Source of the DNA: Eledone cirrhosa
Taxonomy: Eukaryota
Direction: 5' to 3'
NCBI GenBank assembly: GCA_964016885.1
Contig: OZ024740.1
Coordinates: 18,786,001 to 18,850,000, forward strand
Length of the DNA: 64,000 nt
Shown: one piece after another, positions 1 through 64,000 of the stretch
How the letters are laid out: the number at the start of each line of letters is the position of its first letter
How positions within the stretch are numbered: position 1 is the first letter of the stretch
Made by a program: the position numbers and the translations under genes
The notes under the pieces: model-generated
Databases searched by the model: none
What the model saw: the letters and a program-made list of their open reading frames with translations, nothing else
Told to the model about the DNA's origin: nothing

Positions 1-12
1 AAAAAAAAAAAA

Positions 13-74
<62 letters not shown>

Positions 75-191
75 GAATAGATAAAAATAATAGTAAAATA
101 AAGACTTGAATAAAATAAGATAAAAAATATTTTAACGAAACAAAGATTGAAAATTATAAACAAAAGAGAAAGCTTAGATCTATTTTCTTTT

Positions 192-196
<5 letters not shown>

Positions 197-262
<66 letters not shown>

Positions 263-309
263 GTATGTATATACATATATATATATGTATATGCATATAT
301 ATATATATG

Positions 310-345
<36 letters not shown>

Positions 346-407
346 TATATATATGTATGTATATATATATATATATACATATAAATGTATATATATATAT
401 ATACATG

Positions 408-460
<53 letters not shown>
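197..460. repeat. (TA)n/(TATG)n microsatellite, representative of dozens of TA, CA, AAT, GAA and TATG tracts
   Basis: Direct inspection. These tracts generate most of the short ORFs in the track. Confidence 0.98.
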
Positions 461-464
<4 letters not shown>

Positions 465-1047
465 GTTTTCCGAGTTGATTGTCGTTCTCTCGGCGTTTTC
501 CGGTGTAATGTTAATATCGGTTCCTTTGTTATGTTCAGAATGGATTTTGCTAGCTTCGTAGTAAGAAGAGTTCATAGAAACTGCTGCTGCTGTTGGTGGT
601 GGTGGTGGTCGTCGTCTGCGTCGGTATAACCTAATTGTTTCTACGTTAGGCACAAGGCCAGCAATTACCCAGTGTATTACTGGTACTTTATTTTATCGAC
701 CCCGTAAGGATGAAAGACAAAGTTAACCTCGGCAATATGAAGCGAAGTTCGTAAGTTTCGGAAAGTTTGTATGCTATGAGGAAAAGAGGAATCTCTGAGA
801 TGAAGGAACGGAATGTAAACATTAAATTCTACTCCTCCTCACTGCATACGAACTCATCCAAACCAAACAACTTCCTTTTAACTTTAGGTTTCTTCATTCC
901 GAATTCTTAAACATATGATTTGAATCGTTATTTTTGACATAATCTGTTTGCATTCCAAGTGTCATAATTCTTGTACTATAATGACTTTAAAGGATGAGAA
1001 ATTTAAAACCCCTGGCATGGGATGAAATGCAGAGGTAAACATTAAAG

Positions 1048-1139
<92 letters not shown>

Positions 1140-1140
1140 A

Positions 1141-1183
<43 letters not shown>

Positions 1184-1184
1184 A

Positions 1185-1252
<68 letters not shown>

Positions 1253-1357
1253 GCGAAGGATAGGCGGCTTGTTTCAAACAAGTTAATTTTGTTTATATAT
1301 ATAATGTATATATATAATCTATTTTACGCTTTTACCTGTTCCAGCCATCCGGCTGAG

Positions 1358-1424
<67 letters not shown>

Positions 1425-1913
1425 ATATAGACTTCTAGGATCAGTGAAGGAACGATTCTGTCAGTTTCATTTGAACTCCATCAGTGAACTACACTGTAAA
1501 TAAACATATCGGCGAAGCGCAGTTTATGAGCACAAACTGGTCGGTTGGCCGTGACTGCGACAATCAAAAACAACCATTGTTCACTGGTAGAGTGCAAATA
1601 AAACTGACTGTATCACACCTTCATTTATTCCATGAAGAATACATAAATATATTTGCTTCTATTTTTATATATCGAGGGCTCATTCCTTTGTCAATAAGGA
1701 AAGAGCAGTTCCTATAACTCTTTTCCGGACTTCGAAGATTAATTGGTGCTGTTTCTTCTAAAGGAAATCACCAGGAAAGCTTTCATGATGATTTCTTTTG
1801 AATGAAACAGTGTTAGTCCGGTTGAAGCCATTTCTGTATTAAATATGATGTTTACACTCTACTAATGTATTGAGTACATAAATAACTATGGTTACCCCCG
1901 ATTGAGCCGGGGA

Positions 1914-1956
<43 letters not shown>

Positions 1957-2072
1957 CAAAGGAATTGTGGTAAGGAACCAGATGGACCATAACGCACCAG
2001 AGTACTCAATACTTAGTCCAGAAATAGCCGTCGAAACGGCTTGAGCTCTGCCGTCGGGTTCATACCTTTTCC

Positions 2073-2106
<34 letters not shown>

Positions 2107-3715
2107 CGTGCGTGTGTATATATGTATGTATATGTGTGTATGTGTGTGTGTATGGAGGGTGGGTGTTATGATATGCACCTCATCAAAACCCTGTTGTATT
2201 TATTTACAACAATGAAGTTAATGAGAAATGATTCGTATGTTTTTTTTTGTGTTGAGGGGGGGGGGGGGTCTATAGTGTTGTCGTTGATGTTGTTGTGGTG
2301 GTGGTAGTGGTGGTGTTGGTGGTGTTGATTTTGTATAATGTATATATGTGACTGGTTGACAGGCTCTGCTTTCAAATTGATGTGGCCCCTTGTCTGCTTA
2401 AACTGTCTTTCCTCCTTTTTGACTGATTCTTTCTCTCACACTCTTTGCACGAAAACTTGGAATTGAAGATGGCCGAGGCAGTGAGGTAAGGTTTGTAACT
2501 GTGTGTATATATTTGTACTTGGATAGAAGAGGACATTGCTGGTTCCCTTTGGTGGGTTCTGGTGTTGTTTTTTAAAGAGGATGGGTACTACTATATTTGT
2601 TGCTGATTGTTGTTGTTGCAACCGGTGTTGTTGGGGTTGTTGTTGCTGGAGCTGACGAAACATTTGTTATTCAACACCGTCAGCAGAAATATATCCACCC
2701 AAGCAAGAGTTGGCTTTTTTACCATCGACTTTTTACGCCAATACATCGATAAGATACAATACCCTCCTTTACCACGAGACGTCTGGCTTCTCACAGTTGT
2801 ACTCGCTCTAAATTAATTTGTTCTCTGGTCCTAGGTATTTGCAAAAGAGGCAGTTGTAACAAACAGCCTGTGTTGTTGTTAGTGCTGTTATGGAATTAGT
2901 GGTGGTGGTGATCCTGGTATTACTAGGTGTTTAGGTGATCCTGGTATTACTAGCTATTTTGGTGATATCCTGGTATTACTAGGTGTTTAGGTGATATTCA
3001 GTCAACTCTTCGTTAAGCTGGTGGCGATGTTGTTGTTATTGAGATTTTTCTCTCTTCAGTTTCGGTGTTGTTGTTGTTCCTCTTAAAGGCCTGGTATATT
3101 GTTGTTGCCCTCATATCTCAACACTGTTACTCACACGTTACAATTGTTGTTGCTGCTTGAAATATTATTGTTGCTTTTATAATGTTCTGTTCGCAGCCCA
3201 TCTCATTTATTGTTGATATTACTGTTGTTGCTGTTAGAGATATCCTGTTTCACATCAACGAAGAACGATGGTGGTTATTGTGCAAGAGGAGAGGGGAAAC
3301 CGCCGTCAGTGAAAGGAAGGAGAAATATATTTTCAGTGACAATCTCAGCTTTCTCGCAGCTCGTATTTTCTATTTTCTATTTTGTTGTATGTCTGCAATA
3401 TTTGCCACCTTGATTGTTTTAAGAATTGCTTGCAGATGAACATAGTTTCTTTTGAAAAATAAAATATCACCAATGGAGCGAGGTTAACGGAACCAACGTG
3501 ACTCTTGTGGTCGTAGTCGGTTCTGCAACAAAAGGGAACAGAAAATCCAACAAAGAAAAAATCCTAAAAGGGCAAACTAAGCAATCTTTTTTCAAACTAG
3601 GGAATCGCAATCATACGTAGCACAGAGTCGAGAGACATCAACAACAACATTAACAGCCACAACAACAGCAATAACAAAAACAACAAAAGTAGTAACAACA
3701 ACATATGATTAATAA

Positions 3716-3929
3716 TTGTTTCTACTTTTTAGCAATTTGAAGTGAAGGGGAAAGTCGATTAAATCGAATCGACCTCAGTGCATTACTGGTACTTTATTTT
3801 ATCAACCCCGTAAGGACGAAAGGCAAAGCTAATCTCGGCGTGATTTGAATTCAGAACATAAATGGCCGTAACTACATGCCGCAAAGCATGATGCCCGACG
3901 CTCTACCAATACTGCAAACCCACCGCCCT
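3716..3929 (-). mobile_element. tRNA-derived SINE, dominant family (representative copy)
   Basis: Pol III A/B-like boxes (family consensus TGGCAGTATCGG, GAGTTCAAATCC), shared body ATAAAATAAAGTACCAGT and an (ATT)n tail. Other copies at about 633-735, 5842-6015, 7269-7820 (three), 25054-25240, 49315-49496, 60340-60440, 63060-63205. Confidence 0.85.
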
Positions 3930-4849
3930 AATAATTAATAATAATAGTAATTTATTTTATTGCTACGAGGTGTCCATTCATACGTACAAAAACAACGTGT
4001 TACATGTGGACATATACAAAGTTACAAACAGACGAAATACATTATACAAGACGTGTTATTATTTAATTACGCAAAACAATTAAATATGTATAAACATACA
4101 ACATGAAACAAATAAAGGAATCTCGCCCACATATATGTGAAAATCCAGCATCTGAATAACTCCTACAGCTCGCCCTCTCTCCTTATCGTATTGAAACCTT
4201 GTGAAACCAAAGACGTCTGTAAGAATGTTCTGTGCTCGATGAGAAGGCGAGTATTACCCCGCATCCTCTGGACGGACGTTTCTCAAGTGATGATAAACTA
4301 TAAACATTGTTTTTCATCAATAATCTATCAATGGTCTTTTGAACTCCTCTCACCTTATGGCCACTTCTTCAATCATCACTCCCTCACTAGTGCCTGACTT
4401 CAAATATTCCATAATCTTTATAATCCTTGTCCTCAAGTTGTCTCGGAGAACGGGTTGCTTATCATACATCTTTTGCCTTTAGATATAGATTTATTTTCAG
4501 GGTTTTTTTCTTTCCTTAAACTCTACATTGATTTTGATAGGCAAAAGCTACTCTAATTTGTCAATCTATTTCTCATCGTCACAATACGATGATGTAGTGC
4601 TACTGAGTATGGCTGGGGAGAAGGTCCCTTACGATGATGTGGGGCTACTGGGTATGGGCTGGGGAGAGGATCCTTGATTGTTGGTTTCTGGGACTGAAGA
4701 CGAGGCGATCTCCTTCACTATTTCTGGATCCTTCACTGGTGGCTACTTTTTGAACAGCAGTTTCCATGGGATGATGTTTATGGTGGTGGTGGTGATGGTG
4801 ATGATGTTTATGGTGTGATTTTGTTGTTTTCTTCGTTTCTGAGTTTTAA

Positions 4850-5420
4850 GTTATTCCAGACAGAAAACCTTCAAATGGTCCGTATAGTCACAGGTACAGC
4901 AACGGAACACCTGTCATGGTCCGTATAGTCACAGGTACAGCAACGGAACACCTGCCATACATAATTAAGTCCCATTGAATTCCATTCCGCTCTCTCATGA
5001 CAGGACACATCTCTGAAATAACTCTATGGCCTTCGAAGTTCATCAAGACATATATGTCACTGCAGACATTCCTTGGTCACATGTCGTTTCTTATCACTTC
5101 GGCGTTCACTACCGTCGGTAATGTTTCCACAACGGTGACGAGTCAACAGACAATGTCATCGCTAATGTTCTACTAATTAACCCTCATATTGTGTAGTCCT
5201 ATGTATTGTGGCTCTAACCTTTGAGCAGGTATAATACACACTGCCACAACCCACTTTCTCCCCTCATCATCAAATTTGAGGACGGTCCTAGAAGCTCTAC
5301 CACGTCCGATGGAGACATTGCTGTGCACACCAGCCATGACTATGTCAGTCGGTGCATTATATAAGAAAACATTTGTGTTTAATACAAAACTGATGAATGT
5401 GAAATTCTTCATAGCTCTTT
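4850..5420 (-). pseudogene. Decayed LINE ORF1/gag-like remnant with a CCHC zinc knuckle
   Basis: Minus strand near 4855-4910 reads VFRCCTCDYTDHLKVFCLE (CX2CX4HX4C). It includes a 41-bp tandem duplication at 4875-4956. Assignment to L1/Tx1-like is inference. Confidence 0.5.
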
Positions 5421-6863
5421 TTGGATAAAGGCGCTTTTCGTGGAAATGTTATCTTGTAACATATATCTGCCACGTAGATCTCTGCCAGGTAACTCATGCC
5501 TTAAGACGCCTCACTATTGCTACTGACTTGTGAAATTAAGTCGTCTTCCAATTAATTTCTGTTTGTTCTCCGTGGGAATCTGTTTAGTTTGTTTAGGGAA
5601 GCATTTCTCTGACGAGGAGCCATCTTGAGTTTAATGTAAACGCATACAGAAAAAATAGATCTACGACAAAAATGTCCGACTTTATATCTTCCTCTGTAAA
5701 AGGTAGATCTTCAATATGTTCCAGGTAGTTGTCTTTTGAAAATTATTCAAAATAATTTTTTTTTTCTTCAGCTGTTCCTAGTTAAAATCCAAAAGTCTTG
5801 GAACAAGAAGAGGACACATCTGTTCACAATATTCAATAATAATGGTTTCTGATTTAGGCATATGGTCAATATTTTTGGGGGGAGGGGAAAGTCGATTAAA
5901 TCGACCCCAGTACGATACTGGTGCTTTATTTTATCGACGGGATTTGAATTCAGAACTTAAAGAGCCATAACTCACTGCCACAAAGCATGTTATCCGACGC
6001 TCTACTGATACTGCTACTTTGTTGCACTAATAATACATATCAAATGAAGAGGAGGTTGTCATGGCTAGATCTGCCCGAGATTGTTGCTGTGCAGGCCTTC
6101 ACATTACCCACCATTCTACCACTATGCTACTCATTACAGTAGATGTTTGCCAAGATGTCAGCGAACAAGTCTGTCATATATATTTAACATACTTAGAGTA
6201 AACCCACCAAAAAGGCGATTATCCCTTCACAAAACCACGTACAATCAACCTTATCTCAGCTGCTGTTATCAACCTACTACAACATGGCAGCTTATCATGG
6301 ATTTCTTCTGAGACCTATGACAGGCCTTCAAGTTAAGCTAATAGATCGACTATCATTTTCACTCCATCATCGCCACCACTTATACCGAACCGTGGTGCAA
6401 AATGTCAATTGAAACCTGCACGTATTTCCTTGGAATCGTCCCCGTTTGTCAAACATCAAATTATAGTTCTGTTGACATGTCACGTCATTGCTGCTCGGAT
6501 CAGTCGAACGACTTTCGTTTTCTCATGTTTAAGAACACGTTTTAGCTCTGATAATGCAAGCTGAATAAATAGTAGACAACCCCCAATTTTCTCACTCTAA
6601 TCGCATATTTTTCTATCCTCACCATTTTGTTATAATCTATCTTGATTCCACTCTCACTGCCCTCTTCAGAGCGCCCCTACCGTTGACACTTCTTCTAACT
6701 GCTACTTAACTAATACTTAACTATTCTGGGGTTGATGTAAAGAACACCAATAACGACAACAACAACAATTACGATATCAGCAACAACAACAACAACGACG
6801 ACGACGACGACGATGGTGATGATGATAATAATAAAAATAATAATATTAATAATAATAATAATG

Positions 6864-6923
<60 letters not shown>

Positions 6924-8463
6924 GTAATAATAATAAATAATAATAATGAATAATAAATAATCAAGAAATTAGAACACAATAGGCCTGACCTGGTGGATCT
7001 GGACAAGGAAAAAAAGATCGTGCCTGATTGTGGTTGTGGCCTGCCCATTTGACACGAGAGTGCAAGAGAAGGAGAGGGAGAAAATTAACCGATACCAGGA
7101 CTTAAAGTGGGAGGTAAAAAGTCCTGAATATCTGAGGCTGCAGGTAGTGGCTTGATATTCATTTCAACAAACTTTCCAGTTAACTAACATCAATGACTGA
7201 GACTCAAAGAACAATAATAATAACAATAATAATAATAATGGTAATGATAATAATAATGATAATAATAATGGTTGCTGATTTAGGCACACGGCCAGAATTC
7301 TGGGGAGGGGTAAGTCGATTAAATCGACCTCAGTACATTACTGGTACTTTATTTTATCGACCCCGTAAGGATGAAAGGTAAAGCTAACCTCGGTGGGATT
7401 TAAACTCAGAATGTAAAGGGCCATAACTTTATGCCGCAAAGCAGATATTGCCAATCCACCACCCTCAATAATATTAATAATAATAATAATAATGACAGTA
7501 ATAATAATTGTTTCTACTTTAGGCACAAGGCCAGAAATTATCCCAGTGTATTACTGGTACTTTATTTTATCGACCCCGTAAGGTTGAAAGGCAAATAATG
7601 ATGATAATAATAATGGTTTCTTATATAGGCACAAGGCCAGTGATTTTGGGGGAGGGGAAAGTCGATAAAATCGACCCCAGTGTGTGACTGGTATTTTATT
7701 TTATCGACCCCGTGAGGATGAAAGGCAAAGTTGACCTCGGCGGGATTTGAACTCAGAATGGAAAGGGCCGTAACTCTATACGTTAAAGCATGGCGTCCGA
7801 CCATCTACCGATATTGCCAATAATAAATAATAGATGTAGACTGTAGAGCGATTTACTAAAGATATTGTTATGATACTGGAATTAGAAAGATGTGCCAATA
7901 AAATCTCGATGAAAGGAACATTAATTAAGAACACTAATATTAATTAAGAACAATAATATTAAGGTAGAGAAACAAAAGTAGATAATTAGACAACACATAA
8001 ACATATACTTAGGGATCAATTAACTAGACAGAGTACAGTACAGACAAATGAAAGAAAAGGTGAGGCTGTGGTTGGCCCAGAAATAGTGACAATATTCTCA
8101 AATGGACACTAGATGGAGTAATGAGGTTACACAGAAGAAGGTCAACACTCACATGTACATGACCAGAGAGAAGTACCTAGTGGCATTGGTGGTGGTCAAA
8201 CCGGAAATTAGATGAATTCCGCTTGACTGTATTTGCTCAAGATACGCTGCATAATGCAGCCCCACCCCTAAAATGGTCAAGAGAAAAGTGAAATGGGATT
8301 CTTTCTACCCCCACTAGCACCACCACCAACCATGTCACGTGGGAATCTTTTCCAAAATATAAAGAAAAAGGGATAGAAATATTTCAAATGTAGAATATAG
8401 ACAACAGAAAAACAGTTCTTGTGATCAGAAAACGTTGGGAGAAGTGGTGCATAATGAAAAGTT

Positions 8464-8540
<77 letters not shown>

Positions 8541-9239
8541 CAAACATTAATTGAAAAGGTTTGAAACGATGAGTGTATATGAATTTTCATAAACTGTAGA
8601 ATTCTCAGCGCGATGGGTAACTGTAAACAGCTGATTACTATATGTATAGTAAAAAGAAACATATATGTATAGTAAAAAGTCGGGTTAAGATATAAGCACA
8701 TATTGATCGGAGGAACGGAGAGAGGAAGAAAAGAAGAACGGAGAAAGGAAGAAAGGAGTTTAAAGCGGGAATGAGATCGATGGAGCAAAAATATTGGAGA
8801 ATTGTGAAAAATAAGGGGGAAAGGATGAAGAAAGTAAGCAAACAAGTAAAAAGAACTTTAGCGTCATATGAACTCATCAGCTTCCTTCTAACCACATGGT
8901 TTCGCAAAATGTTATTTGTTTCTAATATATTCAGACATCTGAATATATTACATATACATGTAAATACATGATGTAAATACTGAATATATTATATATATGT
9001 AAATACATGGAGGCATGACTATCCAGACACCTGTGCTGCATGAAACATTAATAGTTAAGTGATCACTAAAGTTAGCAAATACTAATTAATAATCACTTTG
9101 GAGTAAAGGAATGACTTTTGTGAGATAAATGTTCTCTAAACATGATATAATAACAACAAAAGTGAGGATGAGGATGATGATGAAGATGATGATGTTAGAA
9201 ATAGTAGTAGTAGCAGTGGTAGTAATAGTAGTAGTAGCA

Positions 9240-9320
<81 letters not shown>

Positions 9321-10999
9321 GAATGTGTCTGTCATCCCATTTGCAATAGACACCACCAAAGTGATACACAACAATTTCTGTAGAGACAACGACAGAATAC
9401 CTATGAAGATGGACAAAGGAACGTTCCACAAAATTGCAAAACTAAGCACTGTAAATATTATTAGGGTTTCACAGCATTTCGTCATGTTGAACATTTTTTT
9501 CTTCTTTTTTTTGCATTTGAACGTTTCTGTTAACCATCATCATGTTTGTTTACCTTAAACGTCCTTGTTAAGCTTAAATACTTTTATACCTGCTTTCCGT
9601 TGACATCCTTGTTAAACTTAAACATTTTAGGTTTCGTTTTCCAGTGAACATCCTTGTTTAACTTGAATATTTTAGTTAATTTTCAATAATTTTTATATTC
9701 ACTTTTCATATAATATTTTTGTTAGCAATGAACGGTTTTGTAAATATTTTAACATTGAAAATTTTCGTTAACGTTTTTGTTCATCAATTTTATGCATGTT
9801 TTCCATTCATCATTTTGGTTAACATTAAACATCCTTGTTAACCTTGAATATAACTTTATGTATACATTTCAGTGAAACTTCTTGTTAGCATTGAGTACTT
9901 TCATGTATGTTTCCTAAGATGGACTTAATTTTTGTTCCAAAAAAGAAACATTTGATGGAATTCTCAAACCATAAATAAAAAATACATAATATTTTTCTTT
10001 TTTTTCTTTATTCTTTGATAATTTCATTATTGCCACACAGGTGACGACGTATGTTGGACATTACATTGGATATGGAGAACATGTATAGAAAGAACAACAA
10101 AAGTAAAACATAATTAAGGGAGAGGTTGCAGTAATAGTACAGGTAACAATACCAAGAAGAAGAAGAAGAAGAAGAAGAAGAAGAAGAAGAAGAAGAAGAA
10201 GAAGAAGAAATCAACAAAAATAACTGGACAAAAACAAAATGGAGACAAATACAACAACAAAACAACAAAACAACAAGAAATACAACACAAAAAACAATGA
10301 ACCAAGAGCGTCTCACTTCACTTGGAAGAATCCATCGGAATAAAAAGTGACAACGATTCCAGTTCGACTGAAACCCAAAAGGATTTTATCGAAAACCGGG
10401 CAAAAGTAAAATAGCAATCCATGTAACAAGAGAAATAGAAGTCAAAGAATGTTGTAGAGCATGGCAACATCTGAAGTGCCCTCTACCGGGGAAGGTCATG
10501 TCAATGGAAGTATTTAAGAAGAACACATAAAGATCTTACAAAAATACTCAAAGAGCTAAGACAAAATCCACCAAATTGTAAAACCATTCATGTTATCAAT
10601 ACTGAAGAAAATATAAACCACTAAAATTTATCCTCATCCAATTTCGATGTCCATTCAATTTCTCTATGACGGTGTTTCTCAAAGTCGGTCCCGAGAAGTC
10701 CCGACTTTCCTCAAAATAAGATTCTTTTAATAAACATTTAACAAAAACTTATATGTTTTTTATATGAATAAATTTTTGTTTCATTTAAAGGCTCATTAAA
10801 TTTAAATTATGGAGATCGTCCATAAAATATAGCCATCGGTTGCAGGATTTTTGCAAAAGCAGGTAACGGTTCTGCGGCCAAATAAATTTAGGAACCATTT
10901 AGCTATGTTCTAAGATGACTATATAAGTATAGTTTTGATCTGATAGAAAGGTGTCAATGAGAACATAAGAATTATCTACAGAAAGTCGCAGGACCCTAA

Positions 11000-13290
11000 A
11001 CTTTCTGGCTATGATACAAAAATACTTTATTGCAATGATATTACAGGTGATGAATAATCACTAGAAAAAAGAATCTCACTTCTAGGAGAACACAAGGAAT
11101 ACTCTAAGGGTCATACGGTTGTAAAGATCGATTAGGGATCAATAAAGTCATAACTATAATTGGAAAAAGAAGGTGTGGAACATGAAACGAGTGGATTACC
11201 AGACTACTGTAGTGTTCCTCAAGCATAGAGGAAACACTTGAAATTGGTATAGTGAGGCCAATAAATACAACAAACATGTTAGAAATTATTGACAAATAAT
11301 TCTGTACATACCAAGAAAAACCTAATTATTATGTAAAAAAATCCATTCCTTATTGAAAAAGGAATATTAGAAGGGCACTCCCTATCTCCATTTCTTTGCT
11401 GATTGGTTTTAACATCTTTAGCAGACATACTGAACCAGATAGGGTTATATGTTAATGTTGTTGATCTACTTGCTACGGCCTACATCTGCGAAGGTTTAGC
11501 CGGCCTGTCATGAAGTTACGTCTCATAGAAAGCTTCTTGGGAGTTTTGATGACACAAGCCCTCATTTTATCATGCCAGCATTTCTTTCTGTAACAAGAGA
11601 CGGGATTTGAAATCTACACTCACAGAGCTGGAACAGACTCCGCAAGTCATCCCGTTCGACTAACAATCCTACTAATCCGTCGCCTTTTATTTACTGACAT
11701 CGAAAGGGTGAAAGACAGAGTTGATCTTGACTGAATTTGAACACAGTATTTAGTCCGACGCTCTAAAGAATCTCACAGTTCGCCCTATTCGAGGACAATG
11801 AGCCATCCTTTGTATATGAATTATCTTAGGTTTTACGTTGCATTTGCCAAACAATTGAAAACACTATTAACCCATTAACTAAAGGAATTGACATGAAATT
11901 CTATTTTGAAAAATGTGCCAAAGCAACTTTGAAGAGGGAAAATAAATAAAATCTAATATATTTGGTAAAAGGAAGAAAATAAATAAAAGAATTGAACAAA
12001 CAAATCATCACAAGTAATTAGGAATTAATGAATGGGTCAGAGTAGAGCATACACAAATGAAAGGAAAGGTTTCGAAGGGAAACATACGCATTAGATAAAT
12101 ACTTTAAAACAGCTAAATGCCAAAAATATGGTAATAGATGTCTATAGCTTGCTCAGCAATGACTTGAAGCTGTAATATTCTCAACAGGATGCTAAGTAAA
12201 TTAACAATACTAGACAGGAAAGCAAATAAAATAAAATAAAATAAAATAAAATAAAATGAATAAATAAATACTGACTGCATTTAAAATACACCACCCAAAA
12301 GCCGACGAAAGATTTTATCTTCGACGAACAGTTGGAGATTTGAGTATTCTGCGACTAGAAAATTATTACAAAATGTCAAATGTAAAAATATTTTGTGAAG
12401 AATTAAATGAAACCAATACAACTAAGAAACATGAACAAAAATAAAGGTGTTCTTTTGTCTTCAATTGAAGCCATTACAACAAAAATTGAAAAACAAAAAA
12501 CAATGGCTAAATTAAAAGCTAGAATTGGGTTACAGTTTACAAGTTAAGACAGGAATAAAACGTTGACCATAAAGCTGTGACCGAAGGATTTTTGATTGTG
12601 ACACAAAACCAACACCTGCTCACCAAAAGTTCCGAAAATTCCATAAAATAAAATTAAAAAGAAAACGTGAATTTTGTGAAGAAGAAATTACATTGTTACT
12701 GGCTGCCAGAAGTGAATATATATACAGGAATGACTGTGGGCCACTGGAAATTTCCCTATTAATACAAAACACCCAAATAAAAGGGATAGTACAATTATAT
12801 ATCCTAAAGGATATCAAAGAATGGCTCTAGTTTTCACCGATTTATAGACTGGGAGGTTAAACCAGGTTAAACCAAATATTCTTGTCAAAAGTTTCCGCTG
12901 AAAGAATTGTCTACTAACCGGTGTACCAATTTCACCGGACAACAATATATCTCTAAAAGATGGAGAAACTATCAACATATAAAGATATGGAAATAGAGAT
13001 AACCCGAAGTGGGAATTGAAAATAGAAACAATCCCCTTAATGATAAGTGCCTTGGGAATGATGAAAGAAAAGCAGACAAATACACAACGTCCAGGACGTA
13101 GACATATACACAATAGTAAACGGTACTACTAGGTGCTATACACATATATACTTACTACTTACATATATAAAACAGAACTACTAGGTACCGCATACGTATT
13201 ATGTAGAGTACCTCAGGACTTACAAACATACACAACACACAGAAAATAGCGTTACTAGACACTATTCATATATTATGAATCGTACTTTCA
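11000..13290 (+). mobile_element. Heavily decayed R4/Dong-like LINE (RT and restriction-like endonuclease); boundaries approximate
   Basis: Remnants such as KCAKATLKRG and KPNILVK...NISLK...KWELKIETIPLMISALG. Interrupted by other repeats at about 11460-11790. Confidence 0.6.
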
Positions 13291-13575
13291 ATAGCAAACA
13301 TAAAAACAATACAGGACACTTCACATACCCAAGGCACACAGAGCTCTGCGCTCGGTTGTGCAGTGAAAGCACACAATAAAAATAAGACCACTGAAGAAAT
13401 AATAATAAAAACAAAGAAACACTGAAAAAAAAATACCATTTTTTTTTATGGAAAAAAAATCATCAGATTTGTGGAGTTACGGAGGTTGAAAGATGAAGGT
13501 GGAAAGGTTGTCAAGAAACGTGTTCAATGAATCATGAATCAAGAGGAACTGGTGAAAGAGTATTATATATATATG

Positions 13576-13611
<36 letters not shown>

Positions 13612-14290
13612 TTTACATATATGTTTGTATGTATAAAAATGTATCTGGTGTACTAATATATGCGGACCATTGATTGAGCAAGTTTCTCGTTTGATAATAG
13701 TGTGATATAGTGTGAAGGGTTTTATTTACATTGATTCTTTATTGATTAAATATGTATCGATAACATAAACAAGAGTCGCATGACTTACCATTGATGCTTG
13801 AAATACAATCGACAAAACAACAACTACCATCACTGCCAGCATAATTACCAAACACAGTTATCCCCTCAAATACAGACTACGAGAATAAGAAGTTCCCATA
13901 GATGCATTTCTAATAACCAGGATGACTTTTGAGACTCAAGTTAACAAACATGGTATTCCATTGGATCTTACAATTGAAACCCCGTCCAAAACAGAACAAG
14001 AAACATCAGTCAAATTTCATCTATCTTATTTAAAATAAAAATATTCAATGCATCCTTAAACAAAAATACGAAGCAAACGGTTCGCTTTCCATATCATAGA
14101 ATATTGCATCTATATAGACGTTAGCATGGCTGTGTGGTAAAGAAGTTTGTTTTGCAGCCTTCTACCTCCAGGATCGATCACACTGTGCAGCACCTTGGGC
14201 AAGTCTCATCTGGTTTTCTAATACTTTGTAAGTGGAATTTGGTACACACAAACAATATAGAAGCCTATCACACACACACACACACGCACA

Positions 14291-14391
<101 letters not shown>

Positions 14392-14468
14392 TGTATATCA
14401 AATATAATCATTCGATTTCAAAAGTAGTATACTCAGCTGAAAATGAGTACCAACAATAGGTGGGGTTT

Positions 14469-14770
14469 TAACCCTGCGATGGACTGGCATCTTGTCCAGG
14501 GGGAAATCTTGTACTCTCAGTCGCTTATTGCCACAGGAACCAGGATAAGACTTGTCTGATGAGTCTCCAGGATCGAGACAGACTTAAACCCTGAGATGGA
14601 CAGGTGTCCTGTCCAGGGGAGTAGTCATGTACTCTCAGTTACTTAACACCACAGAAACCAGGATAAGACTGGTCTGATGAGCTTCCAGGCTCGAGACAGA
14701 CTTTAACCCTGAGATGGATTGGTGTCCTGTCCAGGGGTGTCTTGTACTCTCAGTTACTTCAGGCCACGGA
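14469..14770. repeat. About 118-bp tandem repeat x2.5, probably from a SINE central/3' domain
   Basis: Three starts aaccctg(c/a)gatgga...tgtccagggg. Confidence 0.8.
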
Positions 14771-14976
14771 ATGTGTGTGAGTGTGCGTGTTCACAATTTA
14801 GTTGTATTGCAATTAATCGATGTTGGAGGTAATGGTTTGATTTCAGATTAATGCCTCCATTACTGAAGTAGCAATAAATAAAAAATAAATAAATAATTCT
14901 TGAATTAGCCATGTCACCCTCTGTTGTCCAAGACATGGATATTAATAAATAGAAACTATATTTATAAAACCATATT

Positions 14977-15037
14977 TATTCTATTATATATATTTCAAGG
15001 ATACCAAAACTTTGGTACGCTCTCATCAGATAAAATA
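14977..15037 (-). ncRNA. Type I hammerhead ribozyme (AT-rich family)
   Basis: UAUUUUAU-CUGAUGA-GAGCGUACCAA(AGUU)UUGGUAUCCUU-GAAAU-AUAU-AUA^AUAGAAUA. A distal stem I extension AUUUAUAAAAC/GUUUUAUAAAU pairs 15047-15057 with 14960-14970. Confidence 0.75.
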
Positions 15038-16518
15038 CAAAATTTGTTTTATAAATATTGACATAACCAGGAATGAGACCTTAACGGTTCAAGTTTTACC
15101 TGGAACCGTTCATATATATATATATATAATATATATATACATGAATATTATATATATATAATATATATATATAATATTCATAAATATTATATATATATAT
15201 AATATATATATATATGAATATTATATATATATATGTTATATATATATAATACATATATATATATATACATATATATAATATATATATATATAATACATAT
15301 ATATATATATATACATATATATAATATATATATATATTATGTATAGATAATATATATATAGATAACATGTCCAACAACACACACTCACACACACACTCAC
15401 CATCAAACCACACACTATCTATATATCAAATACTATACTATTGATATTAAATAAATGGAAACATATCTTATAAAAACATATTTATTTCTATTATATATAG
15501 TATATCAAGGGTACCATTAGATATGATATTATAATACGATGTCCATATATATATGTATAATGTGTGTGGCTTGTAGGTATGTGTTTGGGCTGTGCATTGC
15601 TATATGGTCTGACATCACTATTTGCTCTTCTCTCTTTCTTCTCGTAGACCCCCCCCCTTCCTTTCATCTTCTTTCCAATGAAGGTTTAAAACAATACGTT
15701 AAGATTTTTATCCCTTCCTCTAAGCCTTATACTAGATAAACTACAGTTCAATCTGTTCAAGTATCCAGCTTGATGTCATCACAGCTGTCTACACCACACG
15801 ATACACACTACATCATACCATATATCCATCACATATATACTATCTATTTTCTATCTATATATATATAATATATACATATATGTAAGTATCCTCTTCTTCT
15901 TCGCCCACTTATTCCTGAGAGGGTCGTGGAGGGGGCAGAGTTCTCAGAGAAGGTCCTTTCAGAAGCAACCATCTACAACAGACCTGGCTAGATATCCAAG
16001 TGTGACCACCCAAGCTCATGGATGTTATCCAACCATCTTGCTCGGGATCTACCTCTGGGTCTGCTGCCGGTTGGGTTTATTCGTAAAATCTGTCCTGAGA
16101 CAATCTAACCACATGGCCATAGATCGGAACTGTGATCCCAATTCAGAGAAGTAGTGGATCTACTTGGAGTGATTCTCTGATCTCTGAGCCATGCTCTCTA
16201 TCGAGTTACTTTACTCCAAACACCTTTTACACAAACTACAGAATGACCAACGGGTAGACCTCGGTAAAGTAATCTCAAATAAGAAAACTTCACAAGCATC
16301 TTAACTGGTTCGATGTGGAGACATGCTGTTCATATACATGTTTATTCTGAGTCAGGTGCTGTTAATGTTATCACTACTCGACAATTGCCATACACTAATA
16401 TTATAACTACTAATACAAAAACAACAAAACAATACAAAACAATACAAAACAAAACAAACGGACTATTTATCACGGTAAATTTCATATATGTACGCCAAAG
16501 TGTCTGTCAGTTTGTCTG

Positions 16519-16559
<41 letters not shown>

Positions 16560-16641
16560 ACATACATACACACACATACATATACACGCACGCACACACG
16601 CGCACACACGCACACACACACACACACATATATATATATAC

Positions 16642-16672
<31 letters not shown>

Positions 16673-16960
16673 ACTCTTGGGTTCAATCGGGGGTAACCAC
16701 AGTTAGTAAGGTACTCAATACATTAGTAGAGTGTAAATATTTAATATAGAAATGGCTTCGACAGGACTAGAACTGTTTCATTAAAAAAAAATCACCTGGA
16801 AAGCACTTTTGAATGAAGCAGTTCTAGTCCTGTAGAAGCCATTTCTATATTAAACATGTTGTTTACACTCTACTAATGTATTGAGTACTCTGGTGCGTTA
16901 TGGTCCACCTGGTTCCTTACCACACTTCCTTCAATATATATATATATATATATAGACAAG

Positions 16961-17545
16961 CACAGATATATAACTATATGTGTTCAAATCAGAAGGGACA
17001 GAAACCGCCAGGGAGGAGAAAATACTGACTAAAATAGTATGGTTTACAGAACTGAATCAAAAGAATAAATTGATATATATGAACCTACCATGATAACTAT
17101 CATGTACCCGGATAGCTTACGGGTAGAACTGTTTCACAAAATTCTTTGAAGAGAATTACGGGCGTGGTGCTTTTCAACGGATACCCAAGACCAGTATTCT
17201 CCTCACTACTAAGTTTCTTAGGAAACTAAATAACACATCTGTGTTAAGAGAGGAAGCACATGGTTATAAGGTGCCGGGCGGATCGAATAGAACGTAAGGT
17301 TATTAGAAAAAAATAACAGCCAGAACCATCCGATATATAAAAGCTCTACAAAAGCAAAGGAGCCAATTTATCAAAAGTATATATTGAGTTAAAAACTCAG
17401 TCTTCTAAGTTATCATGGTAGGTTCATATATATCAATTTATTCTTTTGATTGAGTTCTGTAAACCATACTATTTTAGTCAGTATTTTCTCCTCCCTGGCG
17501 GTTTCTGTCCCTTCTGATTTGAACACATATAGTTATATATCTGTG
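16961..17545. repeat. 138-bp inverted repeats (16961-17098 / 17408-17545) around a 309-bp spacer
   Basis: The arms are near-perfect reverse complements. Related sequence occurs at 51440-51682. Confidence 0.9.
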
Positions 17546-17726
17546 TCCGTTTCTCTTTACTGTGTTATATGGCTCGGAAAAAAAAATGGCTTCTACAGGA
17601 CTAATATATATATAGGAAAAAGTATGACCCCGACGGCAGAGCTCAAGCCGTTTCGATGGGTACTTCCTTATATGGGAAGATTATAGTTGTCAATTGACAA
17701 CTACAATCTTCCCATATAAGGAAGTA

Positions 17727-17822
17727 CCCCCTTGAAAAGATCGGCTATTTATTCACCAGGCTAAAAATTCTAATTTAGTCCAAAAATAGCCGTCGAAACG
17801 GCTTGAGCTCTGCCGTCGGGGT
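17727..17822 (+). ncRNA. Type I hammerhead-like motif, U3-A8 core variant, long stem II
   Basis: CCCC-UUGAAAA-GA(U)CGGCUAUUU...AAAUAGCCG-UC-GAAAC-GGC(UUGAGCUCU)GCC-GUC^GGGG. Confidence 0.65.
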
Positions 17823-18205
17823 CATACTTTTTCCTATATATATATATATACATTCTGTTCATTTGCAGCTAATCTTGCTACGTTGAATGAATATGATAGA
17901 CTAATTAAAAACTAAACTTTGTTTTAAATAAACGTTTTAAATAGGGACGCATTTATAAATTATATAACTTTAGTAGAACAGAACCTTTGCTTTGAGCTAA
18001 ATGTTAATTTTACAACGTTAGGCCCCTCACCCTCCACGCTCCCCTCCCATTCTTCTGTGACTCTAGAACCCTTGCTTTTCCCTACCTTTTCCCCCTTGCT
18101 TTTCCCTACCTTTTCCGTTTTTAAATATTAATAGAGTTATTTTTCTCTGCAACGTTAAATTGTATTGTTTTAACGATATTTTAGTAGTGAAAATCTTTTA
18201 AACAG

Positions 18206-18416
18206 TAAAGACGAGATATATAACGATACGTGTGTTTTTAGGGTGTTTAATGTTAAGTTCTTTTCATTTAGAAGCTGTAAAGACGAGATATATAACGATA
18301 CGTGTGTTTTTAGGGCGTTTAATGTTAAGTTCTTTTCATTTAGAAGCTGTAAAGACGAGATATATAACGATACGTGTGTTTTTGGGGGTGTTTAATGTTA
18401 AGTTCTTTGCATTTAG
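18206..18416. repeat. 71-bp tandem repeat x3
   Basis: taaagacgagatatataacgatacgtgtgttttt... occurs three times. Confidence 0.9.
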
Positions 18417-19841
18417 AACCTTATACACAGACAAAATAATAAATTTCTTGGACGACACAGACACTGTAGATAATTCAAGAATTATTAATTATTTTTTTTT
18501 ACTTCATTGTTACCCCAGCAATGAAAATATTAATGAAGATTAGAACTGTTAGAAAAAGAACCAATGATGGAGAAACTCTGTGTTGTAATGAGACTTAACC
18601 ATAATCCAGCTTTTGAATTATATTTATAGTCTCTTCATTTCATTGGGATCATTCTTGATTTAAATTATTTTACTCAAAAGCTGGATTATGATTCACTCAT
18701 AATCTGTTTGTATGTATGTATGTATGTATGTATGTATGTATGTATGTATGTATGTATGTATGTATGTATGTATGTATGTATGTATGTATGTATGTATGTA
18801 TGTTTTGTTTTTTGTCTTGCAGGGTATCCCACATCCCCTCCTCACCAAGTAAACTCGGTGGGGTTGCCGGTTTAGTCGCCGACGCGCCGACCATGCGACA
18901 GGTTGTACTGGGTTACATGTTACCAGTAGCACTCAAGAGTGACCCGACAAAGGGCGGAAGAACTCATAAGAGTCAACGGCCATCCAAAAGTGTGTAAATA
19001 TGTATATACACATGTACATATGTATGTATATGCGCGGCGACATAGAAATAGTCAGGCTGGATTCACGATCGCGCGGTTAAACCACTGGGAGTGAAGGACT
19101 CCTAGCCTTTGTCAGGGCATTCTTCTAGGAGAAGGCAACTCAGGAAACTGGGATAACTCCGATATAAAACCTGCGGCTCAGTAGTTACCGATGATGTTGA
19201 TCTTTTCCTCTTTTCGGGTTATAGCTACTGTCACTCAGAGAGTGGGATTGGCTCAGTGCACAGTCTTTCCTCACTTTAAAAAATATCTTCACGCACAGGC
19301 ATTGCACGATAGAATTAATTAATAATTATTGATAATGGTATATCGTGCAATGGCCATACTCGATAACGAGGGGGCATCATCATGTATATATGTATGTATA
19401 TATGTATGTTCGTATGTATGTATGTATGTATGTATGTATGTATGTATGTATGTATGTATGTATGTATGTGCGTACATACATACATCCTTGAATGGATATC
19501 TGAAAGATACTGTACTGTATTGTAGCCAAGAATCTAAGGTGTTTACACAGATGATATCGATTACAACACATGAAACATTAAAATCGTAGCCCCTTACATA
19601 TGATATGTCACGTTTATTCATAGAATATCAAAGGAACGACAACAGCAACAACAATAATAAATAAGCTAAGGGCAAGATTGAATTACAAGGTGAATTATCT
19701 TCCTCAAAGCGGCTTTCACAATAACAAAAAGAGAACTTGTATCTAGCGAAACCTAGAGAATAACATTCTTACACTCGTGCCAGGGATTTACAAATATCTG
19801 CCAAAAATAAACACATATCCGAAACTTTGTAACACTTAGAT

Positions 19842-20462
19842 CAGAGGTTCTTAAATTGGGTGCTACTGCACCCCAGGGGGCATTGAGAAGGTCCAGTGGG
19901 GCGCTGGGGCCTAAGGGGGCGCTAGAGATGATTTGATAATATATTGAATATCAAATGATACATATTATATATAAATATAATAAAATTAAAAAAAATATAT
20001 TTATTTATACATAATATATAATATATAGATGAAGAACTCAGAGCTGTAGGGGAGCCTCCCAAAAGTCAGCTCAAAAGTGACACAGAGGAGACTGAGGTTA
20101 GCTGGACATGTTCCCCGACATCCAGAGTTAACACTGCACTCAGTGCTCCTGTGGGAGCCCCTGCATAGACACACTGGAAGAGGAAGATCGTGGTTAACAT
20201 ATGTTGATGCGCTAAGGACAGACACTGGTCTCTTGGAGACGCAGGACATGGAAGCGATAATGAGGGACAGAGACCGCTGGAGAGAACTCGTCCATGGATC
20301 TTGGGAATTTTACCCGCTGTAGACATATAAACGATTTTATTTATTACATATTATTTACAATTTGCGTGTAAGCAGATCTCTCTGAAAATAGGGGTGGTGG
20401 GTAGGATGTTACTGTCGTGGCCGTGAGGAGGGGCTGTGACCCAAAATGTTTGAGAACCTCTG
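19842..20462. mobile_element. Non-autonomous hAT (Charlie-like) DNA transposon
   Basis: TIRs CAGAGGTTCTTAAA / TTTGAGAACCTCTG. 8-bp target-site duplication acttagat / atttagat (7 of 8 match). Confidence 0.8.
20030..20322 (+). mobile_element. RTE-type LINE 3' fragment nested in the hAT element
   Basis: QRRLRLAGHVPRHPE...VLLWEP..RGRSWLTYVD.L..DTGL...M.DRDRWR, a typical RTE C-terminus. Confidence 0.75.
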
Positions 20463-21579
20463 ATTTAGATATCACTAAATATTAACACCGAAAGTATATT
20501 TTTCATACAACACAAGTATTATCAGGACTATGAAACTAATGATAAACTGAAATAAATAATGACATTTGAAGAACTACATAAATAGGCGAGGAATATAATA
20601 TCTATTGTTCAAACAGCCATTATCAAACATTTTGAAGCAATATTAACATAGGAGGACATTTCTGCCTTATGAATATACTAATATGGTATTTTTTTTTATT
20701 CCATGTGGTTCAAACTTAAAAGATATCTAACAGAAAACTAACCCCAACATCAATATTTTTTTTTGTGGACTAACAAGTTGTGATGGGCTTGTTATATTTT
20801 ATAATAGAATTACTATTATATTTTTATTGTTTAGTCGGAGATGAAAGATCAGTACTGCCCATCCATTTCAGGATATAGGCTAGTGAAACAGGAGTAAGGT
20901 TTCCTCAAACTGAACACCTAATTTGAAACCTTGCAACAGAGTGGACTCCACTAAATACAACCTAGGACCAGGTGGTGATGTTAAACCAGGCAATGGATTA
21001 TGTCTTCCACTTGTGTAGCCCATAACGGGATTAGAACTTAGAATAGAAATAACCGGAACAAGTTTCATAAGACATCGTATCCGATATTCTAACAATTTCG
21101 CCACTGAATCTCCCTTGAATGGTACTTTGAGGAAAGTTGACCTCAGCCTTAGAACATAACCAGTAATGTCCCTGTTGCTGTTCTTTTCATGACTGTCCCT
21201 TCACACAAGCCTTACCTTTTATCCTTACGGAGTCGATAAAATAAAGCACCAGTAGCGTACTGGGGTCAATTTAATCGACTTCCCCTCTCCCCAAATCAAT
21301 GGCCTTGTGCCTATAACTGCCAAACAATCCCACACAATCTGTCATAGAAGACGAGATTCATCCTCATTGAACAGTAAACAATAAGTCATCCAGGTATTAG
21401 ACCAGAACCGAAATGCAACATATCCAATATGTTGAGCCTATGGGCACCAGTTTCTCGATAATTTTAGTAGCTTTTCTTAGATCTATGGAGACCAATATAT
21501 ATATATTGTCTGAACCCATTATCGATGGACTTTCTAACCTATCAGCATACCAGCTTTTATAGGGTGAAACGTGTAATAG

Positions 21580-21982
21580 TGGTTTCTGATTTAGGCGCAA
21601 GGTCAGCGATTTAGGGTAAGAGAAAGTTGATTAAATCGACCCCAGTGCATTACTGGTACTTTATTTTATCGACCCTATAAGGATGAAAGGCAAAGTTAAC
21701 CTCGACGGGATTTGAACTCAGAACGTAAAGGGCCGTAACTCTATGTCGCAAGCATATTGTCCGACGCTCTACCGGCTCTGCCAATCCACCATCCTAAACT
21801 AAACTAATAATTGTTTCTACTTTAGGCACAAGGCCAGTGCATTACTGGTACTTTATTTTATCGACCCCGTAAGGATGAAAGGCAAAATTAACCTCGGCGG
21901 GATTTGAACTCAGACTGTAAAGGGACGTAACTATGCTAGAAAGCATGGCGTCCAACCTTCTACCGATACTGCCAATTCACCT
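21580..21982 (-). mobile_element. Tandem pair of dominant-family SINEs
   Basis: Two consecutive copies joined by catcctaaactaaactaat. Confidence 0.85.
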
Positions 21983-24926
21983 AATAATAAAAGAGATAAT
22001 CAGTGGTCATTGAGAACTGTTAGTTCGAAATTTGTTGCAAATTCTCACCATGAGTACCTTTGAATGTATTATTTTAACAAGATTTCTAGAAACGTATAGA
22101 CTCTACGTGAGAATATATCTGAAGCCAAAACAACAGACAAAAACAAAACTAAAACAGCTGTACAAATAAAGATGAAAAACACTTTTCGAATTAATGACAT
22201 CCGGTAATATATATTCGAATATCAATGAAGGCTACAGCAACACTGTTCCAACTGAGAAACTATAAATTGTTAGCGAGAGAATTCTGTCTGATATCAATGT
22301 GGATTGTGTGAAAATGAGAGTTAAAAAGAAACACAGAAACATATTGAAACATGGAAGTTGTGTGGAAACTTGCTCAATTAATGGTTTTATAACATTTTAA
22401 ATTATCATCTGAAAATAAAGTTCTTGAAGTATAAGAGACTTAATTTCAATCCCGTTTTAATACGCGAACAATATTGGCTTAAGGTTTTGTTTTCTTCGAT
22501 AAGAATCGTTTGTTGGTAATTGTTGAATAGTTCTCTCTCCAAAACTCCCAAATAACATTCAACAATTCAAACAAAAACACCAACCATACCAATCTCACCT
22601 CTTCATAACATTCTTCTGCTCGAGGAGGGATTCCACAGACTATAGGCCGGGCCCTTCCTCTTTGGAACAGCATATCAACACCTCTCCTTCAGTTATTCAT
22701 CTGCAACGGAAGAAGTCTTAACACAACAAGTTAATTTTCCCTTTTAAATTGTACCAGACTTTTTCGAGAGTTCCTTTTCCTTGTGCAGGAACCAGTAGTA
22801 CAGAGTGAGAGTTGATGATAGCAAAGAACACTGTATGAACAGATATTCAGTTTTTCAGGTGGTCCCGGTTGTTGAGAGGAGGTACTTCAACGATTTGGTG
22901 AGAGTCTCTGCAATTAGATCCAGCCGTATCACTGCCAATGAAATATCTCGGTCTCCCTCTGAATCTCCTTTACTTTACAAACATCTCCAGACTTACCTTG
23001 TTATACAGAACTTACCTTCATCAAGAATCAACATGTTGATTATCAATAAAGAAGATCAAAAACAAAATACGATTTGATTAAGATTTAACCTTAGAATTAA
23101 CTCTAACTCTCTATCTAGAAATCCATGATCATTTTTGTTTAGCCCCAGGTTAGCTGGTTTTGAGCCCCAACTATTATTTCTTAATGACATAATAGTATAT
23201 CCAAGATTACATTTAAGTTGATAGAGTATGGTTTTAAGGAGATTTGGCTGCTATTTCTAGCATGTTGAGCAATCAGGTAGTGACGTTCCTGGTTGGCTCG
23301 AGAGATCCGGAGTATACTTCTGAAGTAGGTCTCTTGTCAAAATAGATCTAGCCACAGAAGTGAACGCTATTGTTTAGTTAGCCTTTATGTAACACTCTCC
23401 ATATTGAAATATCTCAGTCAATAGGATTTTACACAAGTCTATTTTCTTACCTAAATGATGTCGTTTATTCTGTCTAAGTAGCAGCTTGCTCACATAGAAA
23501 GGTTTTAGCTGAGAGTTATAAGTATTATAAGTGTTATAAGAGTTAAAACAATATCTAATATCTAACTAGAAATTCCAAATGACGGTCTGTGTGGTTATCA
23601 ATGGTAAAATAATTCTAAGTGTTTGTAAGTCTCAATATGTCGAGTTTCTGTGAAGTATGGAAATGTTTGGATGTTTTAGACATAAAACTTCCAGCAGATC
23701 TGTTTTCTAATGCCGGATTGTTTCTCTTATCATTGCACCAAAGATATTGACAGACTATCTTTGGCTTAAGAAAACCTCCTATTAGAACCTAAACTGGCTT
23801 CCGTCTCACCTTCCCTCTCCCACAACCTTCAATATCATTTCTTTAACTATAATTGGAATATCGAGGCCCTTTTGATGGCGAGTGGTCGATAATTCCTCAC
23901 CGGTAATCCTCATCCATCCACTTAAGACTATTGAAACTGGAGACAGTCGGGTAGCCCGATAAGATACGAAAGTCATTGAAAGGAAAGAAAAATCTTTATT
24001 TACGAACAAGGTTGACAACTTTTGATAAAGATTATCATCATCTTAAATTGTCATATTTCCATGATGTGAGATAATCTTCAGTCTGTCGTTGTATAGGGGA
24101 CTAGAACATCGCAAATTAACTTCTCCAGAATATGTCTAATATATAGTACGTTTAATAATCAATTTTGATTAGGTTAGGAATTATGTCTCCTTACAATACC
24201 CGATGAAATGCAAATTGACTCATTTACATATTCAGTTACTTATCCATTCATATATTTTTTATAGAAATAGGATAAGATTTTATTTTCTTCACAAATATCT
24301 CGCTCGATCTGGTCCATCGACAAGATCCCAGACTCCATTCGCTTGCCGAGTGAGGAGGACCTCGTCAAATCGGACCAAGGAAACAATGTTTCACCACAAA
24401 TATCTATAAATCTTAAATTACAATATATCATGTCTTTTTATAATTTATGATATGGATAATATCATACAAAATAGGATGACTATTTCCATATGATAACTTT
24501 ATATTTCATAACTTCTTTTACTCTATACCCCAGATACTAAATTATGATATACCATGAAGCTTACTGCAGTGTATATAAATAATTTATGATAAGGATTGTA
24601 AGATATGATACATCATAGTTTATATATAAATTATACATCACAGCTCACTGTAGTATATACAATATTTTAGAATTCCGATTCCTCATGGCCATCTTGAGAA
24701 TACAATGATTTTTGTTGTAGCTTATAGAAACCATAAATTATGATGTACCATATCTTACAATGATTGCAGTTTTAAAGTATTTAACAATAATGACAATGTC
24801 AGAGGAAAAACAACGACAATAATATTAACAACAACAATCAACAATCAACATAGAGACAAGAATTGAAATATCTGAAAAGTTGACTTTGTAGCATATTATA
24901 ATTGAGACAACATGAACAACGATTGC

Positions 24927-25007
<81 letters not shown>

Positions 25008-26289
25008 AATAACAAAAACAATAATAATAATAATAATAATGATGATAATAACAATGGTTTCTTTATTGGCCACAAGGCCAACAATTATCCCAGTGTATTA
25101 CTGGTACTTTATTTTATCGACCCCGTAAGGATGAAAGGCAAAGTTAACCTCGGTGGAATTTGAAATCAGATCGTAAAGGGCCGTAACTCTATGCCGCGAA
25201 GCATAGCGTCCAACCCTCTACCGATACTGCCAATCCACTAATAATAATAATTTCTACCATAGACTCATGGCTTCCATTATTTATATTAATAAATTTGATT
25301 TAAAGTGGGTGAAGGACAAGTACAGAAGATAACTCCGAACGTGTTTCGGTGTTATTGTAGCCTTATTAGTGAAATAGTGATGATAGAAGTATCATTAATT
25401 ATAATGTACAAGATTACACATAATAGAAAAATAAAGTTGTTTAGAGACGTTGAGCTTTCAACTAAATAATTATAACTAAATAGCATAAGGAAAGTTGTCC
25501 GTTGCTCTGTCGATTTTGTTCATCTATATCCTTTTTGTTTTACATTTGATTTCTCATCGATAGAAGGACTGAATATTTGTTGATCAGAAACAGTCGATTT
25601 CATTGATCTCAGTAATCAACTGGTATTTCTTTTTACCTATGATAGGCACGAGGACGTAAAGGACAATAACCAAATACTACAAGACATTTTGTCCGGCATC
25701 TAACGATTCTGTCAATTTAGTTATTACCAACGTGAATTTATCAATGAAAATAAATTAGTGACAGAATCAGTAGAAAGTCGGACAAAATATCTTTGTAATA
25801 TAATAAGTATGTTTCGTTACGTTCCGAGTCCAATTTCATCCAGGAGAACTTAGTTTGTCATTGGTATTCATATGATGAAAAATGATTAAAACATAATTTT
25901 TTAATTCTCAGAGTTCACCAGCAATAAATGACACTTTCGACAAGTAGATTAGCCCCTTAATTAGCCCTTATCGATAAAACCTTTGATCAAAGACATTCAT
26001 CTCATGATCATCCTGTTTTCGTATATCATTTACTACCAAATTTTCCAATAAACATTTCTATATTTAAGACGTCAGGGCGTGACATTTTGAGAGATTTGGC
26101 CTCTATTTCTAGAAGATCAAGCAGCCATGTAGAAACACTCAAGTTTATTCATATCAAGGATAGTTTCAAGAGAGGCAAAACTCTCCTAAATTCCTTGTTA
26201 TTATTCGAAAATGTCGTAGGACTAGAGTCATTTAAAATTAGAGCATTCTGAGGGAAGGGAAACTTATTGGTTGCAAATATTGTATATTT

Positions 26290-26625
26290 CGGGTCATTTT
26301 TTTATCCATCAAAATTAAAGTATTTTGAGAGAAGGGTCATTTTTTTATTCATCAAAATTAAGGTATTTTGAGGGAAGGGTCATTTTTTTATCCATCAAAA
26401 TTAAGGTATTTTGAGGGAAAGGTCATTTTTTTTATCCATCAAAATTAAGGTATTTTGAGAGAAGGGTCAATTTTTTAAACATCAAAGTTAGGGTTTTTTG
26501 AGGGAAGGGTCATTTTTTAAACATCAAAATTAGGGTTTTTTGAGGGAAGGGTCAATTTTTAAACATCAAAATTAGGGTTTTTTGAGGGAAGGGTCATTTT
26601 TTAAACATCAAAATTAGGGTATTTT
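26290..26625. repeat. About 40-bp minisatellite x8
   Basis: Unit approximately GGGTCATTTTTTATCCATCAAAATTAAGGTATTTTGAGGGAA. Confidence 0.92.
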
Positions 26626-26806
26626 ACTAGTATAAAAACTTATCATACACCTGAGCTCATAAATTCAAAATGAAAATCAGGATATTTTGATAGAATATGA
26701 GACTGCTACTTGTCGAAATTATTGTAAATCTGAGACACTCTTAGATGAAGATTTTAACATTTGATAGAATAGAAAACCGGAAAACGAAAAGGGGATGATG
26801 ACTTAC

Positions 26807-26961
26807 CTAGGATAAATGTTGGTATATAAGAGCCGGAACATCCGATTCCTGTTAGGAATCGCAAAAGATAAAAGACGTAAATGTTATTGACCCATGCGCT
26901 CCCTAAAGAAGCTGCACCTTGTAGGAAGATGGAGTATATCATAACGGTTCTTCTGCCAATT
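26807..26961 (-). CDS. SLC22-like gene, 155-bp exon (end of MFS motif A, TM3-TM4)
   Basis: (L)IGRRTVMIYSIFLQGAASLGSAWVNNIYVFYLLRFLTGIGCSGSYIPTFIL(G). Splicing gives G-N-V-S-D-L-I-G-R-R (MFS motif A). AG at 26962-26963, gtaagt at 26801-26806. The first exon and later exons were not found in the window. Confidence 0.92.
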
Positions 26962-27309
26962 CTATATTTGGTAGCAAAGAATAGAAAAGAAAAGAAGGAA
27001 AAAAAACAGAAAAGAAAATGCATCTTTAGTAGGACATGTCGATAGATTTGCATCTGAATGTTATTGTTGCTGTTGTCTCTTTATTTGTTTTTATAATCAT
27101 CATCATCATCGTTATCATCGTCGTCATCATCATCACCATCACCATCATCACCTCCCCTATCCCCCCTCCTCATCATCATCACCATCACCATCGCCGTCGT
27201 TATCATTATCATAAAAGGAAGTACACATCGTGGAGAGGCAATATGGCGGAGAGAAGGAGGAATTAAATGAGAGGGAGACGAAATTGATACGGTCAAAATA
27301 TCTTTGGTC

Positions 27310-30300
27310 GTGTATCTGTTGTACCAGGAATAAACTGGGGTCTGTGGTGTAGCTGTTGTACCAGGAATAACCTGGTGTCTGTGGTGTAGCTGTTGTACCA
27401 GGAATAGTCTGGGGTCTGTGGTGTAGCTGTTGTACCAGGAATAACCTGGTGTCTGTGGTGTAGCTGTTGTACCAGGAATAAACTGGGGTCTGTGGTGTAG
27501 CTGTTGTACCAGGAATAAACTGGGGTCTGTGGTGTAGCTGTTGTACCAGGAATAGCCTGGTACCTGTGGTGTAGCTGTTGTACCAGGAATAGCCTGGGGT
27601 CTGTGGTGTAGCTGTTGTACCAGGAATAACCTGGGGTCTGTGGTGTAGCTGTTGTACCAGGAATAACCTGGGGACTGTGGTGTAGCTGTTGTACCAGGAA
27701 TAACCTGGGGTCTGTGGTGTAGCTGTTGTACCAGGAATAACCTGGGGTCTGTGGTGTAGCTGTTGTACCAGGAATAACCTGGGGTCTGTGGTGTAGCTGT
27801 TGTACCAGGAATAGTCTGGGGACTGTGGTGTAGCTGTTGTACCAGGAATAGCCTGGGGACTGTGGTGTAGCTGTTGTACCAGGAATAGTCTGGGGTCTGT
27901 GGTGTAGCTGTTGTACCAGGAATAACCTGGTGTCTGTGGTGTAGCTGTTGTACCAGGAATAGTCTGGGGTCTGTGGTGTAGCTGTTGTACCAGGAATAGT
28001 CTGGGGTCTGTGGTGTAGCTGTTGTACCAGGAATAGCCTGGGGTCTGTGGTGTAGCTGTTGTACCAGGAATAGCCTGGGGTCTGTGGTGTAGCTGTTGTA
28101 CCAGGAATAGTCTGGGGTCTGTGGTGTAGCTGTTGTACCAGGAATAACCTGGTGTCTGTGGTGTAGCTGTTGTACCAGGAATAGTCTGGGGTCTGTGGTG
28201 TAGCTGTTGTACCAGGAATAGTCTGGGGTCTGTGGTGTAGCTGTTGTACCAGGAATAACCTGGTGTCTGTGGTGTAGCTGTTGTACCAGGAATAGTCTGG
28301 GGTCTGTGGTGTAGCTGTTGTACCAGGAATAAGCTGGTGTCTGTGGTGTAGCTGTTGTACCAGGAATAAGCTGGTGTCTGTGGTGTAGCTGTTGTACCAG
28401 GAATAACCTGGGGTCTGTGGTGTAGCTGTTGTACCAGGAATAGCCTGGGGTCTGTGGTGTAGCTGTTGTACCAGGAATAGTCTGGGGTCTGTGGTGTAGC
28501 TGTTGTACCAGGAATAACCTGGTGTCTGTGGTGTAGCTGTTGTACCAGGAATAGTCTGGGGTCTGTGGTGTAGCTGTTGTACCAGGAATAAGCTGGTGTC
28601 TGTGGTGTAGCTGTTGTACCAGGAATAAGCTGGTGTCTGTGGTGTAGCTGTTGTACCAGGAATAACCTGGGGTCTGTGGTGTAGCTGTTGTACCAGGAAT
28701 AGTCTGGGGTCTGTGGTGTAGCTGTTGTACCAGGAATAAGCTGGTGTCTGTGGTGTAGCTGTTGTACCAGGAATAACCTGGGGTCTGTGGTGTAGCTGTT
28801 GTACCAGGAATAACCTGGGGTCTGTGGTGTAGCTGTTGTACCAGGAATAACCTGGGGTCTGTGGTGTAGCTGTTGTACCAGGAATAACCTGGGGTCTGTG
28901 GTGTAGCTGTTGTACCAGGAATAGTCTGGGGTCTGTGGTGTAGCTGTTGTACCAGGAATAAGCTGGTGTCTGTGGTGTAGCTGTTGTACCAGGAATAAGC
29001 TGGTGTCTGTGGTGTAGCTGTTGTACCAGGAATAACCTGGGGTCTGTGGTGTAGCTGTTGTACCAGGAATAACCTGGTGTCTGTGGTGTAGCTGTTGTAC
29101 CAGGAATAGTCTGGGGTCTGTGGTGTAGCTGTTGTACCAGGAATAGTCTGGGGTCTGTGGTGTAGCTGTTGTACCAGGAATAGTCTGGGGTCTGTGGTGT
29201 AGCTGTTGTACCAGGAATAGTCTGGGGTCTGTGGTGTAGCTGTTGTACCAGGAATAGTCTGGGGTCTGTGGTGTAGCTGTTGTACCAGGAATAGTCTGGG
29301 GTCTGTGGTGTAGCTGTTGTACCAGGAATAGTCTGGGGTCTGTGGTGTAGCTGTTGTACCAGGAATAAGCTGGTGTCTGTGGTGTAGCTGTTGTACCAGG
29401 AATAGTCTGGGGTCTGTGGTGTAGCTGTTGTACCAGGAATAACCTGGGGTCTGTGGTGTAGCTGTTGTACCAGGAATAACCTGGTGTCTGTGGTGTAGCT
29501 GTTGTACCAGGAATAACCTGGGGACTGTGGTGTAGCTGTTGTACCAGGAATAACCTGGGGTCTGTGGTGTAGCTGTTGTACCAGGAATAGTCTGGGGACT
29601 GTGGTGTAGCTGTTGTACCAGGAATAGCCTGGGATCTGTGGTGTAGCTGTTGTACCAGGAATAACCTGGGGTCTGTGGTGTAGCTGTTGTACCAGGAATA
29701 GTCTGGTGTCTGTGGTGTAGCTGTTGTACCAGGAATAACCTGGGGTCTGTGGTGTAGCTGTTGTACCAGGAATAGTCTGGTGTCTGTGGTGTAGCTGTTG
29801 TACCAGGAATAGTCTGGGGTCTGTGGTGTAGCTGTTGTACCAGGAATAGTCTGGGGTCTGTGGTGTAGCTGTTGTACCAGGAATAACCTGGGGTCTGTGG
29901 TGTAGCTGTTGTACCAGGAATAACCTGGGGACTGTGGTGTAGCTGTTGTACCAGGAATAGCCTGGGGTCTGTGGTGTAGCTGTTGTACCAGGAATAGTCT
30001 GGTGTCTGTGGTGTAGCTGTTGTACCAGGAATAGTCTGGGGTCTGTGGTGTAGCTGTTGTACCAGGAATAGTCTGGGGTCTGTGGTGTAGCTGTTGTACC
30101 AGGAATAACCTGGTGTCTGTGGTGTAGCTGTTGTACCAGGAATAACCTGGGGACTGTGGTGTAGCTGTTGTACCAGGAATAGCCTGGGGTCTGTGGTGTA
30201 GCTGTTGTACCAGGAATAACCTGGGGTCTGTGGTGTAGCTGTTGTACCAGGAATAACCTGGGGTCTGTGGTGTAGCTGTTGTACCAGGAATAGTCTGGGG

Positions 30301-33300
30301 TCTGTGGTGTAGCTGTTGTACCAGGAATAGTCTGGTGTCTGTGGTGTAGCTGTTGTACCAGGAATAGTCTGGTGTCTGTGGTGTAGCTGTTGTACCAGGA
30401 ATAGTCTGGGGTCTGTGGTGTAGCTGTTGTACCAGGAATAGTCTGGGGTCTGTGGTGTAGCTGTTGTACCAGGAATAGTCTGGGGTCTGTGGTGTAGCTG
30501 TTGTACCAGGAATAACCTGGGGTCTGTGGTGTAGCTGTTGTACCAGGAATAGTCTGGTGTCTGTGGTGTAGCTGTTGTACCAGGAATAGTCTGGGGTCTG
30601 TGGTGTAGCTGTTGTACCAGGAATAGTCTGGGGTCTGTGGTGTAGCTGTTGTACCAGGAATAACCTGGTGTCTGTGGTGTAGCTGTTGTACCAGGAATAA
30701 CCTGGGGACTGTGGTGTAGCTGTTGTACCAGGAATAGCCTGGGGTCTGTGGTGTAGCTGTTGTACCGGGAATAGTCTGGGGACTGTGGTGTAGCTGTTGT
30801 ACCAGGAATAGTCTGGGGTCTGTGGTGTAGCTGTTGTACCAGGAATAGTCTGGGGACTGTGGTGTAGCTGTTGTACCAGGAATAACCTGGGGTCTGTGGT
30901 GTAGCTGTTGTACCAGGAATAGTCTGGGGTCTGTGGTGTAGCTGTTGTACCAGGAATAACCTGGGGTCTGTGGTGTAGCTGTTGTACCAGGAATAGTCTG
31001 GGGTCTGTGGTGTAGCTGTTGTACCAGGAATAACCTGGGGTCTGTGGTGTAGCTGTTGTACCAGGAATAACGTGAGGTCTGTGGTGTAGCTGTTGTACCA
31101 GGAATAACCTGGGGACTGTGGTGTAGCTGTTGTACCAGGAATAACCTGGGGTCTGTGGTGTAGCTGTTGTACCGGGAATAGTCTGGGGACTGTGGTGTAG
31201 CTGTTGTACCAGGAATAGTCTGGGGTCTGTGGTGTAGCTGTTGTACCAGGAATAACCTGGGGTCTGTGGTGTAGCTGTTGTACCAGGAATAACCTGGGGT
31301 CTGTGGTGTAGCTGTTGTACCAGGAATAACGTGAGGTCTGTGGTGTAGCTGTTGTACCAGGAATAACCTGGGGACTGTGGTGTAGCTGTTGTACCAGGAA
31401 TAACCTGGGGTCTGTGGTGTAGCTGTTGTACCAGGAATAACCTGGGGTCTGTGGTGTAGCTGTTGTACCAGGAATAGTCTGGGGTCTGTGGTGTAGCTGT
31501 TGTACCAGGAATAGTCTGGGGTCTGTGGTGTAGCTGTTGTACCAGGAATAGCCTGGGGTCTGTGGTGTAGCTGTTGTACCAGGAATAACGTGAGGTCTGT
31601 GGTGTAGCTGTTGTACCAGGAATAGTCTGGGGTCTGTGGTGTAGCTGTTGTACCAGGAATAACCTGGGATCTGTGGTGTAGCTGTTGTACCAGGAATAGT
31701 CTGGGGACTGTGGTGTAGCTGTTGTACCAGGAATAACCTGGGGTCTGTGGTGTAGCTGTTGTACCAGGAATAACCTGGGGTCTGTGGTGTAGCTGTTGTA
31801 CCAGGAATAGCCTGGGGTCTGTGGTGTAGCTGTTGTACCAGGAATAGTCTGGGGTCTGTGGTGTAGCTGTTGTACCAGGAATAACCTGGGGTCTGTGGTG
31901 TAGCTGTTGTACCAGGAATAGCCTGGGGTCTGTGGTGTAGCTGTTGTACCAGGAATAACCTGGGGTCTGTGGTGTAGCTGTTGTACCAGGAATAACCTGG
32001 GGTCTGTGGTGTAGCTGTTGTACCAGGAATAGTCTGGGGACTGTGGTGTAGCTGTTGTACCAGGAATAACCTGGGATCTGTGGTGTAGCTGTTGTACCAG
32101 GAATAACCTGGGGTCTGTGGTGTAGCTGTTGTACCAGGAATAGTCTGGGGACTGTGGTGTAGCTGTTGTACCAGGAATAGTCTGGGGTCTGTGGTGTAGC
32201 TGTTGTACCAGGAATAACCTGGGGTCTGTGGTGTAGCTGTTGTACCAGGAATAACCTGGTGTCTGTGGTGTAGCTGTTGTACCAGGAATAACCTGGTGTC
32301 TGTGGTGTAGCTGTTGTACCAGGAATAGTCTGGGGTCTGTGGTGTAGCTGTTGTACCAGGAATAACCTGGGATCTGTGGTGTAGCTGTTGTACCAGGAAT
32401 AGTCTGGGGTCTGTGGTGTAGCTGTTGTACCAGGAATAACCTGGGGTCTGTGGTGTAGCTGTTGTACCAGGAATAACCTGGTGTCTGTGGTGTAGCTGTT
32501 GTACCAGGAATAACCTGGTGTCTGTGGTGTAGCTGTTGTACCAGGAATAGTCTGGGGACTGTGGTGTAGCTGTTGTACCAGGAATAACCTGGGGTCTGTG
32601 GTGTAGCTGTTGTACCAGGAATAGCCTGGGGACTGTGGTGTAGCTGTTGTACCAGGAATAACCTGGGGTCTGTGGTGTAGCTGTTGTACCAGGAATAGTC
32701 TGGGGTCTGTGGTGTAGCTGTTGTACCAGGAATAGTCTGGGGTCTGTGGTGTAGCTGTTGTACCAGGAATAGTCTGGGGTCTGTGGTGTAGCTGTTGTAC
32801 CAGGAATAGCCTGGGGTCTGTGGTGTAGCTGTTGTACCAGGAATAACCTGGGGTCTGTGGTGTATCTGTTGTACCAGGAATAGTCTGGGGTCTGTGGTGT
32901 AGCTGTTGTACCAGGAATAGTCTGGGGTCTGTGGTGTAGCTGTTGTACCAGGAATAGTCTGGGGTCTGTGGTGTAGCTGTTGTACCAGGAATAGTCTGGG
33001 GTCTGTGGTGTAGCTGTTGTACCAGGAATAACCTGGTGTCTGTGGTGTAGCTGTTGTACCAGGAATAACCTGGTGTCTGTGGTGTAGCTGTTGTACCAGG
33101 AATAACCTGGGGTCTGTGGTGTAGCTGTTGTACCAGGAATAACCTGGTGTCTGTGGTGTAGCTGTTGTACCAGGAATAACCTGGTGTCTGTGGTGTAGCT
33201 GTTGTACCAGGAATAACCTGGGGTCTGTGGTGTAGCTGTTGTACCAGGAATAACCTGGGGTCTGTGGTGTAGCTGTTGTACCAGGAATAACCTGGGGTCT

Positions 33301-36300
33301 GTGGTGTAGCTGTTGTACCAGGAATAACCTGGGGTCTGTGGTGTAGCTGTTGTACCAGGAATAACCTGGTGTCTGTGGTGTAGCTGTTGTACCAGGAATA
33401 ACCTGGTGTCTGTGGTGTAGCTGTTGTACCAGGAATAACCTGGGGTCTGTGGTGTAGCTGTTGTACCAGGAATAACCTGGTGTCTGTGGTGTAGCTGTTG
33501 TACCAGGAATAACCTGGTGTCTGTGGTGTAGCTGTTGTACCAGGAATAACCTGGGGTCTGTGGTGTAGCTGTTGTACCAGGAATAGTCTGGAGTCTGTGG
33601 TGTAGCTGTTGTACCAGGAATAGCCTGGGGTCTGTGGTGTAGCTGTTGTACCAGGAATAACCTGGGGTCTGTGGTGTAGCTGTTGTACCAGGAATAACCT
33701 GGGGTCTGTGGTGTAGCTGTTGTACCAGGAATAACCTGGGGTCTGTGGTGTAGCTGTTGTACCAGGAATAACCTGGGGTCTGTGGTGTAGCTGTTGTACC
33801 AGGAATAACCTGGTGTCTGTGGTGTAGCTGTTGTACCAGGAATAACCTGGTGTCTGTGGTGTAGCTGTTGTACCAGGAATAACCTGGGGTCTGTGGTGTA
33901 GCTGTTGTACCAGGAATAACCTGGGGTCTGTGGTGTAGCTGTTGTACCAGGAATAACCTGGGGTCTGTGGTGTAGCTGTTGTACCAGGAATAACCTGGGG
34001 TCTGTGGTGTAGCTGTTGTACCAGGAATAACCTGGGGTCTGTGGTGTAGCTGTTGTACCAGGAATAGTCTGGTGTCTGTGGTGTAGCTGTTGTACCAGGA
34101 ATAGTCTGGTGTCTGTGGTGTAGCTGTTGTACCAGGAATAACCTGGTGTCTGTGGTGTAGCTGTTGTACCAGGAATAGTCTGGGGTCTGTGGTGTAGCTG
34201 TTGTACCAGGAATAACCTGGTGTCTGTGGTGTAGCTGTTGTACCAGAAATAGTCTGGGGTCTGTGGTGTAGCTGTTGTACCAGGAATAGTCTGGGGTCTG
34301 TGGTGTAGCTGTTGTACCAGGAATAGTCTGGGGTCTGTGGTGTAGCTGTTGTACCAGGAATAGCCTGGGGTCTGTGGTGTAGCTGTTGTACCAGGAATAA
34401 CCTGGTGTCTGTGGTGTAGCTGTTGTACCAGGAATAGTCTGGGGTCTGTGGTGTAGCTGTTGTACCAGGAATAACCTGGGGTCTGTGGTGTAGCTGTTGT
34501 ACCAGGAATAACCTGGGGTCTGTGGTGTAGCTGTTGTACCAGGAATAGCCTGGGGTCTGTGGTGTAGCTGTTGTACCAGGAATGACCTGGGGTCTGTGGT
34601 GTAGCTGTTGTACCAGGAATAGTCTGGGGTCTGTGGTGTAGCTGTTGTACCAGGAATAGTCTGGGGTCTGTGGTGTAGCTGTTGTACCAGGAATAACCTG
34701 GGGTCTGTGGTGTAGCTGTTGTACCAGGAATGACCTGGGGTCTGTGGTGTAGCTGTTGTACCAGGAATAGTCTGGGGACTGTGGTGTAGCTGTTGTACCA
34801 GGAATAACCTGGTGTCTGTGGTGTAGCTGTTGTACCAGGAATGACCTGGGGTCTGTGGTGTAGCTGTTGTACCAGGAATAACCTGGGGTCTGTGGTGTAG
34901 CTGTTGTACCAGGAATGACCTGGGGTCTGTGGTGTAGCTGTTGTACCAGGAATAACCTGGGGTCTGTGGTGTAGCTGTTGTACCAGGAATAACCTGGGGT
35001 CTGTGGTGTAGCTGTTGTACCAGGAATGACCTGGGGTCTGTGGTGTAGCTGTTGTACCAGGAATAACCTGGGGTCTGTGGTGTAGCTGTTGTACCAGGAA
35101 TAACCTGGGGTCTGTGGTGTAGCTGTTGTACCAGGAATGACCTGGGGTCTGTGGTGTAGCTGTTGTACCAGGAATAACCTGGGGTCTGTGGTGTAGCTGT
35201 TGTACCAGGAATAACCTGGGGTCTGTGGTGTAGCTGTTGTACCAGGAATAACCTGGGGTCTGTGGTGTAGCTGTTGTACCAGGAATAGTCTGGGGTCTGT
35301 GGTGTAGCTGTTGTACCAGGAATAGTCTGGGGTCTGTGGTGTATCTGTTGTACCAGGAATAGTCTGGGGTCTGTGGTGTATCTGTTGTACCAGGAATAGT
35401 CTGGGGTCTGTGGTGTAGCTGTTGTACCAGGAATAGTCTGGGGTCTGTGGTGTAGCTGTTGTACCAGGAATAGTCTGGGGTCTGTGGTGTATCTGTTGTA
35501 CCAGGAATGACCTGGGGTCTGTGGTGTAGCTGTTGTACCAGGAATGACCTGGGGTCTGTGGTGTAGCTGTTGTACCAGGAATGACCTGGGGTCTGTCGTG
35601 TAGCTGTTGTACCAGGAATGACCTGGGGTCTGTGGTGTAGCTGTTGTACCAGGAATGACCTGGGGTCTGTGGTGTAGCTGTTGTACCAGGAATGACCTGG
35701 GGTCTGTGGTGTAGCTGTTGTACCAGGAATAGTCTGGGGTCTGTGGTGTAGCTGTTGTACCAGGAATAGTCTGGGGTCTGTGGTGTAGCTGTTGTACCAG
35801 GAATAGTCTGGGGTCTGTGGTGTAGCTGTTGTACCAGGAATAGTCTGGGGTCTGTGGTGTAGCTGTTGTACCAGGAATAACCTGGGGTCTGTGGTGTAGC
35901 TGTTGTACCAGGAATAGTCTGGGGACTGTGGTGTATCTGTTGTACCAGGAATGACCTGGGGTCTGTGGTGTAGCTGTTGTACCAGGAATGACCTGGGGTC
36001 TGTGGTGTAGCTGTTGTACCAGGAATAGTCTGGGGTCTGTGGTGTATCTGTTGTACCAGGAATGACCTGGGGTCTGTGGTGTAGCTGTTGTACCAGGAAT
36101 AGTCTGGGGTCTGTGGTGTATCTGTTGTACCAGGAATGACCTGGGGTCTGTGGTGTAGCTGTTGTACCAGGAATGACCTGGGGTCTGTGGTGTAGCTGTT
36201 GTACCAGGAATGACCTGGGGTCTGTGGTGTAGCTGTTGTACCAGGAATAACCTGGTGTCTGTGGTGTAGCTGTTGTACCAGGAATAGTCTGGTGTCTGTG

Positions 36301-39300
36301 GTGTAGCTGTTGTACCAGGAATGACCTGGGGTCTGTGGTGTAGCTGTTGTACCAGGAATGACCTGGGGTCTGTGGTGTAGCTGTTGTACCAGGAATGACC
36401 TGGGGTCTGTGGTGTAGCTGTTGTACCAGGAATAACCTGGGGTCTGTGGTGTAGCTGTTGTACCAGGAATGACCTGGGGTCTGTGGTGTAGCTGTTGTAC
36501 CAGGAATGACCTGGGGTCTGTGGTGTAGCTGTTGTACCAGGAATAACCTGGTGTCTGTGGTGTAGCTGTTGTACCAGGAATAGTCTGGGGTCTGTGGTGT
36601 AGCTGTTGTACCAGGAATAGTCTGGGGTCTGTGGTGTAGCTGTTGTACCAGGAATAACCTGGGGTCTGTGGTGTAGCTGTTGTACCAGGAATGACCTGGG
36701 GTCTGTGGTGTAGCTGTTGTACCAGGAATAACCTGGTGTCTGTGGTGTAGCTGTTGTACCAGGAATAGTCTGGTGTCTGTGGTGTAGCTGTTGTACCAGG
36801 AATGACCTGGGGTCTGTGGTGTAGCTGTTGTACCAGGAATGACCTGGGGTCTGTGGTGTAGCTGTTGTACCAGGAATGACCTGGGGTCTGTGGTGTAGCT
36901 GTTGTACCAGGAATAACCTGGGGTCTGTGGTGTAGCTGTTGTACCAGGAATGACCTGGGGTCTGTGGTGTAGCTGTTGTACCAGGAATGACCTGGGGTCT
37001 GTGGTGTAGCTGTTGTACCAGGAATAACCTGGTGTCTGTGGTGTAGCTGTTGTACCAGGAATGACCTGGGGTCTGTGGTGTAGCTGTTGTACCAGGAATA
37101 ACCTGGTGTCTGTGGTGTAGCTGTTGTACCAGGAATAGTCTGGTGTCTGTGGTGTAGCTGTTGTACCAGGAATAGCCTGGGGTCTGTGGTGTAGCTGTTG
37201 TACCAGGAATAACCTGGGGTCTGTGGTGTAGCTGTTGTACCAGGAATAACCTGGGGTCTGTGGTGTAGCTGTTGTACCAGGAATAGTCTGGGGTCTGTGG
37301 TGTAGCTGTTGTACCAGGAATAGCCTGGGGTCTGTGGTGTAGCTGTTGTACCAGGAATAACCTGGGGTCTGTGGTGTAGCTGTTGTACCAGGAATAGTCT
37401 GGTGTCTGTGGTGTAGCTGTTGTACCAGGAATAGCCTGGGGTCTGTGGTGTAGCTGTTGTACCAGGAATAACCTGGGGTCTGTGGTGTAGCTGTTGTACC
37501 AGGAATAGTCTGGTGTCTGTGGTGTAGCTGTTGTACCAGGAATAGCCTGGGGTCTGTGGTGTAGCTGTTGTACCAGGAATAACCTGGGGTCTGTGGTGTA
37601 GCTGTTGTACCAGGAATAGCCTGGGGTCTGTGGTGTAGCTGTTGTACCAGGAATAACCTGGGGTCTGTGGTGTAGCTGTTGTACCAGGAATAACCTGGGG
37701 TCTGTGGTGTAGCTGTTGTACCAGGAATAACCTGGGGTCTGTGGTGTAGCTGTTGTACCAGGAATAACCTGGGGTCTGTGGTGTAGCTGTTGTACCAGGA
37801 ATAACCTGGTGTCTGTGGTGTAGCTGTTGTACCAGGAATAGTCTGGGGTCTGTGGTGTAGCTGTTGTACCAGGAATAACCTGGGGTCTGTGGTGTAGCTG
37901 TTGTACCAGGAATAGTCTGGGGTCTGTGGTGTAGCTGTTGTACCAGGAATAACCTGGGGTCTGTGGTGTAGCTGTTGTACCAGGAATAGTCTGGGGTCTG
38001 TGGTGTAGCTGTTGTACCAGGAATAGCCTGGGGTCTGTGGTGTAGCTGTTGTACCAGGAATAGTCTGGGGTCTGTGGTGTAGCTGTTGTACCAGGAATAG
38101 TCTGGGGTCTGTGGTGTAGCTGTTGTACCAGGAATAACCTGGGGTCTGTGGTGTAGCTGTTGTACCAGGAATAGTCTGGGGTCTGTGGTGTAGCTGTTGT
38201 ACCAGGAATAACCTGGGGTCTGTGGTGTAGCTGTTGTACCAGGAATAGTCTGGGGTCTGTGGTGTAGCTGTTGTACCAGGAATAACCTGGGGTCTGTGGT
38301 GTAGCTGTTGTACCAGGAATAGTCTGGGGTCTGTGGTGTAGCTGTTGTACCAGGAATAGTCTGGGGTCTGTGGTGTAGCTGTTGTACCAGGAATAGTCTG
38401 GGGTCTGTGGTGTAGCTGTTGTACCAGGAATAGCCTGGGGTCTGTGGTGTAGCTGTTGTACCAGGAATAGTCTGGGGTCTGTGGTGTAGCTGTTGTACCA
38501 GGAATAGTCTGGGGTCTGTGGTGTAGCTGTTGTACCAGGAATAGTCTGGGGTCTGTGGTGTAGCTGTTGTACCAGGAATAGTCTGGGGTCTGTGGTGTAG
38601 CTGTTGTACCAGGAATAGTCTGGGGTCTGTGGTGTATCTGTTGTACCAGGAATAACCTGGGGTCTGTGGTGTAGCTGTTGTACCAGGAATAACCTGGTGT
38701 CTGTGGTGTAGCTGTTGTACCAGGAATAACCTGGTGTCTGTGGTGTAGCTGTTGTACCAGGAATAACCTGGTGTCTGTGGTGTAGCTGTTGTACCAGGAA
38801 TAGTCTGGGGTCTGTGGTGTAGCTGTTGTACCAGGAATAACCTGGTGTCTGTGGTGTAGCTGTTGTACCAGGAATAGTCTGGGGTCTGTGGTGTAGCTGT
38901 TGTACCAGGAATAACCTGGTGTCTGTGGTGTAGCTGTTGTACCAGGAATAACCTGGTGTCTGTGGTGTAGCTGTTGTACCAGGAATAACCTGGGGTCTGT
39001 GGTGTAGCTGTTGTACCAGGAATAGTCTGGGGACTGTGGTGTAGCTGTTGTACCAGGAATAACCTGGGGTCTGTGGTGTAGCTGTTGTACCAGGAATAAC
39101 CTGGTGTCTGTGGTGTAGCTGTTGTACCAGGAATAACCTGGGGTCTGTGGTGTAGCTGTTGTACCAGGAATAGTCTGGGGTCTGTGGTGTAGCTGTTGTA
39201 CCAGGAATAACCTGGGGTCTGTGGTGTAGCTGTTGTACCAGGAATAACCTGGTGTCTGTGGTGTAGCTGTTGTACCAGGAATAGCCTGGGGTCTGTGGTG

Positions 39301-42300
39301 TAGCTGTTGTACCAGGAATAGTCTGGGGTCTGTGGTGTAGCTGTTGTACCAGGAATAACCTGGTGTCTGTGGTGTAGCTGTTGTACCAGGAATAACCTGG
39401 GGTCTGTGGTGTAGCTGTTGTACCAGGAATAACCTGGTGTCTGTGGTGTAGCTGTTGTACCAGGAATAACCTGGGGTCTGTGGTGTAGCTGTTGTACCAG
39501 GAATAGTCTGGGGTCTGTGGTGTAGCTGTTGTACCAGGAATAACCTGGGGTCTGTGGTGTAGCTGTTGTACCAGGAATAGTCTGGGGTCTGTGGTGTAGC
39601 TGTTGTACCAGGAATAACCTGGGGTCTGTGGTGTAGCTGTTGTACCAGGAATAGTCTGGGGACTGTGGTGTAGCTGTTGTACCAGGAATAGTCTGGGGTC
39701 TGTGGTGTAGCTGTTGTACCAGGAATAGTCTGGGGTCTGTGGTGTAGCTGTTGTACCAGGAATAACCTGGGGTCTGTGGTGTAGCTGTTGTACCAGGAAT
39801 AGTCTGGGGACTGTGGTGTAGCTGTTGTACCAGGAATAGTCTGGGGACTGTGGTGTAGCTGTTGTACCAGGAATAGTCTGGGGACTGTGGTGTAGCTGTT
39901 GTACCAGGAATAACCTGGTGTCTGTGGTGTAGCTGTTGTACCAGGAATAGTCTGGGGACTGTGGTGTAGCTGTTGTACCAGGAATAGTCTGGGGACTGTG
40001 GTGTAGCTGTTGTACCAGGAATAGTCTGGGGTCTGTGGTGTAGCTGTTGTACCAGGAATAACCTGGGGTCTGTGGTGTAGCTGTTGTACCAGGAATAACC
40101 TGGTGTCTGTGGTGTAGCTGTTGTACCAGGAATAACCTGGTGTCTGTGGTGTAGCTGTTGTACCAGGAATAGCCTGGGGTCTGTGGTGTAGCTGTTGTAC
40201 CAGGAATAGTCTGGGGTCTGTGGTGTAGCTGTTGTACCAGGAATAGTCTGGGGTCTGTGGTGTAGCTGTTGTACCAGGAATAACCTGGGGTCTGTGGTGT
40301 AGCTGTTGTACCAGGAATAACCTGGGGTCTGTGGTGTAGCTGTTGTACCAGGAATAACCTGGTGTCTGTGGTGTAGCTGTTGTACCAGGAATGACCTGGG
40401 GTCTGTGGTGTAGCTGTTGTACTAGGAATAACCTGGGGTCTGTGGTGTAGCTGTTGTACCAGGAATAACCTGGGGTCTGTGGTGTAGCTGTTGTACCGGG
40501 AATAGTCTGGGGACTGTGGTGTAGCTGTTGTACCAGGAATAGCCTGGGGTCTGTGGTGTAGCTGTTGTACCAGGAATAGCCTGGGGTCTGTGGTGTAGCT
40601 GTTGTACCAGGAATAACCTGGGGTCTGTGGTGTAGCTGTTGTACCAGGAATGACCTGGGGTCTGTGGTGTAGCTGTTGTACCGGGAATAGTCTGGGGACT
40701 GTGGTGTAGCTGTTGTACCAGGAATAACCTGGGGTCTGTGGTGTAGCTGTTGTACCAGGAATGACCTGGGGTCTGTGGTGTAGCTGTTGTACTAGGAATA
40801 ACCTGGGGTCTGTGGTGTAGCTGTTGTACCAGGAATAACCTGGGGTCTGTGGTGTAGCTGTTGTACCGGGAATAGTCTGGGGACTGTGGTGTAGCTGTTG
40901 TACCAGGAATAGCCTGGGGTCTGTGGTGTAGCTGTTGTACCAGGAATAGCCTGGGGTCTGTGGTGTAGCTGTTGTACCAGGAATAACCTGGGGTCTGTGG
41001 TGTAGCTGTTGTACCGGGAATAGTCTGGGGACTGTGGTGTAGCTGTTGTACCAGGAATAGCCTGGGGTCTGTGGTGTAGCTGTTGTACCAGGAATAGTCT
41101 GGGGTCTGTGGTGTAGCTGTTGTACCAGGAATAACCTGGTGTCTGTGGTGTAGCTGTTGTACCAGGAATAACCTGGGGTCTGTGGTGTAGCTGTTGTACC
41201 AGGAATAACCTGGTGTCTGTGGTGTAGCTGTTGTACCAGGAATAGCCTGGGGTCTGTGGTGTAGCTGTTGTACCAGGAATAACCTGGTGTCTGTGGTGTA
41301 GCTGTTGTACCAGGAATAGCCTGGGGTCTGTGGTGTAGCTGTTGTACCAGGAATAACCTGGTGTCTGTGGTGTAGCTGTTGTACCAGGAATAGCCTGGGG
41401 TCTGTGGTGTAGCTGTTGTACCAGGAATAACCTGGTGTCTGTGGTGTAGCTGTTGTACCAGGAATAGCCTGGGGTCTGTGGTGTAGCTGTTGTACCAGGA
41501 ATAACCTGGGGTCTGTGGTGTAGCTGTTGTACCAGGAATAGCCTGGGGTCTGTGGTGTAGCTGTTGTACCAGGAATAGTCTGGGGTCTGTGGTGTAGCTG
41601 TTGTACCAGGAATAACCTGGGGTCTGTGGTGTAGCTGTTGTACCAGGAATAGCCTGGGGTCTGTGGTGTAGCTGTTGTACCAGGAATAGTCTGGGGTCTG
41701 TGGTGTAGCTGTTGTACCAGGAATAGTCTGGGGTCTGTGGTGTAGCTGTTGTACCAGGAATAACCTGGTGTCTGTGGTGTAGCTGTTGTACCAGGAATAA
41801 CCTGGGGTCTGTGGTGTAGCTGTTGTACCAGGAATAACCTGGTGTCTGTGGTGTAGCTGTTGTACCAGGAATAACCTGGGGTCTGTGGTGTAGCTGTTGT
41901 ACCAGGAATAACCTGGTGTCTGTGGTGTAGCTGTTGTACCAGGAATAACCTGGTGTCTGTGGTGTAGCTGTTGTACCAGGAATAGCCTGGGGTCTGTGGT
42001 GTAGCTGTTGTACCAGGAATAGTCTGGGGTCTGTGGTGTAGCTGTTGTACCAGGAATAGTCTGGGGTCTGTGGTGTAGCTGTTGTACCAGGAATAACCTG
42101 GGGTCTGTGGTGTAGCTGTTGTACCAGGAATAACCTGGTGTCTGTGGTGTAGCTGTTGTACCAGGAATAACCTGGGGTCTGTGGTGTAGCTGTTGTACCA
42201 GGAATAACCTGGTGTCTGTGGTGTAGCTGTTGTACCAGGAATAACCTGGGGTCTGTGGTGTAGCTGTTGTACCAGGAATAGTCTGGGGTCTGTGGTGTAG

Positions 42301-45300
42301 CTGTTGTACCAGGAATAACCTGGTGTCTGTGGTGTAGCTGTTGTACCAGGAATAACCTGGTGTCTGTGGTGTAGCTGTTGTACCAGGAATAACCTGGTGT
42401 CTGTGGTGTAGCTGTTGTACCAGGAATAGTCTGGGGACTGTGGTGTAGCTGTTGTACCAGGAATAGCCTGGGGTCTGTGGTGTAGCTGTTGTACCAGGAA
42501 TAGTCTGGGGTCTGTGGTGTAGCTGTTGTACCAGGAATAGTCTGGGGTCTGTGGTGTAGCTGTTGTACCAGGAATAACCTGGGGTCTGTGGTATAGCTGT
42601 TGTACCAGGAATAACCTGGGGTCTGTGGTGTAGCTGTTGTACCAGGAATAGTCTGGGGACTGTGGTGTAGCTGTTGTACCAGGAATAACCTGGGGTCTGT
42701 GGTGTAGCTGTTGTACCAGGAATAACCTGGGGTCTGTGGTGTAGCTGTTGTACCAGGAATAACCTGGGGTCTGTGGTGTAGCTGTTGTACCAGGAATAGT
42801 CTGGGGTCTGTGGTGTAGCTGTTGTACCAGGAATAACCTGGGGTCTGTGGTGTAGCTGTTGTACCAGGAATAGTTTGGGGTCTGTGGTGTAGCTGTTGTA
42901 CCAGGAATAGTCTGGGGTCTGTGGTGTAGCTGTTGTACCAGGAATAGTCTGGGGTCTGTGGTGTAGCTGTTGTACCAGGAATAGTTTGGGGTCTGTGGTG
43001 TAGCTGTTGTACCAGGAATAACCTGGGGTCTGTGGTATAGCTGTTGTACCAGGAATAACCTGGGGTCTGTGGTGTAGCTGTTGTACCAGGAATAACCTGG
43101 TGTCTGTGGTGTAGCTGTTGTACCAGGAATAACCTGGTGTCTGTGGTGTAGCTGTTGTACCAGGAATAGCCTGGGGTCTGTGGTGTAGCTGTTGTACCAG
43201 GAATAACCTGGGGACTGTGGTGTAGCTGTTGTACCAGGAATAGTCTGGGGTCTGTGGTGTAGCTGTTGTACCAGGAATAGTTTGGGGTCTGTGGTGTAGC
43301 TGTTGTACCAGGAATAGTCTGGGGTCTGTGGTGTATCTGTTGTACCAGGAATAACCTGGGGTCTGTGGTGTAGCTGTTGTACCAGGAATAACCTGGGGTC
43401 TGTGGTGTAGCTGTTGTACTAGGAATAACCTGGGGTCTGTGGTGTAGCTGTTGTACCAGGAATAGTCTCGGGTCTGTGGTGTAGCTGTTGTACCAGGAAT
43501 AGTCTGGGGTCTGTGGTGTAGCTGTTGTACCAGGAATAGTCTGGGGTCTGTGGTGTAGCTGTTGTACCAGGAATAACCTGGGGTCTGTGGTGTAGCTGTT
43601 GTACCAGGAATAGTCTGGGGTCTGTGGTGTATCTGTTGTACCAGGAATAACCTGGGGTCTGTGGTGTAGCTGTTGTACCAGGAATAACCTGGGGTCTGTG
43701 GTGTAGCTGTTGTACCAGGAATAGTCTCGGGTCTGTGGTGTAGCTGTTGTACCAGGAATAGTCTGGGGTCTGTGGTGTAGCTGTTGTACCAGGAATAACC
43801 TGGGGTCTGTGGTGTAGCTGTTGTACCAGGAATAGTCTCGGGTCTGTGGTGTAGCTGTTGTACCAGGAATAGTCTGGGGTCTGTGGTGTAGCTGTTGTAC
43901 CAGGAATAGTCTGGGGTCTGTGGTGTAGCTGTTGTACCAGGAATAACCTGGGGTCTGTGGTGTAGCTGTTGTACCAGGAATAGTCTGGGGTCTGTGGTGT
44001 AGCTGTTGTACCAGGAATAACCTGGGGTCTGTGGTGTAGCTGTTGTACCAGGAATAGTCTGGGGTCTGTGGTGTAGCTGTTGTACCAGGAATAACCTGGG
44101 GTCTGTGGTGTAGCTGTTGTACCAGGAATAGTCTGGGGTCTGTGGTGTAGCTGTTGTACCAGGAATAACCTGGGGTCTGTGGTGTAGCTGTTGTACCAGG
44201 AATAGTCTGGGGTCTGTGGTGTAGCTGTTGTACCAGGAATAACCTGGGGTCTGTGGTGTAGCTGTTGTACCAGGAATAGTCTGGGGTCTGTGGTGTAGCT
44301 GTTGTACCAGGAATAGTCTGGGGTCTGTGGTGTAGCTGTTGTACCAGGAATAGTCTCGGGTCTGTGGTGTAGCTGTTGTACCAGGAATAGTCTGGGGTCT
44401 GTGGTGTAGCTGTTGTACCAGGAATAGTCTCGGGTCTGTGGTGTATCTGTTGTACCAGGAATAACCTGGGGTCTGTGGTGTAGCTGTTGTACCAGGAATA
44501 ACCTGGGGTCTGTGGTGTAGCTGTTGTACCAGGAATAGTCTGGGGTCTGTGGTGTAGCTGTTGTACCAGGAATAGTCTGGGGTCTGTGGTGTAGCTGTTG
44601 TACCAGGAATAACCTGGGGTCTGTGGTGTAGCTGTTGTACCAGGAATAGTTTGGGGTCTGTGGTGTATCTGTTGTACCAGGAATAACCTGGGGTCTGTGG
44701 TGTAGCTGTTGTACCAGGAATAACCTGGGGTCTGTGGTGTAGCTGTTGTACCAGGAATAGTCTGGGGACTGTGGTGTAGCTGTTGTACCAGGAATAGTCT
44801 GGGGTCTGTGGTGTAGCTGTTGTACCAGGAATAACCTGGGGTCTGTGGTGTAGCTGTTGTACCAGGAATAACCTGGGGACTGTGGTGTAGCTGTTGTACC
44901 AGGAATAGTCTGGGGTCTGTGGTGTAGCTGTTGTACCAGGAATAACCTGGGGTCTGTGGTGTAGCTGTTGTACCAAGAATAACCTGGGGTCTGTGGTGTA
45001 GCTGTTGTACCAGGAATAGTCTGGGGTCTGTGGTGTAGCTGTTGTACCAGGAATAGTCTGGGGACTGTGGTGTAGCTGTTGTACCAGGAATAGTCTGGGG
45101 TCTGTGGTGTAGCTGTTGTACCAGGAATAACCTGGGGTCTGTGGTGTAGCTGTTGTACCAGGAATAGTCTGGGGTCTGTGGTGTAGCTGTTGTACCAAGA
45201 ATAACCTGGGGTCTGTGGTGTAGCTGTTGTACCAGGAATAGTCTGGGGTCTGTGGTGTAGCTGTTGTACCAGGAATAGTCTGGGGACTGTGGTGTAGCTG

Positions 45301-45701
45301 TTGTACCAGGAATAGTCTGGGGTCTGTGGTGTAGCTGTTGTACCAGGAATAGTCTGGGGTCTGTGGTGTAGCTGTTGTACCAGGAATAGTCTGGGGTCTG
45401 TGGTGTAGCTGTTGTACCAGGAATAACCTGGTGTCTGTGGTGTAGCTGTTGTACCAGGAATAACCTGGGGTCTGTGGTGTAGCTGTTGTACCAAGAATAA
45501 CCTGGGGTCTGTGGTGTAGCTGTTGTACCAAGAATAACCTGGGGTCTGTGGTGTAGCTGTTGTACCAGGAATAACCTGGGGTCTGTGGTGTAGCTGTTGT
45601 ACCAAGAATAACCTGGGGACTGTGGTGTAGCTGTTGTACCAGGAATAGTCTGGGGTCTGTGGTGTAGCTGTTGTACCAGGAATAACCTGGGGTCTGTGGT
45701 G
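27310..45701. repeat. Giant intronic minisatellite, 37-bp unit x 497
   Basis: Consensus GTGTAGCTGTTGTACCAGGAATA(A/G)(C/T)CTGG(G/T)G(T/A)CTGTG. 27310 + 497x37 = 45699 lands on a unit start. The 37-aa periodicity of the ORF track equals three units. Confidence 0.99.
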
Positions 45702-45790
45702 AGATGATGACGGCAATAATAACCATTCATTATGACGTGTGTATGTAAATTGACTTGTTGTGCACACACACATACACACACACACACACA

Positions 45791-45829
<39 letters not shown>

Positions 45830-45861
45830 ACATACACACACACACACACACGCACACACAC

Positions 45862-45930
<69 letters not shown>

Positions 45931-46179
45931 GTTATGTAATAAACAAAGTAAGACAATTATTCCATTTACCAGAGGTTTCACGAAGGCAGACGAGCTCGAC
46001 ACGAGCGATTTCAGACATCTGTGTCGAGCTCGTCTGCCTTCCTGAAACCTTTGGTAAATTATATAATTGTCTTATGTTGTTTATTACATGACTAAATAGG
46101 TCTGTAGCCTACATAGAGCACTCTCCCTTCCTTTACCTTTCCTACGGACACAATATATATATATATGTATATATATATA

Positions 46180-46341
46180 TATTCATTTTATTAAGGCTAA
46201 ATAGTGAGTCTTATTCCTCCGGTGTTTCGCTTGTGTATCACAGGGTCGTCAGACAAAATGTTCTTTTCTGATGACCCTGTGGTAAATAGGCGAAACCCCG
46301 GAGTAACAAAACTCACGATTTACCCTTATTAACATGAATAT
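46180..46341. repeat. Imperfect fold-back element with two partly decayed hammerhead motifs
   Basis: Plus arm CUGAUGA-C-CCUGU...AUAGG-C-GAAAC-CCCGGA-GUA^ACAAAA. Minus arm UUUUGU-CUGACGA...GAAAC-ACCGGA-GGA. Confidence 0.65.
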
Positions 46342-46395
46342 TAAAACTCTACTTCTGTATTGAGTACCCTTTTCTGTCAAACGTCAATCACATAC

Positions 46396-46437
<42 letters not shown>

Positions 46438-46578
46438 GTATGTGGTATTTTCTTCGGGGTTATAAGAGGCTTAGCTCTGTTTCTCGACCGTTATATCGCG
46501 TGACTATCTCCTCCTCCGCCTTTTGGGATTCTTTCTCACGTCGTGTAGACGCGTTCTTGAGACTAGTAAAATGAGGTA

Positions 46579-46668
46579 TCCTCTTGATAAGTCGGCAGAC
46601 CTCGCAAGGACTCTATACCTTTATGATATATTGTTTTTGTTTATGCCACGAAACTACGTAGTCGAGGA
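46579..46668 (+). ncRNA. Type I hammerhead-like motif, U3-A8 core variant (copy 1)
   Basis: UCCUC-UUGAUAA-GU(C)GGCA...UGCC-AC-GAAAC-UACGUA-GUC^GAGGA. Stem III is the palindrome ACUACGUAGU. Confidence 0.72.
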
Positions 46669-47173
46669 ATTTAGGAGCAGTTTAGGTATGATACATTTTA
46701 TTACTAATTATATCTAAATGTTTCTTCTCTCTTCATAATGTATTTTTAACTCTGATACTGGTTCAGTCTAGTTCAACTGAATTGGTCTGTCCCAGTCATT
46801 CATTGAGCAACATCGGTGAAGTTGGCACCCTTAACTCACAGTTGGGTGCGGATGCATTCATGTATATATGTGTATGTCCGCATGTATCTGTGTGTTTCTA
46901 AATATATTGTTAATAACTCCCTCTGGTCGAGCAATCTTTAAAGTGTGGGGACAGCTGGAAAACTTCCATTACTCATACTTCTCGCCTTCTTCACCACCTA
47001 TTCTGCGGCCTCGATATAAATACCCCCTCCGCCTCCGTGGTATTTTCTTCGGGGTTATAAGAGGCTTAGCTCTGTTTCTCGACCGTTATATCGCGTGACT
47101 ATCTCCCCCTCCGCCTATTGGGATTCTTTCTCACGTCGTGTAGACGCGTTCTTGAGACTAGTAAAATGAGGTA

Positions 47174-47263
47174 TCCTCTTGATAAGTCGGCAGACCTCGC
47201 AAGGACTCTATGTCTTTATGATATATTGTTTTTGTTTATGCCACGAAACTACGTAGTCGAGGA
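47174..47263 (+). ncRNA. Type I hammerhead-like motif, U3-A8 core variant (copy 2)
   Basis: Same as 46579-46668, offset by 595 bp. Confidence 0.72.
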
Positions 47264-47332
47264 ATTTAGGAGCAGTTTAGGTATGATACATTTTATTACT
47301 AATTATATCTAAATGTTTCTTCTCTCTTCATA

Positions 47333-47460
<128 letters not shown>

Positions 47461-47620
47461 GTGTGTGTGTGTGTGAGTGTGTGTGTGTGTGAGTCTGTGT
47501 ATGTATGTCTGTGTGTGTGTCTGTGTATGTGTGTGTATATGTGTATGTGTGTGTGTGTATGAGTGTGTGTGCATGTGCTTGTATTGAAAGTGTGTTAAAA
47601 AAGGTTATAAGTAGACTTAC

Positions 47621-47724
47621 AGATCCGACACGTTGCCCAAGGTCAGCACTCCAATCAAGACTCCCAAGAAGAAGAACACAATACAGTTGGCCGCCATTAG
47701 GCTAGAGTCACACACAAGGTTCAT
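47621..47724 (-). CDS. SLC22-like gene, 104-bp exon (NLVC motif plus TM2); absent from the ORF track
   Basis: Reverse complement reads MNLVCDSSLMAANCIVFFFLGVLIGVLTLGNVSD(L), flanked by ttccag and gtaagt. Phase 0 to 2 fits both neighbouring exons, and 104 bp is the usual size of this SLC22 exon. Confidence 0.92.
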
Positions 47725-47759
47725 CTGGAACAGAATAGAAATAGAGAAGAAGAATAATA

Positions 47760-48135
47760 ATGGTTTCTAATTTAGGCACAAGGCCAGCAATTTGAAGGGG
47801 GAGGGAAAAGTATATTAATTCGACCCCAGTGCATTACTGGTACTTTATTTTATCAATCTCGTAAGGATGAAAGGCAAAATTAACCTCGGCGGGATTTGAA
47901 CTCAGACCATAAAGGGCCGTAACTCTTTGCTGCTAAGCATGGCGTCCGATTCTCTACCGGCTCTGCCAATCCACCATCCTAAACTAAACTAATTATTGTC
48001 TCTACTTTTGGCACAAGCCCAGCAATTATCCCAGTACATTACTGGTACTTTATTTTATCGACCCCGTAAGGATGAAAGGTAAAGTGAACCTCGACGGGAT
48101 TTGAACTCAGACTATAAGGGGGTGTAACTCTATGA
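47760..48135 (-). mobile_element. Tandem pair of dominant-family SINEs next to the 104-bp exon
   Basis: Same dimer junction (ctctaccggctctgccaatccaccatcctaaactaaactaat) as 21580-21982. Confidence 0.85.
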
Positions 48136-48294
48136 TGCATAATAATAATTCAAGTACGGAAGATAACTCCGGACGTGTTTCGGTGTTATTGTAGACTTAT
48201 CAGTACTATCATTAATTATAATGTACAAGATTACATAAAGTGTTTAGAGATTATGAAAAGGAATGTAATCCTGTTTAATTATATATGTAACTTG

Positions 48295-48590
48295 CTCCTT
48301 TGACGCAAGAGTGCAAGAAAAGAAGGAGAAAATTAACCAGTACCAGGGTGTTAAGTGGGAAATGAAAAGGATTTGGAACTGTTGTGAGATCAAGGTTGTC
48401 CACATTGTCATAGGAGCACTAGGTACTATCTTGAAGAGTTTTCAAAGCAAGCTGAAGAACATTACCTCAGCCCCCTTTTTGGAAAACATCAAAATGCAAG
48501 GACCTTCTGATATGTCCTGAATACCTGAGGCTGCAGGTAGTGGCTTAGGGTAAATTTTCCGGTTATATAACATCAATGACTGAGATATCA
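48295..48590 (+). mobile_element. R4/Dong-like LINE 3' fragment (related fragment at about 6960-7205)
   Basis: EKEKINQYQGVKWEMKRIWNC..KVVHIVIGALG. Shares the tail cctgaatac/tctgaggctgcaggtagtggctt with 7120-7155. Confidence 0.65.
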
Positions 48591-48742
48591 AATTCGAAAT
48601 AATAGTAATGATAATAATAATAAGGATCAGGAAGGAAGTATCAATATGAAATCAATAGGTTTATTCATACGTGACGCACGTTTCGCGGTCGATCAGGCTC
48701 ATAACAAAAATGCCGAACTGATGAACTGAGGGAAGTAATGAT

Positions 48743-48840
<98 letters not shown>

Positions 48841-48967
48841 GTTATTCCGGGTTGAATCGGAGGTAACCACAGTAAGTAAGGTACTCAATACATAGCAGAG
48901 TATAACAGTTTTAATATAGATGAGATTCTACAGGACTAGAACTGTTTCATTCATTAGAAATCATCAG

Positions 48968-49016
48968 GATTCCTGATGATTTCTAATGAATGAAACAGTT
49001 CTAGTCCTGTAGAATC
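48968..49016 (+). ncRNA. Type I hammerhead ribozyme inside a perfect palindrome (48914-49026)
   Basis: GAUUC-CUGAUGA-U-UUC(UAAU)GAA-U-GAAAC-AG(UUCUAGUC)CU-GUA^GAAUC. The 56-bp arms surround a 1-nt centre at 48970. Confidence 0.8.
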
Positions 49017-49021
49017 TCATC

Positions 49022-49068
<47 letters not shown>

Positions 49069-49259
49069 AAAAGGAAAACAGAAATAACAACACAATCGGT
49101 ACAGTATATGGAAGGTATATATTAGGTTAACGTTTGATATGGCAGGAAGAGGGTATATATATATATATTGTTATACTTGGGGAGGGTCATATTTGTGTAA
49201 TATTGCCAGAATTAATAACAGAACACACTCACTGTTTGGTTGGTTTTCGCTTCTCGCTG

Positions 49260-49310
<51 letters not shown>

Positions 49311-49500
49311 AATAATTGTTTCTACTTTTGGCACAAGGCCAGCAATTTTCCCACTGGTAATTTATTTTATCGACCAGTAAGGATGAAAGACAATGTTAAC
49401 CTCGGCGGGATTTGAACTCAGACCATAAAGGGCCGTAACTCTTTGCTGCAAAGCATGGCGTCCGACCGTGTACCGATACTGCCAATCCACCACCCTTTAT

Positions 49501-49887
49501 ATAGTGAAATAATGGTTTCTGTGAAGAGTAACATGGTTGGCTGTACAATAAGGTGCTTTATTTCAAGTACTGACAATTGTTTCATTGTTCAGGTGAGTCT
49601 AGAGTTCGCTAATCGATTGAAGTTGGGTCACTCGATCTCCAATACATTATTTACCTCTGATCAACACATCAGAGTACGTAGATATAAAAATGCCTCGAGT
49701 GAATTATTTTTATATCTACGTACTCTGATGTGTTGATCAGGGGTAAATAATGTATTGGAGATCGAGTGACGCAACTTCAATCGATTAGCGAACTCTAGAC
49801 TCACCTGAACAATGAAACAATTGTCAATACCTGAAATAAAGTCCTTTATTGTACAGCCAACCATGTTACTATTCATTCTTTCACTAT
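49501..49887. repeat. Fold-back element with hammerhead-like motifs on both arms (49567-49677 minus, 49720-49830 plus)
   Basis: Inverted arms of about 165-190 bp around a 14-nt spacer (49692-49705). Minus arm reads GUACU-CUGAUGU-GUUGAUCAG...CUGAACAAU-GAAAC-AAUU-GUC^AGUAC (A9 replaced by U). Confidence 0.8.
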
Positions 49888-49914
49888 TATTACTCCAAGT
49901 ATAACCTATGATGT

Positions 49915-50012
49915 TGATGTTAAGGGCAATACAATGTTGATGTTAAGGGCAATACAATGTTGATGTTAAGGGCAATACAATGTTGATGTTAAGGCCAATA
50001 CAATGTTGATGT
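49915..50012. repeat. 23-bp tandem repeat x4.3
   Basis: Unit TGATGTTAAGGGCAATACAATGT. Confidence 0.95.
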
Positions 50013-50088
50013 GGGAAGAGGGTGCAAGTTTGAAGGGATTAACTTCGAAGGAATGAGAAATCAAGACATAGAGACAGAAATAACTCAC

Positions 50089-50308
50089 GTCCTCTATAAC
50101 TGATGTTCTAAAGATGGAATGGTCGTAAACCCACGAATCACACTGGGACTTGGTGGTATTCTCACCCAGGCTCTTGTTGTATATTTGACATTTATCATAC
50201 GTATATTTATCTTCTTTGAACTCATAGGGAATACTGTTGTTGACTAGATCGGCATGGGCCCGTCCTTGGATTTCGTATGTATCATTCGCCACATTTGGTA
50301 GAGCACAC
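50089..50308 (-). CDS. SLC22/organic cation transporter-like gene, exon encoding the large extracellular loop (220 bp)
   Basis: Translates (R)CALPNVANDTYEIQ...YDKCQIYNKSLGENTTKSQCDSWVYDHSIFRTSVIED, containing the C..WVYD.S.F..SV..E motif of SLC22 loop 1. Acceptor ttctttag at 50309-50316, donor gtgagt at 50083-50088. Ends in phase 0. Confidence 0.9.
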
Positions 50309-50611
50309 CTAAAGAAAATCAATCAATATTTGTTTTTAAAGCTTATATAATAAATATGGTTTCAAGAAAAAAATGAATAAATAAAAAAAGCAAAGCCACA
50401 CAAAATCTCTTGTATTCACTCTTTACCGAAGTTTCCTGCAACAGAAGCCTCAAGGTTCGGACAACCACCTGTAACTGACACATTACGAATATACATTTCG
50501 TTACCACTCTGAGACAGATGTGCTCTTTTATACGTTCACACCATATCTCACTGAGTAATTGTGAGCAATTGCTAGTACCAGTAGAGGGTCTGACGCCATC
50601 TTTACAGCAAA

Positions 50612-50862
50612 GATATACGGCCCTTTATGGTCTGAGTTCAAATCCCGCCGAGGTTAACTTTGCCTTTCATCCTTACGAGGTCAATAAAATAAAGTACCAG
50701 TAATATACTGGGATAATTGCTGGCCTTGTGCCAAAAGTAGAAACAATTATTATTATTCTGCCGTGGTTAACTTTGCCTTTCATCCTTACGGGGTCGATAA
50801 AATAAAGTACCAGTAATTCACTGGGATATTTGCTGGCTTTGTGCCAAAAGTATAAACAATTA
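50612..50862 (+). mobile_element. Two partial dominant-family SINEs
   Basis: B box gagttcaaatcc and the family body on the plus strand. Confidence 0.8.
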
Positions 50863-51130
50863 TAACTAATATATTCCCTATAACCTCGTCAATATATAAT
50901 TATTTCAAAGTATCAAAATTATCATCGTGGCCTGATTGGTGATATCATTCTAATGATATTCAATATTGATACCACGAAATATATATATATCAAGTGAGTG
51001 TAACTTGGAGTTACTGTAGGTTTACCCGAGTGAGCACTCGATGTTTAGGTTCATTTCACTGTAGAGGTTTAGAGCTAGACAGAGTGTATTATAGTTAAAT
51101 AAGATAACAAGGACGATTGGTTACTCCTTC

Positions 51131-51240
51131 ATTACGTTTATTGGTTGGTGACGCGCGTTTCGCCACTGGCCAGCTCAAGGTTCGATCTGTATCGATCTGA
51201 CCTGACTCTGTAACCCGCGGCTCGTCAGACCCCTTGTAAT
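51131..51240 (-). ncRNA. Type I hammerhead ribozyme with about 60-nt stem II
   Basis: GGU-CUGACGA-GCCGC...GUGGC-GAAAC-GCGC-GUC^ACC. Canonical core, palindromic stem III ACGCGCGU, distal AUUAC/GUAAU pairing. Confidence 0.82.
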
Positions 51241-51309
51241 GTATATATATATAGTGAAAGAATGAAGAATAACATGGTCGGCTGTACAACAAGGGGCTTT
51301 ATTTCAGGT

Positions 51310-51416
51310 ATTAACAATTGTTTCATTGATCAGGTGAGTTTAGAGGTCGCTAATTACTCGAAGTTGTGTCACTCGATCTTAAATACAGTATTTACCTCTG
51401 ATCAAATCCTCAGAAT
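51310..51416 (-). ncRNA. Type I hammerhead ribozyme with about 80-nt stem II (same family as the 49.5-49.9 kb arms)
   Basis: AUU-CUGAGGA-U-UUGAUCAG...CUGAUCAA-U-GAAAC-AAUU-GUU^AAU. Confidence 0.7.
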
Positions 51417-51686
51417 GTGTATATATATATATATATATATATCAAAGGTATATATTGAGTTAGAAACTCAAAATAGTCTCTTACAATTAAATAGCTCAAA
51501 GAAAGAGGTTTTTCTGAGCCGTGAAATATAATTAATATAAAAGAGATAAACACAGATATAAACATATATGTGTTCAAACCACATTGTTAATAGCTAGTAT
51601 TTTTTTTCACCCTAGCGAACGCCTAGTCCCTTACAATTTGAACACATGTATCTTTATATCTGTGTTTATCTCTCTTTTATATTCAA

Positions 51687-52674
51687 CTAGCAGTAAAGCC
51701 CGGCGTTGCTCGGGGTCGCTCAGTAGCTGTGTTAAAGTTACAATGTTAAGTTTCTTTTTTGGCTTAAAAACTGTAGTGTCTACTGTGCAGACTTGCATGT
51801 GGTGTTTTTGATTAATATTCCCTCAACGAACAATATGCCTTATGAAGTTAAGAAAACATAACGATAACCCGAATGTTATAACAAAAGAGGATGCTGGGGA
51901 TAGAAACTGCACTGGTTATTTATTAACAAAGATCGAAAATGTAAACACTGCAACGCAGAGAAAAACATTAGCGTAACCAAATTATCAGTTATGTCTGTCT
52001 GCACGCCTATATCACCTCTCTGCACGACTGTCTGTCTGCACGCCTATATCACCTCTCTGCACGACTGTCTGTCTGCACGCCTATATCAACTCTCTGCACG
52101 ACTGTCTGTCTGCACGCCTATATCACCTCTCTGCACCACTGTCTGTCTGCACGCCTATATCACCTCTCTGCACGACTATCTGTCTGCACGCGTATATCAC
52201 CTCTCTGCACGACTGTCTGTCTGCGCGACTGTCTGTCTGCACGCCTAACGACGAAATATTTGCTTGTTTTACGTAGTCTTTAAATAGACTTGTTTTCAAG
52301 TAAAAATATTGTTTTAAAATGCTTTTAAATGGAAATGAAGCGAAACGGAAGCTTAGTGTTCGAACTGATGAATTTTGCAGGTCAATATTTTGCTGGCTCG
52401 ACAACTGTTAAAGCCAGTGTAATTTTTTACGTAAGACGCTCAATGTAAACAGAACAAAGGGAAATAACTGATAACTTACGCTCAAAAATCGATACATTAT
52501 ATTCGATTTCGTCACATAGGGTGGGTCAATTTGAAATTTTTTTTTTCCGATGTCTTCGCTAGGGCTCAATGTACAAGTATAGCAATTTCGGTGCAATTCC
52601 GTGAGAGATTCTAAGAGGAGATGTGTGCCAAAAATCGATAGACAGACAGACAACCACAGTTTTATATATATAGA
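51687..52674 (-). mobile_element. Non-autonomous Helitron
   Basis: Minus strand starts TC(TATATATATAAAAC) and ends CTAG. Subterminal GC-rich hairpin CCCGAGCAACGCCGGG, insertion between A and T, no TSD. Confidence 0.8.
51992..52246. repeat. 37-bp minisatellite, about 6.5 copies, inside the Helitron
   Basis: Unit TGTCTGTCTGCACGCCTATATCACCTCTCTGCACGAC. Confidence 0.95.
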
Positions 52675-53162
52675 TTATATATGCATATATATATATATAT
52701 ATTCTGAGAATTTGATCAGAGGTAAACACTGTACCTCTATGCGTCAAAACATGGTGCCCGATGGTCTAGCGATACTGCCGGAATATATATATATATATAT
52801 ATCCAAAATTAAGATAAATCAAAGTGAATTTAATCTAAATCAAAATTATGGGTGTCATGCCAGAAAGGCATGCGCCATATCACCCGTAAAATAAACTCCA
52901 AGATTCTAATGAATAGGTCCGAGCATTTTATAACAACTAGAAATTGATTAACATATAATTAAACATATGAAACAATTTTCATATGTTTCATATGTTTATT
53001 TATATTTTAATCAATTTCTAGTTGTGACTATAGCGTCAAAAAGGGAAAAATAGTTATCGTAAGATGTAGGAAAAATAATTCAAACTCAACTCAAAGAGAA
53101 TCAGGATATAGATTCATCCACACAATTTAGTGAAATCCAGGGAAAAATAAATAGAGCCTTAA

Positions 53163-53239
<77 letters not shown>

Positions 53240-53568
53240 GTATATCCTAAACGGACGGCAGTCAAAGTCATTTCTTTGCATGGGTTTTTGTCCATTCTAA
53301 AAAGTTAAAATGATAAAGTATTACTACTATATAACTTACATCTATTGTTGTAACACCATTGAAATGCACAAGTTTCACCAATTCACTATTATGCACTAAT
53401 CATCTCAAATGCATTCATGATTTACTAGCTTTGTCATTAAGCCAGTTGCCTCAACTAGATTGCAATTATACTCAAAAGAACTTTAAAATGTCAATCACTT
53501 GTCAGTAATTCACTATGATCATTTAATTATTAGATAGTTGTTGCTTGCATTGCCTTAAAAAATAGTAG

Positions 53569-54629
53569 ACCAGATAGAAAAATGCGTACAGCAAAAAAAA
53601 GTATTATTGTTGGAATATAAACCTTTAAAAATACAGGACAAGAAACTAAAATAAAACTTTAAAAGAATAGGACAAGAAACTAAGATAAAACTTTAAAAGA
53701 ATAGGACAAGAAACTAAGATAAAACTTTAAAGAATTGGACAAGAAATAACAAATTTTACAATAATATTAGTGGCAAAATGTTTTTATTCGTTTCCTGTGC
53801 TATGCCCCAGTATCTTCTTGATTAGTGCATAATAATTGTCATGCTCTCATTGTGCGTTGCCGCTGAGCGGTTGGTTCTGGTTGGGGTTGGTTGGCTGAGC
53901 AGTTCTGCTCCGTCAGAATGACCATTGCAAGAAGAATTGGCCGATGCAGCTGCAGGTCTCCTCCAAGAATGCACTTCTGGTCCCGCAACACCAGACGAAG
54001 ATAGAGAAGACGACCGGGACAAGATGTCGACTCTGACCACCGACTACGGCACCTCCCTCAACCACCGGTCCTCCCTCCCTCTGTCCCGTCATCCCTCCAG
54101 TCCTCCTGCTCCCCCTTCCTGTACCAGAAAGCTGTGGCACGCATTTATCTGGACTGCCCGACTTGAACTCAAGGACAAGATGCAAGGAGAAGATGGACGG
54201 GTTGGTCAAGATCAAGGATGAGCGGGACGACAAGACCGTCCGCTGCTGCTCAAGATCTGTGCTCATGGGCCCATGGGTCCATTCACATTATGCATGACAC
54301 ATGAGGCGTGTCGCCGAATGATGAAATAGGGGTATGGTTATGGCCCAATTGGTGTTCAAACCAGGATCAAATGATCCCCCAGTCTGACGACGACCTCTGA
54401 ATGTGGAACCCAGAGCCTATGAACGTGGAACTCGATTTTTTACCAATAAATATTTTGCAACTAATATTATTGTAAAATTTTTTATTTCTTGTCCAATTCT
54501 TTAAAGTGTTATCTTAGTTTCTTGTCCTATTCTTTTAAAGTTTTATTTTAGTTTCTTGTCCTGTATTTTTAAAGGTTTATATTCCAACAATATTACTTTT
54601 TTTTTGCTGTACGCATTTTTCTATCTGGT
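53569..54629. repeat. Inverted-repeat element: AT-rich arms (53569-53787 / 54445-54629) around a GC-richer core of about 650 bp
   Basis: The arms are reverse complements containing 31-bp subrepeats, with one extra subrepeat in the left arm. Confidence 0.88.
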
Positions 54630-54752
54630 ATATATATCTGAAATATCATTTCATTTTTTCCGTTTATCGTTTTCGGTGCACCCGGCCGATTAACACACTC
54701 GATATGCAAATTGGGCTACTCAGCCGTTAATATGCATAAGGTAAGTATATAC

Positions 54753-54839
54753 GTTCAACAATCTGGCAGGAAGGTATACGTTGCTGACGATAGCTAACAA
54801 GCTTGAAACTAGTACAGCGTTCCTTTGTCAGTGTTGAAC
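54753..54839 (+). ncRNA. Type I hammerhead ribozyme, copy 1 (predicted cleavage after 54814)
   Basis: CGUUG-CUGACGA-U-AGCU(AACA)AGCU-U-GAAAC-UA-GUA^CAGCG. Stem I is extended by GGAA/UUCC, CUGGCA/UGUCAG and GUUCAACA/UGUUGAAC. Confidence 0.9.
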
Positions 54840-55174
54840 AAACGAGCAACGGTGGTTGCTAGACACTACGGCTTAATACGGGATGTTTGTTTACAAACAC
54901 ACCGAGCATTATAATAAATGTTCGGTGAATCCATACGTGCATATATATATGTGTGCATGTATGTATATATATATATACATACTACTGTACGTCGGTATAC
55001 ATATATGTATGTACGTGTACATACTTATATTTAAGTAACAGCCGTACTAAGAGTGGGAAATGAAATATCGTTTCATTTTTTCCGTTTATCGTTTTCGGTG
55101 CACCCGGCCGATTAACCCACTCGATATGCAAATTGGGCTACTCAGCCGTTAATATGCATAAGGTAAGTATATAC

Positions 55175-55261
55175 GTTCAACAATCGGGCAGGAAGGTATA
55201 CGTTGCTGACGATAGCTAACAAGCTTGAAACTAGTACAGCGTTCCTTTGTCAGTGTTGAAC
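55175..55261 (+). ncRNA. Type I hammerhead ribozyme, copy 2 (cleavage after 55236)
   Basis: Same core and stems as copy 1, with one substitution in distal stem I. Confidence 0.9.
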
Positions 55262-55600
55262 AAACGAGCAACGGTGGTTGCTAGACACTACGGCTTAATA
55301 CGGGATGTTTGTTTACAAACACACCGAGCATTATAATAAATGTTCGGTGAATCCATACGTGCATATATATATGTGTGCATGTATGTATATATATATATAT
55401 ATACATACTACTGTACGTCGGTATACATATATGTATGTACGTGTACATACTTATATTTAAGTAACAGCCGTACTAAGAGTGGGAAATGAAATATCCTTTC
55501 ATTTTTTCCGTTTATCGTTTTCGGTGCACCCGGCCGATTAACCCACTCGATATGCAAATTGGGCTACTCAGCCGTTAATATGCATAAGGTAAGTATATAC

Positions 55601-55687
55601 GTTCAACAATCTGGCAGGAAGGTATACGTTGCTGACGATAGCTAACAAGCTTGAAACTAGTACAGCGTTCCTTTGTCAGTGTTGAAC
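55601..55687 (+). ncRNA. Type I hammerhead ribozyme, copy 3 (cleavage after 55662)
   Basis: Identical to copy 1. Confidence 0.9.
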
Positions 55688-55933
55688 AAACGAGCAACGG
55701 TGGTTGCTAGACACTACGGCTTAATACGGGATGTTTGTTTACAAACACACCGAGCATTATAATAAATGTTCGGTGAATCCATACGTGCATATATATATGT
55801 GTGCATGTATGTATATATATATATATACATACTACTGTACGTCGGTATACATATATGTATGTACGTGTACATACTTATATTTAAGTAACAGCCGTACTAA
55901 GAGTGGGAAATGAAATATCGTTTCATTTTTTCC

Positions 55934-56010
<77 letters not shown>

Positions 56011-56013
<3 letters not shown>

Positions 56014-56192
56014 CGGCAGTATCGCTAGACCATCGGGCACCATGTTTTGACGCATAGAGGTACGGCCCTTGCCAGTTTTAGTTCAAATCCCGCCGAGGTT
56101 AACTTTGCCTTTCATCCTTACAGGGTCGATAAAATAAAGTACCAGTAATGTACTGGGTATTTGCTGGCCTTGTGCCACAAGTAGAAACAATT
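56011..56192 (+). mobile_element. Dominant-family SINE directly after the retrozyme array
   Basis: ggcagtatcg...agttcaaatcccgccgagg...ggccttgtgcc. Confidence 0.85.
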
Positions 56193-56654
56193 ATTGTCTT
56201 GTGTTTACTAAAAGATTACTCTATCGTTAAGATGTCACAGCACAAATTCAAATAATTCTTCGAAATATCTTCGCGGAAGAAGAACTTTAAGCTATATTAT
56301 AGATGCGGTTTACTATAATCTTCCCCAGCTATTTGAAAAGGTTTAAAGGTTATTGACAATAAAAAATATAACTAAACAGGTGGTTTGACATCCCACCAAC
56401 AATTTATATATCCCATAATGTTATTCGACAAGCGAAGAGCAGAGTTTATTTACAGCAACACGCCTCAACCTTCACGTCATGAAAAACAACTACTGAAACG
56501 TCATACTAAAAATAATAACATCATATATCCTCTTCGACACATACAAATAAACAAAACATACACATACTAGACTAATTGGTATAAAGTCACTCACACACAT
56601 ATTCCTACAGTGGACTCTTGGTATCATGCAGGGCTGGATTTAATGAAGGTCATG

Positions 56655-56775
56655 GTGAAGGCGCGTGGCTCAGTGGTTAGAGATTTGGATTCACAATCGT
56701 GAGGTTGTGAGTTCGATTCCTGGACCGGGCGATGCGTTATGTCCTTGAGCAATACACTTTATTTCATGTTGCTCC
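56655..56775 (+). mobile_element. Second tRNA-derived SINE family (5' part)
   Basis: A box TGGCTCAGTGG, B box GAGTTCGATTCC, followed by tgtccttgagcaa.acacttt. Confidence 0.75.
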
Positions 56776-57330
56776 TTCTACCTAGAGTTGCGACCGATAG
56801 ATAGTACTAGCAATTGGAAAGCCAATGGAGATAGTGTTTCCTCAGTTCAATTTGAGGAGCTCCACCCCATTCGTTAAGCGAATGAGGTCTGGGATCTTGC
56901 CCTGCAGTGGGGTCCCCACCAGCGACGGCTGTAACAATTTATTTGTGCCCTAAACTGGGTTTTTTACTTTTAGGATGGTTAGAATTTATTTTATTTAATA
57001 CCTGTATGTATAACTTTTCAATTCCAAAGCTGACCTTGATATGTAAAACTGGGAATGGGAGTGCTGTGTATTCTAAGTTTTTGTGCATGAACCATCCCCA
57101 CAAACCTGAAGTGCCTCGGGCTCCCCAAGGTCTAAAGTCTAACCTTGGTTTCATGTCGCGTTTGTTAGGGCACTCCTAACACACCCTCATACCCCCTTTC
57201 ATCACCCATAATGTGTATCTCCGGGCTCTATGTAGACCATTACGCTTTGTCATTCCTGTTCAGACCGTCTGACTCTTGGAACTCCTCCACTCCTCGTGTC
57301 GTTTTACAATAGTATAAGTGGAACAACAAC

Positions 57331-57364
<34 letters not shown>

Positions 57365-57410
57365 ACAGTAGCAATCTCTCTCTCTCTCTACTCTCTATAT
57401 ATATACAACA

Positions 57411-57449
<39 letters not shown>

Positions 57450-57603
57450 ACAGTAGCAATCTCTCTCTCTCTCTCTACTCTCTATATATATACAACAGTA
57501 TATATATATATATATATAATACCAATGAAAGTTGGAAGATCACTGATGAAGGACTGATTTTATTCATATGTAACCCATGTGAAACCACGCAGCGCTCCAT
57601 TTT

Positions 57604-57722
<119 letters not shown>

Positions 57723-57749
57723 ACGGTAGTAATCTCTCTATATATATAT

Positions 57750-58177
57750 GTAGAATCAAACTGTAGAATAAAATCAAACTGCCCTTTTCAAAATAAGTGT
57801 TTAGATAAAAACGTAGTCTATAAATGCACAGTTAAAACTAGTGATAATATATTTAACTATGTCGGTGCCACTTCTACAAAATTTAAAGATCGCTGTAATA
57901 ACCACAATCTTTCTTTCAGAAGATCTGATAAAAAAATCTTCTACTTCTCTTTCACATCTTATATGGAACTTAAAAAGCAAGAATATGGACTACTCAATAT
58001 CTTGAAAAACGATTTCGAAAGCACCTGCGTACCGAAATATGGCTTTATCAAAATTCTGTAAATTGTATATTGAAGACATTTTTTATATAATTAACTGTCA
58101 AAACTCTATTAATCTCAGGACAGAATTATTTAATTCTTGCAGACATCGCCAAAATTCTACATTCAGAACTATGTGTA
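57750..58177 (+). pseudogene. Penelope-like element GIY-YIG endonuclease remnant
   Basis: [25 protein letters not shown]...[17 protein letters not shown], then a frameshift at the A-run near 57930, then [12 protein letters not shown]...[11 protein letters not shown]...CKL...NLRTELFNSCRH. This is the VVY/YVG (GIY-YIG) domain with the C-terminal CRH typical of PLEs. Confidence 0.85.
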
Positions 58178-58296
58178 ATTTATAATATTCCTATAAATCT
58201 TCAAAATGATCCTATCTTCTTTAACAATTTAAATTTTTAATATTTTAATATATTAACATTTGTAGTACTTTCACCTTTCAGCAAAAATTTATTTTA

Positions 58297-58379
<83 letters not shown>

Positions 58380-58505
58380 CGTACGTATAGCACGGAGCGC
58401 ATGTGCATAGACATACACGCACCGTGTTATATTTTGACGGTATTGTATTAGCTCAATGTACGAGAACAGAGCCGTTATATGTAAAGGAAACCAAAGAACG
58501 CTTAC

Positions 58506-58594
58506 ATACTCAAACAGTTTTTATTTGCTTACAATGTTTCATCCATCCCATTGGGTAGGAATCATCAGAGCTTAATAAACACAGTGCTGAGTAT
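58506..58594 (-). ncRNA. Type I hammerhead ribozyme
   Basis: GCU-CUGAUGA-U-UCC-UA-CCC(AAU)GGG-AU-GGA-U-GAAAC-AUU-GUA^AGC. Stem I is extended by UUUAUU/AAUAAA and AUACUCA/UGAGUAU. Confidence 0.8.
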
Positions 58595-59606
58595 AATCTC
58601 TACCAAACTCAGTCACACGAACAATCGGAATACAATAGAGGGTAAAGATAGGGAGATCGGAGATAGCGAATAAGGAGGGAGTACATGCTGGGGTTGTTAA
58701 GCACCACAGCTAAATGCTAGGGCACAAGCAGATCTCACAAGATGCAGATACAATTGATGGCTCACAAAAGCAAAAAATACGAAATAAAAAAGTAAAATTT
58801 TTTTTTATTTTAAAAGGAAAGAAGTGAAAAAAGAAAGAAGAAAAGAAAAAAGAAAGAGTTTTAAGCACATAAAATAGCCAGAGGAATTTAAGTGCTGGTC
58901 CCTATAAAACAAGTGAATAGGATCTCCGTAACTTATAGTTATACAAGCACTAATGTGTTCTTAAGGTACATCCAAAAAGAACACAGCAACTAAAATCCCC
59001 GCCATGGTATACATATACAAGGTATACTGGTAGATTCTTGAATTACGTAGCCCCAGGGTGCTCCACAAGCATATAGACAGGCAACACATAAATGCAAGCC
59101 ATACACAAGCGAAGTGGGGTTATTACAGGATAGAGCTGAGTATAACAGGTATATAGACAGGCACAACATATAAAGCAAGCAATACACAAGCAAAGTGGGG
59201 TTACTATAAGATAGAGCTGCAGCAAAAGCCCCACAATATTATTTAAGTTACTGTAAAACCAACTGGCAAAGAGTTGCTACACATGTATATTAACCGTATA
59301 GGCCATACCAATCGGTTACATATTGTCTAACGGTTATATATAAATAGGATTGTCATTAGATAACCAATCAGTCTAAATTATACAACATATATATGTGTAG
59401 GTATGTACAGCATATATATATATAGGTATATACAGCATATATATGTGTAGGTATGTATATTCCCTCTGATAGTTTGTAAAACTTTTACATAGATCTATAT
59501 GATATACATACCAACACACACATATATATCCTAGAAACGATCGTAAAATGATGAATTTTTTAATATAAGGAACTGTTTCTTTGTTTTTATTCATTGTTTT
59601 TATTAA

Positions 59607-60939
<1,333 letters not shown>

Positions 60940-61019
60940 CTATTACCCACTCTACTACCCTAAGTATTGAGTACTTTGGTGCGTTATGGTCCATCTGGTT
61001 CCTTACCACATTTCCTTCG

Positions 61020-61065
<46 letters not shown>

Positions 61066-61512
61066 ATAGATATTTATAGATATTTAGTTATATCTATATA
61101 ATTTTAATTTTAATTTTAATTTTTTAATTCTTGCATTATATTTTTCCAATGACACCATCTAAAGCTATTTTTTAAAGATTAATAACCATTAACTGACTTT
61201 AGAAAAATGCATCCTATTCAAGACGATGTTAAAACATTCACATTTCTTTCAACTAAATAATTAATTAATCTCACACTAACTCTTAAAAAATGTATCGATT
61301 AACAAACAAAATAGGAGTCATCTTTCCTTTGTCAATCATATAAACTTATTATACCTAACTCCGTTATCCCCGGTAACTCATATTATAAACATCCACCTAA
61401 AACTTGAACCACCTATTTATTTATTTATTTATTTATCTATATAAAACACAAAATCTACACCCTCGTAACTCATATTATAAACAACTAATAATTGCAAATT
61501 ATCTCTTTAATA

Positions 61513-61700
61513 ATTGTTTCTACTTTTGGCACAAGGCCAGCAATTACCCAGTGTATTACTGGTACTTTATTTTATCGACCCCATAAGGATGAAAGGCAAA
61601 GTTAACCTCGGCGGGATTTGAACTCAGAATGGCAAGGGCCGTAACTCTATGCGTCAAAGCATGGCGTCCGACTCTCTACCGATACTGCCAATCCACTTTA
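61513..61700 (-). mobile_element. Dominant-family SINE
   Basis: Near full-length copy. Confidence 0.85.
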
Positions 61701-62085
61701 ATACTCTACCGATACTACCAATCTCTTTAATAATAATACATATATAGATATTTATATATTTAACTCACTACAATATTATAAGATAAATACTTACAAACAT
61801 AATTCTCCATATAAATATATACATAATATAGGTAAATATTCAAATTTATTTCCCACAAATTAACGCATATAAGTGGTCTTCTTCCTTTTTCCTTTTCCTT
61901 TTCCTTCTTCTTTTTACTTTTCCTTTTCCTTTTTCTTCTTTCTTTCTTTCTCCCCTAATATATCTAAACTTTCCATCGCGATTAAAATAACGGTTTTTCA
62001 AACATATAATTCAACCTTATTTACATATTCATTTGCATACTCATCCTAAAAGTTTGAAAAATCCGTTCTTTAATCCAAGGAAAAT

Positions 62086-63046
62086 TCAACTTTTTAGCCC
62101 AGCTAATGATCTAAAAAGTCTTGCACAGAGTCGGCAACCAAAACATTCACTGGGAATAGTCGGCTGTGGTTGGAGTTCGTGTACTTTTGCATGTCGCTTG
62201 AGCCCTCCTGCTGATTTACATTCTCTACCACATGCTTGGCAAGCATGATGAGTAGCATCTCCAACGGCAGCCTGGTAGTCAACCACTGGTCTAACTTTAT
62301 GACTGCGAAGATGACTTTCGAGTCCAGCTTTGCTTAGGCAGAGTCTCGCACAGACGTTGCATGTCAGCACCATAGCAGGACCCTCGCCGTCTGGAAGTGC
62401 AACAGCAATGTCCTTCCTCACATCCCGCTTTACTTTCTCGTATGCGATTCGAGATGCCTCAAAGGCAACTTGCCCCTCATATACAGTCTTTCTCCATTTA
62501 TTACGATCAACAGCAACATTTTCCCATGTATCAGCAGAGATGTTAGCGTCTTCAAAGAGCCTTTCAACGAATCCTTATACCTCTTTTTTTGGTTTATGTG
62601 GCGGTCGTTTTCCTTTAACTAACTCTCCATAAAAGAGTTGTTTTTGTATTCTAGAATCCTTCATCCTGGCAAGGTGACCACTCCAACGGAGTCGTTGCTT
62701 AAGCACAAGAGCTTCTATACTGTCACACATAGAGCTTTCCAAAATCTCGATATCACTGATGTAGTCCCTCCAGTGAACGCCATGGATCCGTCTGAGACAC
62801 ATCTGATGGAAACGCTCCAATTGTTTAAGGTGGTGTCGATATGGGACCCAGGTCTCGCAGGCATAAAGAAGAGAAGAGAGCACACACCTTTACCTTTGTC
62901 TTCTTGCATATGTCTCGCCGACCCCAGAGTCGCCTTTCTAGCTTTCCGAAAGCATCACTTGCTTTCCTCATCCTAAGTGAGATTTCACTATCAAGGTTGC
63001 TGTATCGATTGACAGTGCTTCCCAGGTAGACAAACTGATCAACCAC
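62086..63046 (-). mobile_element. 5'-truncated RTE-clade LINE (RT C-terminus plus three C2H2-like fingers), frameshifted
   Basis: VDQFVYLGS...[94 protein letters not shown]. The 5' side abuts a SINE. Confidence 0.9.
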
Positions 63047-63469
63047 TCCAATAATAATAATTTTTCTGCTTTTGGCACAGATCCAGCGACTGCCCCAGCG
63101 CATTACTGGTGCTCTCTTTTGTTGACTCCGTGGGGATGAAAGGCAAGGTTGACCTCGTCGGGACTTGAGCTCGGAGCGTGGAGAGCCATAGCTCTATGCT
63201 GTAAAACAATTATAATAATACTGAACTGTAACACGAACGGCTTCAACTATACGAACTCTTGAAAGTCAACAGTTGACATAATCTTGTAATCTTGTATCAG
63301 TAATGACGGTAATATATATATATATATATATGTGTTTGTGTAAGTGAGTAGCGTGTGTGTGTTTGTTTGTATGTATGAGTGTTGGTGTGCGCGTGCGTAT
63401 GTATGTGTGTGTATGTCGTACGTATAAGTGTCAATAATTGGGACATACATACATACATACATTCATATA

Positions 63470-64000
63470 GAGAGGATTGCAGCGTCTTCACAGACGATTG
63501 CCGTCTCTTAATGATTCTTCGTTATCATCCCATCTGTGACCATGACTTCGTAGTGGACTTTGTAGACCAGCTGTAGATCTGCATGGTTTACTAGACAGGT
63601 GACAGAAGAGAGTTGTGCTTTCCACAGGAGCCGTGGGTCACCCTGTGGGACACAATCTTTATGTACCACCATGTGTTTTTTAGTTCGGAACTACACACTT
63701 TGTTGTATATCACGCACGTTGTTTCGCCAGGTCTTTGTTGTGGGTGGTTATCCTTTCATGAGACTTCAGGTGATTAGCATAACCAGCCTTTGAGAGGAGT
63801 ACACACTGACAGAAATTGCATGTCCAACTACTGATGACTTCATCAAGACTGAGCGCAGCCCTTCCGGAGCTGACGCTTCATTTGTTTATGTTCTAGACGA
63901 CATTCCTCAAACGTTTTGTAACTGCCCTTAATGCGCCTTCTCCATTCAGCCGTATTTAGAGCTATCTTCTCCCAGTTGTCTATATCAAATGCCAGGTTTT
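63470..64000 (-). mobile_element. Second decayed RTE-like LINE 3' end, running off the window
   Basis: Minus strand has remnants such as KPCRSTAGLQSPLRSH and I.NWEKIALNTAEWRRRI..SYKTFE, similar to the 62-63 kb element. Confidence 0.6.

What the first reader, a model, noticed from the sequence alone, without database searches (positions are those of the whole stretch)
48914..49026. Perfect palindrome of back-to-back hammerheads, folded exactly at the 5' strand of stem I
Seen: 56-bp perfect arms with a 1-nt centre at 48970, inside the GAUUC strand of stem I. The plus copy is complete, while the minus copy keeps only a short stem I. Related copies at 1770-1830 and 16711-16888 are also fold-backs, and their stem I reads GCUUUC/GAAGC versus GAUUC/GAAUC here, suggesting covariation. 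Inference: snap-back priming or template switching at the ribozyme during insertion. A read-through transcript would form a long dsRNA hairpin that masks the ribozyme and could be an ADAR or Dicer substrate inside the SLC22 intron.
Basis: partly seen in the sequence, partly recalled or inferred. Interest (0 to 1): 0.7.

Follow-up and report, generated by a model that had tools for sequence, protein, structure and literature searches.

The report
Head-to-head Penelope ribozyme repeat insertion
The palindrome is real, but it is the join between two mirror-image stubs of a very common ribozyme-bearing jumping-gene repeat inserted head to head in an intron, a known habit of Penelope-like elements; only the repeated position of the join beside the ribozyme is of some interest.

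Summary
The 56-bp arms and 1-nt centre at 48970 are confirmed. They are the inner part of a 187-nt head-to-head insertion (48840-49026) in (TA)n. Each arm holds a type I hammerhead-like motif; it has an intact core but U·U at 10.1-11.1 and no Rfam hit. The repeat is high-copy: 11,121 and 8,130 contigs were laid in two species, and 7,263 of 12.5 million raw reads in a third run. Head-to-head inverted ends with junction palindromes, (TA)n targets and hammerheads are documented Penelope-like element (PLE) features; no ORF links this family to a PLE. Stem I is a recurrent join point, not the only one: 4 of 8 hammerhead-bearing fold-backs in the window join there. Read data show a second class at loop II and many copies running on upstream. 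Snap-back through stem I itself predicts a different product. I favour two target-primed cDNAs joined through the 5-nt quasi-palindromic stem I strand. The SLC22-like host is on the minus strand, so its pre-mRNA carries the weaker copy, buried in a 55-bp hairpin. Editing and small RNAs were not testable. Verdict: an ordinary PLE-type insertion with a modest mechanistic lead.

The parts
48743..48839 (.). left (CA)n(TA)n microsatellite, inferred insertion target
   Evidence: sequence
48840..48972 (-). minus-strand copy: weak stem I, hammerhead core at 48967-48961, downstream body, shared hairpin motif and tail ending in (TA)n
48840..48880 (-). about 40-nt 3' tail, present on this copy only
   Evidence: likeness to the 30-40 bp PLE tail is inferred
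48881..48903 (-). small hairpin motif ending in GTATTGAGT, shared by three hammerhead families in the window (7 sites of the 9-mer)
   Evidence: folds as a hairpin
48914..49026 (.). perfect palindrome, 56-nt arms, centre 48970
   Evidence: -92 kcal/mol, z about -21
48968..48972 (+). 5' strand of stem I (GATTC), a quasi-palindrome shared by both copies; the junction
   Evidence: native to the subfamily by loose-end consensus in two runs
48973..49011 (+). type I hammerhead-like core: CUGAUGA, U·U + 3-bp stem II, GAAA, 4-bp stem III with self-complementary loop, GUA triplet
   Evidence: no Rfam match
49012..49026 (+). 3' strand of stem I (GAATCT) and truncated 3' end merging into (TA)n
49022..49068 (.). 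right (TA)n(TG)n microsatellite
47725..50088 (-). host intron of an SLC22-like MFS transporter gene, between exons 50308-50089 and 47724-47621
   Evidence: next exon 26961-26807 gives MFS_1 E 6e-06, below the curated cut-off, and weak SLC22/SV2A hits, E 0.3-0.9
1749..1912 (.). related fold-back C; both arms start at the 5' edge of stem I
16676..16935 (.). related fold-back B; minus arm starts at stem I, plus arm at loop II and ends in another family's tail
46182..46400 (.). fold-back H of a different hammerhead family, axis 8 nt upstream of its core

Best explanation
It is a short head-to-head insertion of the hammerhead-bearing end (pseudo-LTR) of a Penelope-like element family, non-coding at this locus. 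Inferred mechanism: the element's RT/GIY-YIG protein, supplied in trans, cuts both strands of a (TA)n tract. One 3' end primes cDNA at the RNA's tail; the other primes internally at the UAUAU just past the ribozyme. Both cDNAs stop in the 5' strand of stem I and are joined through that 5-nt quasi-palindrome (4 of 5 pairs, central A·A), whose repair leaves the 1-nt centre. Ribozyme cleavage does not set the join, which is 41 nt upstream of the cleavage site. The hairpin in the host pre-mRNA is a by-product. Shown: anatomy, copy abundance, recurrence of the join near stem I, host orientation. Inferred: PLE parentage, two-ended priming, end joining.
For: Head-to-head layout, a tail on one arm only, (TA)n on both sides. 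These are listed PLE features: inverted 5'-truncated copy, 30-40 bp tail, (TA)n bias, hammerhead in the pLTR (PMC8557442); junction palindromes (PMC3846280); hammerhead pairs on opposite strands 100-700 bp apart (PMC4209133). A purified PLE protein cuts and extends both strands of AT-rich DNA, initiates internally, is predicted dimeric and does not need ribozyme cleavage (PMC11167929). The family is high-copy in two species. GATTC is native to the subfamily (loose ends in X1 and X17). At 1955-2085 two non-overlapping parts of one family are joined head to head, which a single snap-back cannot make. Fold-back B carries different tails on its two arms. 7 of 24 listed pieces bridge the centre with 8-18 mismatches and net length change of 1-10 nt, i.e. 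other loci joined near the same point.
Against: No RT or endonuclease ORF is attached to this family; the only PLE-type coding fragment is an unlinked GIY-YIG piece at 57759-58058 (E 0.0099, below cut-off). Three motif searches in the one supplementary file held for PMC8557442 found nothing. Arms that are 100% identical fit copying from one molecule at least as well. Symmetric joints centred on loop II look like true self-priming. No target-site duplication or empty site could be seen.
Confidence: 0.55

Rival explanations
1. Same element, but the mirror half is made by snap-back: one cDNA folds on a mini-hairpin at its 3' end (the stem I/core border, or stem II), copies itself back for 56 nt and then jumps to the right-hand (TA)n through TATAT homology.
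For: Identical arms. Joints 48952->48988 with 4 letters between (8 contigs in X1, 2 in X5, 1 read in X17) are the expected product of priming on the stem II hairpin. Self-priming was proposed for PLE junction palindromes (PMC3846280).
Against: The focal centre is 1 nt, below the 3-nt minimum loop; the native 3-bp hairpin at this border would give a junction 1 nt shorter than seen, and copy C is 3 nt longer than its hairpin product (read). The stem II DNA hairpin is only about -0.5 kcal/mol. It cannot make the non-overlapping pair at 1955-2085.
Confidence: 0.3
2. The hairpin is functional: kept as an ADAR or Dicer substrate, or as a switch that masks the ribozyme in the SLC22-like intron.
For: A 55-bp hairpin is predicted on the host strand with pair probability 0.998. 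In a head-to-head pair the antisense arm is transcribed first on either strand, so masking follows from the geometry (inference).
Against: It is one of a high-copy family and of at least eight such fold-backs in 64 kb. Perfect arms are explained by young age. The host-strand ribozyme has a broken stem I anyway. No conservation of this locus was shown.
Confidence: 0.07
3. Post-insertion event or artefact: a monomer was turned into a palindrome later by repair or gene conversion at the quasi-palindrome, or the fold-back arose in library preparation or assembly.
For: Quasi-palindromes can be perfected by template switching (established knowledge, recalled). No listed contig spans the whole stretch.
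Against: Fold-backs B, C and H have arms 17-21% diverged, so the class is old and genomic. Bridging pieces occur in three runs and two species, and 485 raw reads cover 48968 inside their alignments. The arms have different outer ends and flanks.
Confidence: 0.08

Closest known systems
Endonuclease-positive Penelope-like elements with an inverted 5' pLTR (Arkhipova et al. 2013, PMC3846280; Craig et al. 2021, PMC8557442)
   Same: Head-to-head inverted truncated copy, palindrome at the junction, optional 30-40 nt tail on one end, microsatellite target.
   Different: No ORF between the ends; the whole insertion is 187 nt; parent element not identified; junction position relative to the ribozyme is not described in the passages I read.
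PLE-associated minimal type I hammerheads (Cervera and de la Pena 2014, PMC4209133)
   Same: Type I topology, conserved core, short helix I, self-complementary loop III, dispersed truncated copies, some pairs on opposite strands; in D. virilis Penelope the intron ends at the 5' end of helix I.
   Different: U·U rather than the conserved G10.1-C11.1; helix II only 3 bp; a 4-bp helix III; the two ribozymes overlap rather than lying 100-700 bp apart.
Non-LTR retrozymes (PMC7229834; bioRxiv 10.64898/2026.07.22.740005)
   Same: Short, non-coding, type I hammerhead, PLE-derived.
   Different: Retrozymes are defined by head-to-tail tandems; this is an inverted pair.
LINE-1 5' inversions by twin priming (recalled, not read here)
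   Same: Second internal priming from the other target strand gives an inverted 5' part joined head to head by microhomology.
   Different: No poly(A) or visible target-site duplication; here both arms cover the same 56 nt.

Membership tests
Penelope-like element (EN+) | ORF with PLE-type RT and GIY-YIG endonuclease | tested here: not met
   No such ORF at or beside the locus; an unlinked GIY-YIG fragment lies 9 kb away. The parent cannot be sought without the genome.
Penelope-like element (EN+) | Inverted 5'-truncated copy joined head to head | tested here: met
Penelope-like element (EN+) | Type I hammerhead motif in the terminal repeat | tested here: met
   pattern and pairing
Penelope-like element (EN+) | 30-40 bp tail on one end | tested here: inconclusive
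   About 40 nt beyond the shared motif on the left copy only, but the right copy is truncated well before it.
Penelope-like element (EN+) | AT-rich or microsatellite target | tested here: met
   (TA)n on both sides; loose ends at the element's 3' end are (TA)n-like in all four runs
Penelope-like element (EN+) | Target-site duplication | not testable with these tools
   Target is a microsatellite; no empty site available.
Hammerhead ribozyme, type I | Core CUGANGA / GAAA / UH and three helices | tested here: met
   H17 varies A/C/U between copies
Hammerhead ribozyme, type I | G10.1-C11.1 pair | tested here: not met
   U·U here; U·U or C·C also in four other families of the window
Hammerhead ribozyme, type I | Match to an Rfam hammerhead model | tested here: not met
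   0 of 109 matches and 0 of 8 are hammerheads
Hammerhead ribozyme, type I | Self-cleavage at GUA | not testable with these tools
   Needs an in vitro assay; the hammerhead fold (-3.7) is not the minimum-energy fold of the monomer (-5.6 for 50 nt).
Non-LTR retrozyme | Head-to-tail tandem units each with a hammerhead | tested here: not met
   Inverted pair. A 59-nt go-back joint in 49 reads of X17 shows tandem forms elsewhere in the family.

The most novel reading that the evidence does not exclude
In these PLE-type families the 5' end of the copied RNA is fixed at the 5' strand of hammerhead stem I, which in this subfamily follows a T-rich tract ending in CAG like a 3' splice site, and not at the ribozyme's cut site; stem II serves as a second, self-priming turn point. 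The ribozyme would then act as a structural landmark for finishing the insertion rather than as a nuclease, and the thousands of copies would be a natural junction library for the unsolved second-end step of PLE integration.
Probability: 0.25. Interest if true: 0.6.

Novelty: new member of a known kind. Interest (0 to 1): 0.3.

Why it matters
How PLEs make their inverted ends, and what their hammerheads do, are stated as open in the papers read. This locus alone settles neither. A genome with thousands of young copies and two recurrent turn points inside the ribozyme makes the question cheap to test by counting junctions. The U·U variant at 10.1-11.1 may also explain why Rfam misses these motifs.

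Tried and rejected
Whole genome: none held, so no genome-wide map of centres. Collection scans: metagenomes gave 1 hit, a chance 20-mer in an unrelated-looking contig; viral and prokaryotic contigs gave 0. Expression: no RNA holder listed; this is not evidence either way. Rfam gave only microsatellite or hairpin look-alikes. Reading stem III as a 1-bp stem with GUC at 49004-49006 was rejected because five bases would separate it from stem I. The idea that GATTC is a chimera made by the fold-back was rejected by the loose-end consensus. Stem I strand-to-strand snap-back was rejected on geometry. An ORF start in the repeat was looked for by eye; frames close within a few codons. A rough uniform null for centres gives P about 0.0004-0.005 for 4 of 8 loci but 0.03-0.11 for 2 of 6 families; loci were picked by eye, so this is weak. 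Literature searches listed no paper mapping inversion points to a hammerhead; the library lacks most subscription papers, and Lunse et al. on PLE hammerhead variants was not held, so the U·U variant may be known. Supplementary figures of PMC4209133 and the sequence files of PMC8557442 were not seen and may bear on family identity.

Full report
Observation. The palindrome is as described: 56-nt perfect arms at 48914-48969 and 48971-49026 around a single T, folding at -92 kcal/mol on either strand with 0 of 200 shuffles as good. It is the inner part of a longer object. On the minus strand a copy runs from the centre to 48840 and then into (TA)n; on the plus strand a copy runs 56 nt and merges into (TA)n. 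The two copies read outward from the centre, so the pair is head to head.

Ribozyme anatomy. The plus copy reads stem I 5' strand GATTC (48968-48972), core CTGATGA, a U·U pair then a 3-bp stem II, GAAA, a 4-bp stem III, GUA (49009-49011) and the stem I 3' strand. Related copies have GUC and GUU at the triplet, as the UH rule allows (established knowledge). The stem III region is self-complementary at 12 of 16 positions, so a dimer fold is possible. The minus copy has an A·A mismatch in the middle of stem I (+0.2 against -3.7 kcal/mol). No Rfam hammerhead model matched (0 of 109; 0 of 8), and the conserved G10.1-C11.1 pair (PMC4209133) is absent. It is a hammerhead-like motif whose activity is untested.

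Host gene. Exons with canonical splice sites lie on the minus strand at 50308-50089, 47724-47621 (the only candidate found between its neighbours outside the satellite) and 26961-26807. The last gives MFS_1 at E 6e-06, below cut-off, and weak SLC22/SV2A hits; the first gave no Pfam hit. Exon lengths of 104 and 155 nt match SLC22 genes as I recall them. The insertion is thus in a 2.4-kb intron, and the pre-mRNA carries the minus copy. On that strand the arms pair with mean probability 0.998. The microsatellite load resembles an octopus genome from memory; I did not test this.

Family size. I laid 4 of 19 listed runs on 48841-49022 at 80% likeness. Laid were 11,121 contigs (X1), 395 (X4), 8,130 (X5, another species) and 7,263 of 12,467,656 raw RAD reads (X17). 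Contig and read counts are not copy numbers, but the family is clearly abundant.

Where the fold-backs turn. Depth falls at the centre: position 48968 holds 14% (X17), 5% (X1), 13% (X4) and 1% (X5) of the flanking depth. X17 lists 803 and 470 loose-ended reads at the centre against 485 reads covering 48968 internally (28% of these three counts; 541 loose-end rows were not shown). So most laid sequence does not share the focal junction. The loose-end consensus in X1 and X17 agrees on a T-rich tract ending in CAG directly before ATTC, so GATTC is native and many copies continue upstream. The other subfamily shows GGCT before TTCC in X1 and X5 with low agreement (0.42-0.43) further out, and 40% of X17 reads carry the matching change in the 3' strand at 48925. 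Of 24 listed pieces, 7 bridge the centre by 31 letters or more on both sides, with 8-18 mismatches and 1-10 nt net length change; they are other loci joined near the same point. Among the 15 joints shown (111 not shown) and 12 inserts shown (98 not shown), one group has one arm starting at or within 12 nt of stem I, and another has both arms starting at +13 to +18 around loop II, including 48952->48988 in 8 X1 and 2 X5 contigs. A reference centred on stem I favours seeing joins there and hides joins more than about 40 nt upstream, so these tables show recurrence, not enrichment. RAD reads come from few loci and fold-back chimeras can arise in libraries.

Within the window, eight local inverted repeats carry a recognisable hammerhead or half of one (read by eye). 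A, B, C and H join at stem I (axis or one arm within 8 nt of the core). E (49522-49875) starts 19 nt upstream, D (17658-17729) about 38 nt upstream, F (45931-46092) apparently within stem II, and G (16961-17545) is asymmetric and far off. Two solo copies of E begin within the stem I strand, next to (TA)n. By family this is 2 of 6, which a rough null does not exclude.

What it is. Inverted 5'-truncated copies, a tail on one end, (TA)n targets and hammerheads in the pLTR are described for EN+ PLEs (PMC8557442, passages). Palindromes at head-to-head junctions were described and ascribed to self-priming (PMC3846280, passages and Discussion). Hammerhead pairs on opposite strands, and an intron ending at the 5' end of helix I in D. 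virilis Penelope, are in PMC4209133 (parts 1-2 of 4). I also read parts 1-2 of 4 of PMC11167929, part 1 of 5 of bioRxiv 10.64898/2026.07.22.740005 and passages of PMC2377424, PMC6765202 and PMC7229834. No coding region ties this family to a PLE, so it works like a PLE end insertion; formal membership awaits the parent.

Mechanism. Pairing of the two stem I strands would give arms that start downstream of the ribozyme with the core in the spacer; here the core is in both arms, so that form of snap-back is out. The join is also 41 nt from the cleavage site. GATTC differs from its own reverse complement only at the middle base, so two cDNA ends stopping there can anneal by 4 of 5 pairs, and repair gives exactly a 1-nt centre. 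A PLE protein cuts and extends both target strands and starts internally. At 1955-2085 the tail and the ribozyme part of family D are joined head to head without overlap (native order seen at 60881-61020), as twin priming predicts. Against this, identical arms and the loop II joints fit snap-back, and both routes may operate. Why cDNA stops at stem I is unexplained; the splice-acceptor-like sequence is a lead only.

Earlier notes of this scan from other genomes describe similar palindromic PLE stubs and 5' ends just upstream of a hammerhead. I did not check them and do not count them as support.

Verdict. Real, ordinary in kind, with a modest testable lead on junction position. Interest 0.3; new member of a known kind.

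Noticed in passing
window 54640-55935: Three head-to-tail units of about 425 nt, each with an intact type I hammerhead (cores 54784, 55206, 55632; 6-bp stem I, palindromic minimal loop III): retrozyme-like.
   Followed up: no
window 48973, 49725, 54784, 58568(-), 46268: Position 10.1-11.1 is U·U in four hammerhead families and C·C in a fifth, instead of G-C; none is found by Rfam.
   Followed up: partly
window 1867, 2012, 16721, 16878, 46357, 48891, 60964: A small hairpin motif ending in GTATTGAGT, followed by a 35-45 nt tail and a microsatellite, is shared by three otherwise different families; at 16878 one family's body switches to another's tail at this motif. Candidate RT recognition element.
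   Followed up: partly
window 1955-2085: Two non-overlapping parts of family D joined head to head between (TA)n tracts, a twin-priming-like structure.
   Followed up: partly
window 49522-49875 and 51251-51433: Family E: hammerhead-like motif with an about 70-nt insertion in stem II and palindromic loop III; 170-nt arms 95% complementary in the same intron as the focus.
   Followed up: partly
window 57759-58170: Frameshifted C-terminal GIY-YIG fragment of PLE type next to (TA)n (Pfam E 0.0099).
   Followed up: no
window about 27200-45760: An 18-kb tandem array inside the transporter intron, open in three minus-strand frames for thousands of codons.
   Followed up: no
window 53566-54632, 52933-53025, 51534-51683, 21212-21885: Further local inverted repeats with no hammerhead recognised.
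   Followed up: no
window 48660-48740 and 51140-51243: Two more hammerhead-like remnants on the minus strand, one directly left of the focal microsatellite.
   Followed up: no
window 62086-63193 (-): Fragments of a LINE-type reverse transcriptase C-terminal region with zinc-finger-like motifs (identity judged by eye).
   Followed up: no

Follow-up and report, generated by a model that had tools for sequence, protein, structure and literature searches.

The trimeric locus and its family

The window, by which we mean the whole 64,000-nucleotide stretch of Eledone cirrhosa DNA that was analysed, contains on its plus strand three head-to-tail units of 422, 426 and 424 nt, which are 98-99% identical and are followed by a 28-nt partial unit and then by (TA)37. 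Unit 1 (54640..55061) forms the variable, 5'-truncated end of the insertion, unit 2 (55062..55487) serves as the reference for the q1-q426 numbering used below, and unit 3 (55488..55911) leads into the partial unit (55912..55939). The array is lodged in a (TA)n target, the left remnant of which (54630..54638) separates the truncated array from the end of an adjacent repeat, and the right part of which is the (TA)37 microsatellite (55937..56011). The units have a GC content of 38% and differ by four substitutions at three sites, every allele being private to one unit, as well as in (TA) length; no flanking DNA is repeated along with them. These observations confirm the near-identical tandem units described in the first-pass annotation. 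The window copy is a one-armed insertion of 3.07 units that ends at the site termed A below, and an inverted second arm is absent from this locus.

The (TA)n tract holding the window copy also borders another repeat, and 13 of the 14 other copies of this neighbour that were fetched end identically before passing into TA-rich or unrelated flanks. This abundant repeat (window 53560-54630; 1,101 candidates at a first look, the best of them 99% identical) has inverted ends, one of which stops at TA-rich DNA and the other of which runs on, and it may be another element of the Penelope-like (PLE) type rather than a DNA transposon. Elsewhere the window holds an 18.4-kb satellite (27310-45701) in which a 37-bp unit recurs about 497 times and which is strongly GC-skewed, with very long minus-strand frames free of stops, a 118-bp tandem of 2.5 copies (14470-14759) with a hammerhead-like CUGAUGA segment in its consensus, and hammerhead-like motifs of unrelated repeat families at about 46250-46310, 48940-49000 and 58530-58570, two of them as inverted pairs.

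The exact 34-nt hammerhead core of the unit occurs 1,875 times in the 3.0-Gb genome (controls 0), and leaving one loop position free raises this to 12,315 copies (reversed-pattern control 0), a multi-locus distribution that disposes of the simple local triplication which the first-pass annotation had named as a possible refutation of its own reading. Dispersed insertions of the 424-nt unit, which we designate family 1, number in the thousands. Long older arrays are also present (L146-L149, L070 and L038), which run from 6.5 to at least 10 kb, with 7-10 kb in view in L146-L149, and are heterogeneous and 89-94% identical to the reference unit; the element additionally builds satellite-like blocks. 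At one locus (L229:1515-6266) a ten-unit arm consists of a repeated heterodimer, a higher-order repeat, and this array expanded after insertion. Array length alone is therefore no proof of rolling. Such growth is conceivable for one or two of the three window units, but it is most improbable that one inserted unit gave rise to the trimer by local triplication or by satellite growth, given the thousands of dispersed insertions, the 36 of 125 complete arms that span two or more ribozymes, the lack of a derived allele common to the three window units and their unrepeated flanks.

The unit has no ORF over 60 aa, its region yielded no tRNA gene, and there is neither a unique internal region between repeats nor an LTR-type organisation; the ORF for RT and GIY-YIG endonuclease that marks an autonomous EN+ PLE is absent. 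With a type I hammerhead, a length of 422-426 nt and a longest ORF of 60 aa, the unit conforms, as far as sequence goes, to the non-coding tandem retrozyme first proposed for it. Related families were recognised as 1b (78% identical), 2 (60%), 2b and 3. Sister family 2 (L055:6120-7300, L151-L175) has units of 466 nt with about 60% identity to those of family 1, many near-identical young copies, a canonical G10.1-C11.1 pair, a GUU site and a 68-nt tail. An unrelated 310-nt tandem hammerhead family (L056:6300-7001 and L063) forms head-to-head arrays too. Among the titles and abstracts listed on octopus or cephalopod hammerheads, retrozymes and PLEs, none describes family 1; supplementary repeat lists, Repbase or Dfam could hold it.

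The hammerhead motif and its predicted fold

Each unit carries a type I hammerhead motif with a long interrupted stem I (54753..54839, 55175..55261 and 55601..55687, plus strand), the cores of which begin at 54784, 55206 and 55632. The core comprises CUGACGA, a 4-bp stem II with the loop AACA, and GAAAC-UA-GUA, and is intact in all three units; proximal stem I is 6 bp long and is extended by interrupted helices. Cleavage is predicted after 54814, 55236 and 55662, positions that agree with the earlier predictions and would release monomers of 422 and 426 nt. Stem II opens with a U10.1·U11.1 mismatch in place of the conserved G-C, a natural hammerhead variant (PMC3088659), and the "loop" of stem III is only 2 nt, so that a lone ribozyme would effectively have a 1-bp stem III. 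The Rfam search for hammerheads proposed in the first-pass annotation returned none in the units at the gathering threshold, where the score lay below every Rfam hammerhead model, and none among the 93 matches obtained at E<=10; miRNA-like matches were discarded as arising from the AT hairpin and falling far under their own thresholds. Of the complete hammerhead with minimal palindromic stem III that had been claimed, the intact core and the palindrome itself stand, while the stem II mismatch, the missing Rfam match and the effective 1-bp stem III call for amendment.

The predicted monomer fold (-147.6 kcal/mol, z -7.9) was matched in stability by 0 of 100 shuffles, and the same held after removal of the AT tract (z -5.4, 0/100). 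All five hairpins named in the first-pass annotation are present, as is a branched domain (55289..55472, plus strand) that encloses the AT-rich hairpin and is closed by a long-range stem between 55289-55295 and 55466-55472, a counterpart of which is seen by eye in the sister families. In the models a double hammerhead is 7.6 kcal/mol lower than two single ribozymes (-177.4 vs -169.8 kcal/mol), which bears out the suggestion that the palindromic stem III would suit double-hammerhead cleavage; the unconstrained fold (-183.4 kcal/mol) is predicted to beat both active forms and lies 6 kcal/mol below the double hammerhead. Dimer-dependent hammerhead cleavage leaves monomer circles intact (PMC4209133).

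Covariation was examined in nine aligned hammerheads from the family and its sister families. The catalytic core is invariant in them except at positions 7 and 17, and 92.6% of paired cells pair, against 30-44% in slid controls. Changes on both sides affect 14 of 30 helix pairs, among them four pairs in each of stems I and II as well as the stem III palindrome, where UA becomes AU, and 0 of 500 shuffles match this; as the sequences are related and partly motif-picked, the shuffle control is no probability, but a structure conserved across the sister families is still supported.

Insertion ends, target and the search for a coding partner

The ends were scored in a first set of 137 arms, 130 of which have the 3' end in view. 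Taking site A as q26-28 and site B as q376-402 (mostly q392-398), 61 of these 3' ends lie at A, 55 at B and 14 elsewhere, and 110 of the 116 ends at A or B adjoin (TA)n. Across the genome, exact junctions with (TA)n number 3,717 for A and 4,088 for B, and internal junctions at site A come to 4,447. Both sites have the form UUU then A and are 55 nt apart, and the intervening sequence constitutes a PLE-type tail with a terminal hairpin, which in the window (55883..55937, plus strand) runs from site B (after 55882) to site A (after 55937), where the insertion ends. The terminal 28-29-nt partial is the terminus fixed for the family and no variable end, and the multimers with variable start points that the first-pass annotation expected give way to arms of which 116 in 130 have their 3' end fixed at one of two sites.

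The same 137 arms include 42 head-to-head pairs, 33 with both ends scorable and nine cut or interrupted. In every one of the 33 an A end is matched with a B end; a single pair is a segmental duplicate, and the chance of such an outcome for the other 32 is about 2e-10. At 36 further loci, chosen by an A junction and scored by eye, 18 of 18 independent pairs were A+B and none was A+A, which brings the total to 50 of 50 independent head-to-head insertions scored. Sister family 2, from 26 loci, gave A+B in 15 of 15. Among coding elements, a young Hydra-like family with a 745-aa frame gave six A+B and one B+B in seven two-ended loci (ten examined), and a Neptune-like family four A+B, one A+A and one B+B (ten loci examined).

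Insertions lie in (TA)n, which would mask any target-site duplication, including one of more than 4 bp such as non-LTR retrozymes may have, and most arms are short (106 of 126 under two units). A tail at one end only, an inverted 5'-truncated arm and variable 5' ends are all present in the family. The two fixed 3' sites by (TA)n and their one-to-one pairing point to a Penelope-like enzyme acting through target-primed reverse transcription, and an insertion of PLE type is in our judgement very probable. Tandem near-identical units and scattered 5' ends might also arise by rolling reverse transcription of a circle from variable start points, independently of PLE machinery; the fixed 3' ends and the invariant A+B pairing largely refute this account, to which we attach hardly any probability. 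Twin priming on one linear RNA, the L1-type model, was considered and rejected, for arm A starts away from site B.

The 3.0-Gb genome contains many young Hydra-like and Neptune-like ORFs, among them frames of 745-808 aa that are intact in several young PLE families of the Hydra-like type (L131-L140, L261-L280). Pfam recognised 0 of 4 Hydra-like fragments, and the clade labels therefore rest on motifs read against the relevant passages of PMC8557442 rather than on a tree. Among 36 fetched Hydra-like and Neptune-like PLE loci blastn found no sequence common with the unit beyond co-inserted copies, and a GIY-YIG family search and Hydra-like protein searches gave no partner sharing sequence with it. 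Resemblance at the ends is confined to motifs of 10-11 nt, and the short likenesses noted to Hydra-A end A, to a Neptune-like end and to the U·U hammerhead of Nep-B may be fortuitous.

Neptune-like pseudo-LTRs (L072:2209-2241 with ten similar loci, and the L141 family) bear hammerhead variants with a U3-A8 core, which in the L072 family are combined with U10.1·U11.1 and a palindromic stem III of 2 bp, as in the 424-nt unit. At two loci a family-1 arm is joined to a coding PLE fragment without intervening (TA)n. At L049:3467 the fragment is Neptune-like and head-to-head with the arm; at L012:2121 it is Hydra-like and points the same way as the arm, and the junction shows an apparent short stretch of microhomology. 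Both junctions violate the A+B rule (A with A and B with B, respectively) and were rejected as evidence of a partner.

The units could in principle be pseudo-LTR stubs of a full coding PLE, that is, truncation debris rather than an independent element, as the tail, the inversion, the (TA)n target and the hammerhead are all PLE features (PMC8557442) and short arms predominate. We consider this improbable: beyond site A the unit enters its own next unit and no ORF, none of 32 solo arms has a shared coding 5' continuation, the ends of 16 plus 20 PLE-bearing loci are unmatched except by co-inserted copies, and the unit itself has no frame over 60 aa. Nor is any inspected copy joined to a coding body, in agreement with the earlier reading of the unit as a retrozyme; this check covers about 105 loci of the thousands in the family.

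Template, mechanism and relationship to known elements

Only 3 of 130 5' ends fall near the predicted cut (q170-185), against 4.9 expected, and their distribution does not depart from uniform (KS p=0.11); among 125 complete arms, one predicted cut site is spanned by 102 and at least two by 36. Scattered 5' ends and arms that span cut sites indicate that cut linear monomers are not the usual template, and, as the 5' ends do not gather at the cut site, either a circular RNA or a multimer left uncut would have been the template. On the same ground, template jumping from one cut monomer to the next was rejected as the main route.

Alleles within insertions bear on this choice. Alleles 97T and 272G are present in all nine pieces of both arms of L037, 364G is found in 4 of 4 pieces of L062, and L057 is nearly uniform over ten pieces; the sharing in L037 and L062 fits one monomer per insertion. 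L031 is a mosaic in which 37C marks 6 of the 7 units of the A arm and neither of the two in the B arm, and L060 and L033 switch subfamily haplotype inside an arm. Scored within arms, diagnostic alleles are uniform in 93 of 152 cases and mixed in 59, part of the latter being end-alignment noise and q125 sampling bias; the apparent recurrence of the q125 G allele was dismissed as an artefact of its presence in the query.

It is quite possible, if in our estimate somewhat short of an even chance, that the same element and the same PLE enzyme use a linear multimer that is read through from a source array and stays uncut, with a slow or protein-gated hammerhead and with circles, where formed at all, as by-products. 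In a PLE, mutation of the ribozyme leaves insertion normal and the enzyme mainly uses unprocessed RNA (PMC11167929), the anatomy of the ribozyme is weak (U·U, 1-bp stem III), mosaic arms exist (L031, L033, L060), and long source-like arrays are available (L146-L149). However, those arrays are heterogeneous, at 89-94% identity, whereas young insertions of 8-10 pieces are nearly uniform, and the rare alleles found in every unit of L037 and L062 require a single-unit bottleneck, which speaks against an uncut multimer, as do the compensatory changes that keep the hammerhead across families about 60% identical. Taken as a whole the copy haplotypes do not decide between the two templates. We place the circle slightly ahead, and, granted a PLE-type insertion, somewhat favour it as the usual template.

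With roughly even confidence, we propose that family 1 is a non-LTR retrozyme that borrows a Penelope-like reverse transcriptase/endonuclease, which would paste it into the genome with a predicted circular RNA as the template. Tandem copies would be transcribed, adjacent hammerheads would pair via the ACUAGU palindrome and excise monomers of about 424 nt, and a host ligase would close these into circles; a circle on its own, having a stem III of 1 bp, would presumably cleave itself poorly. The PLE protein would then nick both strands of a (TA)n tract; cDNA would start at A on one of them and at B on the other and run back from either start through zero to several units to a random stop, and the two 5' ends would be joined head-to-head. 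A more specific version, which we regard as speculative and rather unlikely, is that an asymmetric PLE dimer copies one RNA circle, its subunits priming 55 nt apart (at A and B, on opposite nicked strands) and rolling independently, with recognition of RNA shape and no sequence shared with the partner. If this were true, the one-A/one-B rule and the alleles common to every unit of both arms would be a genomic record of a circular RNA retrotransposition intermediate, and the asymmetric dimer would explain the tandem-plus-inverted insertions with a one-sided tail seen in PLEs.

The family appears to work like a non-autonomous PLE and to display every assessable sequence-level hallmark of non-LTR retrozymes. 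The retrozyme class is already known, and family 1 is likely an added member of the non-LTR retrozyme/non-autonomous PLE class. Like the metazoan non-LTR retrozymes (PMC7229834; 10.64898/2026.07.22.740005), it consists of non-coding tandem units in the 150-450-nt range with a GC content under 50% and one type I hammerhead each, dispersed as dimers to long arrays. Unlike them, it has the U10.1·U11.1 core variant, and its ends carry a PLE footprint (two fixed sites, tail, A+B inversion and (TA)n) unreported in the parts of those two papers that were compared. Circles have been shown for such retrozymes in other animals (PMC7229834), and cleavage as well as circles in coral, mussel and axolotl, whereas family 1 is known from sequence; of nine frog retrozyme dimers only one was cleaved (10.64898/2026.07.22.740005). 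The motif resembles the canonical metazoan type I hammerhead (PMC4209133, PMC3088659) in its 6-bp helix I, 4-bp helix II and a 1-2-bp palindromic helix III fit for dimeric cleavage, and differs from it in the U·U at 10.1-11.1 and in scoring under all Rfam models.

PLEs have been proposed as the mobiliser of retrozymes (PMC7229834; 10.64898/2026.07.22.740005), and the borrowing of PLE machinery by animal retrozymes was previously argued mainly from co-occurrence and common hammerheads; family 1 displays PLE end structure directly, at thousands of sites. PLE insertions include partial tandems and an inverted 5'-truncated copy, often with a 30-40-bp tail at one end only, and Hydra, Neptune and Naiad target (TA)n (PMC8557442). 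Family 1 shares with the EN+ Hydra and Neptune elements the one-sided tail, the inverted 5'-truncated copy, the partial tandems, the (TA)n target and the hammerhead, but it has no ORF, and its tail, at 55 nt, exceeds their 30-40. Chlamydomonas has non-autonomous PLEs with head-to-tail copies, for instance the Chlamys element MRC1 (PMC8557442); these generally share the 3' ends of their partners, whereas family 1 shares none with the autonomous families sampled.

A mechanistic parallel is the Anolis Poseidon element PAc, the protein of which cleaves AT-rich DNA on both strands, extends both of them and initiates reverse transcription at two internal positions bounding the tail, with ribozyme cleavage dispensable and uncut RNA the dominant substrate in vitro (PMC11167929). 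Sites A and B of family 1 fit these two initiation sites, and the AT-rich target and the cutting and extension of both strands are further likenesses. PAc is a coding element with its sites inside the start of the ORF, whereas family 1 is non-coding and offers, together with the young Hydra-like and Neptune-like ORFs of the genome, a compact 424-nt substrate for the question of a circular template. For PAc, moreover, no difference in start site was seen between strands, whereas the two arms of one family-1 insertion always use different sites. This strict pairing goes beyond what is reported in the relevant parts of PMC11167929, and the rule of one A and one B per two-armed insertion is testable in the in vitro PLE system.
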